Below are positions 1 through 64,000 of a stretch of DNA of 64,000 bases, in pieces. A program made the position numbers and the translations under genes. Origin of the DNA: an uncultured Prevotellaceae bacterium (lineage in GTDB: Bacteria; Bacteroidota; Bacteroidia; Bacteroidales; Bacteroidaceae). The DNA lies in contig ONSR01000004.1 in the NCBI GenBank assembly GCA_900320565.1, positions 9,647 through 73,646 on the forward strand, in the 5' to 3' direction. The notes below the pieces were generated by a model. That model did no database searches and was not told the origin of the DNA. It worked only from the letters and a program-made list of their open reading frames with translations. Position 1 is the stretch's first letter, and every line of letters begins with the position of its first letter.

Positions 1-1
1 G

Positions 2-316
2 AAATCTAATGGGGAGAATGGCTTCCAATACTTTGTTGAATCAATAACTGATGACAGTCTGATTCTGCTGGACGAACCCGAAAACAGCCTTTCTGCAATG
101 TGGCAGAAGGAACTGGCTGTATTCATTCGTGGCGCAGTCAAGGAGTTTCGGTGTCAGTTTATCATCGCTACACATTCCCCCTTTTTGCTTTCTATCCCAG
201 AAGCCAAAATCTATGATTTGGATGCCACGCCTATTCAGGAATCTACGTGGAACAAGTTGGAAAGTATGCGATGCTACTATGACTTGTTCAATAATAATAA
301 AAACTTGTTTGAATAA
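2..316 (+). CDS. ABC/AAA_21-like ATPase, C-terminal fragment (5' end outside window)
   Basis: Frame 2 is open from the window edge. Motifs SLILLDEPENSLS (Walker B/D-loop) and FIIATHSPFLL (H-loop). TAA at 314-316. Confidence 0.7.
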   Translation, partial: KSNGENGFQYFVESITDDSLILLDEPENSLSAMWQKELAVFIRGAVKEFRCQFIIATHSPFLLSIPEAKIYDLDATPIQESTWNKLESMRCYYDLFNNNKNLFE

Positions 317-329
317 AGACCACAGCACT

Positions 330-1124
330 ATGAACAGAAATTTAATCAACCTTGACAACCTTATGGCAATGTCCTGGAAAGACCTGGTTATGTTCCTTGC
401 CACTCACAATGCAGAGGAACGAATCTTACGTGCAATCATACGCACAAAACCCGAATCAGAATGGGAACAACTGATAGACGAAAACACTCCGCAGACAGTC
501 TCCCATGCTATTGACACTATCTATTGGGAAAAGAACGCCTTCACTCATAGATATGAAATCAAAGACCAGCCCAAATACCGCTCTTCTGATGAAGTCCTCC
601 GTGATTTCCTAAGTACAGGCAAACGCCAAATTGCACGCAAGGAGTTGCAAGTTCGATTGCAATATCTAACCCCATACGAACAAAAGAGAATTCTGTATGC
701 GTTTATGGATTCGGACACAAAGCTCGACCGCGCATTTGCCTGCAAGTATCTGGACAAGCATTTTGAACCTATGTATCTGAAAGCTATTGAAACGATTTGG
801 GGATTGTATCATGAATATGAAGCAGCCAAGGTTCTAACGCACTATGTTTCAGATGAGTTCATTGCTGAGCATTTCGAACAGTTGGCGGAAGACTACCGCT
901 ATTTACCAGTACGCTTACGTATGCCGGCAAGCTACCCGGTTGACCATTCAAGACTGGAGGCACACGAACTTATCTGTCTCTGTGCTCGTCAGCACTTGCC
1001 GCTTACAGAGCAGGAGGCTTCTGCTGTTTTGTCCACACCTTATACCAGCTCTGTATTATGGGCATTGGGTGAACTCGGCTTCACGAATATTATCCTGCGC
1101 CACTATAGGCAAATGTCGTCCTAA
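330..1124 (+). CDS. hypothetical protein, no recognisable family
   Basis: Track ORF 129..1124 trimmed to the first ATG after the upstream stop (MNRNLINLD...). AT-rich codon usage like its neighbours. Confidence 0.5.
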   Translation: MNRNLINLDNLMAMSWKDLVMFLATHNAEERILRAIIRTKPESEWEQLIDENTPQTVSHAIDTIYWEKNAFTHRYEIKDQPKYRSSDEVLRDFLSTGKRQIARKELQVRLQYLTPYEQKRILYAFMDSDTKLDRAFACKYLDKHFEPMYLKAIETIWGLYHEYEAAKVLTHYVSDEFIAEHFEQLAEDYRYLPVRLRMPASYPVDHSRLEAHELICLCARQHLPLTEQEASAVLSTPYTSSVLWALGELGFTNIILRHYRQMSS

Positions 1125-1184
1125 TAATTTGCTCACGTCAAAAGAAATTCCTAACTTTGCGAACAAATTTAATCTTATTAAACA

Positions 1185-2096
1185 ATGAATCTAGACTATC
1201 CAACGAGTTTTAATGAACTCTTTTCAATTGAATACCCATGTAGCGAAGCAGACAAGTACGTTGGTCAAGGTAATCCTGCATCAAAGATACTTATTATTGC
1301 AAAAGAATGCGCTGGGGAAATGACAGATAGCAATAAAGAGTTAACCATTCCCTATATTCGTGGGATTAGAGGGAATTTCGAGGATTGGAAAGAAAAGAGA
1401 TACCTCGATATAGAAGACTGGTTTGATGCTGGATGGGATTGGAACAAATACCATCCACGCGAACCTTTCAAAGGACAACTATTGTTGAGGGATAACAGGA
1501 AGCCCGATATCAAAGGTAGCAATAGAGGAACAAGCCCAACATGGTGTGCTTACCAGAAGTTTATTAATGAACTATTACCCCATGAATTAAAGGTTAAAAG
1601 GGGAGAGCCTCTCAATTTCTACAAATACTGCTTTATTTCTGAGCTAAGCAGTTATCCAAAGCCTAATAGCAGACAAGTGACAAAAGAGACGCTCGATTCC
1701 ATTAATGCTCGAATTAACAATCCCAGCGGAATCCTGCGACAGCGCTTCTTCAAGGAGTTTCCTGTTATAATTCTATCCTGCTACAAATACATTGACTGGT
1801 ATAATATTCCTATTATGGAATACTTCAATAATCCTGAATTAAACCTGAAGTATGAATACAAAGGTATAATCGTATCAGAGGAAAGATACAGAGGCAACTT
1901 GAAACTATATCAAAATCAATATAATAATTCTTTAGCAAAAGGCGAGTTTATAAATGTGCATGAAGGCATGGACTCTAATGGACAAAAACATTTGCTGCTT
2001 CATACAAGTCATTTCCAAATGAAAACTGACACTTTCCTAAAAGCTGTTGTTGATTTAGTTCGACCCCTTGTTTGCTTTCACATGAATAGGCAATAA
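1185..2096 (+). CDS. hypothetical protein with weak uracil-DNA-glycosylase-superfamily-like motif
   Basis: 303-aa ORF. VGQGNPASKILIIAKECAG resembles the family-4 UDG motif GEGNPxAxhMhhGEGPG. LLLHTSHF could correspond to the late HPS-type motif. Judged by eye only. Confidence 0.45.
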   Translation: MNLDYPTSFNELFSIEYPCSEADKYVGQGNPASKILIIAKECAGEMTDSNKELTIPYIRGIRGNFEDWKEKRYLDIEDWFDAGWDWNKYHPREPFKGQLLLRDNRKPDIKGSNRGTSPTWCAYQKFINELLPHELKVKRGEPLNFYKYCFISELSSYPKPNSRQVTKETLDSINARINNPSGILRQRFFKEFPVIILSCYKYIDWYNIPIMEYFNNPELNLKYEYKGIIVSEERYRGNLKLYQNQYNNSLAKGEFINVHEGMDSNGQKHLLLHTSHFQMKTDTFLKAVVDLVRPLVCFHMNRQ

Positions 2097-2325
2097 ATTT
2101 GCCCTTTTTCGGAAGAAAATTTCTTTCTGTCATTTTTTTTGCAAAATTTTATTGGAGTGTTGTTTTTTGTTCCGAAAAAGGATAGTGTCTTTGTTTTACC
2201 CTTTCCCCTTTTCATTATTTCATTTCTTCATTATTTCATTATTTCTTTGTACTTGCCTTCGTCGAGCTACTTTTGCACTCGACAATAAAAATAAAATTTT
2301 ATTTTGTATTGTCCTCGCTTTGTCG

Positions 2326-2333
2326 TACCTTTG
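2326..2333 (+). promoter_or_regulatory. Bacteroidota -7 box TAccTTTG (DEAD helicase)
   Basis: tacctttg lies 8 nt before the ATG at 2342. A second box, tacttttg, is at 2258-2265. Confidence 0.6.
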
Positions 2334-2341
2334 CAGCCGAT

Positions 2342-4216
2342 ATGAAAAACTTTAACGAATTGGGGCTTGCCGAACCGCTCTTGCAAGCCATCGGAGAGTT
2401 GGGATATGAGCACCCGATGCCTGTGCAGGAGGAAGTCATTCCATACCTGCTGAACAATGATACAGACCTTGTTGCTCTGGCACAGACCGGCACAGGAAAG
2501 ACGGCGGCTTATGGGCTTCCGCTGCTCCAACAGTTAGTCCATTCCGACGGACCGACAGTAGTTATACTCAGCCCGACACGCGAACTCTGTCTGCAGATTG
2601 CCGACGACTTGGAGGGCTTCAGCAAATATCTGCCTGAGACGGAAATCGTGGCTGTCTATGGCGGCACAAACATCGAGCCGCAGATACGTGCCCTGCAACA
2701 TGGCGTGGACATCATCGTGGCAACACCTGGCCGATTGATGGACCTGATGAACCGTGGTGTAGCAAACCTCTCGAAGGTGCAATACGTTGTGCTCGACGAG
2801 GCAGACGAGATGCTCTCGATGGGCTTCCAGGAAGAGCTGGACAGCATCCTCGCAGGCATTCCCAGCCAGCATCGCACCCTGCTCTTCAGCGCCACAATGA
2901 GTCAGGAGATAGAACGCATCGCACAGAACTACCTGACCGATGCCAAACAGATTCAAGTGGGCAGTCGCAACGAAGGCGCCGAGAACGTCAACCACATATA
3001 TTATATGGTACACGCGCGCGACAAGTATCTCGCCTTGAAGCGCGTCGTCGATTACTATCCCCGCATCTATGCCATCATCTTCTGCCGTACACGACTCGAG
3101 ACACAAGAGGTAGCTGACAACCTGATTCGCGACGGCTACAACGCCGATGCCTTGCACGGCGAATTGTCTCAGCAGCAGCGTGAACTCACGATGCAGAAGT
3201 TTCGTCGGCATCGCATCCAACTGCTTGTGGCAACTGATGTGGCAGCTCGAGGCCTTGATGTAGATGACCTGACACACGTCATCAATTACGGCATGCCCGA
3301 CGATGTGGAATACTACACGCATCGCTCTGGCAGAACAGGTCGCGCAGGCAAGAAAGGCACGAGCATTTGCATCATCGGTATTCGCGAGAAGAGTAAGATA
3401 AAGCAAATAGAGAAAGAAATACAGAAGACGTTCGAGCAAGGCACTTTGCCCGAGCCGCGCGACATCTGCACCAAGCAACTCTATCACGTTATCGACGACA
3501 TCGAGCGCATCGAAGTCGATGAGGAAGAGATTGCACCCTTCATGGAAGAAGTGCAGAAGCGTTGGGAATGGCTCGACAAGACTGACCTCATCAAGCGTGT
3601 GCTCTCCCGAGAGTTCGGTCGTTTCCTGCAATACTATGCAGTAGAGGCTCCCCTTTCATCTCCCCAAGAAGGGGAGAAATCATCCCGCTCAAGAGACAAG
3701 AGAGGTGCTGGGAAGCGAACAGCCGAGGAAGGCTACGTCCGTCTGTTCCTCAATGTTGGCAAGATAGACGGCATGTATGCCAGGGAAATCATCGGCCTCA
3801 TCAACAAGAATGTGCAAGGCGACAAGGTGGCTGTGGGACGTATCGACCTGATGAAGAACTTTTCGTTCATCGAGGTGAAGCAAGACGACCTAAACCGAGT
3901 CATGAAGGGCTTGAAGCATGGCGTAACAGTAAAGGGCAGAAGTGTGGTCTGCGACATAGCAACGGATGAACCTCAGCAGAAGGATAATAAGCCCATTCGC
4001 AAGGAAAAGCCTGCCAGCAAGCCTCACCAAGAGAAACGGGGCAAGCCGTCTCGCGAAGAGCGTGGCTACACGGCTCCTCGAGGCAAGAAGTATTATAAGA
4101 AAGAGGATTGGATGAAGTTCCTCAACCCAGATAAACCCAAGAAAAACAAACTGAAAGGCGAAGTTCCCGACTTTAGCGAAGAAGGTTGGGCAAGACGCAA
4201 GCCAAAGAAGAAATAA
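2342..4216 (+). CDS. DEAD-box ATP-dependent RNA helicase with Lys/Arg-rich C-terminal tail
   Basis: MKNFNELGL start, AQTGTGKT (Walker A), VLDEADEM (DEAD box), HRSGRTGRAG motif VI. Track ORF trimmed to the ATG just after the promoter box. Confidence 0.9.
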   Translation: MKNFNELGLAEPLLQAIGELGYEHPMPVQEEVIPYLLNNDTDLVALAQTGTGKTAAYGLPLLQQLVHSDGPTVVILSPTRELCLQIADDLEGFSKYLPETEIVAVYGGTNIEPQIRALQHGVDIIVATPGRLMDLMNRGVANLSKVQYVVLDEADEMLSMGFQEELDSILAGIPSQHRTLLFSATMSQEIERIAQNYLTDAKQIQVGSRNEGAENVNHIYYMVHARDKYLALKRVVDYYPRIYAIIFCRTRLETQEVADNLIRDGYNADALHGELSQQQRELTMQKFRRHRIQLLVATDVAARGLDVDDLTHVINYGMPDDVEYYTHRSGRTGRAGKKGTSICIIGIREKSKIKQIEKEIQKTFEQGTLPEPRDICTKQLYHVIDDIERIEVDEEEIAPFMEEVQKRWEWLDKTDLIKRVLSREFGRFLQYYAVEAPLSSPQEGEKSSRSRDKRGAGKRTAEEGYVRLFLNVGKIDGMYAREIIGLINKNVQGDKVAVGRIDLMKNFSFIEVKQDDLNRVMKGLKHGVTVKGRSVVCDIATDEPQQKDNKPIRKEKPASKPHQEKRGKPSREERGYTAPRGKKYYKKEDWMKFLNPDKPKKNKLKGEVPDFSEEGWARRKPKKK

Positions 4217-4224
4217 TAAACACA

Positions 4225-6369
4225 ATGAAGAAAATATTCCTTTGCGCCATTCTATGCGCAATTACATCCCTTTCCCGTGCCGACGAAGGCATGTGGATGC
4301 TGAATCGTATTGACGAGAAAACGGCTGCAGCCATGAAAAGCCTTGGCCTGCAACTTACGCCCGACCAACTCTACAGTACTGAACATGCAAGCCTCAAGGA
4401 CTGTGTGGTCGATTTCGGAGACTTCTGCTCCGGCGTCGTGGTGAGTCAAGACGGACTTGTTTTCACGAATCATCACTGCGGATACGGCGCCATCCAGAGT
4501 CTTTCGACACCCGAAGACGACATCCTGACGAACGGCTTTGTGGCCCACAAACGCAAGATGGAACGCCCCGTCGATGGGCTGTTCGTGAAGTTCCTGCAGC
4601 GCACGGAAGAATGTACAGAACGTATCATGCAGGCACTGGATGAGGTTTACAAGGCTCATCCCGACGAGTCGAAGGCCGAACTCAGCAAGCAATACACAGA
4701 CAGCATCATGGGTGCCGTCGAGAAGGAACTGCAGGAAGCCAACCCGGGACTTGAGTGCCTGGTGAAACGCTACTATAGCAGCAATGCTTTCTATGCAAGC
4801 TTCTACAAGATCTATCGCGACATCCGACTCGTCTTCACCGCAACTGAGACGCTCGGCAAGTTCGGCGGCGACACCGACAACTGGATGTGGCCTCGCCAGA
4901 CCTGCGACTTTAGCGTGTTCCGCATCTATGCCGACAAGAAGGGAGAGCCTGCCGACTATAGTCCGAAGAACGTGCCTCTGCGCTGCAAGAACTACGCCCG
5001 CATCGCCACAGACGGCTTCCAGAATGGTGACTTCTGCATGACTGTTGGCTACCCGGGAAGCACCAGCCGATACCTCAGTTCATGGGGAATCGACGAACGC
5101 GTCAATGCCATCAATGTCAGCACAATACAGGTCAGAGGCAAGAAGCAAGAGGTGTGGAAGCGCTTCATGGACGCCGACCGAGCCGTCGGCATCAAGTACG
5201 CCAGCAAATGGGCCAGCAGCAGTAACTACTGGAAGAACAGCATCGGCATGAACAAAGCCATAGCCGACCTCGAAGTCATCAAGCAGAAACAGCAACTCGA
5301 GGACAAAGTCAGACAATGGTACGGCAGCCGAGCCGACCTCTCCGAACGCTTCGGCGAGATGTTCCAAATGCTTGAAGAAGCTTACGGAAAGCGTCGCGAC
5401 GATGTCTTCGCTGCAGGTTTCTTCCGTGAGACCTTCATGCGAGGCATCGAACTCTATCGCGTAGCCAACATGATTAACTCGATGCCCCAAGATGCAGACA
5501 GCACCGAGGCAGCTCAAGTGCGCAGTCGCATGGAGTCCTTCTTCAAGGATTATGACGCCAAACTCGACGAGGCCACGATGATTGCTCTGCTGCGAAACTA
5601 CCGCAAGCAAGTGCCCGACAAAGACTACCTGCCCGAGTGCTACAACACCATCGACAGCCTGTATGGGGGCGACGAGGCAGCCTACGCACACGATGTCTTT
5701 GCCCGAACCATCTGCTTAGACCCGTCGGCTGTGGATAAGGTGCTGGCCGACAGCACCCTGCGCGACACTGACCTCGGACTGCTTTATGCAGATGGCATCC
5801 CCACGAAGTTTCAGGAGATAAGTGGCAGCTGTCGCGATGCTTCCACCATCATCGACTATAACGAGCACCTACTGACGCAGGCACTCCTCGAGATGGACCA
5901 GGAGAATCCACACTACAGCGACGCCAACTTCACCATGCGACTCTCTTACGGCTACATCCAAGACTACACGGCTGGAGGCACGCACCACCAGTACTACACC
6001 AATGCGCAAAGCCTGCTCGACAAAGCCGCCAAGCAGGGAGAGATAGAAGACTACAAGCTGGAGGACGACATCATCAGCCTGCTCCAGAAAGGCGACTGGG
6101 GACGCTATGCCGACAAGACGACCGGCGACATGCATCTCTGCTTCCTCTCCAACAACGATATCACGGGTGGCAACTCTGGCTCGCCCATGTTCAACGGCAA
6201 AGGAGAACTATTGGGTCTGGCCTTCGACGGCAACTGGGAGGCCATGTCGGGCGACATCTCGTTCGACAGCAACCTGCAGCGCTGCATCGGAGTCGATGTC
6301 CGCTTTGTCCTCTTCGTTATAGACAAATGGGGAAAAGCCAAGAAGCTTATTAAAGAGCTAAAGCCTTAA
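4225..6369 (+). CDS. S46 family dipeptidyl-peptidase (DPP7/DPP11-like)
   Basis: Signal peptide followed by ADEGMWML, and GGNSGSPMFNGKGELLGLAFDGNWE near the C-terminus. Both are typical of peptidase S46. Confidence 0.85.
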   Translation: MKKIFLCAILCAITSLSRADEGMWMLNRIDEKTAAAMKSLGLQLTPDQLYSTEHASLKDCVVDFGDFCSGVVVSQDGLVFTNHHCGYGAIQSLSTPEDDILTNGFVAHKRKMERPVDGLFVKFLQRTEECTERIMQALDEVYKAHPDESKAELSKQYTDSIMGAVEKELQEANPGLECLVKRYYSSNAFYASFYKIYRDIRLVFTATETLGKFGGDTDNWMWPRQTCDFSVFRIYADKKGEPADYSPKNVPLRCKNYARIATDGFQNGDFCMTVGYPGSTSRYLSSWGIDERVNAINVSTIQVRGKKQEVWKRFMDADRAVGIKYASKWASSSNYWKNSIGMNKAIADLEVIKQKQQLEDKVRQWYGSRADLSERFGEMFQMLEEAYGKRRDDVFAAGFFRETFMRGIELYRVANMINSMPQDADSTEAAQVRSRMESFFKDYDAKLDEATMIALLRNYRKQVPDKDYLPECYNTIDSLYGGDEAAYAHDVFARTICLDPSAVDKVLADSTLRDTDLGLLYADGIPTKFQEISGSCRDASTIIDYNEHLLTQALLEMDQENPHYSDANFTMRLSYGYIQDYTAGGTHHQYYTNAQSLLDKAAKQGEIEDYKLEDDIISLLQKGDWGRYADKTTGDMHLCFLSNNDITGGNSGSPMFNGKGELLGLAFDGNWEAMSGDISFDSNLQRCIGVDVRFVLFVIDKWGKAKKLIKELKP

Positions 6370-6381
6370 GTCATTCTCGAC

Positions 6382-7044
6382 TCACAGCTTATCGCCGTAT
6401 GCTAAGTCGCCCGCGTCGCCAAGACCCGGCACGATGTAGCTGCGCTCATTGAGGACGGGATCGATGGCAGCGCACCAAAGCTCCACTTCTTCGTACTCGC
6501 CAAAGCTCTTCTGTATGTGTGCAACGCCTTCCTCACTGGCAATGACGCTTACCAGGATGGCACGACGCGGCCTTCCGTTCTTGAGAAAAGCAACCAGCCC
6601 CAGCTCCAGACTATAACCCTTTGCCAGCATAGGATCGACGATGATGAGCGTCTTGTCGGTCAAATCGGGCGAAGCCATATACTCCACATTCACGCCCACC
6701 TTGCTGCATTCCTTGTCCTTATAGTATCGGAAGGCACTAACGAAGCCATTCTCCGCATGGTCAAAGACATTGAGGAAGCCCTGATGGAAGGGCAGTCCGG
6801 CGCGAAAGATGGTGGCCAGCACAATGTTCTCCGAGAGGCGTTGGCACTTGCACTCGGCCAACGGCGTCTGCACCGTCGTCTCCTTATAACTGAGGTCTTT
6901 GCTTATTTCGAACGCCATCATTTCCCCGATGCGCTCCAAGTTCCGGCGGAAGCGCATGCGATCCTGCTGAATCTGTACATCCCTGAGTTCACTCACATAC
7001 TGGTTGATGACGCTCGGCGTCTCGCTCATATTGACTACTTTCAT
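6382..7044 (-). CDS. upp: uracil phosphoribosyltransferase
   Basis: 220-aa ORF with a Upp-like N-terminus (VINQYVSELRD...RMRFRRNLERIGE) and a PRPP-binding stretch LIIVDPMLAKGYS. Confidence 0.85.
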   Translation of the reverse strand: MKVVNMSETPSVINQYVSELRDVQIQQDRMRFRRNLERIGEMMAFEISKDLSYKETTVQTPLAECKCQRLSENIVLATIFRAGLPFHQGFLNVFDHAENGFVSAFRYYKDKECSKVGVNVEYMASPDLTDKTLIIVDPMLAKGYSLELGLVAFLKNGRPRRAILVSVIASEEGVAHIQKSFGEYEEVELWCAAIDPVLNERSYIVPGLGDAGDLAYGDKL

Positions 7045-7071
7045 GGTCGTTTAATTTAATATTGCTGCATG

Positions 7072-7079
7072 CAAAGATA
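7072..7079 (-). promoter_or_regulatory. -7 box TAtcTTTG (upp)
   Basis: The reverse complement of caaagata lies 28 nt upstream of the start at 7044. Confidence 0.55.
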
Positions 7080-7172
7080 TAAAAAAGATTGAAGATTATG
7101 GACTGCAAGCCCTAGATTTTTATGTCTAAATGCAAAGTTTGCTTTGCAAAAAAGCACGCAAAACAAAAACTT

Positions 7173-7200
7173 TAAACTCTAAACTCTAAACTTTCAACTT
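7173..7200. repeat. heptamer array (taaactc)x4 abutting the pckA promoter
   Basis: taaactc taaactc taaactt tcaactt. The same array occurs at 20700-20727. Confidence 0.9.
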
Positions 7201-7207
7201 TATTTCG

Positions 7208-7215
7208 TACCTTTG
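7208..7215 (+). promoter_or_regulatory. -7 box TAccTTTG (pckA)
   Basis: Part of the 17-mer tcgtacctttgcagccg, which also occurs at 2322-2338. Preceded by a (taaactc)n array. Confidence 0.65.
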
Positions 7216-7271
7216 CAGCCGTTTAAGAGACAATATAATCTAAGTATAACTATAAATTCAACATCAAAACA

Positions 7272-8885
7272 ATGGCAACAGTTAATTTGGAACAGTACGG
7301 CATCACCGGTAGCACCGTGATTGCCCACAACCCCTCTTACGAGGAGCTCTACAAGGCTGAGATCGACCCCGCGCTCACAGGTTATGAGGTAGGACAGGAG
7401 ACAGAACTCGGCGCAGTAAACGTGATGACAGGCGTCTTCACAGGTCGTTCGCCCAAGGACAAGTACATCGTTGACAACGACGAGAGCCACAACAACGTAT
7501 GGTGGACCTCTGAGGAGTACAAGAACGACAACCACCCCATGAGCGAAGAGGTATGGGCTAAGGTAAAAGACATTGCTATCAAAGAGCTCTGCGGTAAGAA
7601 GCTTTATGTTGTTGACGCATTCTGCGGCGCAAACGAAGCTACTCGTCTGGCTGTTCGCTTCATTGTAGAGGTTGCTTGGCAGGCTCACTTCATCAAGAAC
7701 ATGTTCATCCAGCCCACAGAGAAGGAGCTTGCTGAGTTCAAGCCCAACTTCGTCATCTTCAACGCCAGCAAGGCTAAGGTTGAGAACTACAAGGAACTCG
7801 GCCTGAACTCCGACACTTGCGTAGCTTTCAACACAAAGGCTCGTCAGCAAGTCATCATCAACACCTGGTACGGCGGTGAGATGAAGAAGGGTATGTTCTC
7901 CATGCAGAACTACTACCTGCCTCTGCAGGGCATCGCTTCTATGCACTGCTCAGCCAACACCGATATGGAAGGTAAGAACACAGCTATCTTCTTCGGTCTC
8001 TCTGGCACAGGCAAGACAACCCTCTCTACCGACCCGAAGCGTCTCCTCATCGGCGACGACGAGCACGGATGGGACGACGAGGGCGTCTTCAACCTCGAAG
8101 GCGGTTGCTACGCTAAGGTTATCAACCTCTCTAAGGAGAACGAACCCGACATCTATGGTGCCATCAAGCGTAACGCTCTCCTCGAGAACGTAACAGTTGA
8201 CAAGGACGGCAAGATCGACTTCGCCGACAAGAGCGTCACCGAGAACACTCGCGTAAGCTATCCCATCGAGCACATCGAGAAGATTGTGAAGAAGGTCAAT
8301 GGTAAGAGCGCAGGCCCAGACGCAAAGAACGTCATCTTCCTCAGCGCAGATGCATTCGGCGTACTGCCTCCCGTATCTATCCTGACTCCCGAGCAGACCA
8401 AGTACTACTTCCTCTCTGGCTTCACAGCAAAGCTTGCTGGTACAGAGCGCGGCATCACAGAGCCCACTCCCACTTTCTCAGCTTGCTTCGGTCAGGCTTT
8501 CCTCGAGCTGCATCCCACAAAGTATGCTGAGGAACTCGTTAAGAAGATGGAGAAGAGTGGTGCTAAGGCTTACCTCGTTAACACAGGTTGGAACGGCACA
8601 GGCAAGCGCATCTCAATTCCCGACACACGTGGCATCATCGACGCAATCCTTGATGGCAGCATCCTGAAGGCTGAAACAAAGAAGATTCCTTTCTTCGACT
8701 TCGAGGTGCCCACAGCACTGCCCAACGTAAATCCCGCTATCCTCGATCCACGCGACACCTACGCAGAGGCAAGCATCTGGGAAGAGAAGGCAAAGGATCT
8801 CGCTGCCCGCTTCATTAAGAACTTCAAGAAGTACGAAGGCAACGAAGCTGGTAAGGCTCTCGTTGCTGCAGGTCCAAAGCTGTAA
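7272..8885 (+). CDS. pckA: phosphoenolpyruvate carboxykinase (ATP)
   Basis: 537 aa. [13 protein letters not shown] kinase-1a motif and IGDDEHGW. Confidence 0.95.
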
Positions 8886-8958
8886 GGCTGCAAGACCGAA
8901 AGGCAACGAGCTCTAAAAAGAGAACTCGTCCCTGCAGGCCCTCAGTTCTAAAAACACA

Positions 8959-9035
8959 GCACGCCTAGTTGGCAAACTAGGCGTGCCTAAATGATAAACA
9001 CAGCGTGCTTAGTTAACAAACTAAGCACGCTGTGT
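8959..9035. repeat. 22-bp phased array, GCACG family (3.5 units)
   Basis: gcacgcctagttggcaaactag / gcgtgcctaaatgataaacaca / gcgtgcttagttaacaaactaa / gcacgctgtgt. Confidence 0.85.
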
Positions 9036-9040
9036 TTTAT
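8998..9040 (+). terminator. rho-independent terminator of pckA
   Basis: 17-bp stem acacagcgtgcttagtt / aactaagcacgctgtgt with loop aaca, followed by a tttta run. Confidence 0.7.
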
Positions 9041-9083
9041 ATTACATTATAAATATATACGCGCGTACGCGAGGCAAGTCTTC

Positions 9084-9617
9084 TTACTGGAAGAACGAGA
9101 AGTTGACGCTGCCGTAACTGCGATGCTCGACGAAGCGGGGATGCTGGGAGAAATTGTTTGTCTTCCCATGTTCCAGCACAAAGAGTCCGCCTTCTTTGAG
9201 TAGGTTGCGGCTTAAGACAATGTCGGGCAGTTCAGGAAGTTGCGGCAGGGCGTAAGGCGGGTCGGCAAAGATGAAGTCGAACTGCTCACGGCACTTTGCC
9301 AGATACTGAAAGACATCACCACGGACGGGCAGTGCTGCTGTATCCTGCAACTTGTCGAGGAACTGCTTGATTAGGCGGTGATGACGTCCGTCGAGCTCAA
9401 CACTGATGACACGTCCGCAGCCACGACTGACGAGTTCCAACGTGATGCTGCCCGTACCAGAGAAGAGGTCGAGAGCCGTCGGCGCTTCGTCGAAGTCGAT
9501 ATAAGCCTGCAGAACATTGAAGAGATTCTCCTTCGCGAAGTCCGTCGTCGGACGTGCCGAGAAACTGCGAGGCACTTCGAAATGTCTGCCTTTGTATTTA
9601 CCTGTGATGATTCTCAT
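9084..9617 (-). CDS. rsmD: 16S rRNA (guanine966-N2)-methyltransferase RsmD
   Basis: MRIITGKYKGRHF..., LDLFSGTGS and FADPPY motifs. Start moved to the internal ATG (track start 9665 would overlap the upstream gene). Confidence 0.8.
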   Translation of the reverse strand: MRIITGKYKGRHFEVPRSFSARPTTDFAKENLFNVLQAYIDFDEAPTALDLFSGTGSITLELVSRGCGRVISVELDGRHHRLIKQFLDKLQDTAALPVRGDVFQYLAKCREQFDFIFADPPYALPQLPELPDIVLSRNLLKEGGLFVLEHGKTNNFSQHPRFVEHRSYGSVNFSFFQ

Positions 9618-9657
9618 TGCCTCTCCTATCTCCTCCCCTAAAGGAAGGGCTTCATTC

Positions 9658-10395
9658 TTAGTCAATATTAAGGAGATACTCCGCTAAAGTCTTCTTCAGT
9701 TCCTTCGTTGCGCCTTCCAGATGAAGGGCGTCCTTCTGCGGATGCAACTCGAGGGCTTTCCAGATGCCGAGCAGCAGGAAGGTCCGATCGTTGTCGTTCG
9801 AGGCATCTTGCGACGCTGCATATTGCAACTTGCCTCGGCGAAAGACGGCGATGAAGAAGCGCTGCTCGTCGAAGTGAACATAGATGTCTCGCTGCTCAAC
9901 GTCTTCCGGAGCAGGACGTTTCTCTTGCTGAGCGGCAAAACGCTCCAGTTGCTCGGCATCAGCGCAACATACCTTGACGTCGGGATAACACTCCTGCACG
10001 ATGCGAAGGATATCGCCATCGAGGCAGAATATCATCACGGCCTCGAGCGACGAGAGTATCTGATACTGCATGTCTGCCACGCTTGCCTGCTGACTTGGGA
10101 AGCAGAGGCGATAGAACGCAAGCATGTCGCTCTTGTTGAAGTGCTCAAGGGGAACGATGGTGGCGGAGCCTTCGACGACAAGTTCCGTGCTCTGGAAACG
10201 ATAGTCCATCAGGTAAGGCTTCTGCAAAGCCTGCCTCAGGACGTCGGCCGCAGCATCCTGTTTGGAGACAGGGAAGCGGTCGGTCTGTACTACAGAGCCA
10301 TCGAGGCCGTTCAGTACAGAAAAAGAAAATCCATCCGCACCTAAGCGGATGGATAGTCTATAGCTTGTGAAAGAATTACTCCCAGTTGCCAGCAT
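9658..10395 (-). CDS. DUF3822 family protein
   Basis: N-terminal YRLSIRLGADGFSFSV is typical of DUF3822. Start is ambiguous (10395 or 10422); both overlap the upstream gene end. Confidence 0.6.
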   Translation of the reverse strand: MLATGSNSFTSYRLSIRLGADGFSFSVLNGLDGSVVQTDRFPVSKQDAAADVLRQALQKPYLMDYRFQSTELVVEGSATIVPLEHFNKSDMLAFYRLCFPSQQASVADMQYQILSSLEAVMIFCLDGDILRIVQECYPDVKVCCADAEQLERFAAQQEKRPAPEDVEQRDIYVHFDEQRFFIAVFRRGKLQYAASQDASNDNDRTFLLLGIWKALELHPQKDALHLEGATKELKKTLAEYLLNID

Positions 10396-11065
10396 TGTTG
10401 TTCCAGTTGTTGCCGGCGTCACCGATTCTCAGGCCAGGATAAGCACCCTTGGCGTCAGCCTCTTCTGCACGATTGTAGATGAGGCGCTTGCCAGCCTTGC
10501 CCATTCCCTTGAGGAAGCTGCTGTCGGGAGCATTACACTCCATAACCTGAATGATGGTACCCGAGCGAGTGGTGTTGGGACAAGCAATGATTTCGAACGT
10601 GTCGCCCTGAGAGAAGGGGATGTAACGCAAGGAGTCGGCTACGAAGCCTTCGTAGTTGTAGAGCGAGTCCTGCAGCGAAACCCAGATGGTATCGCGCTTG
10701 AAACCTTGCAGGCCATTAGCAGCAATAGCTGCGGCATCACCGCTGTTTACGATGGCGGCTGCCTTTGCTTCGGTCAGGCCCTTGTTCATCTGATCCTCAG
10801 TCAGCAAGCCCTGCTTCATGACAACGGGCAGTTTGCCTTCCTTGACGAACTTGATAAGTTCCGACCAATCTGCGCAATAGACTCCGTCGTGCTGAGCCTT
10901 GTAGGCTTCCTCTGCACTACGAATCTCCATAAGACGGGCCTTTACAACATTCTCTCTGGCTGCGACTGTTGCGTCGAAGTCCTCGGTATCCTTGATGCTG
11001 CGCCAGCAGATGAAGAGCAAACCGGCTACACAGATACCTAAAATAAGATTTATTACCTTTTTCAT
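10376..11065 (-). CDS. hypothetical membrane-anchored protein
   Basis: MKKVINLILGICVAGLLFICW signal/anchor. Start chosen at the ATG 36 nt after a TActTTTG box. Confidence 0.6.
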   Translation of the reverse strand: MKKVINLILGICVAGLLFICWRSIKDTEDFDATVAARENVVKARLMEIRSAEEAYKAQHDGVYCADWSELIKFVKEGKLPVVMKQGLLTEDQMNKGLTEAKAAAIVNSGDAAAIAANGLQGFKRDTIWVSLQDSLYNYEGFVADSLRYIPFSQGDTFEIIACPNTTRSGTIIQVMECNAPDSSFLKGMGKAGKRLIYNRAEEADAKGAYPGLRIGDAGNNWNNNAGNWE

Positions 11066-11100
11066 ACGATATATGTAATTTATTTTGTATATTCGCATCG

Positions 11101-11108
11101 CAAAAGTA
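11101..11108 (-). promoter_or_regulatory. -7 box TActTTTG (operon 11065 to rsmD)
   Basis: The reverse complement of caaaagta lies 36 nt upstream of the start at 11065. Confidence 0.55.
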
Positions 11109-11157
11109 AAAATAATTATTCATATATCCACCAAAAAGGGCTTTTTTTTATAAAAGA

Positions 11158-12651
11158 ATGGCAATAAGTGAAGATTTAGGTGCCCTAATCAGGGAGAACT
11201 TCGACCATAAACCGACGAAAGAGCAGGAAAAAGCAATCATTTTGCTTGCCGACTTTTTGCTTTCAAGAGAGCGTGATACGGTTTTCCTCCTGAAAGGATA
11301 TGCCGGCACGGGCAAGACTTCTCTGCTGGCAGCCTTGGTGCGGACGCTCGGTATGTTGCAGCAAAGGGTCATGTTGCTTGCCCCAACCGGCAGGGCAGCC
11401 AAGGTGTTGTCGTCCTACGCGGGCGTTCCAGCATACACTATACACAGGAAGATCTACCGCCAGAAGTCTATCACGGACATGGATGTCTTTCAGAACGATG
11501 TCAACCTTAGGCAGGATACTCTGTTCATCGTAGATGAGGCGTCGATGATTGCGAATGATGCCCACGACACAACCGTCTTTGGTACTGGCCGTTTGCTCGA
11601 CGATTTGATGCACTACGTCTATTCCTGCGAGGGCTGCCGACTCGTGCTGGTGGGCGACACGGCACAGCTTCCGCCGGTCGGCGAGGAAGAGAGTCCGGCC
11701 CTGAGCCGCACGATGCTTGAGGGTTATGGGATGGAAGTGACGGAACTCCAGCTGACCCAAGTTGTCCGTCAACTCGAGGAGTCCGGCATTCTTTGGAACG
11801 CCACGATGCTGCGAAGCCTCATCCAGAACGACGAGATGTTCGAGTTTCCCAAGCTCAGAGGCAAGACCTTCCCCGACGTCAAAGCACTCCCCGGCGATGA
11901 ACTCATCGAGGCGCTCGAGCAGAGTTACCGTAAGTACGGAACCGACGGAACGATAGTCGTGACCCGAAGCAACAAGCGTGCCAATATATATAATAATGGT
12001 ATAAGAGCCCGCATCCTCGACCACGAAGAGGAACTCTCCAGCGGCGACCTGATTATGGTGGCGAAGAATAATTATTATTGGAATGACCGAGAACAGCAGC
12101 AAGGGGCAAGGGGCAAGGAGCAAGAGAACAGCAATCCTCTTGCCCCCTGCCCCTTGCCCCTTGCCCCTTTCTCCTTCATCGCCAACGGCGACATCGCGGT
12201 GGTTCGCCGACTTCGAAACGAGAGGTCGTTCTACGGATTCCGTTTCGCCGACGCCATCCTTGAGTTTCCCGACTACGACAACCGCGAGATGGAGGTCACC
12301 GTCCTGCTCGACACCCTGCAGAGCGAAGCGCCTGCCCTTACCCGACAACAGCAGGAAGCGCTCTTCCAGGGCGTTTGGGAGGACTATCCCGAACTGACGA
12401 ACCGACGCGACAGGATGAAGAAATTGCGCCAAGACCCCTACTACAACGCCCTGCAAATCAAGTATGCCTATGCCGTGACCTGTCATAAGGCTCAGGGCGG
12501 ACAATGGGAGCACGTCTATATCGACCAAGGTTACATCACCGAGGAGATGCTCACGCCCGACTATTTCCGCTGGCTCTACACAGCCATCACCCGCGCTACC
12601 GAACAGGTCTATCTCGTCAACTGGCCCGACTCGGCACTTTCCGACGCCTAA
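11158..12651 (+). CDS. RecD/Pif1-like ATP-dependent DNA helicase
   Basis: GYAGTGKT (Walker A), LFIVDEASMI (Walker B), VLVGDTAQLPPV, AVTCHKAQGGQWEHVYI. Confidence 0.85.
   Translation: MAISEDLGALIRENFDHKPTKEQEKAIILLADFLLSRERDTVFLLKGYAGTGKTSLLAALVRTLGMLQQRVMLLAPTGRAAKVLSSYAGVPAYTIHRKIYRQKSITDMDVFQNDVNLRQDTLFIVDEASMIANDAHDTTVFGTGRLLDDLMHYVYSCEGCRLVLVGDTAQLPPVGEEESPALSRTMLEGYGMEVTELQLTQVVRQLEESGILWNATMLRSLIQNDEMFEFPKLRGKTFPDVKALPGDELIEALEQSYRKYGTDGTIVVTRSNKRANIYNNGIRARILDHEEELSSGDLIMVAKNNYYWNDREQQQGARGKEQENSNPLAPCPLPLAPFSFIANGDIAVVRRLRNERSFYGFRFADAILEFPDYDNREMEVTVLLDTLQSEAPALTRQQQEALFQGVWEDYPELTNRRDRMKKLRQDPYYNALQIKYAYAVTCHKAQGGQWEHVYIDQGYITEEMLTPDYFRWLYTAITRATEQVYLVNWPDSALSDA
12096..12170. repeat. 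inverted heptamer arms (gcaaggg)n / (ccccttg)n inside the helicase gene
   Basis: Left arm 12099-12126 and right arm 12137-12167 are near-perfect reverse complements. Confidence 0.9.
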
Positions 12652-12693
12652 CCAGACGGGTCTCGTCACAAAAATTGACACGTCATCTTCGTT

Positions 12694-12759
12694 GCATATA
12701 CATGTATGTGCAATTGCATGTACATGTATATGCAATTGCAAGTACATGTACGTGCAATA
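12694..12759. repeat. 22-bp phased palindromic array, TACATGTA/TGCAATTGCA family (3 units)
   Basis: gcatatacatgtatgtgcaatt / gcatgtacatgtatatgcaatt / gcaagtacatgtacgtgcaata. A sister array lies at 32336-32401. Confidence 0.9.
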
Positions 12760-12876
12760 AACTTCCCCTGTCAAGTCGGATGCGACATCCTGCCGGAAGC
12801 GGTCATGAAATGTCGTTCCTTTACAAACAAAGGCAAAAAAATCGGCCCACATGATAGAAGTTACGGATATTTTTGC

Positions 12877-12884
12877 TAACTTTG
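12877..12884 (+). promoter_or_regulatory. -7 box TAacTTTG (rfbD operon)
   Basis: taactttg lies 27 nt upstream of the ATG at 12912. Confidence 0.55.
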
Positions 12885-12911
12885 TACACAGAATATAGTA
12901 TAAGAAAGGAA

Positions 12912-13883
12912 ATGAATATACTCGTTACAGGAGCGAACGGACAGTTGGGCAACGAGATGCGCATCGTGGCTAAGGACTCGGCGGACCATTACATCTTCAC
13001 CGACGTCACTCAGCAAGAAGGCGCAGAGACCACGTTCCTCGACATCACCGACCTCGACGCCATCCGCGCGATGGTCAAGGAGAACGACGTCCGCGCCATC
13101 GTAAACTGTGCCGCGTGGACTAACGTCGATGCAGCCGAGGCTCCCGAGAATCGTGCGCTCGTCGAGAAGCTCAATGCGACAGCCCCCGAGAACCTGGCTC
13201 GCGCCATGAAGGAAGTGGGCGGTTGGCTCGTGCAGATATCGACCGACTACGTGTTCGGCAAGGAGCCTTACAACACGCCTTGTCGCCCCGACCAGCAGGG
13301 CACACCGACCGGCGTCTATGGCGAAACGAAGAAGATGGGAGAGGAGCGAATCCAAAAAGTATTTAATGAAAAATTAAAAATTAAAAGTGAAAAATTAATA
13401 GCAAGCGAGGCAGAAGGTTCAATGGTCAATGGTCAATGGTCAATGGTCAATGGCGGCTACATCATCATCCGCACGGCCTGGCTCTACAGTGAATACGGCA
13501 AGAACTTCTGCAAGACGATGCTCAACCTCACGGCCACCAAGCCGCAGCTCAAGGTTGTCTTCGATCAATGCGGCACTCCGACGTATGCCCTCGACCTGGC
13601 ACGCGCGATACAAGTCATCCTCCAGAAGCCCGTGCAAGGCATCTACCACTTCTCGAACGAAGGCGTCTGCTCGTGGTACGACTTCACGCAGATGATTGCC
13701 CGCATCGCCGGACACAAGGACTGCGACATCCAGCCCTGCCTGTCTTCGGAATATCCAAGTCCCGTGAAGCGTCCCGCCTACTCCGTCCTCGACAAACGCA
13801 GCATCCGGGAAACCTTCGGCATCGAGGTTCCGTACTGGGTCGATTCACTCGAAAAATGCATTAAGAACATCATTGAAAATTGA
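12912..13883 (+). CDS. rfbD: dTDP-4-dehydrorhamnose reductase
   Basis: MNILVTGANGQLG start, YGETK, IIRTAWLYS. Carries a roughly 33-codon repeat insertion. Confidence 0.9.
   Translation: MNILVTGANGQLGNEMRIVAKDSADHYIFTDVTQQEGAETTFLDITDLDAIRAMVKENDVRAIVNCAAWTNVDAAEAPENRALVEKLNATAPENLARAMKEVGGWLVQISTDYVFGKEPYNTPCRPDQQGTPTGVYGETKKMGEERIQKVFNEKLKIKSEKLIASEAEGSMVNGQWSMVNGGYIIIRTAWLYSEYGKNFCKTMLNLTATKPQLKVVFDQCGTPTYALDLARAIQVILQKPVQGIYHFSNEGVCSWYDFTQMIARIAGHKDCDIQPCLSSEYPSPVKRPAYSVLDKRSIRETFGIEVPYWVDSLEKCIKNIIEN
13368..13453. repeat. mosaic element in rfbD: (aaaaatt)-type arm + spacer + (aatggtc)x4.7 arm
   Basis: gaaaaattaaaaattaaaagtgaaaaattaata ... aatggtcaatggtcaatggtcaatggtcaatgg. Confidence 0.9.
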
Positions 13884-13963
13884 AGATTGAACATTGAACA
13901 TTATTCCGACCCGAAGACTTAGGGCGCAGCCCAATGGTCAATGGTCAATGGTCAATGTTCAAT
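13872..13963. repeat. hairpin-type heptamer element across the rfbD stop and the rfbD-rfbC spacer
   Basis: Left arm attgaaa attgaag attgaac attgaac att, a 30-nt GC-rich spacer, right arm aatggtc x3 aatgttc aat. Confidence 0.9.
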
Positions 13964-13975
13964 AAAGAAAAACAT

Positions 13976-14536
13976 ATGGAAGTAATTAAGACCGCCATCG
14001 AAGGCGTACTTATCATAGAACCACGCATCTTCAGGGATGCACGCGGGTACTTCTTCGAATCATTCTCGCAAAGGGAGTTCGAAGAGAAAGTCGGCCCCAT
14101 CAACTTTGTACAAGATAACGAAAGCATGTCCTCTTATGGGGTGATGCGCGGACTGCACTTCCAGCGCCCACCCTACACGCAGAGCAAACTCGTTCGCTGC
14201 GTCAGGGGAGCCGTTCTGGACGTAGCCGTCGATATCCGCAAAGGGTCTCCGACCTACGGACAGCACGTCGCCGTCGAACTCACAGAAGAGAATCATCGTC
14301 AGTTCTTCATTTCGAAAGGCTTCGCCCATGGTTTTGCCGTACTGAGCGAGACTGCCGTCTTCCAGTACAAATGCGATGAGTTCTACCATCCCGAGGCAGA
14401 CGACGGTATCGCCATAACAGACCTAAGCCTCGGCATCGACTGGCGAATCCCCATGGAGAAGGCAATCCTGAGCGAAAAAGACACTAAGCATATTAACCTG
14501 AAGGACTTCGAAAGTCCGTTCACAGACCCTCTCTAA
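13976..14536 (+). CDS. rfbC: dTDP-4-dehydrorhamnose 3,5-epimerase
   Basis: FRDARGYFFESF, MRGLHFQ, KLVRCVRGAVLDVAVDIR. The track start at 13934 lies inside a heptamer array, so I trimmed it to MEVIKT. Confidence 0.9.
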   Translation: MEVIKTAIEGVLIIEPRIFRDARGYFFESFSQREFEEKVGPINFVQDNESMSSYGVMRGLHFQRPPYTQSKLVRCVRGAVLDVAVDIRKGSPTYGQHVAVELTEENHRQFFISKGFAHGFAVLSETAVFQYKCDEFYHPEADDGIAITDLSLGIDWRIPMEKAILSEKDTKHINLKDFESPFTDPL

Positions 14537-14555
14537 CTCCCCCTTAAAGGGGGAG
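14524..14555. repeat. left arm of the CCCCCTTAAAGGGGG palindromic element flanking the DUF559 gene
   Basis: agaccctctctaactcccccttaaagggggag is identical to 27911-27942. Confidence 0.9.
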
Positions 14556-14572
14556 AACACAGGCTGAAAACA

Positions 14573-14938
14573 ATGAAATGGCAAACGGCAGACACAATAG
14601 AATATGAACTTCTAAAAAGCCATTCAAAGGCAAAACGCGGCAATCAGACAGAAGCAGAGTCTGTTTTCTGGCAAATGGCGAAAGGCAGCGGACTAGGACA
14701 AAAGTGCAGAAGACAATACATTATCGGAGAGTATATCGTTGACTTCTTCTTTCGGCAATCAATGCTAATAGTGGAAATAGACGGAGGATACCACTTCACA
14801 GAAGAACAACAAAAGGAGGACATAACGAGACAAAACTGGTTGGAGCAAAAAGGATATAAAGTTCTGCGGTTCACCAACGAACAAGTCTTATATGACACAG
14901 ACAATATGATTAACGAATTAAAAAAGCATCTAATCTAA
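14573..14938 (+). CDS. DUF559 (Vsr-like endonuclease fold) protein
   Basis: YIVDFFF...LIVEIDGGYH...GYKVLRFTN pattern of DUF559. A/T-rich third codon positions, unlike the flanking rfb genes. Confidence 0.8.
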   Translation: MKWQTADTIEYELLKSHSKAKRGNQTEAESVFWQMAKGSGLGQKCRRQYIIGEYIVDFFFRQSMLIVEIDGGYHFTEEQQKEDITRQNWLEQKGYKVLRFTNEQVLYDTDNMINELKKHLI

Positions 14939-14939
14939 T

Positions 14940-16115
14940 ATGAGTAACAACAGTTCATCCCCCTTTAAGGGGGACAGAGGGGGTCTCAACATCGTCATAA
15001 CTGGTGGAGCCGGTTTCATCGGCAGTCACGTAGTACGCCTCTTTGTCAACAAGTACCCCGAATACAAGATCATCAACCTCGACAAGTTGACCTACGCAGG
15101 CAACCTCGCCAACCTCAAGGACATCGAGGACAAGCCCAACTACAAGTTCGTGAAGATGGACATCTGCGACTTCGACGCCTTCTACAAACTGATGCAGGAC
15201 GAGAAGATAGACGGCATCATCCACCTCGCAGCAGAGAGTCACGTGGACCGCAGCATCAAAGACCCCTTCACCTTTGCTCGCACGAATGTGATGGGAACAC
15301 TCTCCCTCCTGCAAGCTGCCAAGCTCTATTGGGAAAGCCTGCCAGAGCGGTACGAAGGCAAACGCTTCTATCACATCTCGACCGACGAGGTGTACGGCGC
15401 TCTGGAGATGACCAACCCGGAAGGCATAAAACCGCCTTTCACCACGACAGCCAGCAGTTCGGAGCATCATCTGGCATATGGCAAGGACTTCTTCTACGAG
15501 ACAACGAAGTACCAGCCACACAGTCCGTACTCCGCTTCGAAAGCCTCCAGCGACCACTTTGTCCGCGCTTTCCACGACACTTACGGCATGCCGACCATCG
15601 TCACGAACTGCTCCAACAACTACGGCCCCTATCAGTTCCCCGAGAAACTGATTCCTCTCTTCATCAACAACATACGCCATCGCAAGCCTCTTCCCGTTTA
15701 TGGTAAGGGCGAGAACGTGCGCGACTGGCTCTACGTCGAAGACCACGCTCGTGCCATCGACACGATCTTCCACAAGGGACAGATTGCCGAGACGTACAAC
15801 ATCGGCGGCTTCAACGAGTGGAAGAACATTGATATCATCAAGACTGTCATCAATACAGTTGACCGTTTGCTTGGCCGTCCAGAAGGAGCCGACATGGACC
15901 TCATCACATACGTCACAGACAGGCTTGGTCACGACGCACGCTACGCCATCGACTCCACCAAGCTGCAAAAGGAACTTGGATGGGAGCCGTCGCTCCAGTT
16001 CGAAGAGGGCATCGAAAAGACCGTCAAGTGGTACCTCGAGAACGAGGCTTGGATGGACAACATCACAAGCGGCGACTACGAGAAGTACTACGAGGAGATG
16101 TACAAGAATCGCTAA
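14940..16115 (+). CDS. rfbB: dTDP-glucose 4,6-dehydratase
   Basis: ITGGAGFIGSH, YSASKASSD and the long Bacteroidota-type form. The first roughly 16 codons are encoded by a repeat arm. Confidence 0.9.
   Translation: MSNNSSSPFKGDRGGLNIVITGGAGFIGSHVVRLFVNKYPEYKIINLDKLTYAGNLANLKDIEDKPNYKFVKMDICDFDAFYKLMQDEKIDGIIHLAAESHVDRSIKDPFTFARTNVMGTLSLLQAAKLYWESLPERYEGKRFYHISTDEVYGALEMTNPEGIKPPFTTTASSSEHHLAYGKDFFYETTKYQPHSPYSASKASSDHFVRAFHDTYGMPTIVTNCSNNYGPYQFPEKLIPLFINNIRHRKPLPVYGKGENVRDWLYVEDHARAIDTIFHKGQIAETYNIGGFNEWKNIDIIKTVINTVDRLLGRPEGADMDLITYVTDRLGHDARYAIDSTKLQKELGWEPSLQFEEGIEKTVKWYLENEAWMDNITSGDYEKYYEEMYKNR
14958..14986. repeat. right (inverted) arm of the element flanking the DUF559 gene
   Basis: tccccctttaagggggacagagggggtct is an imperfect reverse complement of the left arm. 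Confidence 0.85.
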
Positions 16116-16124
16116 GCAAAACAA

Positions 16125-17048
16125 GTGTTCATCACTTCCAGATTCAACCCCAAAGGCCTGCAGCTGCAACTGGTGTTGTTCCTGTTAGCGCCGCTCACGA
16201 TGATGACTTTCTCGCTTGGCTCCACGCGGGAAGTCTTCATCTCCCTTGTGGTGGCAGGTGTCTTGCTTGCCATCGCGCTGTGTGTCTGGGCTTTCCGTCT
16301 GAAGACAATCAGCGTCATGGACCAGGAACTGGAAGTGAAACATACCTGTCTACCCTTCCTGAAGCGTTACTATCGGCTGGCAGAATTCGACTCCTTTATT
16401 ATAGAAGAAGACGGAATATACGAGACGTTCTTCCTGCTCATCCAAGGGAAGCGGGCCGTCAAGCTGTCGTCAAAAATCTACAAGAACTATGCGGAGCTGA
16501 AGGAAGCGCTTTCGGTGGTCGGCCTTAAGGAATGGGGAACGGATGCCAATCGCGCAGTCGATTCGGTGTTTGCCAAAAGCCATCTCGCCGCCACCTTCGT
16601 GCTGTTCCTCTTAGTCCTCCTCTTTGTTGCAATTCCCATTATTGAGTATGTCGAAGACGGACAAGTGACGAAGAAGTCCTATTTCCTCATGTTAGTGGGC
16701 GGACTGATGTTTGTTCCCTTCTTCCTCTACGCGCTCTCCTGCTGCAAACGGCTCACCATCTGGCGCGGACATCTGGAGGTAAGGAGCCTGCTGACCCCGT
16801 GGAAGGTAGACTACTACTCACTCGACGACTTCGACTTCGCCTTGGAGGTCGTCACCCCATCGCACTTTGAGGAGGAGAAGTCGTTGTGGCTTGTCCGCGA
16901 CAACAAACTGGCTCTCAGCATTCCAAAGAACGTCTATGCAAACTACGATGTGTTGGAACATGCCATCGGCATCGTGCCGTCCGATACAATTAAGATGAGC
17001 TACTTCAAGAAGCTCAAATATCATTTAGGTAACACAATTGATTTCTGA
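16125..17048 (+). CDS. hypothetical integral membrane protein
   Basis: Several hydrophobic segments. The GTG start at 16125 is uncertain; ATG alternatives lie near 16200. Confidence 0.5.
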   Translation: MFITSRFNPKGLQLQLVLFLLAPLTMMTFSLGSTREVFISLVVAGVLLAIALCVWAFRLKTISVMDQELEVKHTCLPFLKRYYRLAEFDSFIIEEDGIYETFFLLIQGKRAVKLSSKIYKNYAELKEALSVVGLKEWGTDANRAVDSVFAKSHLAATFVLFLLVLLFVAIPIIEYVEDGQVTKKSYFLMLVGGLMFVPFFLYALSCCKRLTIWRGHLEVRSLLTPWKVDYYSLDDFDFALEVVTPSHFEEEKSLWLVRDNKLALSIPKNVYANYDVLEHAIGIVPSDTIKMSYFKKLKYHLGNTIDF

Positions 17049-17074
17049 GGAAGACATCAAAAGTAATACCCCCC

Positions 17075-17119
17075 AAAAAAGAAGCACCCAAACGACCAGA
17101 TTTGAGTGCTTCCTTTTTT
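17075..17119. terminator. bidirectional terminator between the membrane-protein gene and alaS
   Basis: Stem gaagcacccaaa / tttgagtgcttc (one mismatch), flanked by an A6 run and a T6 run. Confidence 0.7.
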
Positions 17120-17130
17120 ATGTTATGCCT

Positions 17131-19812
17131 TTATGCTGTGAGAAGCTCGATGAGTTTCTCGACGGCAGCATGTATGCCATCGGTGTTCTTGCCACCAGCT
17201 GTGGCGAAGTGAGGCTGGCCGCCGCCACCGCCTTGCATCAGTTGAGCAGCCTCGCGAATGTTCTTGCCGACGTTCACACCTGCTGCGACGGCACTATCCG
17301 AAGCTGCCGCCGTGAGCAAAGGCTTGCCGCCAGCAACGGAACCAATCACTACGATACTGTTCTCCACCTCTGCCCGGAGTTGGAAGGCAATGTCCTTAAC
17401 GAACTCCGGACCAAGTGGTGTGATAGCCTTCAAGACCTTGAAGCCGTTCACTTCCGTCTGCTTGGAGAGTATCTCTTTCTTGAGTTCAGCAGCCCTTTCG
17501 TGCATGATGTCTTCCACTTGCTTCTTGAGGTCAGCATTATCGTTGATGGCCTTCTGGATAGTTCCAACCAAGTCGGGAGCGTTATTGAAGAGCCCTCGCA
17601 GACCCGTTATCATGTCCTGCAACTTGTCCATCTGCTCTTCGACTGCCTTACCTGTTATGGCTTCGATACGACGCACACCTGCAGCCACACTGCTTTCCGA
17701 CATGATGCGAACCATACCGATGCAGCCTGTACTGCTTGCATGACAACCGCCGCAGAACTCGACACTCGTGCCGAACTGGATGACGCGCACCTTGTCGCCG
17801 TACTTCTCTCCGAAGAGGGCGATAGCGCCCAGCTTCTTGGCTTCCTCAATCGGCGTATCGCGATATTCCTGAAGAGGCAGGTTCTGACGGATGCGCTCAT
17901 TCACGAGGTGCTCCACCTCACGCAGCTGTTCGGGCGTCACCTTCTCGAAGTGAGAGAAGTCGAAGCGCAGGTAGTCGGGCGTCACAAGCGAGCCTTTCTG
18001 CTCCACATGGTCGCCGAGAACCTCCTTGAGGGCTTGGTCGAGGAGGTGCGTACAAGTGTGGTTGGCCTCGATAGCACGGCGACGCTCCACATCCACGCAA
18101 GCCATGAACTCGGCTTCAGGATTGCTTGGGATGCGCTCCAGCAAGTGAACACTTACGCCATTCTCTTTCTTGGTGTCAATCACCTTGATGGTCTCCTGCT
18201 CATTACAGATGACGCCTGAGTCGCCAACCTCGCCACCCATCTCTCCGTAGAAAGGAGTCTGGTCGAAGATTGCCTCGTAAACGACGCCTTTCTTCTGCTT
18301 CACCTCACGATACTTGACGATGTGGCAAGTGTATTCCGTGTAGTCGTAACCGACGAACTTCTGTTCTGATTGACCATTGACCATTGACGATTGACCATTA
18401 TTTTCTTCGGTGCCGGAATGGTCAATGGTCAATGATGAATGGTCAATGATGTGCCAATCGCCTGCCTCAACCTGGGCGGCATTGCGAGCACGCTCTTTCT
18501 GCTTCTGCATCTCAACGTTGAAGCCAGCCTCATCGACCGTTAGACCATTCTCGCGACAGATAAGTTCGGTGAGGTCCAAGGGGAAGCCATAGGTATCGAA
18601 AAGCGTGAAGGCTTTCTCGCCGGCAATCTCTGTCTTGCCTGCTGCCTTTGCCTCCTTCATCACACCATCCAGCAGTTTGATGCCTGTTTCGAGTGTGCGG
18701 AGGAAACTCTCTTCCTCTTCCTTCATCACTTTCGTAATGAGTTCCTTCTGACCTTCAAGTTCCGGATAGGTTGCTCCCATCTCCTGAATCAGGACGGGCA
18801 GCAGGCGGTAGATGAAGGCCTGCTTCTGTCCGAGGAAGGTATAGGCGTAGCGTACGGCGCGACGCAGAATGCGACGGATGACATAGCCGGCTTTTGCGTT
18901 GCCAGGAAGTTGACCGTCTGCGATGCTGAAAGCAATGGTGCGAAGATGGTCGGCCACTACTCTCATAGCCACATCGATGTCCTCCTTCTCGCCATAACGG
19001 AAGCCGCTGAGGTCGCCGATGGCTTTGATGATGGGCTGGAAGACGTCGGTATCGTAGTTGGACTGCTTGCCCTGAATGGCGCGAACCAAGCGTTCGAAGC
19101 CCATGCCGGTGTCGATAACGTTCATTCCAAGCGGTTCGAGATGTCCATCAGCCTTGCGCTCGTACTGCATGAAGACGATGTTCCAGATCTCGATAACCTG
19201 CGGGTCGTCCTTGTTGACGAGTTCGCGGCCAGGCACTTTAGCCTTTTCCTCAGCCGAACGACTATCGAGATGAATCTCCGAGCAAGGTCCGCAAGGACCT
19301 GTGTCGCCCATTTCCCAGAAGTTATCATGCTTGTTGCCGTTGATGATGTGGTCGGCCGGAACGTGCTTCAGCCAGTAGCCTGCAGCCTCATCATCGCGGA
19401 CAAGATTCTCTTCAGGACTGCCCTCGAAGACCGTCACATAGAGGTCCTTCGGGTCGAGCTTCAGCACATCAACGAGGTATTCCCACGCCATATCGATGGC
19501 TCCCTCCTTGAAATAGTCGCCGAACGACCAGTTGCCGAGCATCTCGAACATCGTGTGGTGATAGGTATCATGCCCGACTTCTTCCAGATCATTATGCTTT
19601 CCGCTGACACGCAGACACTTTTGGCTGTCCGCACGTCGGCGGGGTTCCGGGTCGCGAGTGCCAAGGATGATGTCCTTCCACTGGTTCATGCCGGCATTGG
19701 TAAACATCAGGGTCGGGTCATCCTTCACTACCATCGGGGCAGACGGAACAATCTTATGACCCTTCGACTCGAAGTACTTAAGGAACGAGTCGCGTATCTC
19801 ATTTGCTGTCAT
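17131..19812 (-). CDS. alaS: alanine--tRNA ligase
   Basis: [27 protein letters not shown] and the HTCTHLL editing motif. The first track ATG (19827) lies in a heptamer arm, so the second ATG is preferred. Confidence 0.95.
18369..18450. repeat. inverted heptamer arms (attgacc)n / (aatggtc)n inside alaS
   Basis: Arms at 18369-18399 and 18417-18450, separated by a 17-nt spacer. Confidence 0.9.
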
Positions 19813-19820
19813 AGTTCTAT

Positions 19821-19855
19821 AATTCATAATTCACAATTCATAATTCATAATCATT
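19821..19855. repeat. heptamer arm (aattcat)x5, left flank of the alaS/merR promoter region
   Basis: aattcat aattcac aattcat aattcat aatcatt. Confidence 0.9.
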
Positions 19856-19876
19856 CAATACGCATGAAAATGCGTG

Positions 19877-19884
19877 CAAATGTA
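19877..19884 (-). promoter_or_regulatory. -7 box TAcaTTTG (alaS)
   Basis: Reverse complement of caaatgta, upstream of the alaS start. Confidence 0.55.
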
Positions 19885-19937
19885 CGAAATATTTATGAAT
19901 TATGTGCTATGATTTGTAATTTAAGAATTATTTTTTG

Positions 19938-19945
19938 TATTTTTG
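19938..19945 (+). promoter_or_regulatory. -7 box TAttTTTG (merR-like gene)
   Basis: tatttttg lies 46 nt upstream of the ATG at 19992. Confidence 0.5.
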
Positions 19946-19951
19946 CAACAG

Positions 19952-19984
19952 AATTATGCATTATGAATTATAAATTATGAATTG
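19952..19984. repeat. heptamer arm (atgaatt)-type, right flank, inverted relative to 19821-19855
   Basis: aattatg cattatg aattata aattatg aatt. Confidence 0.9.
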
Positions 19985-19991
19985 ATTTAGT

Positions 19992-20336
19992 ATGGCATAC
20001 AATCCGAACAAAGACCTCAAGAAATTCTACGGCATAGCAGAAGTGGCCGAACAATTCAACGTGGCTGAGTCGTTGTTGCGCTTTTGGGAGAAAGAGTTCC
20101 CCAACATCAAGCCCCGCAAGAGCGGCAGAGGCGTGCGTATGTACACAAAGGAGGACATCGAGGAGGTGCGCCTCGTCTATAACCTGCTCAAGGTGCGCGG
20201 CATGAAGATTGCGGCTGCGAAGCAAGTCCTTAGCAAGAACAAGAAGGCAGCAAACGACACTTCCGAAATCATCAACCGTCTGCAATCCATCAAGACAGAG
20301 TTGCTGGAAATCAGCCGCGAACTGAAGGAACTCTAG
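19992..20336 (+). CDS. MerR family transcriptional regulator
   Basis: YGIAEVAEQFNVAESLLRFWEKEF...VRMYTKEDIEEV helix-turn-helix pattern. Confidence 0.8.
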   Translation: MAYNPNKDLKKFYGIAEVAEQFNVAESLLRFWEKEFPNIKPRKSGRGVRMYTKEDIEEVRLVYNLLKVRGMKIAAAKQVLSKNKKAANDTSEIINRLQSIKTELLEISRELKEL

Positions 20337-20341
20337 ACGCC

Positions 20342-20433
20342 CCCAGTTAAGTTGCCAAAGATAGCGTGTTAAGTTTGCAAAGATGGCACGTTAAGTTTGC
20401 AAAGATGGCACGTTAAGTTTGCAAGGATGGCGT
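20342..20433. repeat. 22-bp phased array, GCACG family (about 4 units)
   Basis: ...gcgtgttaagtttgcaaagatg / gcacgttaagtttgcaaagatg / gcacgttaagtttgcaaggatg. Confidence 0.9.
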
Positions 20434-20472
20434 GGGGCGTTTGACAACCATGCTGCACACGTCTTAAACAAT

Positions 20473-20501
20473 AAAAAGCGAAGCCTTTCGACTTCGCTTT
20501 T
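20473..20501 (-). terminator. terminator of tRNA-Val
   Basis: On the minus strand, hairpin aagcgaag...cttcgctt followed by TTTTT. Confidence 0.65.
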
Positions 20502-20505
20502 CTTG

Positions 20506-20580
20506 TGGGCGCTGAGGGATTCGAACCCCCGACCCTCTGCTTGTAAGGCAGACGCTCTGAACCAGCTGAGCTAAGCGCCC
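20506..20580 (-). tRNA. tRNA-Val (anticodon TAC)
   Basis: The reverse complement GGGCGCTTAGCTCAGCTGGTTCAGAGCGTCTGCCTTACAAGCAGAGGGTCGGGGGTTCGAATCCCTCAGCGCCCA folds as a cloverleaf. Anticodon loop is CTTACAA. Confidence 0.95.
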
Positions 20581-20610
20581 AAATGAGGTCTCCTCATCAA
20601 AATTGCGGTG

Positions 20611-20618
20611 CAAAGGTA
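20611..20618 (-). promoter_or_regulatory. -7 box TAccTTTG (tRNA-Val)
   Basis: The reverse complement of caaaggta lies about 30 nt upstream of the tRNA 5' end. Confidence 0.55.
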
Positions 20619-20699
20619 CGACAATCCCGCGACACATGCAAGTTTTTCGCCAAAAAAGTTTAACAGAAAAGCACGAAGAGTTAATAAAAGCAGAATTTC

Positions 20700-20727
20700 T
20701 AAACTCTAAACTCTAAACTCTAAACTT
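20700..20727. repeat. heptamer array (taaactc)x4 abutting the DUF2723 promoter
   Basis: taaactc x3 then taaactt. The array ends 7 nt before the -7 box, as at pckA. Confidence 0.9.
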
Positions 20728-20734
20728 TTTTTCG

Positions 20735-20742
20735 TACCTTTG
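20735..20742 (+). promoter_or_regulatory. -7 box TAccTTTG (DUF2723 gene)
   Basis: Same geometry as the pckA promoter: a (taaactc)n array ends 7 nt before the box. Confidence 0.6.
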
Positions 20743-20780
20743 CACGGAATTTACATACCTTATATATATAAGTACACGAA

Positions 20781-23700
20781 ATGAAGCATTTCAGACTAGT
20801 TGACAACCTGATGGGGTGGCTCACTTTCGCCATCGCTGCCTACGTCTATTGCAGCACGGTGGAACCTACCGCAAGCTTCTGGGACTGCCCCGAGTTCATA
20901 ACAACTGCTTACAAGCTTGAAGTCGGTCACCCACCTGGGGCACCTTTCTTCATGCTCACAGCCAACCTGTTCACCCAATTTGTGAGCGACCCCACGAAAG
21001 TCGCGCTGATGGTCAATATGATGAGTGCCCTCTTCAGCGCCGCTTGCATCATGTTCCTCTTCTGGAGCATCAGTCATCTGGTTCGCAAGCTGGTTGGGGA
21101 GAACGGAAGGGTGCAGAATCTGGCTCAACTCATCACGGTCGAGGCAAGCGCCCTGACTGGAGCCCTCGTCTATACCTTCAGCGACACCTTCTGGTTCAGC
21201 GCAGTAGAAGGTGAGGTTTATGCCTACAGTAGCCTCTTCACGGCTGTCGTTTTCTGGTTGATGCTCAAGTGGGAAGACCACGCCGACGAGCCTGGAAGTG
21301 ACCGTTGGCTCATCTTCATCGCTTATCTGACCGGCCTGAGCATCGGCGTTCACCTGCTGAACTTGCTCTGTCTGCCAGCCCTCGTGCTCATCTTCTACTA
21401 TCGGAAAGTGAAGAATGCCACAATGAAGGGAGCCATGTTGTCGTTGGTAGGCAGTGGAGTCCTCATTGCAGCTGTGCTCTACGGCATCGTTCCTGGTATC
21501 GTTAAGGTTGGCGGATGGTTCGAACTCCTCTTTGTGAACAAACTGAGCATGCCTTTCAATACAGGCGTCATCGTGTATATCGCCCTGCTTGTCGGCATTG
21601 TGCTTTGGAGCATTTGGGAGACTATCAAGCAGAAGAGCCGCATCCGCATGAACGTCTCATACCTGTTGAGCGTCGGCATGCTGGGCATCCCGTTCTACGG
21701 CTACGGCTGGCCAAGCATCGTATGCGGCATTATCGTGCTCGCACTCCTCTATGCCGCTCTTGGTTGGAAGAAAGAGGGCAAGCCCCTCGTCTCAGCACGT
21801 CTGATGAACACATCGCTGCTCTGCATGCTCATGATCATGATTGGCTACAGCTCGTACGCCGTGATTGTCATCCGTAGCTCTGCTAACACACCGATGGATC
21901 AGAACTCGCCCGAGGACATCTTCACCTTGGGAACTTACCTCAGTCGAGAGCAATACGGCGACCGTCCCCTACTCTACGGCCCCGCCTACACCAGCCAAGT
22001 GCTGCTCAAGCCCGACGGCAACTACTGTGTTCCTGTCAGCAAGCAAGGTGCTCCCGTCTATCAAAGGAAGGAGAAGCAGACACCCGACGAGCCCGACCGC
22101 TACGAGGTGCAACGCTACAAGACCGACTATGTCTATCAGCAGAACATGCTCTTCCCTCGTATGTATAGCGACCAGCATGCTGGAGCTTACGAGAGCTGGA
22201 TGGGTGGTGTGAAAGGCACCGTCAAGTCATACGAAAGGTGTGGCGAGATGGTTCAAATCAAGACACCGACCCAACTCGAGAACCTCCGCTTCTTCCTCAG
22301 CTATCAGGTCAACTTCATGTATTGGCGCTACTTCATGTGGAACTTTGCAGGAAGGCAGAACGACCTGCAGGGAAATGGCGAATGGGAACACGGCAACTGG
22401 ATTAGCGGCATTCCCTTCATCGACAATATGCGACTGGGAGATCAGAGCAAGCTGCCAAGCGAACTCCGCGAGAACAAAGGTCACAACGTCTTCTATTGCC
22501 TGCCACTCTTGCTCGGCCTCATCGGTCTGTTGTGGCAGCTCTTCAAGAACGACGAGAAGAATCAAGGCGAAGGCGAGAAGCAATTCGGTATCGTCTTCTT
22601 CCTCTTCTTCATGACCGGCCTCGCAATCGTGCTGTACCTCAACCAAACGCCCATGCAGCCTCGTGAACGCGACTATGCCTACGCCGGCTCGTTCTACGCA
22701 TATTCCATTTGGGTAGGACTCGGTGTGGCAGGTATCGCATACTACCTGCAGAAGCTTCTCAGGAACGAGATGGCCTGCGCAATACTCAGTCTGCTTTGCA
22801 TCCTCGTGCCCATCCAGATGGCAGGACAAACGTGGGACGACCACGATCGCAGTGGACGTTACACCTGCAGAGACTTCGGCCGCAACTATCTCGAATCGCT
22901 GTCTAAGGGCGACTTCCCCATCATCTATACGAACGGCGACAACGATACCTTCCCTCTTTGGTACGCACAGGAGACAGAAGGCTTCCGCACAGATGCCCGT
23001 GTCTGCAACCTCTCGTACCTGCAGACCGACTGGTACATCGACCAGATGAAGCGTCCTGCTTACGACTCACCTGCTGTTCCCATCAATTGGAGCCGCTTGC
23101 AATATGTGGCAGGCACAAGAGAAGGTGTCAGCGTTCGACCCGGAACCTTGGAACGACTCATCGAATCCTACAAGGACGACCCAGAGACGCTTCATAACAT
23201 CCTTGGCGACGACCCACACGAGCTCTCGAGCATCATGGAGAACTGGATACTTAGCGACAATCCCGAACTGCGCTTCATCCCCACAGACAGCATCGTCTTC
23301 ACCATTGACAAGGAGGCTGTGCGTCGCAGCGGAATGATGATGGCTGGCGACAGCATCCCAGATAAGATGCACATCAACCTCAAGGGAAAACGTGCCGTCT
23401 ATAAGAGCGAACTCATGATGTACGAGATGATTCTGCGATGCAACTGGGAGAGACCTATCTACATGGCTATGACTGTCGGCTCCGAGAACAAGGCAACCGT
23501 TCAGGACTACTTCGTTCAGGAAGGTCTCGCTTATCGCATCACGCCCTTCAACACAAGGAAGAGCGGCAAGGACATCGACACAGATAAGATGTACGAGAAC
23601 CTGATGACGCGCTTCTCCTTTGGCGGTGTTGACCAGCCGGGACTCTATCTCGACGAGACCGTAATGCGTATGTGCAACACACATCGCCGCATCTTCTCGC

Positions 23701-24158
23701 AACTGGCTTCAAGGCTGGTTCAGGAAGGCAAGCTCGACAAGGCCGAGAAGGTTGTGGAGAAGGCCGAGAAGGTCATTCCTCCGACATCTGTGCCTCACAG
23801 CTACAGCGGCGGCTCTCTTGAGTTGGCTCGTGTATGGAACGCTGTAGGCAAGAAGAAAGAAGCTTGCGACATCGCCTATCCCGTTGCCATTCAAGCCTCA
23901 GAGTATCTGGAGTGGTACATGAGTCTGCCTGGCAAGATGCTTCTGCTCAGCGAGAAGGATTGCATGTACTACCTCTATCAGATGCATGCCGCCCTGAGCA
24001 TCATGGAGAGTGCCGGCAGCGACAAGACGATGGAACTCGCCAAGAAGCTCGATCTCTACAACCAGATGCTTCAAGGCCGCCTCTATGGCAGTGTGGGCAT
24101 GGATGCAACTGAGGAGGAAGCTGAAGAGGAAGAAGTTTACGAGGACGACACACTATAA
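20781..24158 (+). CDS. DUF2723 (GT117-like) large membrane protein
   Basis: N-terminal TASFWDCPEFITTAYKLEVGHPPGAPFF is typical of DUF2723. Many transmembrane segments. 1125 aa. Confidence 0.8.
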   Translation: MKHFRLVDNLMGWLTFAIAAYVYCSTVEPTASFWDCPEFITTAYKLEVGHPPGAPFFMLTANLFTQFVSDPTKVALMVNMMSALFSAACIMFLFWSISHLVRKLVGENGRVQNLAQLITVEASALTGALVYTFSDTFWFSAVEGEVYAYSSLFTAVVFWLMLKWEDHADEPGSDRWLIFIAYLTGLSIGVHLLNLLCLPALVLIFYYRKVKNATMKGAMLSLVGSGVLIAAVLYGIVPGIVKVGGWFELLFVNKLSMPFNTGVIVYIALLVGIVLWSIWETIKQKSRIRMNVSYLLSVGMLGIPFYGYGWPSIVCGIIVLALLYAALGWKKEGKPLVSARLMNTSLLCMLMIMIGYSSYAVIVIRSSANTPMDQNSPEDIFTLGTYLSREQYGDRPLLYGPAYTSQVLLKPDGNYCVPVSKQGAPVYQRKEKQTPDEPDRYEVQRYKTDYVYQQNMLFPRMYSDQHAGAYESWMGGVKGTVKSYERCGEMVQIKTPTQLENLRFFLSYQVNFMYWRYFMWNFAGRQNDLQGNGEWEHGNWISGIPFIDNMRLGDQSKLPSELRENKGHNVFYCLPLLLGLIGLLWQLFKNDEKNQGEGEKQFGIVFFLFFMTGLAIVLYLNQTPMQPRERDYAYAGSFYAYSIWVGLGVAGIAYYLQKLLRNEMACAILSLLCILVPIQMAGQTWDDHDRSGRYTCRDFGRNYLESLSKGDFPIIYTNGDNDTFPLWYAQETEGFRTDARVCNLSYLQTDWYIDQMKRPAYDSPAVPINWSRLQYVAGTREGVSVRPGTLERLIESYKDDPETLHNILGDDPHELSSIMENWILSDNPELRFIPTDSIVFTIDKEAVRRSGMMMAGDSIPDKMHINLKGKRAVYKSELMMYEMILRCNWERPIYMAMTVGSENKATVQDYFVQEGLAYRITPFNTRKSGKDIDTDKMYENLMTRFSFGGVDQPGLYLDETVMRMCNTHRRIFSQLASRLVQEGKLDKAEKVVEKAEKVIPPTSVPHSYSGGSLELARVWNAVGKKKEACDIAYPVAIQASEYLEWYMSLPGKMLLLSEKDCMYYLYQMHAALSIMESAGSDKTMELAKKLDLYNQMLQGRLYGSVGMDATEEEAEEEEVYEDDTL

Positions 24159-24189
24159 ACAGTATATCGTCACATAGTAACTAGGTATC

Positions 24190-24807
24190 GTGTTCATCGA
24201 GCAGCCTCCACGCATCTTCCGTTGGTTCTATCCCCACGCTTTGTGGCGGATAGACCCGCACAGGAAGGCTGTCTATCTTACCTTCGACGATGGTCCTATC
24301 CCCGAGGCTACACCATTCATCCTCGACACCCTGGACCGCTTCGAAGCAAAGGCAACCTTCTTCATGGTGGGTGACAATGCTGCCAAGTACCCGCATCTGT
24401 TCGAGGAGGTTCGCCTTCGTGGACACGCAATAGGCAACCATACCTACAACCACATCTCAGGCTTCCGCCACCGTCCCTGGACTTACCTTGCCAACATCAA
24501 GAAGGCCAACGACATCTTCCACACCAACCTCTTCCGACCTCCACACGGCTGGATCGGGATGGTGCAATATCGTGTCCTGCGATACATCGGCATAAAAGTC
24601 GTGATGTGGGACGTAGTGACACGCGACTACAGCCGCCTTCTAACTGCCGACGATGTTGTGAACAACGTGAAACGCTACACCCGAAACGGCAGCATCATCA
24701 CGCTTCACGACTCGCTCAAGAGCATCGACAAACTCAAACATGCCTTGCCAGAGATACTCGCTTGGCTGAAACAAGAAGGATATGAGTTCGGCATCATTGA
24801 ACAGTAA
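24190..24807 (+). CDS. polysaccharide deacetylase (NodB homology) family protein
   Basis: LTFDDGP motif and HTYNH. GTG start. Confidence 0.75.
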   Translation: MFIEQPPRIFRWFYPHALWRIDPHRKAVYLTFDDGPIPEATPFILDTLDRFEAKATFFMVGDNAAKYPHLFEEVRLRGHAIGNHTYNHISGFRHRPWTYLANIKKANDIFHTNLFRPPHGWIGMVQYRVLRYIGIKVVMWDVVTRDYSRLLTADDVVNNVKRYTRNGSIITLHDSLKSIDKLKHALPEILAWLKQEGYEFGIIEQ

Positions 24808-25681
24808 CGACATCAAAGCCCAGGCCTTGCGCTTGGGTTTTGTCGCTTGTGGACTGGCTAAGGCAGAGCCCGTTGCCGAGAGCTTTGCCCGTCGCTACCA
24901 GCATTGGCTCGACCTCGATTACTGTGGCGAGATGGATTACATGCGGCGTAATGTCGAGATGCGACTCCAGCCCGACCTCCTTGTGCCTGGCGTAAAGACC
25001 ATCGTAAGCATCGCCATGAACTTCATGCCCGAGAAGGCCCAGCCCGCCATCAGCCTTTATGCGCAAGGCAAAGACTATCACGATGTGATGAAACAAAGGA
25101 TGCAGGAACTCATGCAGGCTTGCAATCTCGAGGGCCGATGCTTTGTCGATACGGCACCCGTGCTGGAGCGTTATTGGGCCTGGAAGAGCGGCATCGGAAT
25201 CGTCACACAAAGCGGCTTGATTGCTGTGCCGGGTTATGGCCCGACAGTCTTCCTCGGAGAGCTTTTCCTGACTGCCGAAGCCGACCATTATGACCAGCCT
25301 CTCCCCAACTCCATGCCAGAAGAAATCGGCTGGACGAAAGTCTGTCCAGCCCTTACTCCCGAGGGGCTCGATGCACGTCTTTGTATCAGCTATCAGACCA
25401 TCGAGCATCGCGGGCCTTTGCCCGAAGAGTTAGAACTGAAGCGCACCTTCTATGGCTGCGACCGTTGCCTGCGTGCCACACCTCAATTCGCTGAGTCTCA
25501 GCCAACTACAGAGCAAGCCTTCCAACCCTCCGAAGCCTTGCAGAAGATGACAGCCGACGATTGGGAAAGCCTCACGGAAGAGCAGTACCGAACCCTCTTC
25601 AAAGGCTCAGCCGTCAAGCGAGCCAAGTTCGACGGCCTGAAGCGCAACATCGAACGATGGCTCAAACAACTTAAACCTTGA
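24782..25681 (+). CDS. queG: epoxyqueuosine reductase homolog with degenerate Fe-S motifs
   Basis: N-terminal LGFVACG, DARLCISYQTIE, YGCDRC and LFKGSAVKRAKFDGLKRNI are QueG-like. Several canonical cysteines are absent. Confidence 0.7.
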   Translation: MSSASLNSNDIKAQALRLGFVACGLAKAEPVAESFARRYQHWLDLDYCGEMDYMRRNVEMRLQPDLLVPGVKTIVSIAMNFMPEKAQPAISLYAQGKDYHDVMKQRMQELMQACNLEGRCFVDTAPVLERYWAWKSGIGIVTQSGLIAVPGYGPTVFLGELFLTAEADHYDQPLPNSMPEEIGWTKVCPALTPEGLDARLCISYQTIEHRGPLPEELELKRTFYGCDRCLRATPQFAESQPTTEQAFQPSEALQKMTADDWESLTEEQYRTLFKGSAVKRAKFDGLKRNIERWLKQLKP

Positions 25682-25691
25682 AAACATAACA

Positions 25692-25780
25692 CAGTACCTC
25701 GTCAGTACCACCACGGGGAAACTCCAGTACCACCGTAGGGAAACTCCAGTACCACCGTGGGAGTACTGGAGTTCCCCTAT
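25692..25780. repeat. 22-bp phased array, CAGTACCACC family
   Basis: cagtaccaccacggggaaactc / cagtaccaccgtagggaaactc / cagtaccaccgtgggagtactg, plus half units at both ends. Confidence 0.9.
25738..25776. terminator. hairpin between convergent queG and PHP genes
   Basis: gggaaactccagtac ... gtactggagttccc, a 14-bp stem formed by the last units of a 22-bp array. Confidence 0.55.
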
Positions 25781-25806
25781 AGTAAAATTTTAAAAGGACT
25801 GAGCCA

Positions 25807-26523
25807 TCATGCTCCAATATACGATAGGAAGCGGGCTGGGAAGTAGTTCATGATGAGCTCGTCGGGGAACTCTGTCTCCTGCAGCAACGGCCAGATGAAG
25901 CTGTAGTCGGCTATGGCGTAACTGATGTGGGCGTCGCTGCTCAGCACGACTGGCACTTCGTAACGCTTGCAAAGGCGCAGTATCTCGAGGTTGTTCCTGA
26001 GGGCCGTCTCCTTGTTTCGATTGGGATTCAGGCTGCTGTTGTTTATCTCGAGCAAGGTTTTCGACTCTTTTGCTGCCAGGACAATCGGCTCGAACAGGAG
26101 TTCTGCGGTGCCGTCGCCAGGATGCGAGATGATTTGCGTCCACGGATTACGGATAGCGTTTATCATGCCTTGGGTGTTCTCCTCAACGGTGCCGCCTTCC
26201 CAGCAGAGCAGATGAATGCCTGCGATACGGATATCGAGCATCTTGTAGTAATATTCATCGAGGTCGAGCGTGCCCTTTGTATCAAGAATGTTCAGCTCGG
26301 CTCCAAGCAGGAGACGCAGGTTTCCAAACCGTCGGGGCACCACATGCAGGTTGCGGAAATAGATGGGATTGCACGTTCCGGGAATGCCTGGAGCATGTTC
26401 CGTGATGCCAAGAATATCGAGGTTCTTTTGCTGAGCTGCTGCCACCATTTCCTGCAAGGAGCTGTAGGCGTGACCGCTCATTACGGTGTGGGTGTGGACG
26501 TCAAGTTTCAATTCATGTTTCAT
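25807..26523 (-). CDS. PHP-domain phosphatase (YcdX-like)
   Basis: LDVHTHTVMSGHAYS metal-binding start. ATGA overlap with the upstream gene. Confidence 0.75.
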   Translation of the reverse strand: MKHELKLDVHTHTVMSGHAYSSLQEMVAAAQQKNLDILGITEHAPGIPGTCNPIYFRNLHVVPRRFGNLRLLLGAELNILDTKGTLDLDEYYYKMLDIRIAGIHLLCWEGGTVEENTQGMINAIRNPWTQIISHPGDGTAELLFEPIVLAAKESKTLLEINNSSLNPNRNKETALRNNLEILRLCKRYEVPVVLSSDAHISYAIADYSFIWPLLQETEFPDELIMNYFPARFLSYIGA

Positions 26524-28184
26524 AATACACAATTCATAGTATCAGTGAAGGTTTTGCCTTCAAATGTAATAGCATAAGCGTGGAGCATCAGCCTTTCGCC
26601 AGGCTTGCCATAAAGTCTGTCGCCGAGTATCGGGTTGTTAAGTCCTTGTGGATGAGCGCAGTGAACGCGAAGCTGATGGGTGCGTCCGGTGATAGGACTG
26701 AGCTCGAGGAAAGCATGACCCTCCCTGTTTGCAAGGACTTTGTAATGTGTTTCGGCAGGCTTCCCATGCTCTCTATCCACCATCTGTCGAGGGCGGTCGT
26801 CGATATCGGGACGCAGAGGAAGGTTTATAGTTCCCTCTTGTCCGACAGGCATTTCCCTTTCGAGCAAGGCATGATAGACCTTGTGGATCTGTCGATGCAG
26901 GAAGAGGTCTTGCAACTTGTGGTACTTCTCTTCGGTCAACGCGACAAGCATCAAGCCACTTGTATCCATGTCGAGTCGATGCACAATGAGGGGGCCTTTT
27001 ACCGATGAAATGGCGCTTTTTATTGCATCTTGCACGTTTGGAAGGCCGTCCTTGCCTGGCACGGAAAGCATCCCTGCAGGCTTACTCACCACAGCCAACT
27101 CGCCATTATTATATATAATGTGTAGCTGAGCAAGCAGCTTCTCTTGGTCTGCAAGCAAAGGATTGGGTTCTACATCGAGCCCTTCGAGCATGTGCGTGAG
27201 GATGGGAAGGCATTTGCTTCGGCAAGCAGGATAGTAATGTCCGTCGAGTCTGACCTCATTTGTTGGCGAAGCTCCCACCCAGAACTCAGCCATACAAAGT
27301 GGTTGCAGACCTTCTTTATAAGCCGCTTGGAGCAATCGTGGTGCGCAACACTCCCCAGCCCCAGATGGTGGAATGGCTGGAGAGAAGAGGTTCAGCAACG
27401 ACTTCTCCTCGCCTCGTGCATTGAGGAAGGTGAACTGGCGGAACAACCATTGCTGCAAGGCGATGCTGCGCTCATGCCTTTCTTGCTGCAGCTGGTCTAT
27501 CTCTGCTTGTTGTTCTCGCAGATGGGCTTCATCATCAAACACACGTTGTTCCCAAGCTTGCCTCAGTCTGCGATACTCTGCCCTCTGGTGCTGGCTCTCT
27601 TTAATAAGGTTTTGTTTATTTTTTCCCAATTCATCGACAGAAATCGACTCTCGCTGAGCATCACGCATGGCCTTGCTTTGTCGCATAAACTCCCTGTAGG
27701 CTGCAAGTTCTTCGTCCATCTTCGCTCGCAAAGGGCTCGGGCTTAATGAACTCTCGAGATGTGCAATCCGACGATTGATGTCGCTGATGGCAGCCTCTTC
27801 CTCCTGGAAATAACAGCCCGGAGACATGAGGTCGAAGACTGGCGGAACGAAGTATTCGTGCTGGGTTTTGCCGTCAAGTGTGCCGGAGAAGGCAGCGAGA
27901 AACGAAAGCGAGACCCTCTCTAACTCCCCCTTAAAGGGGGAGGACACAGAATAAGAAGTCTCCCCTTTAAGGGGAGATTTAGAGGGGTCTACTATGAGTA
28001 CGCCGAGCATCTTTCCCTTTTGCAACTCGTCGTGCCACTCCTTTCGCTGACTGATATAGTGCTGCACCTCGTTTGCAGCGGCAACGCAGAGTGGGTGTGG
28101 TTCGTAGCAGAAGGGAAAGGTAAACTGCTTCGGAGCGTTTGTCGTCAGGACGCGAGGCGGTAAGGGATGTATAGTTACAGCCAT
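26520..28184 (-). CDS. RluA-family pseudouridine synthase, long form
   Basis: HRLDMDTSGLMLVA catalytic motif and HQLRVHCAH. Carries an 80-bp palindromic insertion. Confidence 0.8.
   Translation of the reverse strand: MAVTIHPLPPRVLTTNAPKQFTFPFCYEPHPLCVAAANEVQHYISQRKEWHDELQKGKMLGVLIVDPSKSPLKGETSYSVSSPFKGELERVSLSFLAAFSGTLDGKTQHEYFVPPVFDLMSPGCYFQEEEAAISDINRRIAHLESSLSPSPLRAKMDEELAAYREFMRQSKAMRDAQRESISVDELGKNKQNLIKESQHQRAEYRRLRQAWEQRVFDDEAHLREQQAEIDQLQQERHERSIALQQWLFRQFTFLNARGEEKSLLNLFSPAIPPSGAGECCAPRLLQAAYKEGLQPLCMAEFWVGASPTNEVRLDGHYYPACRSKCLPILTHMLEGLDVEPNPLLADQEKLLAQLHIIYNNGELAVVSKPAGMLSVPGKDGLPNVQDAIKSAISSVKGPLIVHRLDMDTSGLMLVALTEEKYHKLQDLFLHRQIHKVYHALLEREMPVGQEGTINLPLRPDIDDRPRQMVDREHGKPAETHYKVLANREGHAFLELSPITGRTHQLRVHCAHPQGLNNPILGDRLYGKPGERLMLHAYAITFEGKTFTDTMNCVL
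27911..27990. repeat. 80-bp palindromic element (CCCCCTTAAAGGGGG type) inside the rluA-family gene
   Basis: agaccctctctaactcccccttaaaggggga, a 17-nt loop, then tctcccctttaaggggagatttagaggggtct. Confidence 0.9.
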
Positions 28185-28732
28185 AGCACACCCTCCGGTC
28201 CCATATTAAAGAGCAAATCTACGATGCTGAGGTCGGGCAAGAACCCGTGTCGCGAAGCAAACATCTGGTAGTAGGGAGAATACTCTCTCCTGCCCTCCGT
28301 TAAAGGGGGAGCGTCCTCGAAAGCAATGGTTCGCGTAACGGGCTTCTCAATATCGAGCAGCGAGGCAACCAACATCATCAGTTCCTCGTTGAAATCGGCC
28401 ATGAAATCCCACTTCTTTTCGTAAAAAGGGGCGAATTCATCGGCATAATATTCAAAGAAAGGTGACTGCCTGTAGCTGCTCTCGAGGGCAACCCAATGCT
28501 GATGCCTCCAGTTGCCGTGATCGCTGATTCGCACGTCGCGCATCAAAGTCTTGCCTTCCATCTTCACAACAGGAACAGTGAGGGCAAGCGCTCCATTCGG
28601 GCTGTCTATCCAACAACGATTGCGAAGGGTTTGCTTCACGAAGTGGTCACAAACCTCGAGCCGCACTTCATCACTGCGATAGTAAGCGCTATAGTGAGAA
28701 ACAGGAGCGAGATAACAGCAAGGCAGAACCAT
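28175..28732 (-). CDS. WbqC family protein
   Basis: MVLPCCYLAPVSHYSAYY...HWVALESSYRQSPFFEYY pattern. Track ORF trimmed because it ran over lepB. Confidence 0.7.
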   Translation of the reverse strand: MVLPCCYLAPVSHYSAYYRSDEVRLEVCDHFVKQTLRNRCWIDSPNGALALTVPVVKMEGKTLMRDVRISDHGNWRHQHWVALESSYRQSPFFEYYADEFAPFYEKKWDFMADFNEELMMLVASLLDIEKPVTRTIAFEDAPPLTEGRREYSPYYQMFASRHGFLPDLSIVDLLFNMGPEGVLWL

Positions 28733-28790
28733 TGAACATTGACAATTGAAACATTGACCGTTTCTCCCCCTAAAGGGGGTTAGGGGGTCT
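28729..28790. repeat. composite element: heptamer arm + palindromic module, lepB-wbqC spacer
   Basis: ccattgaac attgaca attgaaa cattgacc, then tctccccctaaagggggttagggggtct. Confidence 0.8.
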
Positions 28791-30239
28791 TTACTTGATA
28801 TTGTCAACCAGCGAAAACAGGCGATTCCATCGAATATGATGGCCGCTGAACCATGTTCTGTCTGCGTCTGTGCTGAGCCAGATAAAGATAGGTTTGCCCA
28901 CGATATGGTCCTCGGGAACGAAGCCCCAGTAGCGCGAGTCGGCAGAACAATGGCGATTGTCGCCCTGCATCCAGTAGTAATCCATCTGGAAGGTGTATTC
29001 CGTAGCCTTCTGTCCATTGATGAGGATGTCGCCGCCGTCAGTTATCTTCAGGTCGTTGCCCTCATAAACACGAATGGGACGCTCGTAAACAGCGATGTTG
29101 TCCAACGTCAACTTGATGCTCTCGCCCTTCTTCGGAATCCAAATCGGGCCGTAGTTGTCGCAAGTCCAGCCTGTATAAGCGTTCTGCGGATACAGTCCCA
29201 TGTCGCGACTCTCAATGGGAGTGATGCTTTCCACATACTCGGTGTGAGCCTCCAGACCCTTCTTTGCCTCGGCAGTCAGAGGTATCTCGCCGCTTGCATA
29301 CAAGTCCTTTACGTCCTTGACACTCAGGCCAAGTTCATAGATAAGGGCATCTGGAAGATAATTCGTCTTGAGCTGAACGTGGTAATTGAACTGCACATTC
29401 TTGGGCGCAGGGTTCTCCTTGCCATCCAGATAGACTACCTTATCTCGTATCTCGAGCGTTTGTCCGGGAAGTCCGATGCAACGCTTCACGTAGTTCTCAC
29501 GACGGTCAACAGGACGCCAAGACACTTCTCCGTACTCTTGCGGAGCGAGTCGAATGTACTGACGACCCAGTTCATAGATGGTATTGTAGAACTGCCTCTG
29601 CTGCAACGGAGACATATCTTTCGGCTCAGGCAGCGTACCTGTCTGCTGCTGGTAGAGGCCTGCACCATAGCCATAACACATGGCATAGTACTCGGTCTGG
29701 TACCTTACGTTGCTGACCACAGTGTCGCCTGCGGGATAGTTGAACACGACGATATCGTTGAGCTGGACAGGCTTGGGCGTCACTCTCTTGTACTTCCATT
29801 GCGGCCACTCGATGTAGCTCTTGCCACCAAAGGGCAGCGTGTGCTGGCAAAGCGGCATGTGGAGTGGCGTCTGAGGCACGCGAGGTCCGTAACTCATCTT
29901 GCTTACGAGCAGATAGTCGCCTACGAGCAGACTCTTCTCGAGCGAGCTCGATGGAATGGTGTAATTCTGGAAGAAATAGAGGTTGACGAAGTAAACAGCC
30001 ACGAGCGCAAAGACGATTGCATCGACCCAGCTCATCACGGTCCTTACTACGGGGTTCTCCGCATCCTTCCACCACGTCCAGGGAATGCGACGAGTGACGT
30101 ATGCGTCGAAGATGAAAGGCACGATGATGAGTCCCCACCAGGCATCAACCCAGTAGAGGAAGGCAATGTAGAGGGCGATTGCAACGATGGCTTTTGCCCA
30201 ATCTTTCTTGGTAGCTTGGTATTTTTTCTTCTTTGTCAT
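28791..30239 (-). CDS. lepB: signal peptidase I
   Basis: SSSLEKSLLVGDYLLVSK (catalytic Ser box) and GDNRHCSADSRYWGFVP. Confidence 0.9.
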   Translation of the reverse strand: MTKKKKYQATKKDWAKAIVAIALYIAFLYWVDAWWGLIIVPFIFDAYVTRRIPWTWWKDAENPVVRTVMSWVDAIVFALVAVYFVNLYFFQNYTIPSSSLEKSLLVGDYLLVSKMSYGPRVPQTPLHMPLCQHTLPFGGKSYIEWPQWKYKRVTPKPVQLNDIVVFNYPAGDTVVSNVRYQTEYYAMCYGYGAGLYQQQTGTLPEPKDMSPLQQRQFYNTIYELGRQYIRLAPQEYGEVSWRPVDRRENYVKRCIGLPGQTLEIRDKVVYLDGKENPAPKNVQFNYHVQLKTNYLPDALIYELGLSVKDVKDLYASGEIPLTAEAKKGLEAHTEYVESITPIESRDMGLYPQNAYTGWTCDNYGPIWIPKKGESIKLTLDNIAVYERPIRVYEGNDLKITDGGDILINGQKATEYTFQMDYYWMQGDNRHCSADSRYWGFVPEDHIVGKPIFIWLSTDADRTWFSGHHIRWNRLFSLVDNIK

Positions 30240-30260
30240 TGTTGTTATAATAGTGATGAA

Positions 30261-30977
30261 TTAAAAGCTGAACAGGTCGGACATGGTAAGCAGGCCCGTG
30301 TGGTCTTTCGTATATTCTGCAGCCAGGACAGCTCCCATCGCGAAGCCTCGACGGTTGTGGGCATCGTGGGTGATGGTTATCATGTCCTCGGGAGAGTCGT
30401 AAGTAATGGTGTGAATGCCTGGCACCTCTTTCTGGCGGATGTCATCGATGCGGAGCACCTCAGGTTTCGTCTCGTGAAGTCCCCAACGCTGCTTGCGGTC
30501 GATGTTCTCCACAATCTGTTCTGCCAGCGTGATGGCTGTGCCTGATGGGGCATCGAGCTTGTGGATGTGATGCGTCTCGACGAGGTTGACGTCGTACTGC
30601 TCAAAGCCGTTCATGATTTTGGCCAAGTATTTGTTGACTGCCGAGAAGATAGCCACGCCCACACTAAAGTTGCTGGCCCAGAAGAGAGTCTTGCCCTCGT
30701 CGCTGCAAGCCTTGCGCACTTCTGCCTCATGCTCCTTCATCCAACCGGTACTTCCACTCACCACCTTGACGCCTGCAGCCCATGCCTTGAGGTAATTCTC
30801 GTAGGCTGTCCAAGGCGTAGTGAACTCGATGGCAACATCTGCACTTGCAAATGCGGGGCTATTGAACTCGTCTTGATTGTCGATATCGATAATGCTGACG
30901 ATTTCATGACCACGCGAAATGGCTATTTCCTCTATCATACGGCCCATCTTGCCGTACCCTATAAGTGCTATTTTCAT
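30261..30977 (-). CDS. dapB: 4-hydroxy-tetrahydrodipicolinate reductase
   Basis: MKIALIGYGKMG and ETHHIHKLDAPSGTA signatures. Confidence 0.9.
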   Translation of the reverse strand: MKIALIGYGKMGRMIEEIAISRGHEIVSIIDIDNQDEFNSPAFASADVAIEFTTPWTAYENYLKAWAAGVKVVSGSTGWMKEHEAEVRKACSDEGKTLFWASNFSVGVAIFSAVNKYLAKIMNGFEQYDVNLVETHHIHKLDAPSGTAITLAEQIVENIDRKQRWGLHETKPEVLRIDDIRQKEVPGIHTITYDSPEDMITITHDAHNRRGFAMGAVLAAEYTKDHTGLLTMSDLFSF

Positions 30978-30999
30978 ACGTTATTAAATAAATTTCATG

Positions 31000-31007
31000 C
31001 AAAAGTA
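31000..31007 (-). promoter_or_regulatory. -7 box TActTTTG (dapB operon)
   Basis: The reverse complement of caaaagta lies 22 nt upstream of the start at 30977. Confidence 0.55.
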
Positions 31008-31029
31008 CTGCTTTTCGCCCAATTTTACG

Positions 31030-31037
31030 TACTTTTG
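31030..31037 (+). promoter_or_regulatory. -7 box TActTTTG (DUF2851 gene)
   Basis: Divergent partner of the dapB promoter, 34 nt before the ATG at 31072. Confidence 0.55.
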
Positions 31038-31071
31038 TTTCACAAAATAAGTTAACAGAGCCAAAATAAGT

Positions 31072-32298
31072 ATGGAACGCCTGCTCCACTACGTCTGGAA
31101 GCACAAGATATTGCCCCTGAAACCACTCATCACGTCGGATGGGCAGACGGTCGAGGTCATCGACCCGGGTTTGCACAATCACAATCAGGGTCCCGACTTC
31201 TTCAATGCGAAGATTCGGCTGGCTGGAACGGTCTGGGCAGGCAATGTCGAGGTGCATCTTCGCTCGTCGGATTGGTACAGACACTGCCACGAGAGCGACC
31301 CGGCCTACAATAGCGTCATCCTGCACATCGTGGGAGAGATTGACGGAGAGGTCAGGACGCAGGAAGGGAAGGTACTTCCGCAGGTCCGGCTCGACATTCC
31401 TGAGAGCATCGTGCAGAGTTACGAGGAGCTCTGCCGAACTGAGGATTATCCCCGATGCCACCGCATAATTTCCTCGATTTCATCGATAAAAGTGCATCAG
31501 TGGATGGATGCTTTGCTGGTCGAGAGGCTGAAGGAAAGGTCGGAGCTGGTAGCCGCGAGGGCTGAAAGGACTGGTGGCGATTGGGAACGTGCCACGTTTG
31601 TGACCCTGAGCAGGAGTTTTGGCTTCGGTCTTAACGGCGATGCTTTCGAGCGTTGGGCCATGCGGATTCCACTTTCGGCAGCAGGCAAACATCGCGACGA
31701 CCTGTTCCAAATCGAGGCGCTCTTCCTCGGTATGGCGGGCCTCATCGAGGAGGTGAAAGCCGTCAAGAGCGAACAGGAAGTGGCACTCCTGCAGCAAGAG
31801 TTCGCCTTCCTCAAACACAAATTCAGCCTGGGAGATGCGATGGAAAGAGCTGATTGGCGTTTCCTCCGAACTCGCCCAAGCAACTTCCCCTCGATGCGCA
31901 TCCTGCAGATTGCGGAACTCTACCATAGCGGCCGGGCCCAGATGAGCAGCCTGCTGGAGGCAAAAAGCGTGGAGGAACTGCAGACTTGTCTGACGATAAA
32001 GGGAATGACGGCAGCCAGTCGTCGCCTACTTATTATAAATACTGTGGTGCCGCTGCTGTTCGCCTACGGTCGCCACACCAGCAACGAGGACATCTGCCAG
32101 CGCGCTATCCGGCTCCTGGAAACGCTTCCAGCAGAGAACAACTACATCCTGCGTCAATGGCAGGACTGCGGCCTGAAGGTCACAACGGCAGCCGACAGTC
32201 AGGCTCTCATACAGTTAAAACGCCAATACTGCGACAGGACGGACTGCCTCCGATGCCGCTTCGGATACGAATACCTCAAGCGAAGTGATCAAAGATAA
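31072..32298 (+). CDS. DUF2851 family protein
   Basis: MERLLHYVWKHK...NHNQGPDFFNAKIRL is a typical DUF2851 N-terminus. Confidence 0.75.
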   Translation: MERLLHYVWKHKILPLKPLITSDGQTVEVIDPGLHNHNQGPDFFNAKIRLAGTVWAGNVEVHLRSSDWYRHCHESDPAYNSVILHIVGEIDGEVRTQEGKVLPQVRLDIPESIVQSYEELCRTEDYPRCHRIISSISSIKVHQWMDALLVERLKERSELVAARAERTGGDWERATFVTLSRSFGFGLNGDAFERWAMRIPLSAAGKHRDDLFQIEALFLGMAGLIEEVKAVKSEQEVALLQQEFAFLKHKFSLGDAMERADWRFLRTRPSNFPSMRILQIAELYHSGRAQMSSLLEAKSVEELQTCLTIKGMTAASRRLLIINTVVPLLFAYGRHTSNEDICQRAIRLLETLPAENNYILRQWQDCGLKVTTAADSQALIQLKRQYCDRTDCLRCRFGYEYLKRSDQR

Positions 32299-32335
32299 CA
32301 TGGGGGATGAACAAACACGCCACGCAAAATTCTTT

Positions 32336-32401
32336 GCAGATACATGTATATGCAATTGCAAGTACATGTATGTGCAATTGCATATACATGTATGTGCAAT
32401 C
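32336..32401. repeat. 22-bp phased palindromic array, TACATGTA/TGCAATTGCA family (3 units)
   Basis: gcagatacatgtatatgcaatt / gcaagtacatgtatgtgcaatt / gcatatacatgtatgtgcaatc. Confidence 0.9.
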
Positions 32402-32477
32402 AACGCAACTCGCTTAGTTTGGCAATATAGCCGATGAAATGGGGCAAAATGGAATGTGAAATCTATTATTACGAAAT

Positions 32478-32888
32478 ATGAAGGAATACGCTTACCAACT
32501 GAAGATGAAAGTTCGCGACTATGAGTGCGACCTCGAGGGCATCGTCAACAATGCCAACTACCAACATTACATGGAGCACACCAGGCACGAATTCTTGCTC
32601 GAGGCGGGCATCAGCTTTGCCGAGATGTTGGAGCAGGACATCGTCTCCGTCGTGGCTCGCATCACGATTGACTACAAGACGCCGCTCCGCAGCCGCGATG
32701 AATTCGTCTCATGCCTCAATATAACTCAGGAAGGCGTCCGTTATGTCTTTCACCAAGACATCTATCGCGCCAGCGACATGAAGCTGGCTGCCAAGGGAAA
32801 AGTGGACGTCGTCTGCCTCGTCAAGGGCAAGCTAAGCCGCTGCCCAGAACTGGAGGAAAAACTGAAAGCCTACTATCCAGAAGTATGA
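32478..32888 (+). CDS. acyl-CoA thioesterase (4HBT/YbgC-like)
   Basis: 136 aa. VRDYECDLEGIVNNANYQHYMEHTRHEFL hot-dog fold pattern. Confidence 0.75.
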   Translation: MKEYAYQLKMKVRDYECDLEGIVNNANYQHYMEHTRHEFLLEAGISFAEMLEQDIVSVVARITIDYKTPLRSRDEFVSCLNITQEGVRYVFHQDIYRASDMKLAAKGKVDVVCLVKGKLSRCPELEEKLKAYYPEV

Positions 32889-34015
32889 CCGACCAGGAGA
32901 CTCTATACATGATGGCTTTGACGCAGGTTCCTTCGCTGAGCCTGACGAACCTGCATCTGCTGATTCAGGAGCTGGGTTCGGCTTCTGCCATCTACGAAAA
33001 CCGCAAGGACCTGAAACAAGTCTTGCCGTCTGCATCGAAGAAATTTCTCGATGGAATGGGCGATTTTTGCAATTATCTGAATCGAGCAGAGCAGGAACTC
33101 GAGTTCTGCCGAAAGGGTAAAATCAGATGTCTAGGCTTGAACGACGAGGACTATCCCGAGCGACTCCGTGACTGCAACGACGCTCCTGTCCTACTCTACT
33201 ATCGCGGCTCTGCCAATCTCAACACGCAACACATCGTCAGTATGGTGGGCACCAGGCAGATCACAAGCTACGGGAAGGACCTCTGCCGCACATTTGTCCG
33301 CGACCTGAAGCAGCTTTGTCCGGACGCTTTGGTGGTGAGCGGATTGGCTTACGGCGTGGATGTGAACTGTCATCGGGCTGCTCTGGAAGAGGGTTTGGAG
33401 ACTGTCGGCGTGCTGGCTCACGGGCTTGATCAGATATATCCGCGTCTTCATCGGGAGACCGCAAAACAGATGGTCGGTCAGGGCGGCTTGCTGACCGAGT
33501 TCATGTCGGCAACCGCGATTGACAAACGAAACTTCGTGCAGCGCAATCGCATCGTGGCAGGATTGTCGGATGCGGTCATCGTGGTGGAGAGCGCAACCAA
33601 GGGCGGCTCCCTCATCACCGCAGATATCGCCCTCAGCTACGACAGGCAAGTGTGGGCTTTTCCTGGTCGCATTCACGACAAATACTCGTCGGGATGCAAC
33701 AAACTCATCTTCTCGAACACCGCTACGCTGTTGACCGGAGCCGAAGATTTCTGCCTGGCAATGGGTTGGACGAGTGATGAAGCGCATCGGAAACAACTCA
33801 GCGAAGGCATACAACAAGAGCTCTTCGCAGACAACTACACAGCCGAGGAACAAATTGTATTACAGGCTCTTATGAAGGACGACAGCAAGCAAATCAACGT
33901 CCTTGCAGTCGAGACAAACATCCCAATTGGCGAACTCTCCAGCCTCCTCTTTTCGCTCGAGATGAAGGGGGCAGTTCAAATGCTCGTCGGAGGCAAGTAC
34001 AAATTGCGCCGATGA
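32885..34015 (+). CDS. dprA: DNA-processing protein DprA
   Basis: VVSGLAYGVDVNCHRAAL and GGSLITADIALSYDRQVWAFPG. Start is in an ATGA overlap with the thioesterase stop; the track extension is rejected. Confidence 0.85.
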   Translation: MTDQETLYMMALTQVPSLSLTNLHLLIQELGSASAIYENRKDLKQVLPSASKKFLDGMGDFCNYLNRAEQELEFCRKGKIRCLGLNDEDYPERLRDCNDAPVLLYYRGSANLNTQHIVSMVGTRQITSYGKDLCRTFVRDLKQLCPDALVVSGLAYGVDVNCHRAALEEGLETVGVLAHGLDQIYPRLHRETAKQMVGQGGLLTEFMSATAIDKRNFVQRNRIVAGLSDAVIVVESATKGGSLITADIALSYDRQVWAFPGRIHDKYSSGCNKLIFSNTATLLTGAEDFCLAMGWTSDEAHRKQLSEGIQQELFADNYTAEEQIVLQALMKDDSKQINVLAVETNIPIGELSSLLFSLEMKGAVQMLVGGKYKLRR

Positions 34016-34135
34016 AGCCCTCGCGATGTGACATATAGAACAAAAATAGGTCATTCGGTACATTAAGGGGGTCATAAAAATGTGCAAAGTGATGAAATTT
34101 TCTGCAAAAAGTTTGCATTGAAAGGAAATATTCCC

Positions 34136-34143
34136 TACCTTTG
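34136..34143 (+). promoter_or_regulatory. -7 box TAccTTTG with -33 TTTG at 34112-34115 (greA)
   Basis: 20-nt spacing between the TTTG and the TAccTTTG. Leaves a leader of about 135 nt. Confidence 0.6.
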
Positions 34144-34281
34144 CAAACGGCTAACATAAAAAAGGGAAAATGATAAGGGTTCCGACTTAGGCAGTTGGGA
34201 TTCTTCTTTTTTTTCGTCTTTTGACAAAAGCCGGCACACTATATATATAGATAATGTATAACTAAAACATAAACGAATTAA

Positions 34282-34749
34282 ATGGCTTACATGACACAAA
34301 AAGGCTACGACGAGCTCGTGGCAAAGTTGCAGCACATGGAAAGCATCGACAGACCCGCAGCAAGCGCTGCCATCGCAGAGGCTCGCGACAAGGGAGACCT
34401 GTCGGAGAATGCTGAATATGATGCTGCCAAGGAACACCAGAGCAAGCTCGAGACAGAGATTGCCATGCTCAAGAAGACTATTATCGAGGCAAAGATTATT
34501 GACACCACGCACCTCGACACAAGCACAGTACAGATCCTCTCTACTGTCGAACTGCGCAACGTGAAGAACAAAATGACAATGAAGTACACGATTGTCAGCG
34601 CCACGGAGGCAGACCTCCGCAGCGGCAAGATAAGCGTGGAGACCCCTATTGCCAAGGGTTTGCTGGGCAAGAAGGTTGGCGACATCGCCGAAATCAAAGT
34701 GCCTCAAGGCACCATTCAACTCGAAGTGGTAAGTATCTCGTTTGACTGA
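34282..34749 (+). CDS. greA: transcription elongation factor GreA
   Basis: YMTQKGYDELVAKL...GDLSENAEYDAAKE. Confidence 0.95.
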   Translation: MAYMTQKGYDELVAKLQHMESIDRPAASAAIAEARDKGDLSENAEYDAAKEHQSKLETEIAMLKKTIIEAKIIDTTHLDTSTVQILSTVELRNVKNKMTMKYTIVSATEADLRSGKISVETPIAKGLLGKKVGDIAEIKVPQGTIQLEVVSISFD

Positions 34750-34792
34750 ATGAAGTGATTCGCCAAATCGTAAATAGTAAATCGTCAAATCG
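34748..34792. repeat. intergenic mosaic element: gaatgaag arm + spacer + (aaatcgt)n arm
   Basis: gaatgaagtga ttcgcc aaatcgt aaatagt aaatcgt caaatcg. Same module pair as queA insertion 3. Confidence 0.85.
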
Positions 34793-34801
34793 AAAATAAA
34801 T

Positions 34802-35194
34802 ATGGCAAGTATCTTTTCACGTATTGTGGCTGGCGAGATTCCCAGCTACAAGATTGCTGAGGACGACCGTTACTACGCTTTCCTCGACATCAGCCCCTTG
34901 CAAAAGGGTCATACCCTCGTGATTCCCAAGCGAGAAGTGGACTATATCTTCGACCTCGAAGACGATGAACTCGCAGGACTTCAAGTGTTTGCAAAGAAGG
35001 TGGCACGTGCCATCAAGAAGGCCATCCCCTGTGTGAAGGTGGGACAATGCGTGCTCGGACTGGAAGTGCCTCACGCCCACATCCACCTCGTTCCCATGCA
35101 GAGCGAGGCCGACATGCGTTTCACAAATCCGCATCTGACGCTCTCCCCCGAGGAATTCGAGCAGATTGCCGAAAGCATTCGAAAGGAAATCTAA
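34802..35194 (+). CDS. HIT family protein
   Basis: Histidine triad HAHIHLVP. IFSRIVAGEIPSYKI. Confidence 0.9.
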   Translation: MASIFSRIVAGEIPSYKIAEDDRYYAFLDISPLQKGHTLVIPKREVDYIFDLEDDELAGLQVFAKKVARAIKKAIPCVKVGQCVLGLEVPHAHIHLVPMQSEADMRFTNPHLTLSPEEFEQIAESIRKEI

Positions 35195-35220
35195 ATACTC
35201 ACAACTAAACAAGATACATC

Positions 35221-35913
35221 ATGAAAGCAAGAATCATCACCGCCGTAGCATTGCTCAGCATCGCTCTCGGCATACAAGCACAGAAACATGAATTCGCTAA
35301 CTGGAAACGTTACGCTGATGCCAACAAGGAACTTGGCGCTCCTGCCAAAGGCGAGAAACGCGTCGTACTGATGGGCAACTCCATTACCGACGGCTGGCCT
35401 CGCACGCGTCCTGAGTTCTTCAAGGACAACAATCTCATCGGCCGCGGCATCGGCGGACAGACCAGCTACCAGTTCCTCCTCCGCTTCCGCGAGGACGTCA
35501 TCAACCTGCAGCCCAAGGTCGTTGTCATCAACTACGGCACAAACGACATCGCTGAGAACACCGGAGCATACGACGAGGACTTGACCTACGGCAACGTTCT
35601 CTCGATGGTTGAACTCGCCAAGTATCACAAGTGCAAGGTCATCCTGACCAGCTGTCTCCCTGCCGGCGGCTTTAGTTGGCGTCCTTCCGTAACCGACAGC
35701 ATGGACAAGATACGCAAGCTTAATGCTCGTGTGCAGGCTTATGCAAAGGCAAACAAGATTCCATACGTCGATTACTTCAGCGCAATGGTGAATGACGAAG
35801 GCACAGCCATGAAGGCAGAACTGGCCAACGACAATCCTGGAGTACATCCCAATGCCAAGGGCTACGAGGTTATGGAGAACCTGCTGCTGCCCGTCATTAA
35901 GAAACTTCGCTAA
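35221..35913 (+). CDS. SGNH/GDSL-type hydrolase with signal peptide
   Basis: Block I MGNSITDGW, block III YGTNDI, block V D..GVHPN. Confidence 0.8.
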   Translation: MKARIITAVALLSIALGIQAQKHEFANWKRYADANKELGAPAKGEKRVVLMGNSITDGWPRTRPEFFKDNNLIGRGIGGQTSYQFLLRFREDVINLQPKVVVINYGTNDIAENTGAYDEDLTYGNVLSMVELAKYHKCKVILTSCLPAGGFSWRPSVTDSMDKIRKLNARVQAYAKANKIPYVDYFSAMVNDEGTAMKAELANDNPGVHPNAKGYEVMENLLLPVIKKLR

Positions 35914-35921
35914 CACATCTC

Positions 35922-36998
35922 ATGGCAGACAACAAGTATTGTCTCATCCTGGCTGGAGGCAACGGAAGTCGCCTCTGGCCTATCAGCCGAACAGTAAAGC
36001 CCAAGCAGTTCCTCGACCTCTTTGGCACGGGGCGCACCTTGCTGCAGCAGACCTACGATCGCGTCGCTAAGTTCATCGACCCGTCGCATATCTACGTCAG
36101 CACGAACGTGGCTTATCTGCCGCTGGTCTATGAACAGTTGCCCGAGGTGGACGACATGCACATCCTGGAAGAGCCGCTGCGCCGAGGCACATTGGCAGCT
36201 GTGGCATGGGGCTCGGTGTTCATCGCAACACAAGATCCGCAGGCAACACTGTTCGTCACACCTTCCGACCAGCTCATCCTGAAAGAGGAAGAGTACCGGC
36301 AGGACGTGCTCGACGGACTGGAGTTCGCCAGTGAAAACGACGGACTTCTCGTGATGGGCATCACGCCTTCGCGACCTGAAACGGGCTACGGCTACATCCA
36401 GATGAACGACGATGAGCCGCTCAGTCACGACATTTTCCCCGTGAAATCATTCACCGAGAAGCCCAACGACGAGTTCGCCAACATCTTCATGCAGGAAGGC
36501 AACTTCCTTTGGAACACCGGTTTGCTGTGCTTCAGCAGTCGCGTCATGCTGGACAATCTGTTTATGCTCGTGCCTGAGTATCGCATCGAGATACCCCGCA
36601 TGATGGCAGAAGCCGAGAGTGCCGACCCGAAACTGGTGCCCGAGAGCTTCAACGTGCTACCCAACTACAACATGGACGTCAGCATCCTGGAGCGCAGCGA
36701 GCACGTCTATGTGCAGCGCGGACACTTCGGCTGGGCCGACATCGGCACGTGGGCAAGCATCGGCAAGGACGCTCCGAGCGACGACGAAGGCAACGTCCTG
36801 ATGGGCACCAACGCATATCTATACGAGTGTTCGGGCAACATCATACGCTTGCCAGAAGGTCACACAGCCGTCATAAAAGGGCTGAAGGACTACGTCATTG
36901 CAGAAGAGGGAGAGTTCCTCATGATTTGTCCGCGCCAGGACGACGCAGCAATGCGCCGCATGCACACCGACACAAAGTTCGGCGACACTAAGAGCTAA
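35922..36998 (+). CDS. mannose-1-phosphate guanylyltransferase-like nucleotidyltransferase
   Basis: LAGGNGSRLWPISR signature of the ManC/NTP_transferase family. Confidence 0.8.
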   Translation: MADNKYCLILAGGNGSRLWPISRTVKPKQFLDLFGTGRTLLQQTYDRVAKFIDPSHIYVSTNVAYLPLVYEQLPEVDDMHILEEPLRRGTLAAVAWGSVFIATQDPQATLFVTPSDQLILKEEEYRQDVLDGLEFASENDGLLVMGITPSRPETGYGYIQMNDDEPLSHDIFPVKSFTEKPNDEFANIFMQEGNFLWNTGLLCFSSRVMLDNLFMLVPEYRIEIPRMMAEAESADPKLVPESFNVLPNYNMDVSILERSEHVYVQRGHFGWADIGTWASIGKDAPSDDEGNVLMGTNAYLYECSGNIIRLPEGHTAVIKGLKDYVIAEEGEFLMICPRQDDAAMRRMHTDTKFGDTKS

Positions 36999-37003
36999 TG
37001 CTC

Positions 37004-37090
37004 AATTCATAATTCATAATTCATAGTTAGGGACGCCTGCAAACAGGGCGAAAGAAATAATTATGAATTGATAACTATGAATTATGAATT
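37004..37090. repeat. hairpin-type (aattcat)n / (atgaatt)n element between convergent genes
   Basis: Left arm 37004-37029, GC-rich spacer, right arm 37058-37090. Confidence 0.9.
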
Positions 37091-37104
37091 AAGTACTGCT
37101 TCTT

Positions 37105-37869
37105 TCACTTGTTCAGCGTCCACAAAGACATTCCGAACAGGTTTATCATCACGGATAACGTCTTCCGTCCAATTTTCCGAACAGGTTTATCATCACGGAT
37201 AACGTCTTCCGTCCAATTGGGTTCATTGAAGAACTCATTGGGTTGGAAGACGTGCAGTTTATAGAACTTCGTCAGGTTTAGGCGAAGTTCTGTTGTTATT
37301 GCGGGCTTGAGGGAGAAGGGTTTATCCTGCTTCCAAGCGATAGCTTGCACGCAAAGGCGCTCCAAATCGTTGACCTGCGAGCGGTCGAAAGCCTCAACGA
37401 AGAGCTTGCTGTTGGGTTCTATGATGCCCGAGAAACGCAGTCGCCAGCTCGCACCCTCCGCGCTCATCAGCGAGACTTGCATGTAGTAGTTGCTGTCGTT
37501 CACAAGGTACGACTCGAAGCCCGTGCTGGAGATCTCCTTCACCTCATCAGGTAAGAAAGACAGATAGAGGTTGAGCCGCTCCCCTTCCCTGCGTTCGAGG
37601 GGCTTGGGCTTGAACGTTATCGGCTTCTCTTCAGACTCTTCCGGTTCCTTTGCTTTGGCGGCTTGACTGGGGAGAGGCTTCTCCCTTTCAATCGTGTTCA
37701 CCTTTCCGATATCGTATTCTTCGTTGCCAACAACTACTACATCTTGCTTGAGCATCGGTATCTCGAACCCGTCCTCATCCTCCACGAGGACAATGTTCTT
37801 CCCTTGGAAGCCACTTACCGTGCCTCCTCCCACCTCGGAGAGGAAGCGCACTTTATCGCCTATCTTCAT
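37105..37869 (-). CDS. DUF2027 domain protein; 3' end altered by a 44-bp tandem duplication
   Basis: MKIGDKVRFLSEVGGGTVSGFQGKNIVLVEDEDGFEIPM is a typical DUF2027 start. The last roughly 24 codons are read out of the ancestral frame. Confidence 0.7.
   Translation of the reverse strand: MKIGDKVRFLSEVGGGTVSGFQGKNIVLVEDEDGFEIPMLKQDVVVVGNEEYDIGKVNTIEREKPLPSQAAKAKEPEESEEKPITFKPKPLERREGERLNLYLSFLPDEVKEISSTGFESYLVNDSNYYMQVSLMSAEGASWRLRFSGIIEPNSKLFVEAFDRSQVNDLERLCVQAIAWKQDKPFSLKPAITTELRLNLTKFYKLHVFQPNEFFNEPNWTEDVIRDDKPVRKIGRKTLSVMINLFGMSLWTLNK
37131..37218. repeat. perfect 44-bp direct tandem duplication
   Basis: ttccgaacaggtttatcatcacggataacgtcttccgtccaatt occurs twice back to back (37131-37174 and 37175-37218). 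Confidence 0.95.
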
Positions 37870-37883
37870 AAGGAACTACCGAA

Positions 37884-38756
37884 TCAAAGCTCGGCGTCGC
37901 TACACTGGAAGGTTGTGCCTCGACGGATATCACCTGTCTGCAGGCCAAGCTTCAGCCACTTCATGCGCTGCTTTGAGGTGCCATGAGTAAAGGTCTCTGG
38001 TTGAGAATAGCCGCGGGCCTTCTCCTGCAAATAGTTGTCGCCAATGACTTGAGCACAACGGATTGCTTCCTCAAGATCGCCGTCCTCCAGGCTGCCGAAC
38101 ATCTTGTTGTCGTGATAAGCCCAGACGCCTGCATAGAAATCGGCAAGGAGTTCGAGGCGGACACTCAGTTTGTTGGCCTCTGTCTGGTTGAGTTTCGACA
38201 TCTGCTGATGCACTTTGCCAAGCGTTCCGAGCAGGTATTCAACGTGGTGTCCCACTTCGTGAGCGATGACATATGCATAGGCGAAATCGCCGTCAGCACC
38301 CAGCTGCTGCTTCATCGACGTGAAGAACGAGAGGTCGATGTAGAGGCATTGGTCGGCTGAACAATAGAACGGACCCATGCTTGCCGAACCGTTGCCGCAG
38401 CCAGTCTGTACTGCACCTGTATAGAGCACCATCTTTGGCGGCTCGTATGTGCGGCCAAGTTTCTTGAACTCCTCAGTCCAAACGTCCTCCGTACCGGCAA
38501 GAATCTGCTTCGAGAAGGTGGCGAGTTGCTGTTCTTCCTCTGTGAACTCGCGTCCACCTTCTGCCTGTTCCGTCACGTTTCCCATCATGCTTGGTGCCAA
38601 ACTAATGATGTCGGCAAGGTTCAGACTACCCTTCGACATGAATGTCATAACGAGGGCAATGATGATGCCTACTATGCCGACGCCACCTGCTTTAGCAGCC
38701 GTCATGCCACGACGGTCGTCGACGTTTGTACTTTCTCTTCTTCCTGTCAGTTTCAT
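37884..38756 (-). CDS. neutral zinc metallopeptidase (YpfJ-like)
   Basis: HEVGHH zinc motif, an N-terminal TM segment and the RRGTTFQCSD tail typical of the family. Confidence 0.8.
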   Translation of the reverse strand: MKLTGRRESTNVDDRRGMTAAKAGGVGIVGIIIALVMTFMSKGSLNLADIISLAPSMMGNVTEQAEGGREFTEEEQQLATFSKQILAGTEDVWTEEFKKLGRTYEPPKMVLYTGAVQTGCGNGSASMGPFYCSADQCLYIDLSFFTSMKQQLGADGDFAYAYVIAHEVGHHVEYLLGTLGKVHQQMSKLNQTEANKLSVRLELLADFYAGVWAYHDNKMFGSLEDGDLEEAIRCAQVIGDNYLQEKARGYSQPETFTHGTSKQRMKWLKLGLQTGDIRRGTTFQCSDAEL

Positions 38757-38800
38757 AGGTTTGTGAGTTTTTAGTTTTGTTTGTTAGTTAATTCTGCCTG

Positions 38801-38808
38801 CAAATATA
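38801..38808 (-). promoter_or_regulatory. -7 box TAtaTTTG (zinc metallopeptidase operon)
   Basis: The reverse complement of caaatata lies 45 nt upstream of the start at 38756. Confidence 0.55.
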
Positions 38809-38882
38809 GCAAAAAAAGACAAACAGTAGGTCATTTTGCATCTTAATTCTTCGAACTTCTTTCTTAATTCTTATTTTCTTTG

Positions 38883-38890
38883 TAATTTTG
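38883..38890 (+). promoter_or_regulatory. -7 box TAatTTTG (queA)
   Basis: Only 10 nt before the ATG at 38901. Confidence 0.55.
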
Positions 38891-38900
38891 CAGCCGTTTT

Positions 38901-40241
38901 ATGGACACGAAACACATTCAAATACGCGACTACGACTACGCTTTGCCTGAAGACCGCATAGCGAAGTTCCCCTTGCCCGAGCGAGACAGCAGCAAATTGC
39001 TTGTCTATGAAGGTGGGAAGATTAGCGAGACTCAGTTCCGTTCCCTGCCTTCGTTGTTGCCCGAGGGCAGTTTGATGGTCTTCAACAATACGCGCGTCAT
39101 TCAGGCGAGACTGCATTTCAGGAAGAAGCCTCCCCAGCCCCCTTTAGGGGGAGACCTTCGTGCAGAGGAAATCGCAAATAGCAAATCGTCAAATAGTCAA
39201 TGCCTTGGGGCCCTCATCGAAATATTCCTTCTGGAGCCGGCCAACCCTGTGGAGTATCAGGAGAACTTCGCCAGAAAGGGAAGTTGCTCGTGGTATTGCC
39301 TCGTGGGCAACTCGAAGAAGTGGAAGGAAGGAGCCTTGACAAGGGAATTCAAAATTCAAAATTCAAAATTCAAACTCACGGCGGAGCGCATTGGAACACA
39401 TGGCACGAGCCAGGAAATCAGGTTCAATTGGGACGCTAACCTGACTTTCGCCGAAGTTATCGATACCGTCGGAGAACTTCCCATCCCGCCATATCTCAAC
39501 AGGAAGACTGAGGAGAGCGACAAGACAACCTACCAAACGGTCTATTCCAAGATAAAGGGTTCGGTAGCGGCTCCTACTGCAGGACTGCATTTCACGAAGC
39601 GCGTTCTGGCTGACATCGATGCGAAAGGCATCGAGCGAGAAGAAGTGACGCTTCATGTGGGCGCCGGAACATTCCGACCCGTCAAGAGTGAAGACATCGG
39701 CGGGCACGATATGCACACCGAACACATTGCCGTCCATCGCCACACCATCGAGCGAATCTTGGCTCATAATGGCGAGGCAATTGCCGTAGGAACCACCAGC
39801 GTCCGCACCCTCGAAAGCCTGTATTATATGGGAGTGCTGGCATGGCAAATGAAGAATGAAGAATTAAGAATGAAGAATGACGGGCGGGACGAAATCGTAA
39901 ATTGTAAATTGTCAAATTGTCAATCACTTCACGTTCCCCAGTGGATGCCATATGAGTACGACAACTCGCTCTCGACAATAGAGGCTCTCACTGCCCTACT
40001 CCGGTACATGGACGAGCGAGGCGAGGAGGTGATCCACTCCAGCACACAAATCATTATTGCCCCTGGCTACAAGTATCACATCGTACGTCGCATGATAACC
40101 AACTTCCACCAGCCGCAGAGCACACTGCTGCTGCTCGTCAGCGCCTTTATTGGTGATGCTTGGCACGACGTCTATGACTACGCCCTCAGCCACGACTTCC
40201 GCTTCCTCAGCTATGGTGACAGCTCGATGCTCGTGCCCTAG
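38901..40241 (+). CDS. queA: S-adenosylmethionine:tRNA ribosyltransferase-isomerase
   Basis: DYDYALPEDRIA, ELPIPPYL, VAAPTAGLHFT, VGTTSVRTLES, NFHQPQSTLLLLVSAF. At 446 aa it is lengthened by repeat insertions. Confidence 0.9.
   Translation: MDTKHIQIRDYDYALPEDRIAKFPLPERDSSKLLVYEGGKISETQFRSLPSLLPEGSLMVFNNTRVIQARLHFRKKPPQPPLGGDLRAEEIANSKSSNSQCLGALIEIFLLEPANPVEYQENFARKGSCSWYCLVGNSKKWKEGALTREFKIQNSKFKLTAERIGTHGTSQEIRFNWDANLTFAEVIDTVGELPIPPYLNRKTEESDKTTYQTVYSKIKGSVAAPTAGLHFTKRVLADIDAKGIEREEVTLHVGAGTFRPVKSEDIGGHDMHTEHIAVHRHTIERILAHNGEAIAVGTTSVRTLESLYYMGVLAWQMKNEELRMKNDGRDEIVNCKLSNCQSLHVPQWMPYEYDNSLSTIEALTALLRYMDERGEEVIHSSTQIIIAPGYKYHIVRRMITNFHQPQSTLLLLVSAFIGDAWHDVYDYALSHDFRFLSYGDSSMLVP
39135..39204. 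repeat. queA insertion 1: palindromic module + (aaatcgc/aaatagc)n arm
   Basis: cagccccctttagggggagacc ... aaatcgc aaatagc aaatcgt caaatag tcaatg. Confidence 0.85.
39346..39374. repeat. queA insertion 2: (aattcaa)x4
   Basis: aattcaa aattcaa aattcaa aattcaa a, encoding FKIQNSKFK. Confidence 0.85.
39849..39925. repeat. queA insertion 3: (gaatgaa)n arm + cgggcgggacg spacer + (aaattgt)n arm
   Basis: atgaagaatgaagaattaagaatgaagaatga cgggcgggacg aaatcgtaaattgtaaattgtcaaattgtcaatc. Confidence 0.9.
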
Positions 40242-40253
40242 TAGAAAAACATA

Positions 40254-40335
40254 GCATGCCTAGTTGCTCAACTAGGCACGTCTAGTTTGCCATTTAGACA
40301 CGTCTAGTTTGCTAATTAGACGTGCCTAATTTTTT
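40254..40335. repeat. 22-bp phased array, GCACG family (about 3.5 units)
   Basis: gcatgcctagttgctcaactag / gcacgtctagtttgccatttag / acacgtctagtttgctaattag / acgtgcctaatttttt. Confidence 0.9.
40274..40335 (+). terminator. probable queA terminator built from a 22-bp array
   Basis: Outer stem aggcacgtcta / tagacgtgcct followed by aatttttt. Confidence 0.55.
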
Positions 40336-40451
40336 AACGAAACACGCTCCGTCTATCCACTTATCATACCAAAATACACAACCAGCCTGCAAAATAGTGC
40401 AATTTCTGTGTTTTTCTTGGCAAAAATTGTACTATTATAATGAATAATGTG

Positions 40452-40459
40452 TATCTTTG
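40452..40459 (+). promoter_or_regulatory. -7 box TAtcTTTG (GH115 pair)
   Basis: 30 nt before the ATG at 40490. The track ATG at 40457 lies inside the box. Confidence 0.55.
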
Positions 40460-40489
40460 CAGCAAAGAACACATCAAACCATTCTGAGC

Positions 40490-43400
40490 ATGAAGACAAG
40501 ATTCATCCTCCTGATTGCCCTTTTCCTGCAACTCACTTCGCTGACGATGAAAGCCGACGAGCTGGAGGTTGTGACCACCCCAGTCGATGGCTGTTTTTCC
40601 ATTGCAGGAGCCACAACTGCCGACAAGGCCATCGTCCTCTACGATGCCAACGATGCTGAAGTGGTGACCACAGTAGCCGACTGCCTCCTCTCAGACCTGA
40701 AAGCGGTAACAGGAAAGACGTTCCAGAAGTACAAGACGGAGCCCACAACGCTCAAGAACCCCATCATCGTGGGCACTATCGGGCAGTCGAGTCACATCGA
40801 TCAGCTCATTGCACAAGGCAAGATAGACGTGAGCGACGTCGAAGGCAAATGGGAAGCCTTTGGCATGCAAGTTATTGACAATCCCATGGAAGGCGTGGCA
40901 AAAGCACTCGTCATCTTCGGCTCGCAACCTCGCGCAACAGCTTATGGAATGTTCGAACTCAGCCGTATGGCGGGTGTCTCGCCGTGGATATGGTGGGCAG
41001 ACGTCACACCTGCCAAGAAGACGAAGCTCTACGTGACGCCTGGCAGACGTGTCTTCGGTTCACCTTCAGTCAAGTTTCGTGGCATTTTTGTGAACGACGA
41101 GGACTGGGGCTTACGACCCTGGGGAGCAAGAAACCTCGACACGGAACTGGGCAACTTCGGTCCTAAGACCTACGCCGTCATCATGGAACTTCTGCTCCGC
41201 CTCAGGGCGAATACCCTTTGGCCGGCAATGCACCCGGGCTCAAGAGCGTTCTGGTATGAGAAGACGAACATCCCCCTCATCATGAAGTACGACATCTACA
41301 TGGGCTCCAGCCACTGCGAACAGATGCTCTGCAACAATGAATACGAGTGGGAACGCTTTGGAGGTCATCGCGACGAGGACTGGGTTTGGCATTCGAACAA
41401 AGAGATGATTATGCGCTACTGGGCTGCTCGCATCAGCGAAAGTAAAGACAGAAACGGCATCTATACGCTGGGCATGCGAGCCGTACACGACGCTGGAATG
41501 AACGGTTACAACACCCTCGAGGAGAAGGTCGCCGCGCTGACCGACATCATTGCACACCAGCGACAACTCATCGCAGACAGCATCGGCGACCCAACAACCG
41601 TGCCACAAATCTTCATCCCCTACAAGGAAGTACTCACTGCATACAATGCCGGTCTGCAAATACCCGAGGACGTCACGCTGATGTGGGTCGACGACAATCA
41701 CGGCTACATACGTCAGATGCCAACACCAGAAGAGCAGGCCCGTTCGGGCGGCAACGCCATATACTACCACCTCTCATATTGGGGCACGCCTGCCGGTTAT
41801 CTCTGGCTCAGCACCATCTCGCCCTCGCTTTGCAGCTACGAATTGAGCAAAGCCTATAGCCAAGGCATGCGAAACCAATGGATCATCAATGTGGGCGACA
41901 TCAAACCTGCCGAAGAAGAACTGGAGTTCTGCATGGACCTGGCCTGGGATATCAACAGCTGGCCCCCAGAGAAAGCACACAAATACACTCGGGCATGGGC
42001 AGCGAGAACCTTTGGAGAAGAGTATGCCGACGAAATCAGTGAGATAAAGATGGCTTACTACCGTCTTGGCATCGCCGCCAAGCCGGAGCACGTTCACCTC
42101 TGCTACTTCGACCACTCCAACGCACAAATAGATGCTCGCATCGCCGAGTATCAAGACATATATAATAAGGTAGTGGCGCTGCGCTCTCGTATCCCTTCCT
42201 CTCTCAGTAATGCCTACTACGAACTCATCGAATATCCCGTCCGTGGTTGTGCCGACCAGAACATCAAAATTCTCAGAGGACGACAGAGTTTCGTCTATGC
42301 CTGGGCAGGACAAGGCGAGAAGGCACTCTCATATTCGGCTGCCGCACAAGCGGCCTTCGACGAGATTGTCACGATGACCGACAAGTTCAACACTGGCATA
42401 GCCGGAGGCAAATGGAACTACATGATGAGCTACAAGCCGAACAACATGAGCCAGCACCTGATGCCGTCTGTCGCCTCGGCAGCCGACGTGTCCGAAACCG
42501 AAAGCACCATCGTCCAACCGGACATCACAATTCTCCCTGGAGGCAGCTACAGTAGTGCAAGCAGCAGCGTGGTCAGCCTGACGGGATTAGGTCTTGCCGG
42601 AAGCACAGCAACCGTCTGGCCCTTAGATCTGACTGCCTATACTTCTTGTTCACAGGCACCTTACGCAGAATACTCAATACCCGTGCAAAAAGGACTCAAC
42701 GTCATACAGGTGCGCTGCCTCCCGACCTTCCCACTCAACACGACATACGACCTGAGAGTCGGCATCTCGGTTGATGGCAAAACGCCCTCTGTCCTCTCTG
42801 TAAAGACAACAGCAATGACCACCCCTTGGGACGAAACCGTCGTGCAAGGATACATGCGTGCTGCCGTACATTACACCAGCATGAAGGACCAGACGGTGCC
42901 CGTTCGCGTCTATTTCATGGACCCAGGCTCCACCGTGTGTGCCATGGCAAGCATTCCATTCGGAAGCGATGCAGAAGACTTAACAACAACTCTTCTAACG
43001 AATGCAGACTTCGAATACAACTCCTCGGGAGCACTCAACCCACAAGGCAATATAGGGCGAGGCGTGCCTAAAGGCTGGACAGCGACTGGCAAGATGAAAG
43101 GCAACTCGTGGGGCGTCAACCAGGATGCCAAACAGATATACGGCATCAACACCTATTGGGCAACAAGCACACCTATGCCCGAAGTCTATGAGTTCTCACA
43201 AACCATTCCAGCCAGCAAGATAGAACCCGGCACATACCTGGTCAGTTGTCTGCTGGGTGTACTCAAGGACAAACTAGGCACCTGCCGTCTCTTCGCCAAT
43301 GACAAGGTTCAATACTACGGCAAGGAGAGCGATTATGTGTCAAGCGTCTTCACCTCTGGCGAAACGCAAACTTTTGCCAGCTATGTCGGTTCGGGCGATG

Positions 43401-43714
43401 GCAGGATGATTCTCAAGCCCATGGAAGTCATTGTGACCGTTACCGAAGGAGAAGACCTGAGTCTCGGCATCCGCACCAGCAACCATAGAGCCGACGGCTC
43501 ACGCGTCACCAGCAACAACCATGGATGCTTCAAGGTGGACCACTTCCGCATCCAACGCATCGATGCAGAAGACCCAACAAGCATAAAGAACCCTCTGTCG
43601 AAAGCAAGAGAGGGAGCCGTTTACGACTTGCGAGGTCGTATTATAACAAATGGCAGATTACCCAGCGGCATCTATATCAAAGATGGACGAAAAAAGCTTA
43701 TCATAAGAAAATAA
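40490..43714 (+). CDS. GH115 family glycoside hydrolase (alpha-glucuronidase-like) with T9SS C-terminal sorting domain
   Basis: Signal peptide, FRGIFVNDEDWGL, LRLRANTLWPAM. The tail VYDLRGRIITNGRLPSGIYIKDGRKKLIIRK is CTD-like. Confidence 0.8.
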   Translation: MKTRFILLIALFLQLTSLTMKADELEVVTTPVDGCFSIAGATTADKAIVLYDANDAEVVTTVADCLLSDLKAVTGKTFQKYKTEPTTLKNPIIVGTIGQSSHIDQLIAQGKIDVSDVEGKWEAFGMQVIDNPMEGVAKALVIFGSQPRATAYGMFELSRMAGVSPWIWWADVTPAKKTKLYVTPGRRVFGSPSVKFRGIFVNDEDWGLRPWGARNLDTELGNFGPKTYAVIMELLLRLRANTLWPAMHPGSRAFWYEKTNIPLIMKYDIYMGSSHCEQMLCNNEYEWERFGGHRDEDWVWHSNKEMIMRYWAARISESKDRNGIYTLGMRAVHDAGMNGYNTLEEKVAALTDIIAHQRQLIADSIGDPTTVPQIFIPYKEVLTAYNAGLQIPEDVTLMWVDDNHGYIRQMPTPEEQARSGGNAIYYHLSYWGTPAGYLWLSTISPSLCSYELSKAYSQGMRNQWIINVGDIKPAEEELEFCMDLAWDINSWPPEKAHKYTRAWAARTFGEEYADEISEIKMAYYRLGIAAKPEHVHLCYFDHSNAQIDARIAEYQDIYNKVVALRSRIPSSLSNAYYELIEYPVRGCADQNIKILRGRQSFVYAWAGQGEKALSYSAAAQAAFDEIVTMTDKFNTGIAGGKWNYMMSYKPNNMSQHLMPSVASAADVSETESTIVQPDITILPGGSYSSASSSVVSLTGLGLAGSTATVWPLDLTAYTSCSQAPYAEYSIPVQKGLNVIQVRCLPTFPLNTTYDLRVGISVDGKTPSVLSVKTTAMTTPWDETVVQGYMRAAVHYTSMKDQTVPVRVYFMDPGSTVCAMASIPFGSDAEDLTTTLLTNADFEYNSSGALNPQGNIGRGVPKGWTATGKMKGNSWGVNQDAKQIYGINTYWATSTPMPEVYEFSQTIPASKIEPGTYLVSCLLGVLKDKLGTCRLFANDKVQYYGKESDYVSSVFTSGETQTFASYVGSGDGRMILKPMEVIVTVTEGEDLSLGIRTSNHRADGSRVTSNNHGCFKVDHFRIQRIDAEDPTSIKNPLSKAREGAVYDLRGRIITNGRLPSGIYIKDGRKKLIIRK

Positions 43715-43735
43715 CACACATAAACAATAAGAATC

Positions 43736-46700
43736 ATGAAATCGAAATCACTCCTTTCCATGCTGCTTATGCTCTTCGCACTTGCAGCTAAGTCCGACGA
43801 GCTGCAGGTCGTGACCTCGCCCGTCGATGGTTGTTTCACCATAGCCGGTTCCGTATTTTCCGACAAATGCATCGTGCTCTATGACGCCAACGATGCAGAG
43901 GTGGTGACGACGGTAACCGATTGTCTCCTCTCGGACCTGAAGGCAGTCACGAAAAAGACGTTCCAAAAGTACAAGACCGAGCCCACGTCGCTCAAGAATC
44001 CCATCATCGTGGGCACCATCGGGCAGTCGAGCCACATCGACCAACTCATAGCCAATGGCAAACTGGACGTGAGCGGCGTCCGAGGCAAATGGGAAGTTTT
44101 TGGCATGCAGGTCATTGACAATCCCATGGAAGGCGTGGAGCGAGCACTCGTCATCTTTGGTTCTCAGCCAAGGAGCACAGCTTACGGCATGTTCCACCTC
44201 AGCCGCATGATGGGCGTTTCGCCTTGGATTTGGTGGGCCGACGTCACTCCAACCACCAAGACACAACTCTATGTGACGCCAGGCAGATATGTTTCCAGCA
44301 CACCTTCCGTCAAGTTCCGAGGCATCTTCCTCAACGACGAGGACTTCGGCTTGCAGCCTTGGGCAAAGAACAAGATGGAAGATGCTTCCGTGAAGAACAT
44401 CGGCCCAAAGACCTACGCCGCTATTATGGAACTGTTGTTGCGCCTTAGAGCCAACACGCTATGGCCCGCCATGCACGCTTGCAGCCGTGCTTTCTGGGAC
44501 TTGAAGACTAACATCCCGCTCATCATGAAGTACGACATCTACATGGGCTCCAGCCATTGCGAGCAGATGTTGCGCGATAACGAATGGGAATGGAACCGTT
44601 ACGGCGGCCACTACAACGACGACTGGAACTGGAAGACTAACAGGGAGATGGTCAAACGCTACTGGGCTGAGCGCGTGGGCGAAAGCCGTGGAAAGAACGC
44701 CATATACACCCTCGGCATGCGAGGCGTACACGATACAGGCATCAACGGCTACAGTTCAACGGCCGAAAGAGTAGCCGCCCTGACCGACATCATTGCCTAT
44801 CAGCGCCAACTCCTTGCCGATAGCATTGGCGACCCTACTACCATCCCGCAGATATTCATTCCCTACAAGGAGGTGCTCGACGCTTATAATGCAGGTCTGC
44901 AAGTGCCCGAGGACGTCACACTGATGTGGGTGGACGACAATCACGGCTACATTCGCCAGATGCCCAAACCTGCCGAGCAAGCCCGTTCTGGCGGCAATGC
45001 AGTCTATTATCATCTCTCTTATTGGGGAAGCCCAGCATCTTACCTTTGGCTCAGCACCATATCGCCCTCCTTATGCAGCTATGAACTCAGCAAAGCCTAT
45101 GACCAAGGCGTGCGCGACCAATGGATAATTAATGTGGGCGACATCAAGCCTGCTGAGGAAGAACTGGAGTTCTGCATGGACCTGGCCTGGGACATAAACA
45201 GCTGGACACCCCAGCGTGCCCACCTCTACACACACGACTGGGCGGCACGAACCTTTGGCGAGGAATATGCCGACGACATCAATGAGATAAAGATGGCATA
45301 CTATCGCCTCGGCATTGCAGCCAAGCCGGAGCATGTCCAGCTGTGTCACTTCGACCATTCCAACGAACAGGTCGATGCTCGAATCGCCGAGTATCAGGAT
45401 CTCTATCAGAAGGCTGTGGCACTTCGTTCACGCATCCCATCGGCACTTCGCAACGCGTATTATGAGCTCATCGAGTACCCCGTTTGTGCATGCGCAGACC
45501 AGAACATCAAGCTGCTTCGCGCTCGTCAGAGCTTCGTTTATGCTTGGGCTGGACAAGGCGAGAAAGCGCTCGACTATGCACAGAAAGCACAGAATGCCTT
45601 CGACGAAATCGTTACGCTCACCAATAAATACAACAACGGCATCGCCAGCGGCAAGTGGAGCGGCATGATGAGCTACAAGCCTAACAACTGGAGCCAACAC
45701 TTGATGCCGGCAGTTGCCACGTCGAGTGATGTGGCGGAACAGCAGAGCACGCTCTTGGAACCCAACATAACAATCGTGGCCGGAGGTAGTTATACGAGTG
45801 CCTCCGCTACTGTGACGACCCTTGAAGGCTTGGGCATTCGTGGCACGACAGCAACCGTCTGGCCCCTCGACATGCGGGCCTACACCACTGCTGGCAGCGC
45901 TCCTTACGCCGAATATACTGTGCCAGTGAGGAAAGGCCTCAACGTCATACAGGTTCGTTGCCTGCCGACCTTCCCCATCAACACAACCTACGACCTACGC
46001 GCAGGCATCTCCGTCGATGGACAAACGGCACAGGTCATCTCCATCAAGTGCTCGGCCATGACCGACACATGGGACGAAACCGTTGCCCTCGGCTATTTCC
46101 CCGCCTCCGTTCACTACACGAGCACGGAGGACAAGACGGTGAGCGTTCGAGTCAGCTTCATGGATCCCGGCCTCTGTATCAGTGCTGTGGCGAGCATTCC
46201 ATTCAGTGCCGGAGGCGAAGACCTTACGGACCTACTGACGAATCCCGACTTCGAGTATGGCAACAGCGGCAACCTCAACGCTCAAGGCAGCCTGACGCGT
46301 GGTGTACCCAAGGGTTGGACGGCGACCGGAACGATGAACGGAAATTCCTGGGGCATCAACCAGGATGCCAAGCACCTCTACGGCATAAATATTTATTGGG
46401 CAAGTGCAAAGCCCATGCCAAACGTGTATGAACTCTCGCAAACCATTCCTGCCAGCAAGCTTGGGGCAGGCACATACCTCGTCACATGCTTGCTCGGCAC
46501 TCAGAAAGACAAGCTGGCAAACTGCCGACTCTTCGCCAACAAGAACGTGCAATACTACGGCAAGGAGAGCGACTACACAGCCTCAATGCTCACGTCGGGC
46601 GAGACGAACACCTTCGCAGGCTACGGGCCTTCCGGCTCTGGCAAGATGACCTTGCATCCGATGGCTGTCATGGTGACCCTCAAGGCTGGCGAGAGCTTGA

Positions 46701-46975
46701 AAATCGGCATCCGCTCAAGCAACTTCAAGGCCGACGGAACACGCTCCACAAACGACAGTCACGGTTGGTTCAAGGTGGACCATTTCCGCCTGCAACGCAT
46801 CGATGCGAAAGACGAAGCGACCTCGATGAGGGAAGATGTAAGAAGTAAGAGGGAAGAGGGGACTGTCACCCTCTACGACTTGCAAGGACGCATGCTCCCT
46901 TTTGGTTTATCCCGTCAGAACGGCCTGCTCATTATGCGTCGTCCTGACGGGAGCGTCATCAAGCTGGCCAAATAG
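43736..46975 (+). CDS. GH115 family glycoside hydrolase, tandem paralog, with T9SS C-terminal sorting domain
   Basis: Collinear with the upstream paralog along its full length (FRGIFLNDEDFGL, LRLRANTLWPAM). CTD-like tail LYDLQGRML... Confidence 0.8.
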   Translation: MKSKSLLSMLLMLFALAAKSDELQVVTSPVDGCFTIAGSVFSDKCIVLYDANDAEVVTTVTDCLLSDLKAVTKKTFQKYKTEPTSLKNPIIVGTIGQSSHIDQLIANGKLDVSGVRGKWEVFGMQVIDNPMEGVERALVIFGSQPRSTAYGMFHLSRMMGVSPWIWWADVTPTTKTQLYVTPGRYVSSTPSVKFRGIFLNDEDFGLQPWAKNKMEDASVKNIGPKTYAAIMELLLRLRANTLWPAMHACSRAFWDLKTNIPLIMKYDIYMGSSHCEQMLRDNEWEWNRYGGHYNDDWNWKTNREMVKRYWAERVGESRGKNAIYTLGMRGVHDTGINGYSSTAERVAALTDIIAYQRQLLADSIGDPTTIPQIFIPYKEVLDAYNAGLQVPEDVTLMWVDDNHGYIRQMPKPAEQARSGGNAVYYHLSYWGSPASYLWLSTISPSLCSYELSKAYDQGVRDQWIINVGDIKPAEEELEFCMDLAWDINSWTPQRAHLYTHDWAARTFGEEYADDINEIKMAYYRLGIAAKPEHVQLCHFDHSNEQVDARIAEYQDLYQKAVALRSRIPSALRNAYYELIEYPVCACADQNIKLLRARQSFVYAWAGQGEKALDYAQKAQNAFDEIVTLTNKYNNGIASGKWSGMMSYKPNNWSQHLMPAVATSSDVAEQQSTLLEPNITIVAGGSYTSASATVTTLEGLGIRGTTATVWPLDMRAYTTAGSAPYAEYTVPVRKGLNVIQVRCLPTFPINTTYDLRAGISVDGQTAQVISIKCSAMTDTWDETVALGYFPASVHYTSTEDKTVSVRVSFMDPGLCISAVASIPFSAGGEDLTDLLTNPDFEYGNSGNLNAQGSLTRGVPKGWTATGTMNGNSWGINQDAKHLYGINIYWASAKPMPNVYELSQTIPASKLGAGTYLVTCLLGTQKDKLANCRLFANKNVQYYGKESDYTASMLTSGETNTFAGYGPSGSGKMTLHPMAVMVTLKAGESLKIGIRSSNFKADGTRSTNDSHGWFKVDHFRLQRIDAKDEATSMREDVRSKREEGTVTLYDLQGRMLPFGLSRQNGLLIMRRPDGSVIKLAK

Positions 46976-47098
46976 CTAAGTTCGTAAACACGGCACGTCG
47001 AATTGCTCAACAAGGTACGTCGATTTGCTCAACAAGGTACGTCGATTTGCCCAACAAGGTACGTCGATTTGCCCAAAGCGGCACGTCGATTTGTTCCA
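46971..47098. repeat. 22-bp phased array, GCACG family (about 5 units)
   Basis: gcacgtcgaattgctcaacaag / gtacgtcgatttgctcaacaag / gtacgtcgatttgcccaacaag / gtacgtcgatttgcccaaagcg / gcacgtcgatttgttcca. Confidence 0.9.
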
Positions 47099-48013
47099 CT
47101 ACTCGAAGGTGATGTAGTGACGAAGCCTGTCGAGGTCGGTGCTTCGGAAGCCTTCGAGGCGCGAGAGCTCGTCGAGCGAGTGCAAATCACCCTTGTTACG
47201 ACGGTGCTCGAAGATGGCTTTGGCTTGATAGAAATTGAGGTACGGATGCTTCATCAACTGCTGAACTGAGAGTTTGTTGACGTTTATCTTTCTGATTTCG
47301 ACTGGCGAAACGCTCATGTACTTCAGCACGGAATCGGGCAACTCGATGGCTTCCATGGCCTGCTCGACGTTGACAAATCCGCCAAGCTGCCTTCTGTAAG
47401 CCACGATTCGGGCGGCTCGTTTGGATGCGATGCCTGGAATCATCTTCAGCTGCGAAGTGTCGGCCGTGTTGATGTCGATGGTCTGGCCGAACGCTATCTT
47501 CTCTTGTCTGGGTAGAGAATCCCTTCTGATTTCCCTGATTTCTGCAGTCAATTGCTCTGGAGAGGCATCTTCTTGGTAAGACTTTCGCGGTTCAGGCTGC
47601 ACATATTGGAACTCTTTCGCAATTCTTATACAAGGCTTCAGGCGCTCCCATTGCTCGTTGGTCATATTGGGAACCCGCATGAAATCTTCCGGCGTATGGT
47701 ATCGCCCAAGCTTGGCTCGGTAGCGATAAATGCTGCGGACCTGCCAAGGAGAGAGTCCCAAGCGCAATAAAGTAGTAGAGTCTGCCGTGTTGGGGTCGAA
47801 GGGGAAGGACTCTACCTGACGCTCTTTTTCTGCGTATGTGATTGATTTTACTGGCTTTCCATACCACTCTCTATTCGTTTCGACCTGCTTTGTGGGCTCT
47901 GAAGGCTTCTTCCATTGCATGACGGAATAGACGATTATCCCTATCAGCAGTACCCATTCGATGACGAGCAGGGCCCGACGCTGTGCGTTGGTGAGTGTGG
48001 GCAAGCGTTTCAT
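47099..48013 (-). CDS. ComEA-like helix-hairpin-helix DNA-binding protein
   Basis: TM anchor followed by repeated HhH units (INTADTSQLKMIPGIASKRAARIVAYR...). Start is in an ATGA overlap with the upstream transporter stop. Confidence 0.7.
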   Translation of the reverse strand: MKRLPTLTNAQRRALLVIEWVLLIGIIVYSVMQWKKPSEPTKQVETNREWYGKPVKSITYAEKERQVESFPFDPNTADSTTLLRLGLSPWQVRSIYRYRAKLGRYHTPEDFMRVPNMTNEQWERLKPCIRIAKEFQYVQPEPRKSYQEDASPEQLTAEIREIRRDSLPRQEKIAFGQTIDINTADTSQLKMIPGIASKRAARIVAYRRQLGGFVNVEQAMEAIELPDSVLKYMSVSPVEIRKINVNKLSVQQLMKHPYLNFYQAKAIFEHRRNKGDLHSLDELSRLEGFRSTDLDRLRHYITFE

Positions 48014-49362
48014 GAGAGGATTTCCTGCAGGAAGACTGCTGCGATGGCGAGCGGTGCGACGTATCGGATGATGAAGTAATAGAGTCGGAACAGGCGGAAG
48101 CGAATGGTGCCGCCGTTCGTCAACTCGTTCTCCACAAGCTTCCTGTCCAGATACCAACCCGTGAAGAGGCAGATGATGATGCCGCCTATGGGAAGGATGA
48201 TCTTAGAGGCTGTGAAGTCGAACAGCTCGAAGATGTTCAAGCCGAAGAGCGTCACGTCGCTCCAGATGCCGAAGGAGAGCGAGCAGGCAACGCCAAGTGT
48301 CATGCAAGCGACGGACACCGCGATGGCTGCTTTCTTGCGCGAGATGTGGAAAGCCTCCAAGACGTAAGCCGTCACACTCTCGTGCAAAGACATTGCACTG
48401 GTGAGTGCCGCCAGCAAGAGCAACAGGTAGAAGAAGCTCGAGAAGATGTATCCGAGCCAAGGCAAATGACTGAATGCGATGTTGAACACGCTGGGAAGTG
48501 TGATGAAGACCAAGCCCGGACCGGCATCCACGCTGACCTCCTCGACGCTGAACACTGCGGGGAAGATGATGAAGCCGGCAAGGATGGCGACTATCGTATC
48601 GATGACGCTGACGCCAACAGCCGTCTTGGGCAACCTGGTGTCGGCTCGGAAATAAGATGCATAGGTACAGAGGCAGCCCATCGCAAGGCTGAGGGAGAAG
48701 AAGGCTTGACCAACCGCGCTGAGTATCACACTAGCCGTCAGCTTCGAGAAGTCTGGCTTAAGCAGGAACTTCAAGCCTTGCGAAGAGCCCGGCATACTGA
48801 AGGAACAGACCACGAGAATACCGATGATGAGGAGCAGCAAGGGCATCATAATCTTCGAGAAACGCTCGATGCCGGACTGAACTCCCCTGGCTATGATGAA
48901 ATGCGTCAACGCCATGAAAGCCACTCCTGCCAGTATCGGCATCCAAGGGTCGCTGACGAAACCATTGAAGACATCGCTGTAATCGCGGTCCGCCTGCAGC
49001 CTGCCGGCCACACTCTCAATGAGGTAGAAGAGCGTCCAACCGCTGATGACGATGTAATAGCTCAGTATCATGAACGCGACAAACACGCCGGCAATGCCCT
49101 CGATGCGCCACCACTTGCCCGGCGCGAGCTTGGCAAAGGCCGAGATCGTGTTGGCATGTGTGTGCCGGCCAATGAGGAACTCGCTCATCATGACAGGGAT
49201 GCCAATCACGGCAATGCAGATGAGATAGATGAAGATGAACGCCGCGCCGCCATTGTTGCCGACCTCCGTCGGGAAACGCCACACGTTGCCCAAACCGACG
49301 GCCGAGCCTGCGGATGCCAACACGGCTCCCAACTTGCTGCCAAAATTATGCCTTGTTTCCAC
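48010..49362 (-). CDS. sodium-dependent transporter, SNF/NSS family
   Basis: GSAVGLGNVWRFP signature. Multi-TM. Confidence 0.85.
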   Translation of the reverse strand: METRHNFGSKLGAVLASAGSAVGLGNVWRFPTEVGNNGGAAFIFIYLICIAVIGIPVMMSEFLIGRHTHANTISAFAKLAPGKWWRIEGIAGVFVAFMILSYYIVISGWTLFYLIESVAGRLQADRDYSDVFNGFVSDPWMPILAGVAFMALTHFIIARGVQSGIERFSKIMMPLLLLIIGILVVCSFSMPGSSQGLKFLLKPDFSKLTASVILSAVGQAFFSLSLAMGCLCTYASYFRADTRLPKTAVGVSVIDTIVAILAGFIIFPAVFSVEEVSVDAGPGLVFITLPSVFNIAFSHLPWLGYIFSSFFYLLLLLAALTSAMSLHESVTAYVLEAFHISRKKAAIAVSVACMTLGVACSLSFGIWSDVTLFGLNIFELFDFTASKIILPIGGIIICLFTGWYLDRKLVENELTNGGTIRFRLFRLYYFIIRYVAPLAIAAVFLQEILS

Positions 49363-49370
49363 GTCGTTTC

Positions 49371-49403
49371 AATTCATAATTCTTAATTCATAATTCATAA
49401 TTA
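49371..49403. repeat. single heptamer arm (aattcat)x5 between the two SNF genes
   Basis: aattcat aattctt aattcat aattcat aattatc. Confidence 0.85.
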
Positions 49404-49421
49404 TCTCGTTTCGTCTGCTGC

Positions 49422-50822
49422 TCACTTCATGAAGAGCGGGAAAAGTTCGTTCACGAATATGACGAGTATGCCGATGGGGGCAACCCAACGGATGAGGAAA
49501 AGCAGCGGTTTCATCGCACGAATCGAGATGCTGCCGTCGTTGGTCAACTGCGCATCGACGAGTTTCCTGTCGAGCCACCAGCCGACAAACATAGTTATCA
49601 GCAGTCCGCCCAAAGGCATCAGGAACTTCGTGACTGTATAGTCGAACAAATCAAAGAAGCCGCGACCGAAGATGGTCACTTCCTGCCAAGGTCCGAAGGA
49701 CAGCGAACAGAAGCTGCCCAGCACGAGGCAGACGATGGTGACGATGGCTGCAGCGCGCTTCCTGCTGTGGCTGAAGTGCTCGGAAATGAAGGCGGTGCAG
49801 ATCTCGTGCATGCTTATGCTGCTCGTCAAAGCTGCCAGCAGGAGCAAGACATAAAAGAGGAGCGAGAAGATGTAACCCGCGACGGGCATATCTCCGAAAG
49901 TGAGCAGGAAGACGTTCGGCAGGGTGATGAAGACGAGGCCGGGGCCTGCGTCGGGCGCTATGCCTACGCTAAACACCGTGGGGAATATGATGAATCCGCT
50001 CAGCACGGCAACCATCGTATCGATGATGCAGACGTTCATGGCCGAACTCACCAGTCTTGTTTCGTTGTTGAAATAGGATGCGTAGGTCACCAGGCAACCC
50101 AAGCCGACGCTCAGCGAAAAGAAGGCTTGGCCCATGGCCCCAAGTATGACTTCGGGCGTAACCTTGCTCAGGTCGGGTTTCAGCAGGAAGCGGATGCCTT
50201 CGCTTGCGCCTGGCATCATCAACGAGAAGCAGACCAGGAGCACGATTATCGCGAGAAGCATGGGCATCATGAGTTTCGAGTATCGCTCGATGCCGTGCCG
50301 AATGCCTCGGGCCACGACGAGGTGCGTCAAGAGGAGGAACACTGCAACGTATAGGATGGGCTGCAACGGGTCGGAAACAAACGCGTTGAAAGCGGCCGCA
50401 AAGTCAGCAGGCTGTTGTCCGTTGTCTGCAGTCTGTAGTCCCTGCAACTGACCGAGAGCCGATTGTATGGTGTAGTGAAGGGTCCATCCGGCTACCACAG
50501 AATAGAAAGACAGCACAAGGAATCCGCCCAGCACACCCATGATGCCGGCTGCCACCCATAGCTTGCCGGGCGCAAGCTTCTGGAAGGCTCCGATGGCGTT
50601 GCTGCGTGCGGAGCGTCCGATAACGAACTCGCTTATCATGACCGGCATGGCAATCAGGAAGATGAATCCCAGATAGATGAGGATGAAAGCAGCCCCGCCG
50701 CCCTTTCCCACCTCGGTGGGGAAGCGCCAGATGTTGCCCAAACCGACAGCTGAACCTGCCGCCGCCAATATGACTCCCAGCTGGCTTCCGAAACTTCCTC
50801 TTGATGCGTTACCTGATTGCAT
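49422..50822 (-). CDS. sodium-dependent transporter, SNF/NSS family (paralog)
   Basis: GSAVGLGNIWRFP. Start trimmed to MQSGN, downstream of a TAtaTTTG box. Confidence 0.85.
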   Translation of the reverse strand: MQSGNASRGSFGSQLGVILAAAGSAVGLGNIWRFPTEVGKGGGAAFILIYLGFIFLIAMPVMISEFVIGRSARSNAIGAFQKLAPGKLWVAAGIMGVLGGFLVLSFYSVVAGWTLHYTIQSALGQLQGLQTADNGQQPADFAAAFNAFVSDPLQPILYVAVFLLLTHLVVARGIRHGIERYSKLMMPMLLAIIVLLVCFSLMMPGASEGIRFLLKPDLSKVTPEVILGAMGQAFFSLSVGLGCLVTYASYFNNETRLVSSAMNVCIIDTMVAVLSGFIIFPTVFSVGIAPDAGPGLVFITLPNVFLLTFGDMPVAGYIFSLLFYVLLLLAALTSSISMHEICTAFISEHFSHSRKRAAAIVTIVCLVLGSFCSLSFGPWQEVTIFGRGFFDLFDYTVTKFLMPLGGLLITMFVGWWLDRKLVDAQLTNDGSISIRAMKPLLFLIRWVAPIGILVIFVNELFPLFMK

Positions 50823-50850
50823 ATGGCTGTATTTTTCTCTAAATTCGTTG

Positions 50851-50858
50851 CAAATATA
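50851..50858 (-). promoter_or_regulatory. -7 box TAtaTTTG (SNF transporter operon)
   Basis: The reverse complement of caaatata lies 28 nt upstream of the start at 50822. Confidence 0.55.
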
Positions 50859-50871
50859 CATAAAAAAGCCG

Positions 50872-50879
50872 TACATTTG
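50872..50879 (+). promoter_or_regulatory. -7 box TAcaTTTG (vanZ-like gene)
   Basis: 28 nt before the ATG at 50908. Divergent from the SNF promoter. Confidence 0.55.
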
Positions 50880-50907
50880 CAGCAAAATACGGAAAAAGAG
50901 TCGTTAT

Positions 50908-51279
50908 ATGCTACACAAATACCTACGCCGCTACCCTATCGCACTTCTCGTGGCAGCCTGCATCGTGTTGCTCTCGCTGTTGCCCATACCGGATATGAAG
51001 GTCGATGTGAATGTTCCGCTTGCCGACAAATGGACACACATGGTGATGTACGGCGTGCTGACGCTCATCATCTGGTTCGAATACCGACGCTCGCACAGCC
51101 AATGGAACGCGCAGAAGTTGGTGCTTTATGCTTTCCTGGCACCCATCGCATTTGGCGGGCTGATGGAATTGGCACAGCTGTATCTGACCACTTGCCGCAG
51201 CGGCGAATGGCTCGACTTTGCCGCCAACACCATCGGCGTCTGCATCGGTACCGTCGGCGGGCTGCTTATGAAAAGGTGA
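50908..51279 (+). CDS. VanZ family protein
   Basis: 123 aa, four hydrophobic segments, DKWTHMVMYGVL pattern. Trimmed from the track ORF to the ATG after the promoter box. Confidence 0.65.
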   Translation: MLHKYLRRYPIALLVAACIVLLSLLPIPDMKVDVNVPLADKWTHMVMYGVLTLIIWFEYRRSHSQWNAQKLVLYAFLAPIAFGGLMELAQLYLTTCRSGEWLDFAANTIGVCIGTVGGLLMKR

Positions 51280-51353
51280 ATAGGTAAAAAAGTAAAAAGG
51301 TGAAAAACTGTTGATTCAGTCTTTCACCTTTTCAATTTTATATCTTTTCAATT
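51269..51353. repeat. hairpin-type A-rich heptamer element between convergent vanZ-like and vanX-like genes
   Basis: Core stem aaaggtgaaa / tttcaccttt. The arms contain the stop codons of both genes. Confidence 0.8.
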
Positions 51354-52139
51354 CTCCAACTGCCGTACCGGGAAGTTGAAGTAGGTATCGGGGAAGGGTT
51401 CGTCGGCTAGCGTGAAGTGCCACCATTCCGTGGGGAACGGCTTGAAGCCGTGACGCATCATGGCCTCGCGAAGAATCATACGGTTGCAGAACTGCTCGGG
51501 CGTAATGCTGCGACCGACGGGGCTCTCGCTGTTGTCGCCCGTGAATTCCTGAGTCTCGGGGTTGCCACAGAAGTCGGGATGGCTCTCGGGACCGAACCAA
51601 TCGAACGTTCCGCCCATATCCACCTCCTTTTCCGTCCGCATGTCGAAGAGCGTGAGGTCAACTGTAGAACCTCGCGTATGCCCACTCTTGGCACAAATAT
51701 ACTCCCTCTCGAAGAGCACGCTCTTGTCCAGGTCGGGATAGAAGAACTGCCGCATCAGGGTGTCCGGAATGTTTTCTGCCCAGCGCCAGAAGTGGTCGAC
51801 GGCCTGCTGAGGACGATAAGCGTCGTAAATCTTCAAGCGATAGCCTAAGGCCTTTAACTCTTCGCTGACTGCCCTGAGACTGTCTGCAGCCTTGCGCGTC
51901 AGCAGAGCCGTGGGCTCGAGGTAGCCGTCGATGCGTGCTCCGACGAAGTTGTATGTGCTGAAGTACCTGATTTCCAGGATGGCGTCGGGCACAGCGTCGG
52001 TCAGCGTAACGAACTGGCTGGAGTCTTCCTCTGGACAGGAAGGACGGTTCTGGAAGTAATTAACGACACGCATACCGATATATGCGAGTACGATTGGCAG
52101 GGCGATGGCCGCCAGCAAATACAATAAGGTTTTCTTCAT
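51348..52139 (-). CDS. D-alanyl-D-alanine dipeptidase (VanX/M15D-like)
   Basis: YDAYRPQQAV, SGHTRGSTVDLTL and EWWHFTL motifs. Confidence 0.8.
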   Translation of the reverse strand: MKKTLLYLLAAIALPIVLAYIGMRVVNYFQNRPSCPEEDSSQFVTLTDAVPDAILEIRYFSTYNFVGARIDGYLEPTALLTRKAADSLRAVSEELKALGYRLKIYDAYRPQQAVDHFWRWAENIPDTLMRQFFYPDLDKSVLFEREYICAKSGHTRGSTVDLTLFDMRTEKEVDMGGTFDWFGPESHPDFCGNPETQEFTGDNSESPVGRSITPEQFCNRMILREAMMRHGFKPFPTEWWHFTLADEPFPDTYFNFPVRQLEN

Positions 52140-52154
52140 AACATAATGTGTCTT

Positions 52155-52245
52155 TCATCCCCCTATAGGGGAAGAGCCAACGCCCTATAGGGGAATGCTC
52201 ACTCCCCTATAGGGGATTTAGCACTCCTCCCTAAGGGGATTTTTA
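52155..52245. repeat. 22-bp phased array of CCCCTATAGGGG palindromes (4 units)
   Basis: Palindrome centres at 52165/66, 52187/88 and 52209/10, plus a degenerate fourth near 52232. Confidence 0.9.
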
Positions 52246-53709
52246 TTTAACCAGAATCTTCTTGCGCTGAAAGATGTAGAGGCCGCTGTCGAGCTCATGC
52301 ACCTGCTCCTCCGTAGCATCCCTCATGACCAGTCTCCCGTCAGGGGTATAGACGTCGGAGGGGATGTTGCACTCGTCTTCATTGACACTCTCGACGGGAG
52401 TCGCATCCATATCACGAGCGGGGAACATCAGCATGAGGGCTGGCATACCGCTGGCTCCGTAGCTCTCCACAACATCGGTCGATGCAGTGGCCTGAGCAAA
52501 GTTACCCTTCTGGATGCCTCGCGTCGTATCCATATTGGTATAAGCCTTCTGGATGTTTCTGCGGATGTGCCCCATATATCTATTCACCCATGTATCACTC
52601 AAACCGCAATCGTAGATGAGCAACTTCATATACTGAGCATAGATAGCCGTATAGATGCCCTGTTCGTATCCGTTCTCGTACTTGAGGATACTGCTGGTGC
52701 ACATCTTGTTCATCACATAGTTGGCACCTCTCTGGGCATTTGTCAGATACGCCTGTTCGTGCGTCAGCAGGTAAAGCAAGCAGCTGGCACCGATGTAGGT
52801 GGCCTGATTATAGAGGTGGTCGGAGTACTCAGGGCCGCCGCCATGAATGCCGTCAGCCACCTGTCCAAGTGCCATACCACCGCTCGTTGTCTTGCGGACA
52901 AGAGTCCCATCTGCCCAAGCATATATCTCCTTCGCCTTCTCGAGGTACCACTCCTTGGTCTGTCGAGTGGGACGGGCTTCAGTGGGTGGAGTCCTCCCCT
53001 CTGGCACTAAGCGGTGAAGCAAGCAGGCCGCAATGACTGTCGGGAAGTTGATGCATGCCGAGCGGAAGTCGCCAGCCTTATGAGGATTGGCATGAGCGAT
53101 GGGCTGCCATTCCCAGAACATGCCTCCTCCTGATGCTCCAGGGAAACGCGCAGGGTCGGCATACGAGCCATCGTCGCCCACCGCTTCCGAGCCATACCAC
53201 ACGCGGCAGAAACTCTTCTCGGAATAGTTGAGGTAAGCATTCGAGCCGAAGGCCTCGTAGGCACGTGCCAATGCACACGTCCACCACATGATATCGTCAT
53301 AGACAAACCAGCCGTTGTTCGTGTTAGGATTGTCGAAGTCGAAGTTCACATAGTGCGCCTTCTCGCCATTATAAATGCTGTTATGTAGCCTCTTGTATTT
53401 ATTCGCGCGTGTCCGGTCACCCTCAAGTATGGCACGATTGTAGGCATTGATGACCATGTCATACATGATAGCCTGGCACCAGATAGCGGCAGCACAACCG
53501 CTGACATCGTTATCACGATAGCCATTGCCGCGGTGGTCGGCATTGGGCTGCTTGGTGTCGGCCTTATAAATGTTGCGTGTCTTGTCAAGGAACGCGTTGT
53601 TAAAGTCATCATAAGCCTTCCACTGTGCCTCATCGTCGTAGGTGACAGCAACCTGAGCACTGGCATAGCCCACGCATGCCAGCATGGAGAGGAGGAGAAG
53701 CTTTCTCAT
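52243..53709 (-). CDS. GH76-like alpha-1,6-mannanase with T9SS C-terminal sorting domain
   Basis: AAIWCQAIMYD and YDDIMWWTCALARAYEAFG are GH76-like. Tail VYTPDGRLVMRD...GLYIFQRKKILVK. Confidence 0.7.
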   Translation of the reverse strand: MRKLLLLSMLACVGYASAQVAVTYDDEAQWKAYDDFNNAFLDKTRNIYKADTKQPNADHRGNGYRDNDVSGCAAAIWCQAIMYDMVINAYNRAILEGDRTRANKYKRLHNSIYNGEKAHYVNFDFDNPNTNNGWFVYDDIMWWTCALARAYEAFGSNAYLNYSEKSFCRVWYGSEAVGDDGSYADPARFPGASGGGMFWEWQPIAHANPHKAGDFRSACINFPTVIAACLLHRLVPEGRTPPTEARPTRQTKEWYLEKAKEIYAWADGTLVRKTTSGGMALGQVADGIHGGGPEYSDHLYNQATYIGASCLLYLLTHEQAYLTNAQRGANYVMNKMCTSSILKYENGYEQGIYTAIYAQYMKLLIYDCGLSDTWVNRYMGHIRRNIQKAYTNMDTTRGIQKGNFAQATASTDVVESYGASGMPALMLMFPARDMDATPVESVNEDECNIPSDVYTPDGRLVMRDATEEQVHELDSGLYIFQRKKILVK

Positions 53710-53784
53710 AGTTATTGCTTTTTAGTGACCCTAAAACCTTAAGGTCATTGGCCTTATTTCTTTTTCTTACCCTTTGCCGCAGGC

Positions 53785-56016
53785 TTATATTCCTTGCTGA
53801 AGGAATAAGGTGCTGCATCGGCCGACGTGCCGCGCTGCTGGTTGGGCTGCGACTGCATGGTGTAGTCCATCTTCATGGCCATACTCTGCACCGTTGACCT
53901 TGAGAGTGCCTACATAGCGGTTCACGTCGCTCTGCTGAGGAGCAGTGATGACCACCTGCTTGCCATTCTCGAGATGGAGTGTCATCTTCTTGAAGTAAGG
54001 CGCACCAAGCACATACTCGCCGCTGCCGGGGCAGACGGGATAGAAGCCCATCGCCGTGAAGATATACCAGGCGGATGTCTGTCCATTGTCTTCGTCACCA
54101 CAATAGCCATCGGCATGAGCATTATACATACGATTCATGGTCTCACGAAGCCAGTACTGTGTCTTCCAAGGCTGACCACTGTACGCGTACATATATATCA
54201 TGTGCTGGATGGGCTGATTGCCGTGGGCATAGTTACCCATATTCATAATCTGCATCTCGCGTATCTCGTGGATGACGCCGCCATAGTAGCTGTCGTCGAA
54301 GATGGGAGGCAGAATGAACACACTGTCCAGCATCTGGTTGAAGACATCGTTGCCTCCCATGAGGTCGATAAGGCCCTGTGGATCATGGAACACGCTCCAA
54401 GAGTAGTGCCAACTATTGCCTTCTGTGAAAGCATCGCCCCACTTGAAGGGATTGAAGTTGGGCGCCCACTCGCCATTGGCCAGCTTGCCGCGCATCAGGT
54501 TATGGCTCTTGTCGAAGAGATTCTTGTAGTTAAAGGCATGCTCGGCATAGACCTTGATTTCCTTCTCTGGCTTGCCGAGTGCCTGACCGAGCTTGTAGAT
54601 GCTCCAGTCATCGAAAGCATACTCGAGGGTACGAGCTGCGCTCTCATTGATGCTGTCATAGGGAACATAGCCCAACTTGTTGTAGGTCTGCCACTGCTTA
54701 CGGCCGCTTGTCGTGCGAGGCAGGTCGGCATTAGCGCCATGCTTCACTGCATCCCAAAGTGCGTCAATATCATAGCCGCGGATGCCCTTGAGGTAAGCGT
54801 CGGCCACTACACTTGCGGAGTTGTTGCCCACCATGCATGCACGATGACCCGGCGCACTCCATTCGGGCAGGAAGCCACTCTCTTTGTAAGCATTCGCCCA
54901 GCCTTCCTGCATCTTCTGGCTCATACTGGGGTACATCAGATTGACCAGTGGGAAGAGGGCGCGGAAGGTGTCCCAGAAGCCTGTGTCGGCAAAGAGATAG
55001 CCCGGCAGCACCTCGCCGTTGTAGGGACTGTAGTGCACGACCTCGCCCTTCGCATTAATCTCGAAGAAGCTGCGAGGGAAAAGGGTGCTGCGATAGAGGC
55101 AGCTGTAGAAGGTACGAAGCCTATCGACATCGCTGTTGTCGTCCACATCGATGACACTCAGCACCTTGTTCCATTCCTGACGGCCAGCCTCGGAAACTTC
55201 CTCCAGACTCTTATTGCCAAGTTCCTTGAGGTTCTGTTCTGCCTGCTCGATGCTGATGAAGGAACTGGCCACACGCACGTTGATCTGTTCGCCGCGCTTT
55301 GTCTGGAAGCCCACAGCTGCAGCTGCGTGCTTGCTCTTCATCTCGAGGTCCTTACTCTCCTTGCCTTCATCTGCTGTTGAGGTGTAAGTGAAAGGACGGT
55401 CGAACTGCAGGACGAAGTAGTTCTTGAAGTTGCGGGGAACGCCTCCGCTGTTGCGTGTGGTATAGCCCACTACCTTGTTCTCGCCAGGGATTACCTTGAC
55501 GTAAGAGCCGCGGTCGAAGGCATCGACAATGACGAAACTCTTGCCCTCGGGCATGGTAAAGCGGAAGATGGCAGCACGATTGGTGGGAGCTATCTCGGTC
55601 GTGATGTCGTAGTCGGCAAGATACACCTTGTAGTAGTGTGGCTTGCTGACCTCTGCCTTGTGGCTGAACCAACTGGCGCGACGGTCCTCGTCATAGATGG
55701 GAGCCTCGCCGCATTCGGGCATGATGTTGAACATTGCATAGTCGTTCATCCAAGGACTTGGCTGGTGAGTCTGCTTGAAGCCGCGTATCTTCTCGGCATC
55801 ATAGGTATAGCACCATCCGTTGCCCATCTTGCCTGTCTGAGGCGTCCAGAAGTTCATGCCCCAAGGCACGGCGATGGCGGGATAGGTATTACCTGTGGAG
55901 AGTCCGCCTGTGGAGTGTGAGCCGACGAGCGGATTAACGTACTGCACAGGGTCGTCTATGGCGTAAGTGCTTACGCAAAGGAGTGCGGCAATGGTTGCCA
56001 GAATGAGTTTCTTCAT
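53785..56016 (-). CDS. GH92 alpha-mannosidase; the last roughly 25 codons are probably out of frame
   Basis: VNPLVGSHSTGG...TYPAIAVPWGMNFWTPQT and GDEDNGQTSAWYIFTAMGFYPVCPG. See the finding on the 3' end. Confidence 0.8.
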   Translation of the reverse strand: MKKLILATIAALLCVSTYAIDDPVQYVNPLVGSHSTGGLSTGNTYPAIAVPWGMNFWTPQTGKMGNGWCYTYDAEKIRGFKQTHQPSPWMNDYAMFNIMPECGEAPIYDEDRRASWFSHKAEVSKPHYYKVYLADYDITTEIAPTNRAAIFRFTMPEGKSFVIVDAFDRGSYVKVIPGENKVVGYTTRNSGGVPRNFKNYFVLQFDRPFTYTSTADEGKESKDLEMKSKHAAAAVGFQTKRGEQINVRVASSFISIEQAEQNLKELGNKSLEEVSEAGRQEWNKVLSVIDVDDNSDVDRLRTFYSCLYRSTLFPRSFFEINAKGEVVHYSPYNGEVLPGYLFADTGFWDTFRALFPLVNLMYPSMSQKMQEGWANAYKESGFLPEWSAPGHRACMVGNNSASVVADAYLKGIRGYDIDALWDAVKHGANADLPRTTSGRKQWQTYNKLGYVPYDSINESAARTLEYAFDDWSIYKLGQALGKPEKEIKVYAEHAFNYKNLFDKSHNLMRGKLANGEWAPNFNPFKWGDAFTEGNSWHYSWSVFHDPQGLIDLMGGNDVFNQMLDSVFILPPIFDDSYYGGVIHEIREMQIMNMGNYAHGNQPIQHMIYMYAYSGQPWKTQYWLRETMNRMYNAHADGYCGDEDNGQTSAWYIFTAMGFYPVCPGSGEYVLGAPYFKKMTLHLENGKQVVITAPQQSDVNRYVGTLKVNGAEYGHEDGLHHAVAAQPAARHVGRCSTLFLQQGI

Positions 56017-56030
56017 TGTGTTTTGCTTTT

Positions 56031-56062
56031 TAGGATGTCCTAGGCTTTCTTAGGAAACCTAG
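56031..56062. repeat. 10-bp phased CCTAGG array (3 units), DUF1080-GH92 spacer
   Basis: taggatgtcc taggctttct taggaaacct ag. Confidence 0.85.
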
Positions 56063-56064
56063 TA

Positions 56065-56823
56065 TTACAGTTCCTTAATCTTTACGTTCTTGTACCAAAC
56101 CTCGTCGCCGTGGTCCTGCAGGAGGATGCGGCCGTCGCGATTGCCGAAGTCGGGCCAGTTCTTATACTTGCTGTAGGCCACGAGTGCATTCCACTCTTGG
56201 GTGTTGCGCTCGTACTCAAGCAGCTTCACGCCATTGAGCCAGTGCTCTACATGGTTACCCTTCACGATGACCATGGCGGTGTTCCATGCAGTGATGTCGA
56301 AAGGCTTCTGCTCGGGAGCGGGGATGAGGTCATAGAGCGAGCCGAGCTTGCGATTGCCCTTCACGCCAAGCTTGGCATCGGGATGACGCAGGTCGTCGAG
56401 CACCTGGAACTCGCAGCCGATGGCACTGCCTTCGCCCTGGTTCATGTCGGGATCGACGAAGTACTTGATGCCGCTGTTGGCGCCCTCGGTAATCTTGAAA
56501 TCAACCTTGAGGATGAAGTTGTGGTAGATCTTGTCGGTCACGATGTCGCCGCCATTGCCGCTCTCGGCGCCATTGGCTTTCTCGACCTTGAGCACACCGT
56601 CCTCGATGCGCCATCCCTTTTGGGGGAAGGTCTGCAGCTTTGCACCGCGCCAGCCATTGGTTGTCTTGCCGTCCCAAAGGAGTTTCCAGCCTTCGCGCTG
56701 CTCCTGTTCTGTGAGCACGTTATCAGTCGTTGGCACGGGAGCAGGCTGTTCTACTACTTTCTTTACTTTTGCAGATGCAGGCAGAATGGCCAGCATCATC
56801 ATAGCTAATACTATCTTTTTCAT
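56065..56823 (-). CDS. DUF1080 (3-keto-disaccharide hydrolase family) protein with signal peptide
   Basis: [16 protein letters not shown]...[10 protein letters not shown]...NSGIKY...[13 protein letters not shown] pattern. Confidence 0.75.
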
Positions 56824-56840
56824 TGTGTTTGTTTATTTAT

Positions 56841-56890
56841 AGGAGGCCCTAGGAAGTCCTAGGCTTTCCTAGGATGTCCTAGAATGTCCT
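56841..56890. repeat. 10-bp phased CCTAGG array (5 units), oxidoreductase-DUF1080 spacer
   Basis: aggaggccct aggaagtcct aggctttcct aggatgtcct agaatgtcct. Confidence 0.9.
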
Positions 56891-56893
56891 TGT

Positions 56894-58324
56894 TTAGTCA
56901 ATCTTATAGAACTCTTCCCATCCTCTGCGAGGAGGCATGCCGCTGAGCATAGCGTTGGCGAACTCGTTGTTGGTGAACTTCTTTGTCCTTGGATCGAAGA
57001 AGAGCTGGGTGTTCAGGCGCTGGGCGATGACACCGAGGCAGAAGACCTGGCACAGCACACCTGCAATCTGGAACGGAGAACGCGTCTTCTCTTCTCCCTT
57101 GCAGGCACGCAGGAAGTTGACATAATGGTTGCTCGGGCTCTTGGGAACCTCGGGCAGTTTGTCCTTCATGGCTTCTGCCTTCTCCTTCGGGATAATCTCG
57201 AGCGTGCTGCCGTGGCTGGCTCCCTTGAAGGTAAGGTCGCGTCCGTAGATAATCTTACCTGGGTTGAGCTTCTGCTTCGTGTATTCGCCCTGACCGCTTG
57301 CGGGGATGCCGTCGGCCAACTTACTCTCGCCATATCCTTCGGGCAATGGGGGCAGGTTGTCCGTGCCGTCGTACCAGATGACGTCGCAAGGAGGCATGTT
57401 GCCACGAGCGCCGAAGCGGAACTCGATGGTGCTGCTGAAGGGATAGAAGAACTCATTGTGGTTCTTCGCGTACTTCATGTTGATTTCGTAGGGCAGGCCG
57501 AGGTTGAGGAACTCGTGAACCGTGTCGAGCAGATGGGCTCCCCAGTCGCCAAGAGCTCCCATTCCAAAGTCGTACCAGCTACGCCAATCGCCCTGATGAT
57601 AGAGCTTGCTGAAGTTGTGGTAGCGGATGCCTCCGTGCCAGGTGTCATAGTCCATACCTTCGGGGATAGGATCGCCCTCGGGCATCTTGGTCATGTTCCA
57701 GTCGTACTTGTGCCAACGACGGTCGTTGTTCATATGAGCCACCACCTTGGTCACGTCCTTGATGATGCCAGCTTCCTGCCAAGCTTTGAACTGGAAGTAG
57801 TTAGCCTCGGAGTGTCCCTGGTTGCCCACCTGAGTGGCGAGTTCGGGGTGACGGTTAGCCATCTCGATGAGGATTTCGCCCTCCTGGAAAGTACGGATAA
57901 GGGGTTTCTCGCAATAGACATGCTTGCCGTGCTTCATGGCAGCCATGCAGACGAAGAAGTGCGTATGGTCGGGCACACTGACAGCCACAGCGTCGAAGTG
58001 GTCGCTATACTCGTCGAAGAGTTTGCGGAAGTCCGTGTAACGCTTGGCATTGGGATACATCTTCAATGCCTTCTCGCACTGCTTGCCCTTCAGATCGACG
58101 TCGCAGAGAGCCACGACATCCACCATGTTTGTCTTGGCGAACTCGTCGATGTTCTGCTGACCGCGATTACCGATACCGATGTAGGCAATCCTTACTTTCT
58201 CATTCTTAGGCTCTGGAGCAGGCTGCACCTTTTTCTTCTTGGCAGCCAACATCGAACCGGGAGCCACAGCCAAACCAGCCGTAGCCAGTCCCATTCCCTT
58301 AAGGAAATCTCTTCTTGTTGACAT
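56894..58324 (-). CDS. Gfo/Idh/MocA family oxidoreductase with twin-arginine signal
   Basis: MSTRRDFLKGMGLATAGLAVA TAT signal. IAYIGIGNRGQ Rossmann start. VYCEKPL. Confidence 0.85.
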   Translation of the reverse strand: MSTRRDFLKGMGLATAGLAVAPGSMLAAKKKKVQPAPEPKNEKVRIAYIGIGNRGQQNIDEFAKTNMVDVVALCDVDLKGKQCEKALKMYPNAKRYTDFRKLFDEYSDHFDAVAVSVPDHTHFFVCMAAMKHGKHVYCEKPLIRTFQEGEILIEMANRHPELATQVGNQGHSEANYFQFKAWQEAGIIKDVTKVVAHMNNDRRWHKYDWNMTKMPEGDPIPEGMDYDTWHGGIRYHNFSKLYHQGDWRSWYDFGMGALGDWGAHLLDTVHEFLNLGLPYEINMKYAKNHNEFFYPFSSTIEFRFGARGNMPPCDVIWYDGTDNLPPLPEGYGESKLADGIPASGQGEYTKQKLNPGKIIYGRDLTFKGASHGSTLEIIPKEKAEAMKDKLPEVPKSPSNHYVNFLRACKGEEKTRSPFQIAGVLCQVFCLGVIAQRLNTQLFFDPRTKKFTNNEFANAMLSGMPPRRGWEEFYKID

Positions 58325-58365
58325 AAAATTACGCTATTTATTGTGAATTTTATACTTTTTGCGCA

Positions 58366-58373
58366 CAAATATA
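58366..58373 (-). promoter_or_regulatory. -7 box TAtaTTTG (Gfo/Idh/MocA-DUF1080-GH92 operon)
   Basis: The reverse complement of caaatata lies 42 nt upstream of the start at 58324. Confidence 0.55.
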
Positions 58374-58461
58374 GTAAAAATAATCGCACAAACAAATGTT
58401 TCCTTGTTAAAAAATGTGCAAGATGGCTTATTTTTCATATTCAGCCTGCATAAAGGAGCAA

Positions 58462-58552
58462 AACATCCCCTATAGGGGAAATGCAAACGCCCTATAGGGG
58501 AATGACAATCCCTCCATAGGGGAATCGCAATTCCCCTATAGGGCGTTGAACG
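58462..58552. repeat. 22-bp phased array of CCCCTATAGGGG palindromes (4 units)
   Basis: Centres at 58472/73, 58494/95, 58516/17 and 58538/39. Unit aaacgccctataggggaatg nearly matches unit caacgccctataggggaatg at 52178. Confidence 0.9.
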
Positions 58553-58605
58553 GCCCGAAACGCCGCCTTGAGATATGTCCCCTAAGTCTTTGAGTAAGGA
58601 GCCAT

Positions 58606-58642
58606 AAAGAAGGGAGGTGCCTACTCTGTGGCACCTCCCTTC
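58606..58642 (-). terminator. hairpin after the 52-aa small ORF
   Basis: 13-bp stem gaagggaggtgcc / ggcacctcccttc. Weak T tract (ttta) on the minus strand. Confidence 0.5.
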
Positions 58643-58667
58643 CTATATAGAACAGATGAGTTGTGAA

Positions 58668-58826
58668 TCACCAGCCAAAGTCCCAGCCGTCTTCGCCGAC
58701 GGCTTCTTCTTTGACGAATTCCTCGTTGCCGGGTTCGTCCGACATCTGTATGCTTGTTACCAGAAGTGCATCAGCCACCTCGGCCATGTCCACCTTTACG
58801 ATGGGTGAAATATATGTCTTTTTCAT
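58668..58826 (-). CDS. small ORF (52 aa), paralog of 63039..63218; not in ORF track
   Basis: My translation: MKKTYISPIVKVDMAEVADALLVTSIQMSDEPGNEEFVKEEAVGEDGWDFGW*. The ATG lies 1 nt after the upstream stop, and a hairpin follows the ORF. Confidence 0.45.
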   Translation of the reverse strand: MKKTYISPIVKVDMAEVADALLVTSIQMSDEPGNEEFVKEEAVGEDGWDFGW

Positions 58827-58910
58827 CTTACTTGAGTATCTTTTTGCCGTTAATGATGTTGACGCCTTTCTGCATCTTGTTCATGCGCTGACCTGCAAGG
58901 TTGTAGATGG
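58807..58910. repeat. about 104-bp dispersed duplicate (partner 63199..63302): CTD end, stop codon, start of small ORF
   Basis: Collinear by eye with roughly one mismatch per ten bases over the first 85 bp or so. Confidence 0.8.
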
Positions 58911-61900
58911 ATTGACCATTGACCATTGACCATTTACTATTGAGGTCGCTGATGCCAGTCTCATCGTCACCGAAGATGATATTGAAGGCTTTGACGCTGG
59001 AAGACTCTTCGATATGGCTGCGGAAGCCAGTCACATTCTCGCCTGTGTAAGGTTTGAAGGCAGGACCACTCTGCAGGGTATATACATTTGCTGCGATGCT
59101 TGTCCTGGCCTTTGTAGCCACACTGCCCACGAGGTCGCTCGTGTAATCAGCCTCATTGCTCTCGACGGTGAAGTCGTAAGTGCCTTCCGCTGCCTCAACA
59201 AGGACGCCTGTGCCTGCCTTCACGGCTTCTACTTCGTCAAAGTGGATGTATGTGTCGTTCAGGGTGGCGGCATAGAGTTTAACTCCTGCAGGAGCCGTCA
59301 GTCCGACGGGGCTGTAGAAGGTGGCCAGGCCAAGGCTCTTGACGGTAACGGGCACGGAGGTGACATCCTCTACAATCCAAGCATAGCCCTGATCGTTGTT
59401 GTAGCCGCTGCCACGGTCGATGGTGCCGTTGCTGTCCCTATGATAGGTGTAGCGGCTATTCGTCTGGATGGTGTATTTGCCCTCGTAGTAGCTGTTAGGC
59501 TCGATGGCTGCCTTGTAGTTGGTGCCAACAGGAGCCAGACCCTTGGCGTTGCCGTCGAGGTACTGTCCTGTCGTGTAAGACACCAGTCCGTCGTTGCTAT
59601 AGAACCAGAGCGTGGATGCCTCGTCGGCAGCTGCCACCTTAACCTCGCCGCTAACGACTGCCAGATAGGCTTCGGACTGCGTGCTCTTGAAGCGGTAGAA
59701 ATGTCCGGGGCGAGGAGTCTTCACTGCCTCGGCCTCTGCCTGCGCCTTGTCGAAGAAGTATTGGTTCAAGGTGATGTCCTTGATGTTGTGCGCCTTCTGA
59801 TAAACAAGGCAATAGCCTGTCGGAAGGTGGGTTTCGTCCTTTGCACTCTCCTCGAAGAGGATGTCCATTGTGCCGTCGCCATTGCCAAGGAGAATGGAGT
59901 ATGCTCCCCAGTTGTGTGTCACGTTCATGCCTTGCGTCCAGCTTGCACCGCCAGCAGTAGAGAAGTCGGCTGTGGTGAAGCCCGTTGCCTTGGGCAGGGC
60001 GATGAAGTAATACTGAATCTCGCGACGCTGCGGGCTGCTGGTCATAGGAGCCGTCTCGACGATGACGGTGTTCTTCTCGCCGTAAGCATCGTAGGCTTCT
60101 ACCATCTCCACGTCACCATTGCAGGACGTGGCGGCAGCATTGTTCCACTGGTTGGTGGGTCCCCACTGGCCTGTAGCCGTGTCGAAGTCGCTATAGTTGA
60201 ATACATTCACATAGCGAGAGGTGCTGCCCTTGCCGACAAGCAGAAGGTCGCCGTCGGGAAGTTCCACTACATGTGCCTCGTCGCCATTGTTGGCAATCTG
60301 GCCGCCAAGCACTTTCCATGTGGCGCCGAAGTCGTCGGAATAGACCACCACGTCGCCGCCGTTCACGTCAACAGCATTGTAGATACGGTTGTACTGGGCG
60401 CCTTCTGCCTTGCGAACAGACTGGATAATTCTGCCACTGGTGAAGAAGGAACGCACGATGCCGCTGCTGCCGTCGGCTGCACGGATGCCTGCATCCACGA
60501 ATGCCTGCATGAGGGCTGGCTGGATGTATTCGTAGTTGCCCCATGTCTCGCCGCCGTCGGTAGAGCGCCAGGCAACACATCCTTGCTGCTGCTGGCTGAC
60601 GTCAGGGTTATAGACAGAGCTCGTCCAGCGGGCATTACCGCCGCAGCAAACCATCAGGACGTCGTTGCCGGAGTTGCCGGGCGTATTGTCTGCCACAGCT
60701 GCAGGGTCGCCGAAGCTCCACTCGATGACGTTTGCTGTGTTCACGCCCCAGTTGCCCTGTGCCACACGGATGGCAGGACTCCATGTCTCGCCGCCGTCGT
60801 CACTGTAGCGACGCTCGATGCTCGTCGGGCCAATGCCCACATCGGTGTTGCCGGGACGGTAGTCGGCAAAGGCAATGATGCGACCGCTCTTTGTGCGGAT
60901 GATGGCAGGCAAACGATAGGCTTCGGTCATGTCTTCGTTGTAGTCGTACCAAAGGTTCAGGCCGTTGCCTGTGGAAGCCGTGTAGTTAGCCACAAGGGTA
61001 GCGCCGTCGGCCACTGAGGTAAGTTCACCGGCCTCAATGCTTGTGCCATAGTCTGTGCCGTCGATTGTGAAGCCCGTGAAGTCGTAGCCGCGATAGCTCG
61101 TAGCAATGGCGGTGAAGGTCATGTCGAGGTATTGCAGTCCCGTCACCTCGGTGTCGGCATAGAGATACTTGTTGAAGGTAGAGCCGTCGCTCAGTGCCAT
61201 AGTAATCTTGCCTGCACGTGTGTTCTCAGCCTCTGTGGCACCAGTCACGTTGACGGAAAGGTTGATGGTCTTCGTGTTGAGCAGGACTTCGATGGTTGCA
61301 ATGACATTGGTGGGGTCGAAGTCAGCTGCAGCGATGATGGCACAGGAGTTGCCTTCGTCTGTTGTCGTCCATGTATCGAATATCGCGCCTGTTGTCTTGC
61401 CTGATGTCGCATTCAGTGTCTTGCCGTTGCCTTGAATCTTGAACAAGCCGTGCGACACGCTGGTCAATGTGATTGCGACGGGAATGTTGCCTAAAGCCGT
61501 ACCGTCGCAGGAGACGAACTTCTCCTCTGCTATGCTCCAGAGGTAATACTTGCCTTCGTAGGAAATGATGGCGAAGTTGTTGACGCTATAAGCGCTGTTC
61601 TTAACCGTATTGGCCAGGCTGCCGTCAACAGTGGTATAAGTGCCGCGCGGGCACTTGATGGTGTAAGCCTTGCTGTTGCTCAACTCGCTGAGAGCCTCCA
61701 CAAGACCTTCCTTCTTATTTATATTAACCTTGATGGTGGTGTTTGCATCAGCAATGGTGCCTTCGGTCGTGATGTCGTAGGCAAAAGTGCTGTAGCCGTT
61801 GGTGAAGTCAGCAGGGATGTTGATGCTGCTGTTAGGCATGACGGTCTCTGTATGGGTCAGACCAGTAGCCACGCCGTTGACGTACTGTTCGTATGTCACA

Positions 61901-62934
61901 TCAATGGTGACAGTAGGAACCTCGACGGTCGTCTCATAGACATACCAGACGTTGTTGCCGCTGGTGCCGCTTACTGTGCCGCTGCCCCAGAAGGCGAGAC
62001 CATAGCCTGCACCGTTGTTATCGACGATGCTGCCGCTGGTGCTGTTCAGGTTCCAACCGAAGTAGCTACCGCTGCCGCCGTTGCTGTTATAGAAGGCGTA
62101 TGTGCCGGCGCTACCCTTGGAGGCAGTAGTCTTCAAGCTACCGTCAATCCAGACTCCGTTGGCAAACTGCATGTTGTACAGTCCTTCGCCTGCGCTGAAG
62201 AAGCGGACGAGGTAGGCAGCATTGTTCTTCGCATTTGTCTCGTTGAGAGAAGCTGGGGTGACAGTTGCTGCTGCACGCATCACGGTGTTGCCTGCACCTG
62301 CGTCGTACATGGGAGACTCGCCATTACGCACCTGCGTCACGATGTACCACTTGGTGTTGTCTGCCACATCGGTAACGGCGCTGATGCTCGACACCTTTTC
62401 ACCGACAGTGAGGAAGGCGTCGTCGGCAATGACTGGCTTCCACTGGGCGAACGCAGGGTCTTCGGTCAGTGTGATGGTGAATGAAGAGATGGCAATGCCG
62501 CTGTTGGGCGTGCTCTGCTGGAACGAAGTACTTGCTGTAGAGAGTCCCGAGACGGTGAGTGTCGTTGTTCCGCTTGTGGCGAACGATGTGGCCGTGCCGC
62601 CTGCAGCGGGCGTCAACGTCTGAGCTCCGCTCTGAGCAGTACCGGTGATGGTGTAGCCGGTGATGAGATAACCAGCCTGTGCCGTGAGGGTGTAGGTACA
62701 GCCCGAAGCACCGGAATAGATGTAGCCGGTAGAGACGGCGATGTTGTTTGCACCCACGGAGAGCGTCACTTGCGGGTCTGTTGCAGTGGACACCCACTTG
62801 CTTGCCCATGTGCCTGCTCCGTTGGTTGCCGTGTACGAACCTGTGCTCTTGCTGTAGGTCACAGTGTACTCCGTTGCCCACACACTAATGGTGCCAAGCA
62901 AGGCGGTGAGTAATAGGATAAGATTTTGTTTCAT
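58828..62934 (-). CDS. Asp-box (BNR) sialidase-like exo-glycosidase, 1368 aa, with T9SS C-terminal sorting domain
   Basis: Signal peptide. YRLPAIIRT (RIP-like). Asp boxes SDDGGETW, STDGGETW, SDDFGATW. Tail IYNLAGQRMNKMQKGVNIINGKKILK. Confidence 0.65.
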   Translation of the reverse strand: MKQNLILLLTALLGTISVWATEYTVTYSKSTGSYTATNGAGTWASKWVSTATDPQVTLSVGANNIAVSTGYIYSGASGCTYTLTAQAGYLITGYTITGTAQSGAQTLTPAAGGTATSFATSGTTTLTVSGLSTASTSFQQSTPNSGIAISSFTITLTEDPAFAQWKPVIADDAFLTVGEKVSSISAVTDVADNTKWYIVTQVRNGESPMYDAGAGNTVMRAAATVTPASLNETNAKNNAAYLVRFFSAGEGLYNMQFANGVWIDGSLKTTASKGSAGTYAFYNSNGGSGSYFGWNLNSTSGSIVDNNGAGYGLAFWGSGTVSGTSGNNVWYVYETTVEVPTVTIDVTYEQYVNGVATGLTHTETVMPNSSINIPADFTNGYSTFAYDITTEGTIADANTTIKVNINKKEGLVEALSELSNSKAYTIKCPRGTYTTVDGSLANTVKNSAYSVNNFAIISYEGKYYLWSIAEEKFVSCDGTALGNIPVAITLTSVSHGLFKIQGNGKTLNATSGKTTGAIFDTWTTTDEGNSCAIIAAADFDPTNVIATIEVLLNTKTINLSVNVTGATEAENTRAGKITMALSDGSTFNKYLYADTEVTGLQYLDMTFTAIATSYRGYDFTGFTIDGTDYGTSIEAGELTSVADGATLVANYTASTGNGLNLWYDYNEDMTEAYRLPAIIRTKSGRIIAFADYRPGNTDVGIGPTSIERRYSDDGGETWSPAIRVAQGNWGVNTANVIEWSFGDPAAVADNTPGNSGNDVLMVCCGGNARWTSSVYNPDVSQQQQGCVAWRSTDGGETWGNYEYIQPALMQAFVDAGIRAADGSSGIVRSFFTSGRIIQSVRKAEGAQYNRIYNAVDVNGGDVVVYSDDFGATWKVLGGQIANNGDEAHVVELPDGDLLLVGKGSTSRYVNVFNYSDFDTATGQWGPTNQWNNAAATSCNGDVEMVEAYDAYGEKNTVIVETAPMTSSPQRREIQYYFIALPKATGFTTADFSTAGGASWTQGMNVTHNWGAYSILLGNGDGTMDILFEESAKDETHLPTGYCLVYQKAHNIKDITLNQYFFDKAQAEAEAVKTPRPGHFYRFKSTQSEAYLAVVSGEVKVAAADEASTLWFYSNDGLVSYTTGQYLDGNAKGLAPVGTNYKAAIEPNSYYEGKYTIQTNSRYTYHRDSNGTIDRGSGYNNDQGYAWIVEDVTSVPVTVKSLGLATFYSPVGLTAPAGVKLYAATLNDTYIHFDEVEAVKAGTGVLVEAAEGTYDFTVESNEADYTSDLVGSVATKARTSIAANVYTLQSGPAFKPYTGENVTGFRSHIEESSSVKAFNIIFGDDETGISDLNSKWSMVNGQSIYNLAGQRMNKMQKGVNIINGKKILK
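58911..58934. repeat. (attgacc)x3.4 heptamer tract inside the T9SS tail-coding region of the sialidase-like gene
   Basis: attgacc attgacc attgacc attt, read on the minus strand as KWSMVNGQS. Confidence 0.9.
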
Positions 62935-63038
62935 GTTGGTTTATATTTGTTCTTTATAATATATATAATAATGTATTGAGAGCAAAGGGAGGTGCCTGCA
63001 TAGGCATCTCCCTAATACTATCGCTCTAGCGGCAATGT

Positions 63039-63218
63039 TTACCACTCATTGTCCCAAACATTCTTGTCGGTGATAGATGTGTTTTCTTCCTTGACCCAGC
63101 CGCCACTGGTGCCAGAGGCTGTTTCTCCTGTCAAATCTACAGGAATGGATTCAGCGAGCATCTGAATGCCGCGCAACTCAACGAGTATGAACTCGGGGGA
63201 AATATATGTCTTTTTCAT
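63039..63218 (-). CDS. small ORF (59 aa), paralog of 58668..58826; not in ORF track
   Basis: My translation: MKKTYISPEFILVELRGIQMLAESIPVDLTGETASGTSGGWVKEENTSITDKNVWDNEW*. The ATG lies 1 nt after the upstream stop. Confidence 0.45.
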   Translation of the reverse strand: MKKTYISPEFILVELRGIQMLAESIPVDLTGETASGTSGGWVKEENTSITDKNVWDNEW

Positions 63219-63302
63219 GTTACTTGAGAATCTTTTTGCCGTTAATAATGTTGATACCTTTCTGCATCTTGTTCATGCGCTGACCAGCGACATTATAGAT
63301 AG
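63199..63302. repeat. partner copy of 58807..58910
   Basis: gaaatatatgtctttttcat(g/c)ttacttgag(a/t)atctttttgccgttaat... is shared. Confidence 0.8.
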
Positions 63303-64000
63303 CACCCTCTGTTGTCTGTTGTCCATTGTCAATAGTCTGAATAGAGGTTGCATCATCCTCGAAGTCGAGAGCAAAGCCCTTGACACCACTGTTGTTGAGC
63401 TTCGATGCTTCAAGGTAAGCACGATTAGCCTTCAACGTTGTACCATCCCAGAGATAAAAACCAACTTTGTCGTTAGCTTTACCTAAGAAGTAATCTGTTT
63501 CTGCAGTAACTGTTTTTTCTAAATATGTGCCAGTGAGAGCAGTTGTTGTTAGCGGTGAAGTTACATATGCAGCATTGCTGGCAATAGTAGCAACAACTGT
63601 TCCTTCCGTATGACGCAAGAAAATAGGCGTGCCTGCGGGAACAACGCTCATGGCATCGCTCATTGTCAATCCGTTCTTGGCTCCGTTCAGTGTTAGTGTA
63701 TAAGCGCAAGCTGTCGAAAGAGTTACGTCATAGGGTAAGCATGCGGTAGCATAATAGTAACCGTCACCACCATCATTAAGGGTAATTGTTACAGACTCGG
63801 CAACTTCAAATTTCCAGTTTGCGTCTGGTGTATCAGATGTCCAAGCACTGACTTCACCATTATATACAGTATAGTACGAACCGTTGTCAGCAGAACTCGT
63901 ACGAATCATAGCGTATCCTGGATATTGAACTTCTAACGTAAAATAAGATGCCGGAGATGCATCTGCGAGTGATACAGCACGTCCTCCAGCAGCCACTTGA
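63220..64000 (-). CDS. T9SS-sorted surface protein, C-terminal fragment (5' end outside window)
   Basis: Frame is open to the window edge. The C-terminal 170 aa are collinear with the end of the 1368-aa protein. Tail IYNVAGQRMNKMQKGINIINGKKILK. Confidence 0.7.
   Translation of the reverse strand, partial: QVAAGGRAVSLADASPASYFTLEVQYPGYAMIRTSSADNGSYYTVYNGEVSAWTSDTPDANWKFEVAESVTITLNDGGDGYYYATACLPYDVTLSTACAYTLTLNGAKNGLTMSDAMSVVPAGTPIFLRHTEGTVVATIASNAAYVTSPLTTTALTGTYLEKTVTAETDYFLGKANDKVGFYLWDGTTLKANRAYLEASKLNNSGVKGFALDFEDDATSIQTIDNGQQTTEGAIYNVAGQRMNKMQKGINIINGKKILK

Follow-up and report, generated by a model that had tools for sequence, protein, structure and literature searches.

The intrastrand-triplex repeats called BoxC, PIT or TM have been known in Escherichia coli since the 1990s and are present in hundreds of genomes. 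To our knowledge, no gene has previously been tied to BoxC/TM, nor have an enzyme, an origin or a means of spread been found for these repeats. The BoxC/PIT/TM_ECO family was described by Bachellier in the 1990s, by Hoyne & Maher 2000 and by Holder et al. 2015 (PMC4666352); TM motifs have been tied to local genome variability in E. coli, and the authors of the 2015 survey stated that mobility functions for BoxC/TM had never been found (PMC4666352). Also documented are free-standing genes for Vsr-like homing endonucleases that split or abut other genes and have hairpins upstream (PMC2677866). In the literature searched, no paper connects DUF559 with repeats of the palindromic, REP, MITE or triplex kind.

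The window, a 64,000-nucleotide stretch of a contig from an uncultured Prevotellaceae bacterium, contains at 14524-14986 a 463-bp cassette in which the gene for a 121-aa DUF559 (Vsr-like) nuclease lies between two inverted arms. We think it probable that this segment belongs to a family of small selfish cassettes of the Bacteroidales, each a Vsr-like DUF559 gene bracketed by two inverted BoxC/PIT/TM-type motifs on which the nuclease would act. Each bracketing motif has two C-rich parts, a mirror block and a stem, as well as a loop and a G-rich stem. The features of the window that bear on this are as follows.

13976-14536, plus strand: rmlC (dTDP-4-dehydrorhamnose 3,5-epimerase), Pfam PF00908, E=3.7e-72
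14524-14536, plus strand: left arm, outer block and second loop (AGACCCTCTCTAA), the mirror ("third-strand") block of a triplex-type motif
14537-14555, plus strand: left arm hairpin CTCCCCCT-TAA-AGGGGGAG, DNA fold -8.7 kcal/mol, same letters at 27924-27942
14556-14572, plus strand: 5' spacer of the cassette (AACACAGGCTGAAAACA), similar to the 17-nt doublet spacer (GACACAGAATAAGAAGT)
14573-14938, plus strand: DUF559 nuclease gene, 121 aa, PF04480, E=2e-28, Vsr-like PD-(D/E)XK fold
14939-14957, plus strand: 3' spacer, holding the rmlB ATG at 14940, one base past the DUF559 stop
14940-16115, plus strand: rmlB (dTDP-glucose 4,6-dehydratase), PF16363 and PF01370, first ~16 residues cassette-encoded
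14958-14974, plus strand: right arm hairpin TCCCCCT-TTA-AGGGGGA, translated within the RmlB leader
14975-14986, plus strand: right arm, second loop and outer mirror block (CAGAGGGGGTCT), mirror symmetry 7/7 (right arm, L023)
27911-27990, plus strand: gene-less 80-bp doublet, two inverted arms separated by 17 nt, lying in frame within a minus-strand gene of the RluA family
28764-28790, plus strand: solitary right-arm-type unit (CTCCCCCTAAAGGGGGTTAGGGGGTCT), adjoining a heptamer-repeat run
39130-39156, no strand assigned: degenerate solitary arm within an 87-nt in-frame variable segment of a gene (39120-39206)

The initial annotation had placed the cassette at the rfbC-rfbB junction, and the Pfam matches on its two sides (PF00908, then PF16363/PF01370) bear this out for what we call rmlC|rmlB; a Pfam scan also puts rmlD upstream of rmlC-DUF559-rmlB. 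Its reading of the two arms was equally accurate, as RmlC ends ...TDPL* with its final codons and TAA stop inside the left arm, and RmlB, from ATG 14940, reads MSNNSSSPFKGDRGGLNIVITGG across the right arm, whose inverted partner sequence TCCCCCTTTAAGGGGGACAGAGGGGGTCT occupies 14958-14986. The DUF559 ORF it saw between the arms spans 14573-14938, and the A/T-rich third codon positions it reported relative to the GC3-rich rfb genes correspond to a GC3 of 0.43 for DUF559 vs 0.64-0.75 for the neighbours. The 32-mer AGACCCTCTCTAACTCCCCCTTAAAGGGGGAG is, as it stated, exactly repeated at 14524-14555 and 27911-27942; allowing up to 3 mismatches brought up no further copy, with 0 expected from 100 shuffles. 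There is no second DUF559 gene in the window. An Rfam search (E up to 1, 12-30 kb) gave no family for the arms, only chance microRNA matches on other palindromes, and a look for phage carriage gave 0 arm matches in viral contigs. A G-quadruplex reading of the G-rich arms seems unlikely, with just two G-runs per arm in the window, as does an integron cassette with attC sites, the arms being inverted, not direct, and an integrase being absent nearby.

The arms had been annotated as palindromes, and they do form an inverted pair and hairpins; they are not plain palindromes, however, but three-block mirror-plus-hairpin motifs of the BoxC/PIT/TM intrastrand-triplex class. Compatible triads number 7/8 in the left window arm (scored on the identical L023 arm) and 7/7 in the right. 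Over 73 arms the outer block mirrors the stem at a mean of 93% of triads vs 65% in shuffled sequence, with 68 of the 73 at 85% or above, and the outer block co-varies with the stem between arm families. The TM_ECO consensus, CCCTCNCCC-N3-6-GGGNGAGGG-N3-GGGNGAGGG, is not matched by the window arms, which read CTCCCCCT-TAA-AGGGGGAG with GAGAGGGTC as third block and so have the TM architecture in a different sequence family. Near the consensus are the arm families of L051, L061 and L071 and of enterobacterial loci.

TM-type motifs stand near the gene ends of E. coli ycjD, of DUF559 genes in Enterobacter, Klebsiella and Pseudomonas and of four other proteobacterial DUF559 loci; at every proteobacterial DUF559 locus examined the distance is within ~170 nt, and most motifs are no more than 60 nt away or overlap the stop codon. 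The gene ycjD, single-copy in E. coli, adjoins TM_ECO no. 9. TM_ECO counts are 19-30 in ycjD-bearing E. coli lineages vs 1-2 in B2 strains, which have the eef operon in place of ycjD, the strains being grouped by presumed phylogroup and ST. We tentatively put forward the wider proposal, which we would not yet call probable, that DUF559 nucleases are the cognate enzymes of BoxC/PIT/TM repeats across bacterial phyla, E. coli YcjD included, and that by cutting the structured motif they may drive repeat dispersal, gene-carrying cassettes and local instability at TM sites.

The window protein scores 98.8 bits with PF04480, for which the cut-off is 20.6 (E=2e-28, residues 15-119). The YcjD equivalog model, NCBIfam PRK09767, scores 51.5 bits against a cut-off of 218, and the protein is therefore a member of the family, not a YcjD ortholog. 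It matches PDB 3hrl in sequence (E=2.4e-14), and its AlphaFold model (pLDDT 74) finds in Foldseek 3hrl (E=8e-7, TM-score 0.84) and the homing endonuclease I-Bth0305I (3r3p; E=2e-4, TM-score 0.76), both scores normalised to target length; the sequence similarity to I-Bth0305I is marginal (E = 0.08). E. coli Vsr is a distant structural match only (Foldseek E=0.05, TM-score 0.44-0.57), and the Vsr profile PF03852 had no match in the Pfam scan. D57, E68, D70 and H74, invariant in 62/62 homologues, are presumably catalytic, and a dN/dS of 0.06-0.12 indicates purifying selection. PADLOC returned weak domain-level matches (DpdF 2e-7, methyl-directed REase 1.5e-6, homing endonuclease 2e-3), and no defence-system partner genes are present beside DUF559. 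DUF559 is the sole ORF of the cassette, which holds no transposase of a known class.

Whether other DUF559 genes are flanked by arms was a check proposed in the initial annotation, and the answer is affirmative for most of the small ones across species. At an alignment score of at least 40, flanking cognate inverted, inward-facing arms were found at 38/61 small DUF559 ORFs from 61 species-level (species-representative) genomes, mostly of rumen Prevotellaceae; one arm or none was seen at roughly one in four of the small genes. At that score, arms flanked 7/649 other ORFs of those loci (Fisher p about 9e-40) and 0/18 long DUF559 fusion proteins. On inspection the 7 background ORFs proved to be 1 second DUF559 cassette, 4 ORFs between two elements with outward-facing arms and 2 with unrelated repeats, and inward-facing arms enclosed 0/648 non-DUF559 ORFs. 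Protein identity and arm similarity are correlated (Mantel r = 0.48, reached in 0/999 permutations); the match of nuclease to repeat population was made per genome on 20-kb samples.

These figures bear on the very improbable reading that there is no mobility link at all, the arms being structure-forming, rearrangement-attracting motifs near which a repair- or restriction-type nuclease landed or was retained, or else mRNA or expression elements. The association of TM motifs with local genome variability in E. coli (PMC4666352) and the varied inserts at the rmlC|rmlB junction and the rmlD loop among strains are in keeping with such a reading, and the hairpins would be transcribed within the operon. 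The specificity of the association, however, with its 0/648, argues against it, as do the symmetry of the arm pair and its co-variation with the protein, the presence of the arms with the gene at more than 30 unrelated sites, and the lack of any plus-strand intrinsic terminator signal at the arms. Chance or an assembly artefact is scarcely credible. The comparison sequences are nearly all metagenome assemblies, in which repeats such as the arms may cause chimeric joins, a concern that matters most for the single L023 comparison below; against this, 0 chance matches are expected for the 32-mer, the window cassette recurs in at least 8 samples, on 22 independent contigs, and dozens of species as well as finished E. 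coli genomes show the pattern again.

The flanks do not share the history of the cassette, which is gained, lost and exchanged on its own. Comparison of the rfbC-rfbB junction in relatives, another proposed check, yielded an empty site at L133 (RmlC 98.9% and RmlB 99.7% identical to the window), where a 21-nt rmlC|rmlB junction lacks arms, RmlC ends ...TDLI* and RmlB starts MKLNIVITGG, while the window, L011 and L023 are filled; L111 keeps a 154-bp deletion remnant with ~20 DUF559 codons left. The empty L133 junction also has AGACC, with which the left arm begins, and CT, with which the right arm ends, so the inserted material is slightly shorter than the arm-to-arm span. Between the window and L023 there is a single mismatch across 14516-14995 and identity stops 8-9 nt beyond the arms, whereas the flanks are 11-23% divergent and the 43-44 nt directly outside the identity block 20-23% divergent. 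Gene and arms thus travel jointly, as a unit bounded by the arm tips. Values of dS are 0.05 for rmlC, 0.22 for rmlB and 0.95 for DUF559 against L011, and 0.72, 0.54 and 0.00 against L023; this incongruence and the empty site rule out simple vertical inheritance. Related cassettes fall into 32 context clusters, with copies 80-93% identical at unrelated sites, two of them on one contig (L066). The rmlC|rmlB junction and an rmlD loop hold different inserts in different strains. Filled/empty junctions are untidy, showing replaced bases (16 nt at rmlC|rmlB, about 4 nt at L193/L209) and microhomology, and target sites were not visibly duplicated at the cassette, at doublets or in the few filled/empty pairs.

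Such presence and absence, together with very different alleles at the one junction (81% vs 99.7% nt identity), is also what a homing-type parasite would give. On that account, which we hold to be unlikely, doublets spread by another route, and DUF559 is a free-standing homing endonuclease that cleaves rival alleles of the cassette or doublets lacking the gene; repair, with the arms as portable homology, would copy it into the cut site, and it would survive only where a doublet sits at a gene junction. [quoted passage not shown] The L133 site, however, is truly empty, and arrival at a site without any arms cannot be homing into a doublet. Co-conversion of flanks was not seen between the window and L023, the co-variation of arm and protein across families fits recognition of the arms themselves, and the spread of the doublets would be left unexplained.

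It is also possible to see in DUF559 a domesticated, RAYT-like host gene, vertically inherited, that maintains, processes or disperses triplex-type repeats which serve the host. The layout matches that of RAYTs (two flanking inverted units, with dispersed doublets and singlets), the order rmlC-DUF559-rmlB is kept across species to 50-83% protein identity (L040 included), the protein is under purifying selection, and ycjD is single-copy. We nevertheless regard this as quite improbable, given a divergence incongruent with the flanks, an empty site in a near-identical background, several cassettes with the same arms in some genomes and contigs, a DUF559 GC3 far below that of host genes, and doublets that lie in coding sequences, not extragenically.

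Returning to the proposed selfish cassette, its short relatives look like gene-less derivatives of it. The annotated 80-bp element with a 17-nt loop in an rluA-family gene runs from 27911 to 27990, and BLAST against about 120 other copies confines the homology to just those bounds. Its 80 nt form one long DNA hairpin (-24.9 kcal/mol, z = -5.5) inside a 554-aa minus-strand ORF, the C-terminal half of which is an RluA-family pseudouridine synthase. Doublets are copies without the ORF and, with solitary arms, are dispersed in large numbers, mostly intragenic and in frame. Of the metagenomic left-arm instances, 112/126 belong to doublets no longer than 130 bp, and 112 distinct contexts are represented (at least 112 overall). 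A stop-free frame is present in 100/108 doublets vs 358/540 random windows (p = 3e-9), and 86/108 doublets have lengths that agree modulo 3 (p = 7e-23). Doublets of other genomes preserve the cassette's spacer sequences, both 5' and 3'. The segment around the degenerate arm, 39120-39206, is 87 nt long in the window vs 21 nt in the relative L110. Left arm A is found with at least four right-arm types, so arms may recombine or move without being tied to one particular nuclease.

Within operons, the cassette lodges between co-directional core genes and gives the upstream gene a stop codon and the downstream gene a start codon and a leader of ~16-26 aa, which is why the operon keeps working. Both neighbours are co-oriented, with the downstream ATG inside the cassette, in 36/47 cassettes, at junctions that include argG|argC, leuA|leuC, speA|argB and OFOR alpha|beta. 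A "fractured gene" arrangement was rejected, as cassettes split no gene and both neighbours are complete. Since it brings along a stop codon, a start codon and a leader peptide, this would be a selfish cassette built to be harmless in operons.

How such a unit might move can be outlined from these comparisons. We infer that DUF559 acts on the arms: the nuclease, probably as a dimer, would recognise its cognate arm as a duplex palindrome or an extruded hairpin/triplex and nick or cut there. Another site that bears arms might then serve host repair as the template from which a unit is copied, be it with the ORF or without. A 121-aa hydrolytic PD-(D/E)XK nuclease cannot join DNA alone, and arm-less sites would be reached by microhomology-type joining rather than transposase strand transfer, which would explain both the absent target duplication and the few replaced target bases. 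The autonomous element with derivatives proposed initially stands in part: there is a recurrent discrete unit with derivative-like short copies, but no target-site duplication, and the protein, a hydrolytic nuclease and not a transposase, is only a candidate for moving the short copies.

The locus provides a concrete enzyme candidate for the BoxC/PIT/TM repeats, in a gene enclosed by the motifs that co-varies and moves with them, and the E. coli candidate, ycjD, is directly testable. It would also extend to a second protein fold, unrelated to that of RAYTs, the RAYT/REPIN concept in which a family of repeats has a dedicated enzyme, and it could account for housekeeping proteins that carry RPE-like palindromic inserts in frame. 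In rumen Prevotellaceae, differences in the length of core proteins from strain to strain are explained by the arms and doublets, which are also likely to break or mis-join metagenome assemblies. If the wider proposal is true, a restriction-fold nuclease working with host repair and no transposase would constitute a new class of mobile DNA, and frame-preserving palindromic insertions in housekeeping genes would be accounted for.

Several known systems share parts of this arrangement. MITEs and their parent insertion sequences likewise comprise long gene-carrying and short gene-less copies with common terminal inverted repeats, and a deletion intermediate was observed in L111; here, however, a transposase of a known IS family and a target-site duplication are both lacking, and the junctions are marked by microhomology and base replacement. 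Rickettsia palindromic elements (RPE) are also short palindromes in protein genes, read in frame and tolerated in housekeeping proteins, but they belong to another sequence family and another host phylum, and a gene-carrying version exists here. We know of no enzyme gene associated with RPEs.

I-Bth0305I and the "fractured gene" EDxHD endonucleases (PMC2677866) resemble DUF559 in catalytic fold and in being small stand-alone genes wedged between host coding regions, with hairpins beside the ORF and a few residues added to neighbouring host ORFs, and free-standing homing endonucleases share presence and absence at a fixed site. Unlike Vsr-like homing endonucleases, the cassette lies between complete genes without visible co-conversion tracts and is enclosed by inverted repeats that exist gene-less by the hundred.

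The REP/REPIN and RAYT system is similar in that it, too, has a small gene placed between two inverted hairpin units, along with scattered inverted doublets and singlets that lack the gene, and in that each gene variant has its own repeat variant. RAYTs, however, are Y1/HUH enzymes that cut and rejoin, whereas DUF559 is a PD-(D/E)XK (Vsr-like) hydrolase; REPINs are extragenic, whereas DUF559-type doublets are intragenic and frame-preserving (100/108 read through); and RAYTs are single-copy and vertical, whereas the cassette is not strictly either (dS incongruence, empty site, two copies on L066).

BoxC/PIT/TM_ECO repeats have the same C-rich stem, G-rich stem and second G-rich block mirroring the first, and are likewise dispersed, often in inverted pairs, and linked with local sequence variability. 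They differ in sequence, the window arms being CTCCCCC/GGGGGAG and not CCCTCNCCC/GGGNGAGGG, and in position, TM_ECO being reported as always intergenic and window-type arms being mostly intragenic and in frame. In addition, the motifs here enclose a nuclease gene.

The DUF559 nuclease gene at the rmlC/rmlB junction and a gene-less pair of inverted arms elsewhere in the window are built on the same left arm: the 32-mer AGACCCTCTCTAACTCCCCCTTAAAGGGGGAG lies at 14524-14555 and again at 27911-27942, with zero copies expected by chance and no further copy at up to 3 mismatches. The initial annotation had described this identity, an inverted partner following a 17-nt loop to give an 80-bp element in the rluA-family gene, and a 366-nt DUF559 ORF between the arms of the other copy, all of which was borne out. 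The repeats concerned, together with other arrays in the window, are as follows.

14524-14986: cassette, comprising left arm, 17-nt spacer, 366-nt ORF, 19-nt spacer and partner arm
14958-14986: partner (right) arm of the cassette
27911-27990: gene-less doublet, comprising left arm, 17-nt spacer and inverted partner
28764-28790: solitary arm
39130-39156: solitary arm
12670-12774 and 32334-32400: 22-nt-period palindrome array
20346-20453: 22-nt-period palindrome array
46987-47096: 22-nt-period palindrome array
52160-52241 and 58445-58548: 22-nt-period palindrome array

The cassette ORF matches Pfam DUF559 (E = 2e-28) and has rmlC on one side and rmlB on the other, with rmlD upstream. Reading of the ORFs upheld the proposal that the left arm supplies the rmlC (rfbC) stop codon and the right arm codes for part of RmlB (RfbB), whose ATG lies at 14940, 1 base past the DUF559 stop, and which is translated through the arm as SSPFKGDRGGL. 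The A/T-rich third codon positions noted initially correspond to a GC3 of 0.43 in DUF559, against 0.64-0.75 in the neighbouring genes. The doublet, whose ends were set at exactly 27911 and 27990 by BLAST against about 120 other copies, folds into one long DNA hairpin (-24.9 kcal/mol, z = -5.5) and is translated in frame within a 554-aa minus-strand ORF, the C-terminal half of which is an RluA-family pseudouridine synthase.

Several other repeats were seen in the window. Each unit of the 22-nt-period arrays, which occupy several intergenic places, is a short palindrome (e.g. TTGCATGTACATGTATATGCAA and CCCCTATAGGGGA...), and Rfam returned chance microRNA matches only. An inverted repeat with 28-nt arms (GCAAGGGGCAAGGGGCAAGGAGCAAGAG / CTCTTGCCCCCTGCCCCTTGCCCCTTGC) lies in frame at 12099-12164 in a PIF1/RecD-like helicase gene (11158-12651), and a segment of about 3.24 kb occurs twice in tandem at 40554-46813, its copies being 71-81% identical and probably a pair of paralogous genes. 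At 39120-39206 an 87-nt in-frame variable segment consists of a degenerate arm and AAATCGN heptamers, in a gene encoding ...RVIQARLHFRK...; the site holds 21 nt in the relative L110 and a third, different insert in L174.

Scanning with a DUF559 alignment, one genome per species and 20 kb per genome, yielded 80 loci, mainly from rumen Prevotellaceae and other Bacteroidales, with most comparison sequences being metagenome assemblies. The initial annotation had proposed asking whether DUF559 genes are consistently flanked by the arms. With a score of 40 or more as threshold, 38 of the 61 small stand-alone DUF559 ORFs (up to 165 aa) have a flanking inverted repeat, and about 8 more have weaker ones; the threshold is reached by 7 of the 649 other ORFs of 100 aa or longer from these loci (p ~9e-40) and by 0 of the 18 long fusion proteins with DUF559. 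On inspection, one of these seven was a second DUF559 cassette, four had on each side a separate element whose arms face outward, and two had unrelated repeats; among the other ORFs of these loci, no non-DUF559 gene was enclosed by inward-facing arms. Arm sequences vary between loci around a single common architecture, and their similarity tracks protein identity (Mantel r = 0.48; 0/999 permutations as high). About a quarter of the small genes are without one or both arms. At a junction upstream of a sugar-nucleotidyltransferase gene (L031-L033, L036-L039), at least one left arm is kept and the right arm is absent, the DUF559 ORFs (131-185 aa) being extended N-terminally through the arms; these look like half-decayed or fixed cassettes.

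The design of the cassette is compatible with operons. DUF559 and its two neighbours point the same way in 36 of the 47 cassettes. The upstream coding sequence terminates at the left arm or inside it, and the downstream ATG lies within the cassette, frequently overlapping the DUF559 stop (ATGA). Translation of the downstream gene through the right arm adds a leader of about 16-26 aa (e.g. MNNK..TTPLPHREGQGGGS) ahead of the normal N-terminus. Since the flanking genes are complete by Pfam (argG/argC, leuA/leuC, speA/argB, leuCD/leuA, 2-oxoacid:ferredoxin oxidoreductase alpha/beta), cassettes sit at gene junctions and leave genes unsplit.

An identical DUF559 protein is encoded on 22 contigs, at the rmlC/rmlB junction every time, and homologues 77-83% identical occupy the same junction with both arms present. 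Old vertical inheritance of rmlC-DUF559-rmlB was the first reading, and it is contradicted by empty and remnant states of the junction, by incongruent dS and by a sharply bounded block of identity. The empty site proposed for comparison in related strains is found in L133, whose RmlC and RmlB are 98.9% and 99.7% identical to those of the window: the cassette stands in place of 16 nt of its junction (...TTCACAGACC-TTATATAATTATGAAA-CTCAACATCG...), and both sequences share AGACC at the left edge and CT at the right. A further relative, L111, has a 154-bp remnant retaining approximately the first 20 DUF559 codons. Against the filled relative L011, dS is 0.05 for rmlC, 0.22 for rmlB and 0.95 for DUF559; against a second, L023, the values are 0.72, 0.54 and 0.00. 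The L023 alignment has 1 mismatch in 14516-14995, and the next 43-44 nt on either side are 20-23% divergent, so that the identity block stops no more than 9 nt from the arm tips. The cassette is a unit with defined ends and a history independent of its flanks. The junction itself accepts several element types, because another strain, L157, has at this point (2870-3043) 175 nt of unrelated inserted sequence, which itself bears inverted repeats (cacgaattgcacgaattacac ... gtgtaattcgagcaattcgtag). Family-wide, DUF559 occupies 32 genomic contexts that are unrelated to one another; proteins that share 80-93% identity and have similar arms are found at unrelated sites, and one contig, L066, bears two cassettes 4.5 kb apart. 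The protein is under purifying selection (dN/dS 0.06-0.12).

Gene-less derivatives also exist, and their distribution is intragenic and frame-preserving. Doublets of 80-200 bp occur elsewhere in the same 20-kb loci and retain homology to the 5' and 3' cassette spacers. A metagenome scan with the window left arm gave at least 120 loci, at least 126 instances and at least 112 distinct 30-nt contexts; among the matches listed (126 left-arm instances), 112 are doublets of up to 130 bp, 2 are full cassettes at rmlC/rmlB and 1 is the L111 remnant. A stop-free frame across the element and 150 nt on each side is present in 100 of 108 testable doublets, compared with 358 of 540 random windows (p = 3e-9), and 86 of 108 doublet lengths fall in one residue class modulo 3 (p = 7e-23), as expected if only frame-preserving copies survive. 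The window left arm is paired with at least 4 right-arm types, making the arm the modular unit. As target preferences of the doublets, AGACC microhomology and an A-rich flank on the 5' side are suspected.

The terminal 15-18 nt of some doublets are partly duplicated directly, at left ends in L104, L115, L118, L123 and L153 (agaccctctctaactcc-a-agaccctctctaactccccc...) and at right ends in L024, L025, L121 and L129 (...ggtttggaagggtct-ggaggtttagagggttct), which may be the footprint of an insertion or copying mechanism. Heptamer repeats, some (AATGGTC)n and some A/T-rich, also form runs at 13365-13470 (in rmlD), 13924-13963, 18368-18447 (in alaS), 28723-28754 and 58910-58941, and are translated in frame into peptides such as SMVNGQWSMVNG. 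In RmlD, a housekeeping enzyme, the loop concerned is a hypervariable hot spot for insertions that keep the reading frame: the window has an 87-nt heptamer insert, other strains have an 87-90-nt triplex-type doublet or another hairpin, and L015 and L026 have no insert.

The architecture of the arms is of triplex type. Each starts on the outside with a C-rich block, which a loop of 1-5 nt separates from a C-rich stem; a loop of 2-5 nt then leads into the complementary G-rich stem. The outer block mirrors the stem, with triads allowed in a purine-motif triplex at 93% of positions. At least 85% of triads are allowed in 68 of 73 arms; shuffled outer blocks average 65%, with 10.6% of them at 85% or more. 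Between families the outer block changes together with the stem (CCCCTCCCT with ACCCACCCC, TCTCCCT with ACCCTCT, TCCCCCT with ACCCCCT).

The closest solved relative of the protein is the Neisseria gonorrhoeae DUF559 protein 3hrl (E = 2.4e-14). The AlphaFold model (pLDDT 74, residues 1-23 poorly predicted) matches 3hrl, and also the homing endonuclease I-Bth0305I in its catalytic domain, with Vsr as a distant match, and D57, E68, D70 and H74 are invariant in 62/62 small homologues. On the favoured reading, the nuclease would recognise its cognate arm and cut it, and host repair would do the copying. Arm-less sites might be reached by microhomology-type joining, which would fit the common AGACC and CT, the replaced target bases and the lack of target duplication. 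The main rival to this model sees in DUF559 a homing-type parasite living on repeats that spread by another route; less likely are a domesticated role like that of a RAYT, and one without mobility. Vsr-like homing endonuclease genes that are free-standing and have hairpins beside them have been described (PMC2677866).

DUF559 genes adjoin triplex-type motifs across phyla. In E. coli K-12 (NC_000913.3 1351040-1351830), a degenerate TM covers the stop of the DUF559 gene ycjD and a full TM_ECO lies about 160 nt downstream of the gene, 154 nt past the degenerate motif; this is TM no. 9, between fabI and ycjD, uncommented in Holder et al. (PMC4666352). A duplicated ycjD 3' end was seen between the two motifs, and a perfect 17-bp hairpin overlaps the ycjD GTG start. 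DUF559 loci in Enterobacter asburiae, Klebsiella quasipneumoniae, Pseudomonas rhizoryzae and 4 other proteobacterial contigs lie in unrelated contexts, and all of the genes at these loci have TM-type motifs (stem 9-10, at most 1 incompatible triad) over their ends or within about 60 nt, the mirror block facing toward the gene, as opposed to outward in Prevotellaceae. Two type I restriction-modification loci (L234, L235), on contigs from one sample that differ in upstream genes, have one and the same DUF559 gene, bracketed by inverted TM-type arms, immediately before hsdR.

ycjD is reported from phylogroups A, B1 and C, its place in B2, D, E and F being taken by the eefRABCD efflux operon (PMC12817139). 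Of 5426 complete genomes, 3378 carry ycjD, and the median E. coli genome has TM_ECO at 17 places.

Published TM_ECO counts by strain
K-12 MG1655: 23
55989: 29
IAI1: 29
W: 30
CFT073: 2
UTI89: 1
IHE3034: 1
JJ1886: 1
O157:H7 Sakai: 11
IAI39: 6

With strains placed in the phylogroups and STs to which we take them to belong, TM_ECO numbers 19-30 in ycjD lineages against 1-2 in B2, a correlation confounded by phylogeny.

BoxC/PIT/TM repeats, the DUF559 family, repeat-associated enzymes and in-frame palindromic insertions are each already known singly; in the literature searched, we found no link between DUF559 and BoxC/PIT/TM or any palindromic repeat. BoxC/PIT/TM repeats occur in more than 260 genomes, adopt a triplex in vitro and are linked to local variability in sequence, and the authors of the survey state that mobility functions were never found near them; of the 23 K-12 copies of TM_ECO, 5 are inverted pairs (PMC4666352). 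BoxC, PIT elements and E. coli TM_ECO have the same three-block architecture as the cassette arms, the window arms being another sequence family of the same design. Judged from sequence, there is a substantial chance that DUF559 is the enzyme behind this long-unexplained repeat class.

Follow-up and report, generated by a model that had tools for sequence, protein, structure and literature searches.

Why should an essential gene carry, within its reading frame, a hairpin of heptanucleotide repeats that in pure form would stop translation in every frame? In the window, by which we mean the whole 64-kb stretch of DNA that was analysed, alaS (17131..19827, minus strand) encodes an alanine--tRNA ligase (AlaRS) of 898 aa, as judged from its open reading frame, from the Pfam domains tRNA-synt_2c, tRNA_SAD and DHHA1 on its homologues, and from matches to AlaRS structures in the PDB with E-values down to 1e-133. 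A first-pass annotation had described a hairpin-type heptamer element in frame in this gene, and the coordinates, the 17-nt spacer and the read-through peptide were all recovered as it had quoted them. On the plus strand, positions 18369-18399 read ATTGACC ATTGACC ATTGACG ATTGACC ATT, i.e. (ATTGACC)x4.4, followed by the 17-nt spacer ATTTTCTTCGGTGCCGG at 18400-18416 and by the inverted array AATGGTC AATGGTC AATGATG AATGGTC AATGATG at 18417-18451. Read in the sense of the gene (minus strand), a 5' arm at 18417..18451 (CATCATT GACCATT CATCATT GACCATT GACCATT) encodes 12 residues, the loop at 18400..18416 (CCGGCACCGAAGAAAAT, 17 nt) encodes SGTEEN, and a 3' arm at 18369..18399 (AAT GGTCAAT CGTCAAT GGTCAAT GGTCAAT) encodes 10 residues. 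Both arms were delimited from the sequence, by TRF and by a repeat search, the 5' arm also by allele comparison, and the loop from the sequence and its alleles, of which L086 and L087 have a loop of 14 nt with one substitution. In total the cassette comprises 82 nt of tandem heptamers including the loop, and 66 nt are extra compared to the same-species strain L081.

The repeat structure is far from what chance would produce. TRF reported two arrays of period 7 with 4.4 and 4.6 copies, and a period-14 repeat (2.0 copies, 100% identity) at 18424-18451, while the repeat search returned inverted arms of 31 nt each that are 90% complementary with 17 nt between them. In mRNA sense the cassette folds with -36.3 kcal/mol (z = -4.97), a stability reached by none of 200 shuffles. 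The 14-mer ATTGACCATTGACC occurs 19 times in the window with at most two mismatches, compared to 0.48 expected occurrences, and 0 of 100 shuffles reached 19. Rfam at gathering thresholds returned tRNA as the sole match and no known RNA family over the cassette, and BLAST of the element against plasmid and phage collections gave no match.

How the reading frame stays open depends on the orientation of the arms. The gene-sense 5' arm has the 'closed' orientation, whose pure form yields TGA every third unit, and the 3' arm the 'open' orientation, which is stop-free in all frames. That a pure array must run into an in-frame TGA, as had been argued from the sequence at first pass, holds even more broadly: an unvaried hairpin contains a stop codon in six of six frames. 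While its translation would read IDH*PLTIDH, the observed copy departs from it by 3 nt, with the changes * to S, P to S and W to S, and it differs at the one in-frame TGA. The codon reading given earlier was correct, in that the variant unit at 18431..18437 (minus strand; AATGATG on the plus strand, CATCATT in gene sense) places a TCA codon at 18438..18436 where the TGA would stand. In the 3' arm the variant unit ATTGACG (plus strand, 18383-18389) turns TGG (Trp) into TCG (Ser).

The same annotation had regarded the TGA unit as specifically substituted and the open frame as a product of selection, and both claims are supported but need refinement. TCA does replace TGA, but CATCATT exactly repeats the sequence of the adjoining junction, where the native His-Ile codons meet the first repeat unit; the variant unit at 18431-18437 is identical to this native-junction unit at 18445-18451, and the pair constitutes a direct repeat of 14 nt without mismatch. 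Empty alleles (L088, L001) likewise have the native CAC ATC codons. Since the two changes reproduce the adjacent 7-mer exactly, the variant unit was probably templated from the adjacent junction and not specifically mutated, which makes an origin by point mutation the less likely route. The frame is indeed open, but because an open frame is a survivorship condition in an essential gene, it gives no independent sign of ongoing selection. Indel variants among the cassette alleles are multiples of 3 nt, namely 3 nt in the loop and 21 nt in an arm. In the latter case, allele L093 is without exactly 21 nt located between two GACCATTC direct repeats, and the frame is kept. This conservation of the frame, the 21-nt in-frame deletion included, suggests that the cassette is translated. 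A reading-frame constraint would account for a variant unit lying exactly where an array in closed orientation would put an in-frame TGA, for the closed arm stopping where the next in-frame TGA would come, and for three units (21 nt) being the sole arm length variant seen.

Comparison with relatives bears out the earlier proposal of an insertion between the conserved GDW and FVGYD blocks. The spacing between them is 10-11 residues in 101 of the 120 closest AlaRS proteins and 32 residues here. Strain L081, at ~96% DNA identity, is without exactly 66 nt, and pairwise MAFFT alignment of the window with L081 places these 22 extra codons at 18381..18446 (minus strand), with edges that are ambiguous by a few nt since the repeat unit resembles the native linker. 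A homologous segment of the same length across Bacteroidota, which was to be considered as the contrary case, was found in none of 76 species-level Bacteroidales orthologues. The cassette itself recurs in at least ten independent assemblies (P0001, P0002, P0022, P0031, P0034-36, P0054, P0109, L093), always in frame and with small allele-specific differences, and alaS is full length with high conservation on both flanks. Judged by these alignments and independent assemblies, the cassette is a genuine insertion and no assembly artefact.

Its site is the interdomain linker of AlaRS, as assigned from the ends of crystallised fragments: the last residues of the catalytic fragments E. coli 1-441 and Aquifex N453 correspond to 451-456 of the window AlaRS, and the insert begins ~3-8 residues past these ends. 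The cassette would thereby lie between the aminoacylation/tRNA-recognition fragment and the beta-barrel leading into the editing domain. An AlphaFold2 model of the 898-aa AlaRS (25 sequences, 91-99% identity) was too poor to place the insert (mean pLDDT 44.9, pTM 0.26). The same linker holds extra non-hairpin residues in L025 (+27 aa), L044 (+14), L015 (+8) and L002 (+7). Tolerance of the insert presumably is due to its position in a surface linker.

The insert had been expected to be unique to its lineage. Most close relatives indeed lack it, yet strains of the same species differ in whether they carry it. In a neighbour-joining (NJ) tree the window AlaRS nests in an empty clade characterised by VVINDQLEQQ. 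Around the cassette alaS resembles distant cassette-bearing alleles (L087) and not its own clade (L081), with 91-95% identity to L087 around the cassette and 95-99% to L081 elsewhere (sliding window, alignment). From the tree, the sliding-window identity and the alignment, the patch was delimited approximately to 18358..18475 (minus strand), comprising the linker, the cassette and ~22 nt upstream. Among the alleles compared, the cassette is a within-species polymorphism and no lineage-defining trait, and this strain seems to have gained it via a short homologous-recombination patch. The donor would be one of the alleles with cassette that circulate in the genus, with no fresh insertion here.

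At the same linker, sister lineages carry at least four other unrelated hairpin cassettes. Besides the ATTGACC hairpin, the linker is occupied by a GCAAGGG hairpin, by GC-rich palindromes of two or three types and by a 15-aa variant; all of the at least five different cassettes sit at this single linker, and no hairpin cassette was found elsewhere in AlaRS. The alternative cassettes are strong hairpins as well (-30 to -68 kcal/mol) with a total length of 93-96 nt, and in several of the alaS cassettes native linker residues are gone, which amounts to replacement instead of simple insertion. Five other proteins of the window contain translated heptamer or palindrome cassettes (PIF1, pseudouridine synthase, RmlD, QueA and a 1368-aa protein), and the N-terminus of RmlB is element-derived. 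Arrays of the ATTGACC unit lie at five loci in the 64-kb window, alaS included, and also in 12 viral contigs; translated copies of the heptamer lie in RmlD (GSMVNGQWSMVNG) and in the 1368-aa protein (NSKWSMVNGQS). Only alaS alleles contained the full ATTGACC hairpin together with its loop, and no second locus did. A hairpin of the GCAAGGG family (family B) with an identical loop is present both in PIF1 of the window and in alaS of strain L082, and this loop had no match in viral contigs. The heptamer shared among loci and the behaviour of the GCAAGGG family suggest that the ATTGACC family may be mobile. Copies of one element in different host proteins encode the same peptide, as seen for EQGAR[S/G]KEQENSNPLAPCPLPLAP in AlaRS and PIF1 and for DPSKSPLKGE…SPFKGE in AlaRS and pseudouridine synthase. 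In the PIF1 GCAAGGG hairpin the native flank GAGAACAG recurs in the loop and, inverted, at the far end, and the module of array plus loop exists in 1, 2 or 3 tandem copies. Overall, the window holds 14 arrays of period 7 and 0 for periods 5, 6 and 8-11, and a period-7 excess is likewise present at several other Bacteroidales loci. Heptamer arrays adjoin palindrome halves at 28731-28790 and 39138-39200, and a gene for a DUF559/Vsr-like endonuclease (14573-14938) is nested in one palindromic element, the only nuclease seen in such a position.

We propose that the cassette is a tolerated, selfish or neutral repeat cassette, similar to the palindromic elements (RPEs) of Rickettsia, in a permissive interdomain linker, and we consider this reading probable. 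It would be a small, non-autonomous hairpin cassette in which two inverted ATTGACC arrays surround a 17-nt loop in frame. Transcribed and translated together with alaS, it would add ~22 polar residues to a length-tolerant linker of 10 residues. A function of its own would be unnecessary, and its persistence would reflect harmlessness at the linker. Throughout the lineage, period-7 arrays and palindromic elements would form one population, to which the cassette belongs and which occupies intergenic regions and 5'UTRs, and in addition loops of housekeeping proteins where these are tolerated. For the first making of the cassette we favour slippage together with fold-back template switching, and in addition or instead the ectopic copying of a sequence from elsewhere, as seen for the GCAAGGG family.

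Alternatively, the cassette could have been born in place, if replication slippage in 7-nt steps had first multiplied the native linker sequence and fold-back template switching had then made an inverted duplicate of it, but we regard this as unlikely. The linker of empty alleles does resemble the repeat unit, with native ATC AAT GAC CAG differing from ATC ATT GAC CAT at 2 of 12 positions; however, a 6/7 match of some heptamer rotation to a 30-nt linker would be expected by chance ~0.2-0.5 times by our own estimate. The repeated GAGAACAG and the 1-3 tandem modules of the PIF1 GCAAGGG hairpin are signs of a local birth there, and heptamers are described, in the part of the SSR literature covered by PMC4679880, as the most abundant among long SSRs (units of 5-11 nt) in most surveyed genomes. 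On the other hand, the ATTGACC arrays at four other places in the window and in 12 viral contigs show that the heptamer is not specific to alaS. A stepwise local origin would moreover be hard in alaS, where no cell would survive an intermediate that shifted the frame or contained an in-frame TGA.

A purely passive reading is challenged by the concentration of at least five unrelated cassettes at one alaS linker and of more than ten types at one PIF1 loop, whose native form has 16 aa. This concentration is higher than random insertion followed by filtering would obviously predict, and targeting or hairpin-stimulated turnover may contribute. It is doubtful, in our estimation, that a lineage-specific mechanism preferentially targets the linker, or that the resident hairpin provokes breaks, in which case the alaS cassette would be one state of a site under active exchange and no passive survivor. 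We give similarly little weight to the routes by which hairpins would then overwrite each other, a hairpin- or cruciform-cutting endonuclease or SbcCD-type cleavage with ectopic repair. Such turnover would fit with the different elements that the window and L081 carry at identical positions in PIF1 and pseudouridine synthase, with the native linker residues replaced in several cassettes, with the endonuclease gene nested within a palindromic element and with the heptamer arrays abutting palindrome halves. Yet ordinary homologous recombination across highly conserved flanks could shuffle a few ancient types, so that few independent insertions are needed, and the non-hairpin length variation at the linker in other genera suggests that the site is simply permissive. 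The DUF559 association is a single locus. A search for a conserved target motif at the alaS, PIF1 and pseudouridine-synthase sites gave only a vague and unconvincing TGG…TTC(N)TCG resemblance, and filled and empty sites compared revealed no target-site duplication. No transposase was identified. In its boldest form, which we consider improbable, rumen Bacteroidales would possess an active, undescribed system that writes and exchanges hairpin cassettes at defined protein loops and 5'UTRs. Its cassettes would comprise heptamer-array hairpins and GC-rich double palindromes and the alaS linker would be one of many hypervariable sites, a view to which we assign a small chance. Just as speculative is the idea that palindromic elements with the DUF559/Vsr-like endonuclease drive this system and that the heptamer hairpins are products or footprints of slippage and fold-back synthesis during break repair.

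Could the hairpin instead be functional? A selected translational pause, a signal for mRNA processing or stability, or a peptide that tunes AlaRS would be conceivable, and in the case of a pause the catalytic domain would fold before the editing domain emerges; we judge both the general idea and its pause version very unlikely. The high stability of the hairpin (-36 kcal/mol, z = -5), the similar length and strength of all alternative cassettes and the position at the boundary of an autonomous catalytic fragment are in line with a function. However, since ~84% of the closest AlaRS alleles, nearest relatives included, are without any cassette, it is dispensable. The cassettes are also unrelated in sequence and encoded peptide, in L093 little is left of one arm (-18.7 kcal/mol), the palindrome of L090 has decayed, no terminator-like signature is present, and like cassettes reside in many unrelated proteins and in intergenic DNA. 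An artefact, a pseudogene or an untranslated segment (by bypassing or splicing) has next to no probability, for although hairpins and tandem repeats can mislead short-read assemblers and the source is a metagenome-type assembly, the same cassette is always in frame in independent assemblies from ENA, NCBI and other records, and the gene is full length, strongly conserved on either side and has indels in multiples of 3 nt.

Several known classes of elements were considered for the cassette and do not fit it. An intragenic inverton was discarded in view of a spacer of only 14-17 nt and a constant loop orientation in 12 of 12 sequenced alleles, and an intrinsic terminator in view of no terminator-like call at the hairpin, whose downstream sequence is CAGAACAGAAG. 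Matches of TTGACC to a sigma-70-like promoter are consensus noise in an organism whose promoters are of another type. A MITE is a poor fit, given that filled and empty sites differ by no duplication and that native residues are partly replaced. With 82 nt compared to ~100-150 bp, the cassette is also outside the ten Rickettsia RPE families in size, although it works like an RPE.

Like an RPE, the cassette is a stable palindromic hairpin inserted in frame, without disruption, and absent from orthologues. To our knowledge, many alternative cassettes per loop within a genus are undescribed for RPEs, while here single protein loops have many alternative cassettes in one genus. RPEs (Ogata et al. 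2000, Science 290:347), as summarised in PMC10969869, are palindromic repeats that lie between genes as well as in frame within them and are translated in the latter case. Both are short hairpin-forming palindromes in intergenic DNA and in frame in unrelated housekeeping genes, with an extra peptide compatible with protein function, several coexisting families and the same peptide in different hosts. RPEs differ in being ~100-150 bp of complex sequence, whereas the cassette has 66-82 nt, arms of tandem heptamers and a unit that is not a multiple of 3, and the hosts differ as well, an obligate intracellular alphaproteobacterium for RPEs and free-living rumen Bacteroidales for the cassette. By analogy, the cassette seems to represent in Bacteroidales what the selfish palindromic elements are in genes of Rickettsia.

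Other systems resemble the cassette in part. REP hairpins are 20-40 nt long and GC-rich, carry a conserved tag of the GTAG/CGTC type and are associated with a RAYT gene, while the arms of the cassette are A/T-rich tandem heptamers without such a tag. Intragenic repeats of Borgs are reportedly direct, with unit lengths divisible by three. They are similar as fast-evolving repeats that arise in ORFs and add low-complexity, probably disordered segments, but here a 7-nt unit has three frames translated in turn, stops edited out, steps of 21 nt only and inverted arrays. With REP/REPIN and MITEs (ERIC, BOX, Correia, Nezha; PMC10969869, PMC3184786) the cassette shares a small, non-autonomous, multi-copy hairpin that is occasionally intragenic with an open frame. 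In contrast to these, we saw neither distinct terminal inverted repeats nor a target-site duplication, a cognate transposase or a RAYT; tandem repeats make up the arms, and insertion often replaces native residues.

Textbooks treat selfish palindromic DNA in essential genes as a curiosity of Rickettsia; our finding suggests the same in abundant, free-living gut and rumen Bacteroidales, with the twist that arms made of a 7-nt SSR have all three frames read in turn, so that stops must be edited out. One AlaRS linker and one PIF1 loop with many alternative cassettes per genus provide a natural experiment in insertion tolerance. Such cassettes are recombination-prone hairpins that would inflate the apparent strain diversity of marker genes and can confuse gene callers, e.g. 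by new starts and stops, and they could be used as strain-typing markers. If turnover were indeed targeted, a new mobile or repair-associated mechanism would become directly testable. In the searchable literature we found no description of heptamer repeats or hairpins in Prevotella, Bacteroidales or the rumen, nor of DUF559-linked palindromes.

The arms also have the features of heptanucleotide SSRs (STRR/LSSR), namely head-to-tail 7-nt arrays with at least three copies at many loci and a period-7 excess. The STRR2 unit, which we take to be TTGGTCA, would be one base from the ATGGTCA rotation of the alaS unit, which serves as a lead only. Known heptanucleotide SSRs include the cyanobacterial STRR and TAACTGA in Beggiatoaceae, Cyanobacteria and a few Bacteroidetes (PMC4679880, which also cites the LSSR survey of Mrazek et al. 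2007). An excess of period-7 arrays with 3-6 copies at many loci and a patchy phylogenetic distribution are common to both, but the known repeats, as far as outlined in that source, are mainly intergenic direct repeats of one or few units, while the window has many different heptamers, often inverted into long hairpins and repeatedly translated in conserved proteins. Many of the period-7 arrays are located directly upstream of start codons or promoters.

The alaS cassette consists of two heptamer arrays in inverted orientation. In plus-strand sense the first array reads ATTGACC ATTGACC ATTGACG ATTGACC ATT (18369-18399) and is followed by a 17-nt spacer, ATTTTCTTCGGTGCCGG (18400-18416), and by the inverted array AATGGTC AATGGTC AATGATG AATGGTC AATGATG (18417-18451). 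Tandem Repeats Finder assigned period 7 to both arrays and, at 18424-18451, also a period of 14 that is repeated 2.0 times without mismatch. The arms of 31 nt, with 17 nt between them, are 90% complementary, and the mRNA-sense fold of the cassette reaches -36.3 kcal/mol (z = -4.97), a value equalled by 0 of 200 shuffles. With up to two mismatches, the double unit ATTGACCATTGACC occurs 19 times in the window versus 0.48 times expected from shuffles. The host ORF (17131..19827, minus strand, 898 aa) is an alanine--tRNA ligase (AlaRS); homologous proteins contain the tRNA-synt_2c, tRNA_SAD and DHHA1 domains of Pfam, and its product matches AlaRS fragments in the PDB with E values down to 1e-133. 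Re-reading of the sequence bore out the arrays and spacer described in the first-pass annotation, and the AlaRS read-through peptide quoted there matches the ORF exactly.

The cassette lies in the linker between the conserved GDW and FVGYD blocks. Of the 120 nearest proteins in the database, which are 91-97% identical, 101 have a GDW-to-FVGY gap of only 10-11 residues (e.g. VVINDQLEQQ, VVISDQLEQK or HIVSEQATEQQ), compared to 32 in the window. Locus L081, from a strain of the same species that is collinear with the window over ∼24 kb at ∼96% identity, lacks exactly 66 nt at the cassette site, and a homologous linker segment was found in none of 76 species-level Bacteroidales orthologues. The alignments thus identify the segment as an insertion, as had been suspected. 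Since unrelated, non-hairpin extra residues occur in the same linker in a few of the 76 (L025 +27 aa, L044 +14, L015 +8, L002 +7), the linker is generally tolerant of length variation. The E. coli 1-441 and Aquifex N453 PDB fragments align with window AlaRS residues 8-451 and 5-456, respectively, while alignment of the full-length archaeal enzyme does not begin before residue 520. Because the fragments end at 451/456, the insert (∼459-490) starts a few residues past the autonomous catalytic fragment, within the stretch that joins it to the following domain. We take this stretch to lead into the beta-barrel that comes before the editing domain. An AlphaFold model based on a shallow alignment had a mean pLDDT of 44.9.

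The cassette recurs, with slight differences (Ser for Thr and one Asn fewer in the loop), in nine further AlaRS protein clusters from independent assemblies (P0001, P0002, P0022, P0031, P0034-36, P0054 and P0109) and in the DNA of three related loci, L086 (an NCBI MAG), L087 and L093. The concern that the repeat might be an assembly artefact can therefore be excluded for practical purposes. In a neighbour-joining tree of AlaRS built with the linker removed, the window protein falls deep within the clade of the ‘empty’ VVINDQLEQQ allele, whereas the remaining cassette-bearing proteins group together far from it. Sliding-window identity of the window alaS to L081 is 95-99% over most of the gene, while around the cassette its closest relative is L087 (91-95%), and in the alignment the imported tract is short, extending from ∼22 nt upstream of the linker through the linker end. 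Tree, mosaic identity and short tract together indicate that the strain gained linker plus cassette as an allele rather than through a new insertion event. Recombination was evidently anchored in the highly conserved GDW and FVGYD codons. A second mosaic tract, at alaS gene nt 1699-1880 (∼window 17948-18129), is 98% identical to L088/L001 but only 85-92% to L081, and indicates that short-patch recombination is frequent in alaS.

In gene sense the 5' arm reads CATCATT GACCATT CATCATT GACCATT GACCATT and the 3' arm AAT GGTCAAT CGTCAAT GGTCAAT GGTCAAT. As 7 and 3 are coprime, a heptamer array runs through all three frames, and (GACCATT)n therefore meets TGA every third unit in any frame, while the complementary orientation (GGTCAAT)n contains no stop in any frame. 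Because one arm is always in the closed orientation, none of the six frames of a pure four-unit hairpin is free of stops. In the frame used, the real element differs from a pure one by three nt, which change a stop, a Pro and a Trp each to Ser, and the closed-orientation arm terminates exactly where the next in-frame TGA would come. The proposed TGA logic holds, and TCA does replace the in-frame TGA. The claim that this unit was specifically substituted needs refinement, however. CATCATT differs from GACCATT at two positions although a single change would suffice to remove the stop, and it matches exactly the 7 nt that arise where the native His-Ile codons (CAC ATC), which the empty alleles L088 and L001 also have, meet the first ATT. 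The sequence is thus a perfect 14-nt direct repeat, CATCATTGACCATT x2, and a templated origin, as a slipped or gene-conversion junction copy, is more likely than two independent point mutations.

From the frame pattern we infer that ribosomes must read through the segment, in agreement with the first half of the earlier conclusion that the insertion is translated and kept open by selection. The second half does not follow, since alaS is essential and an open frame is a precondition for the cassette being observed at all; it is a condition of survivorship and not separate evidence for continuing selection. Between two GACCATTC direct repeats, allele L093 is shorter by exactly 21 nt, equal to three units or seven codons. 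This loss gives independent support for frame constraint, and the loop variant of L086 and L087 differs by 3 nt. Overall, the finding made by the first-pass annotation is real, and its interpretation is supported with these refinements.

Further elements occupy the same linker in related strains. L082 and L091 carry a different heptamer hairpin, (GGAGCAA)4-loop-(CTTGCCC)4, of -49.7 kcal/mol that encodes VFVKEQGARSKEQENSNPLAPCPLPLAPEEQK; L083 and L089 a GC-rich double palindrome, GACCCCTCT…TCTCCCCTTAAAGGGGAGA…TCCCCCTTTAAGGGGGAGACAGAGGGGGTC, of -46.5 kcal/mol, of which L090 holds a decayed form and L092 a related variant; and L084 another palindrome of -67.6 kcal/mol. The L085 linker comprises 15 residues and is non-hairpin. 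Total linker length is 93-96 nt in all hairpin alleles, and since native residues are gone from the palindrome alleles, these represent a replacement and not a simple insertion.

Comparable cassettes are present in other proteins of the window. A PIF1-type helicase (11158..12651, plus strand) contains an in-frame (GCAAGGG)n-GAGAACAGCAATCCTC-(CTTGCCC)n hairpin at 12099-12169, read as QQQGARGKEQENSNPLAPCPLPLAP. Among 120 close homologues, its KNNYYW-FIANGD loop holds either the native 16 residues (TEREQAANGVNPDSMA) or one of more than 10 different cassettes, the GCAAGGG family having 1, 2 or 3 array-plus-loop modules (31, 45 or 59 residues, in 42-nt steps). The native flank GAGAACAG recurs in the hairpin loop and, inverted, at the far end, which suggests a local birth via slippage plus fold-back copying. 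The GCAAGGG hairpin with identical loop, orientation and frame is also found in the alaS linker of L082 (3348-3422); such hairpins are thus copied between loci. A pseudouridine synthase (26520..28184, minus strand) has an in-frame double palindrome at 27903-27987 (read as DPSKSPLKGETSYSVSSPFKGELERV), exactly where L081 has a heptamer array (AATGGTA)n, and the PIF1 of L081 likewise has a different element at the position of the window's cassette. In RmlD (12873..13883, plus strand) an in-frame array at 13365-13453 reads NEKLKIKSEKL…GSMVNGQWSMVNG, and the stop codon (TGA) is provided by an array at 13872-13902. QueA (38901..40241, plus strand), 446 aa long versus the 322 positions of the Pfam model, contains three array-encoded segments (39138-39200, 39346-39374 and 39848-39924), and an array at 58911-58943 is read as NSKWSMVNGQS in a 1368-aa protein (58828..62934, minus strand). 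In the rmlC-rmlB gap, the two halves of a GC-rich double-palindrome element (14525-14985) enclose a DUF559/Vsr-like endonuclease ORF (14573-14938, plus strand, 121 aa; PF04480, E = 2e-28). L081, L001 and L088 lack the whole 440-nt unit, and L083 has it at the same place. The element gives rmlC a new stop and provides rmlB with both a new start and an N-terminus (MSNNSSSPFKGDRGG); miniature derivatives of it may have given rise to the short palindromic cassettes.

The window holds 14 tandem arrays of period 7 and none of periods 5, 6 or 8-11, and this bias also appears in several other Bacteroidales loci with other A/T-rich units. Some arrays form intergenic hairpins (13871-13963 and 37004-37091). 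Twelve IMG/VR viral contigs (L096-L107), with GC contents from 32% to 61%, contain (ATTGACC)3, and three of them (L097, L098, L101) have ∼200-nt hairpins of several different heptamer arrays, so heptamer-array hairpins are not confined to the lineage of the window.

We consider it probable that the cassette is a selfish or neutral translated hairpin repeat which survives in alaS owing to a permissive interdomain linker. It would be translated as part of alaS, with frame constraints setting its variant unit, arm end and 21-nt length steps, and homologous recombination, with the conserved flanks as anchors, would pass linker-plus-cassette alleles between strains. A high element density in the lineage combined with strong intragenic filtering would concentrate survivors in a few loops. 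The ATTGACC hairpin itself could first have been made locally by slippage and fold-back, but we lean towards copying from another locus, because the unit is common to four other window loci and stepwise local intermediates would be lethal. Active targeting of the sites, or breaks provoked by resident hairpins with ectopic repair and true turnover, would account for the striking number of different cassettes at single loops and for the loss of native residues; no target motif, target-site duplication or demonstrated enzyme goes with it, and we regard this main rival as unlikely. A functional hairpin or peptide is even less likely, given that most alleles have no cassette, that the cassettes share no sequence relationship, and that forms which have decayed or kept only one arm still persist.

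The closest functional analogue is the Rickettsia palindromic element (RPE), a translated palindromic repeat that sits in frame within numerous housekeeping genes (Ogata et al. 2000, reviewed in PMC10969869). The alaS cassette appears to act in a similar way, but it differs from the Rickettsia families in size, tandem-heptamer arms and host, and is not a member. Descriptively it falls within the heptanucleotide simple-sequence repeats (STRR-type) known in cyanobacteria, Beggiatoaceae and some Bacteroidetes, whose period-7 bias is unexplained, although polymerase slippage was proposed (PMC4679880). Unlike REP elements, the cassette has no REP tag or identified RAYT. A MITE was rejected for lack of a target-site duplication, the criterion tested, and the inverton and terminator readings were also rejected. 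The most fitting description of the cassette is selfish, RPE-like DNA within a coding sequence, with heptamer repeats as its building blocks. In-frame heptamer-hairpin cassettes or hypervariable cassette loops in Bacteroidales were not described in the searchable literature, which is not proof of novelty. While the single alaS insertion is neat but explicable, the wider pattern, in which essential proteins of an abundant gut lineage have many alternative hairpin cassettes in defined loops, is more surprising.

Several further repeats and rearrangements were observed. A Bacteroidetes-type -7 box (TTTCGTACCTTTGCA) directly follows the (AAACTCT)n arrays at 7167-7201 and 20698-20726; conservation of the array at 20698 in L001, L081, L082, L083 and L088 hints at a promoter-associated role. 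In the divergent alaS/merR 5'UTRs (19809-19983), heptamer arrays stand directly upstream of the start codons. Their unit varies by strain (ATGAATT, AAATCGT, AAATAGT or none; window and L081-L088), and the alaS and merR arrays of the window are complementary to each other. For alaS, the start as predicted (MNYRT…) is probably part of the array, and the downstream ATG (MTANEIRD) is the likely conserved start. Between alaS and rmlB, a 948-nt insertion relative to L081 (16125-17072) holds a 307-aa ORF of predicted membrane-like sequence that gave no Pfam match. Adjoining the tRNA at 20506-20580 (minus strand), L081 (∼9165-9275) has 110 extra nt with a duplicated tRNA 3' end, as is usual where an integrative element has its att site or has left a scar. 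Near the 3' end of ORF 37105..37869 (minus strand), 44 nt are perfectly duplicated in tandem (37131-37218; 2.0 copies, 100%), which would change the C-terminus, since 44 is not a multiple of 3. Eight intergenic arrays have a 22-nt period and 2.6-4.9 copies (12692-12758, 20346-20431, 25703-25762, 32334-32400, 40260-40321, 46987-47093, 52159-52242 and 58467-58543). They may be akin to ‘BrickBuilt’, a minisatellite of 22-23 bp in Porphyromonas gingivalis. Most units inspected include a short palindrome, e.g. TTGCA…TGCAA or CCCCTATAGGGG, and the array near 20395 differs from L081 by one unit in copy number.

Follow-up and report, generated by a model that had tools for sequence, protein, structure and literature searches.

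We describe an 80-bp palindromic segment in the gene for an RluA-family pseudouridine synthase of a Bacteroidales bacterium, which is very probably a copy of a dispersed, selfish repeat that is carried in frame in a loop of the enzyme, at a site where repeats have repeatedly replaced one another. The element lies at positions 27911-27990 of the window, i.e. the whole 64-kb stretch of DNA that was analysed, and the source genome (G000) is a 2.6-Mb metagenome bin of 122 contigs, 89% complete. New here are the turnover of the loop, the arms of the repeat being more uniform than their flanks, and the two-way replacement of repeats at the same codons.

Layout and fold of the element

The 80 bases are made up of a 31-nt arm of type A (27911..27941, plus strand, AGACCCTCTCTAA-CTCCCCC-TTAAA-GGGGGA), a 17-nt spacer (27942..27958, plus strand, GGACACAGAATAAGAAG) and a 32-nt arm of type B (27959..27990, plus strand, TCTCCCC-TTTAA-GGGGAGA-TTT-AGAGGGG-TCT). 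A preliminary description had presented the segment as a palindrome with perfect arms, of which the sequence, the coordinates and the three-part layout stand, but not the perfection: the ends (AGACC...GGTCT) form terminal inverted repeats in which 29/33 aligned columns match, with 1 mismatch and 3 one-base indels, and perfect complementarity is limited to a 13-nt core. The two arms are of different types, not one sequence and its complement. The strong hairpin that had been noted is confirmed, with an RNA fold of -49.1 kcal/mol against -29.6 +/- 3.9 for shuffled sequences (z = -5.05, 0/200 shuffles equally good) and a DNA fold at z = -5.6, in ViennaRNA calculations that consider Watson-Crick pairs only and place a triplex outside the model. 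Such stability speaks for a reading in which the host keeps the element as a nucleic-acid structure, such as an mRNA hairpin that makes ribosomes pause between folding units or governs mRNA stability, or a structure in the DNA (hairpin or triplex) that helps to control replication or recombination; a search of Rfam with the element, which gave no family at E <= 1, speaks against it, and we consider this reading improbable.

Each arm is organized as a module of the intrastrand-triplex type, with a third block, a 3-nt linker, a stem, a 3-6-nt loop and the complementary stem; the type A arm runs from the pyrimidine third block CCCTCTC through a 3-nt linker, the pyrimidine stem CTCCCCC and a 5-nt loop to the purine stem. 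Under the ITxF criteria (Holder 2015), i.e. three consecutive blocks, stems of 6-15 nt, loops of 1-6 nt and a mirror third block, arm B fits with 7-nt blocks and loops of 5 and 3 nt, its third block AGAGGGG being the exact mirror of the stem GGGGAGA, and the third block of arm A has 1 mismatch (CCCTCTC vs mirror CCCCCTC). Genome-wide, 113/334 pyrimidine hairpin windows have an upstream 7-mer that is the mirror of the stem when one mismatch is allowed. Among asymmetric stems (n = 262) the mirror reading holds for 93, against 23 for a direct-copy control, and the mirror relation covaries over at least six stem types (CTCCCCC, TCTCCCC, CCTCCCC, CCCTCCC, CTCTCCC and CCTCTCCC). The element belongs to the triplex-motif/BoxC kind, with a triplex architecture that is predicted from sequence. 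Neither this nature of the arms nor the role of the loop as a turnover hot spot had been noticed in the preliminary description.

Predicted translation within the host gene

The host gene (26520..28184, minus strand) encodes a 554-aa protein of the RluA family, as judged from its ORF and a Pfam match to PseudoU_synth_2 at residues 363-511. The protein combines a C-terminal RluA-type pseudouridine synthase domain, with its HRLD motif, and a ~350-aa N-terminal domain; a PDB fold search matched the C-terminal half to the RluA structure 2i82 at 39-40% identity and recognised that domain alone, and Pfam likewise gave no match for the N-terminal domain. The minus-strand reading reported earlier (...DPSKSPLKGETSYSVSSPFKGELERVS...) sits within the 554-aa ORF, and 78 bases of the element (27912..27989, minus strand) constitute codons D66-V91, i.e. 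26 residues. Seen from the gene strand, arm B is the 5' arm and codes for DPSKSPLKGE, the spacer is read as part of GETSYSVSS, and arm A is the 3' arm and codes for SSPFKGELERV. Six-frame translation of the element leaves one stop-free frame, which is the one used by the gene, and the 554 aa exceed by 26 codons the 528 aa of P0023, an orthologue with a short loop. Translation of the element is supported indirectly, at the sequence level, by the conservation in orthologues of the 66 N-terminal residues upstream of it, by the open frame as used, and by length differences in threes. The predicted tryptic peptides across the junctions of the element are ...GVLIVDPSK, GETSYSVSSPFK and VSLSFLAAFSGTLDGK. 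In the AlphaFold2 model the insert follows strand 58-66 and precedes strand 94-99, and pLDDT at residues 72-90 stays under 50. The 26 added residues are modelled as disordered, at the tip of a beta-hairpin that belongs to the N-terminal domain, and this predicted turn has a surface position that is, in the model only, compatible with the fold. Intein-like or RNA-level removal of the insert was also considered and was rejected on its size (26 residues) and on the lack of splicing motifs.

The loop among orthologues

We retrieved 120 RluA-family orthologues, 118 of which have a loop that can be delimited between GKMxGVL(V/I)V and FLAAFSG. Only 2-8 residues (e.g. VVEGG) fill this loop in 57/118, with short loops occurring in all major clades of the orthologue tree, and in the remaining orthologues the place is taken by the element, by other pairs of the triplex type, by single arms or by 7-base arrays. 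Mapped on a tree of the 118 sequences from which the loop was left out, these states change at least 36 times. Retention of the segment in orthologues as non-palindromic sequence, which the preliminary description had named as evidence that would refute an insertion, was not found in any of the 118, and the short or otherwise filled loops, together with the dispersed family to which the element belongs, support its view of an inserted and translated palindromic element. A hairpin kept by the host is at odds with the short-looped orthologues and with the structurally unrelated inserts that others have at the same spot.

The spacer is locus-specific, in that RluA-site copies in four other species also have ACTTCTTATYCT..., and copies elsewhere in the genomes of those four species carry other spacers. 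The presence of the element with its own spacer in five species, at flank identities of 70-85%, is what could be said for the segment being ancestral to the gene and lost in orthologues without it, in which case there was no insertion. We regard this as very unlikely, given that the element is a member of a dispersed family whose copies elsewhere are 86-93% identical, that short loops are the prevailing state and so widespread, and that an old neutral loop would not have arms so well conserved. An assembly or binning artefact is more improbable still: identical or near-identical 554-aa proteins are encoded on several independent contigs and assemblies (P0001-P0007), the same insert is present in the genomes G156 and G134, and a single sequencing read is longer than the element. 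Repeats of 80 bp do not normally disturb an assembly. Apart from the genome being a 122-contig bin, nothing specific points to an artefact.

A dispersed family of repeats

A whole-genome census of the 32-mer, which had been proposed at the outset, located the type A arm with 100% identity at eight places, this copy included, and blastn-short returned further copies at 90-97% identity. The genome holds approximately 110-135 arms, the number varying with the criterion, and 26 paired elements, which sit in about two dozen functionally unrelated genes; the same element in such diverse company is a further point against a structure maintained for the host. Of the paired elements, 24/26 lie in a frame that stays open for 40 codons or more to each side, which is true of 74.6% of 80-nt windows taken at random (p about 0.02, binomial test), and since 24/26 is only modestly above 75%, the family is better described as not depleted from genes than as strongly targeted there. 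The copies fetched from 5 other genomes are in open frames as well (9/9). Sister genomes have at least 19-41 matches each in 4/5 of those searched and 5 matches in the remaining one, and arms are present in 7/35 genera sampled in the family. Composite elements also occur, in which single arms are joined to 7-base arrays.

No direct repeat of 2-5 nt was found outside the ends of 19 copies (0/19), no target motif beyond a weak A/T preference was seen around the same ends, and a search for a Y1/RAYT transposase (PF01797) gave no match in the 89%-complete genome, in which positive controls were detected. Comparison of the filled and the empty state of one site, C62, shows a 3-nt TTC repeat, for which deletion microhomology is equally possible. 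It is by their distribution that we call the repeats mobile, as there is neither a target-site duplication nor a recognised transposase.

In the window, the core CCCCTTWAAGGGG occurs 10 times (both strands, at most one mismatch) against 0.02 expected. One long relative is a pair of arms (14524..14986, plus strand), with an A-type arm at 14524-14555 and an inverted arm at 14959-14986, that encloses a DUF559 gene (14573-14938) and provides the rfbC stop codon and the first rfbB codons. Both DUF559 genes of the genome are flanked by inverted arms in this way (2/2). With 2 such genes and more than 100 arms, DUF559 may be a passenger. A short-type single arm (28766..28790, minus strand, AGACCCCCTAA-CCCCC-TTTAG-GGGGG) stands in the leader of a wbqC-like gene and adjoins 7-base repeats (28730-28760), and another (39132..39151, plus strand, CCCCAG-CCCCC-TTTA-GGGGG) is translated within queA. 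The related peptides that had been listed, SSPFKGD at the N-terminus of RfbB, QPPLGGD in QueA and PPLTEG in the wbqC-like gene, are all present. The last of these had been ascribed to a degenerate copy of the element, and the stretch concerned (28282..28311, plus strand) does encode PPLTEG and is 77% like arm A, but there was no net insertion, because orthologues have an equally long variable segment in its place.

Turnover between close genomes

At the 19 sites that can be compared with the nearest genome, G119, where flanks are mostly 90-98% identical, G119 has the same element at 3, a different triplex pair at 1, a 7-base array or other repeat at 8, an unrelated short sequence at 4 and nothing at 3. 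Length differences between the two genomes are multiples of 3 in all intragenic cases (15/15) and in none of the intergenic ones (2/2 not multiples of 3). The direction of change was read from three genomes (G000, G119 and G156), with G156 as outgroup. G119 has lost the triplex pair of G000 and G156 at five sites: a heptamer array replaced it at RluA, C46 and C68a, an unrelated short sequence stands in its place at C26, and a clean 105-nt deletion removed it at C62. On the branch to G000, the pair took the place of an array at C56 and C90, and at C102 it is a new insertion. Replacement between triplex pairs and 7-base arrays thus runs in both directions at identical codons, as seen in genomes that are all metagenome bins and in which population heterogeneity is hidden. 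The array in the RluA loop of the nearest relative also weighs against a hairpin that the host would keep. The host is a rumen/gut Prevotella-like bacterium, and many other loops in the genus likewise swap repeats between close species.

Replacement in both directions at identical codon positions, over about 2-10% flank divergence, invites a bolder reading, namely that a single site-directed cut-and-replace system carries triplex pairs and 7-base arrays as alternative cargoes and that the loop is a true homing or replacement site. Some 12 bases from the start of the old arm are still present at C46 in G119 (AAAGACCCC..TCT, with one extra C), the different triplex-pair types in the RluA loop have a common total length of 93 nt and trailing Leu-Ser codons, and the composite elements and the DUF559 genes sitting between arms would also fit. 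Yet there is no known enzyme activity or cut site, unrelated non-repeat sequence is found in G119 at C26, C35, C71 and C88, the direction of change is inferred from only three genomes, and tolerant loops with a high indel rate at palindromes could mimic targeting. We hold this reading to be doubtful.

Uniformity of the arms

The RluA copy is identical to that of G156 at 91/93 positions, including 60/60 in the arms and 31/31 third codon positions, whereas its flanks are 78-79% identical and their third positions about 63%. Compared with G134, 85/93 positions are identical and the flanks 70% (Fisher p = 3e-6), and C46 is identical to G156 throughout (84/84) with flanks at 84%; taken together, flank identity to G156 is about 79-85%. 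Conservation of the arms so far beyond the flanking coding sequence, third codon positions included, again favors a structure that serves the host, but at the RluA site G134, G059 and G008 have uncompensated substitutions that disrupt stem pairs, which argues against hairpin selection at this locus. As C41, C82 and C113, the copies shared with G119, diverge about as fast as their flanks, the strong conservation seen with G156 and G134 does not hold throughout, and no single explanation accounts for it. Conversion among the copies of the genome was rejected as its sole cause: conversion of whole elements is disfavoured by the locus-specific spacer common to several species, and conversion confined to the arms may still contribute.

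Discussion

In the reading that we prefer, a dispersed repeat without a gene of its own, composed of two inverted ~31-nt arms and a 17-nt spacer, has entered a modelled beta-hairpin turn of the N-terminal domain and is kept in frame, adding 26 residues. The extra loop would be harmless to the enzyme, and the repeat would be selfish DNA rather than a part of the enzyme: orthologues function in its absence, and in some lineages it is left to decay. The loop appears to be a recurrent landing or replacement site that took up triplex pairs, single arms and 7-base arrays in succession, each resident repeat probably acting as the target of its successor or as a substrate for recombination with it. 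The uniformity of the arms across copies and species may be due to a process at the level of the family, in which copies convert one another or are selected for being recognized by a partner enzyme, and the only partner candidate seen for the arms are the DUF559 (Vsr-like) nucleases bracketed by them.

The BoxC/PIT/TM_ECO intrastrand triplex motifs, as described in Holder et al. 2015 (PMC4666352, which cites Hoyne et al. of the Maher lab), have the same order of C-rich stem, 3-6-nt loop, G-rich stem, 3-nt loop and mirror G-rich block, occur in many near-identical copies per genome, some as inverted pairs, and are likewise patchy across related genomes and tied to local rearrangement, with no transposase found. 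The stems here are 5-9 nt (7 nt in this copy) and of other sequences; the element does not match the TM_ECO consensus CCCTCNCCC N3-6 GGGNGAGGG N3 GGGNGAGGG, a pattern with a single exact match in the genome (C39:6910), and BLAST of the 80-mer against 5,426 complete E. coli genomes gave no match. Furthermore, TM_ECO is reported to be always intergenic in E. coli K-12 (Holder 2015, PMC4666352), whereas 24/26 pairs here are inside open reading frames, in frame. Rickettsia palindromic elements (Ogata et al. 2000), as far as they are summarised in PMC10969869, resemble the present family as palindromic repeats that lie in frame in unrelated housekeeping genes and are translated at positions compatible with the fold, each family coding for a characteristic peptide. 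They differ, according to the same summary, in their length (about 150 bp vs 80), in not being of the triplex-motif type and in their host, an obligate intracellular alphaproteobacterium; judged by length and host, membership of the element in that sequence family is implausible. In the literature on Rickettsia palindromic elements we found no report of repeat classes replacing each other at the same codons.

MITEs and REP/REPIN-RAYT systems are also short, gene-less repeats with inverted hairpin ends, whose longer relatives carry a gene (here DUF559). Unlike MITEs, the present repeats have no target-site duplication (0/19), unlike REP/REPIN-RAYT they have no Y1/RAYT gene in this genome, and they differ from both in that their copies are mainly inside genes and that DUF559, with its Vsr-like nuclease fold, is not known as a transposase. 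Small repeats that occasionally form in-frame fusions within ORFs are also described for intragenic ERIC and other enterobacterial small mobile sequences (Delihas 2007/2008, PMC2229807), but intragenic copies are rare there, and here they are the rule, with site turnover. A search of the literature for in-frame repeats in Prevotella or Bacteroidetes returned nothing relevant.

To our knowledge, neither an origin nor a function has been established for triplex-motif (BoxC/PIT) repeats in about thirty years, and printed descriptions place them between genes. Intragenic triplex repeats offer a natural read-out, since the frame must stay open, and closely related genomes let individual events of gain, loss and replacement be ordered. 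If replacement at fixed codons is not enzyme-driven, the family would still stand as a clear equivalent, in Bacteroidales, of the Rickettsia palindromic elements. If it is enzyme-driven, a testable substrate and a candidate partner (DUF559) are identified, and abundant gut/rumen bacteria would tolerate constant rewriting of protein loops, which bears on gene calling, orthologue alignment and strain typing with these genes. Such 'loop homing', in which the repeat resident in a coding loop is recognised and swapped in frame, perhaps driven by DUF559, is a tentative proposal that we think has a minor chance of being correct; if true, it would be a new mobile-DNA behaviour by which Bacteroidales have the surface loops of their housekeeping proteins continuously rewritten.

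Results

An in-frame double hairpin in an RluA-family gene

The 80-bp element occupies positions 27911-27990, and its sequence and layout (arms of 31 and 32 nt flanking a 17-nt spacer) agree exactly with the preliminary description. The arms had been called perfect, yet they are imperfect complements, with 29 matches in 33 aligned columns and full complementarity only in a 13-nt core (CCCCTTAAAGGGG / CCCCTTTAAGGGG), and they represent two different arm types, A and B. The strong hairpin proposed for this segment is borne out by folding: the gene-strand RNA reaches -49.1 kcal/mol (z = -5.05) against a shuffled average of -29.6 +/- 3.9, with 0 of 200 controls as stable, and the DNA fold gives z = -5.6. 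The element is a real, non-random double hairpin.

The host ORF (26520-28184, minus strand, 554 aa) was likewise correctly assigned to the RluA family, as an RluA-type pseudouridine synthase makes up its C-terminal half (Pfam PF00849, E = 1e-33; catalytic HRLD motif present), which Foldseek matched to RluA structure 2i82 at 39-40% identity. In six-frame translation only one frame of the element is free of stops, the same one that the host gene reads, giving D66-V91 (DPSKSPLKGETSYSVSSPFKGELERV). Orthologues conserve the 66 residues that precede the insert, many positions being invariant, which places the element inside the protein. In an AlphaFold2 model (46-sequence alignment, mean pLDDT 77.9) the insert falls between strands 58-66 and 94-99, and pLDDT is below 50 for residues 72-90; the insert is predicted to cap a beta-hairpin as a disordered tip. 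Neither Pfam nor PDB gave a match for the first ~350 residues of the protein; this region has a long helical hairpin (about residues 125-250) and invariant H30, C33, C279, C280, C297, C321 and C325, and may be a metal-binding domain fused to RluA.

Insertion and turnover at the RluA loop

We retrieved 120 orthologues (66-100% identity), of which 118 had a loop that could be delimited. Only 2-8 residues (e.g. VVEGG, VVAKGSERG) separate the conserved GKMxGVL(V/I)V and FLAAFSG blocks in 57 of the 118, an alignment result that upholds the earlier claim of an insertion: a conserved gene carries the element as an in-frame insert. Other loops hold long inserts of the triplex-pair type (28/118), 7-base-repeat inserts (16/118, e.g. 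KMVNGKSSMVNGLG) or intermediate inserts (17/118), several of which are single arms. On a tree of the 118 orthologues, with the loop columns left out, four loop states require at least 36 changes; the triplex-pair state accounts for at least 13 (at least 11 counting well-supported branches only) and the 7-base-array state for at least 10.

Within one genus, the loop DNA holds the A/B element in the genome of the window (G000), G156 and G134, a decaying copy in G059 and G008, and a C-A element in G047. Further loci of this genus hold two other pair types (L003/L010 and L004), single arms (L013, L017-L019, L021, L023, L024) or one of several 7-base arrays. Loops that hold the element family carry alternative repeats in sister species. 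The pair types of L003/L010, L004 and L005/L006/L009 have an equal loop total of 93 nt and common trailing Leu-Ser codons, which hints that arms were converted in place rather than freshly inserted.

Beside the RluA gene, the leader of the wbqC-like gene (28730-28790) carries a short-type arm and 7-base repeats, and at the orthologous loci L001 and L003 a translated triplex pair (MAAPLQLPRGGDSIRQVPPCGDLEGA..., MNTLSHSFVKGEDSGSQVHAREAEG...) forms the start of the WbqC N-terminus instead. The leader looks like a second hot spot adjoining the RluA loop.

A dispersed family with triplex architecture

In the G000 genome (2.63 Mb, 122 contigs, GC 50.8%, 89% complete) the number of arms is 109-135 by different criteria, and 26 elements are paired. 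Arms fall into several types, and whole combinations of pair and spacer recur (A-B, C-A, A-E, B-E), therefore complete elements, and not merely arms, have multiplied. All arms are built alike: a 2-4-nt linker joins a pyrimidine block to a pyrimidine stem, which a loop of 3-6 nt separates from the complementary purine stem, and the first block is a mirror image of the stem. With at most one mismatch, the upstream 7-mer matched the stem mirror in 113 of 334 seven-base pyrimidine hairpin windows; for asymmetric-stem windows (n=262) there were 93 matches to the mirror and 23 to the direct-copy control, and the relation covaries over the stems CTCCCCC, TCTCCCC, CCTCCCC, CCCTCCC, CTCTCCC and CCTCTCCC.

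Of the 26 pairs, 24 sit in reading frames that stay open for 40 codons or more to either side, compared with 74.6% of random 80-nt windows (binomial p about 0.02), so there is no exclusion from genes, which sets the family apart from REP, BoxC and most MITEs. All nine copies taken from five further genomes of this genus likewise occupy open frames, and of 35 genera sampled from the bacterial family, 7 had arms. Typically two of six frames are open per pair; the recurrent peptide readings are xTLSNSPLKGE...VSPLRGDLEGS and the rarer DPSKSPLKGE...SSPFKGELERV, which the RluA element uses. The element thus belongs to a dispersed, mostly intragenic family of triplex architecture.

Several variants were noted. 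A 149-nt copy at C109:6229-6377 has a long spacer, translated throughout (…SPLKEEDKVASEPVIATDTASIAISPSDEDSTKEVSPLRGDLEGS), its G156 orthologue being longer and diverged. G156 orthologues of C26:9945 and C62:43588 (loci L089/L098 and L080/L100) carry an extra 18-21 nt of partial duplication at one arm's outer end (AGACCCTCTCTAACTCCA AGACCC..., AGACCCTCC AGACCCTACC...).

Conservation of arms relative to flanks

The RluA flanks of G000 and G156 agree at 79% and 78% of positions (65% and 62% at third codon positions), whereas the 93-nt loop region is identical at 91/93 positions, including 31/31 third positions and 60/60 positions of the two arms. Against G134 the flanks are 70% identical (third positions 38%) and the loop region 85/93 (Fisher p = 3e-6; third positions p = 1.5e-9). 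Other loci compared with G156 are also conserved in excess, i.e. C46 (84/84, flanks 84%), C82 (78/83, flanks 88%) and C68a (71/76, flanks 78%). A spacer variant (ACTTCTTATYCT...) is common to five RluA-site copies and absent from copies elsewhere; these five therefore go back to a single insertion or a single source variant. Two findings run counter to the excess: copies common to G000 and its nearest relative, G119, have diverged about as much as their flanks, and substitutions in G134, G059 and G008 disrupt stem pairs without compensation. We therefore read the conservation as family-level and not as host selection for the hairpin, with conversion among arms, lateral spread and arm selection for partner recognition as candidate causes.

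Replacement in both directions

When the joined flanks of the 26 G000 pair loci were searched in G119 (flanks mostly 90-98% identical), 19 sites were comparable. G119 had the same element at three (C41, C82, C113), a different triplex pair at one (C24), a 7-base array or some other repeat of short period in the corresponding place at eight (RluA, C46, C56, C68a, C68b, C90, C44, C38), an unrelated short sequence at four, and was empty or nearly so at three. Length differences were multiples of three at 15/15 intragenic sites and at 0/2 intergenic ones (43 and 67 nt), an internal control indicating that the inserts are read through. Translation of the element is probable, and the protein would tolerate it as a disordered loop.

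Changes were polarised with G156 as outgroup, a status based on flank identity only (about 85%). On the G119 branch a pair gave way to a heptamer array at RluA, C46 and C68a, with ~12 bases from the start of the old arm retained at C46 (AAAGACCCC..TCT, one extra C), and to an unrelated short sequence at C26; C62 underwent a clean deletion of 105 nt between TTC repeats. On the G000 branch an array was replaced by a pair at C56 and C90, where G119 and G156 have one array in common, and 111 nt were newly inserted at C102. The strongest alternative for such a hot-spot pattern is that only a few loops may tolerate inserts and that palindromes may be intrinsically unstable. The next event would probably favour a resident repeat as its target or substrate.

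Candidate partners

Target-site duplications were found around 0/19 copies, and no Y1/RAYT gene in the G000 genome (89% complete). G000 has two DUF559 genes, one in the window (14573-14938) and one on contig C91 (47.5% identity), both bracketed by inverted arms, and DUF559 may be the partner enzyme. Arm type differs between the two nucleases, the C91 cassette (C91:43677-44161, outside the window) having a CCCTCCC stem and CACAG loop. The window cassette (14524-14986) sits between rfbC and rfbB; its left arm gives the rfbC stop codon (..ACAGACCCTCTCTAA), and the rfbB ORF starts barely inside the cassette and reads through the right arm (MSNNSSSPFKGDRGGL). In the stretch 12873-14000, rfbD has an in-frame insert rich in MVNGQWS (ATGGTCA 7-base repeats), and the longest rfbC ORF likewise starts MVNGQWSMFNK.

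Discussion

The closest printed matches are the BoxC/PIT/TM_ECO 'intrastrand triplex motifs' (Holder et al. 2015, PMC4666352), which share the arm architecture; TM_ECO is reported there as always intergenic and without a link to any mobility gene, and no partner is known. The G000 family does not fit the TM_ECO consensus, and BLAST against E. coli gave no match for the element. The exact TM_ECO pattern matched the G000 genome once (C39:6910, CCCTCGCCCTAAAGGGAGAGGGTTAGGGAGAGGG). Rickettsia palindromic elements are a second close match, being in-frame palindromes but of another structure (PMC10969869). For Bacteroidales, we found no paper that describes triplex-motif repeats read in frame, or an exchange between such repeats and 7-base arrays. 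What is new here is the structural placement, the conservation of arms relative to flanks, and the polarised three-genome evidence of two-way replacement, and the element itself would appear to be selfish rather than useful to its host.
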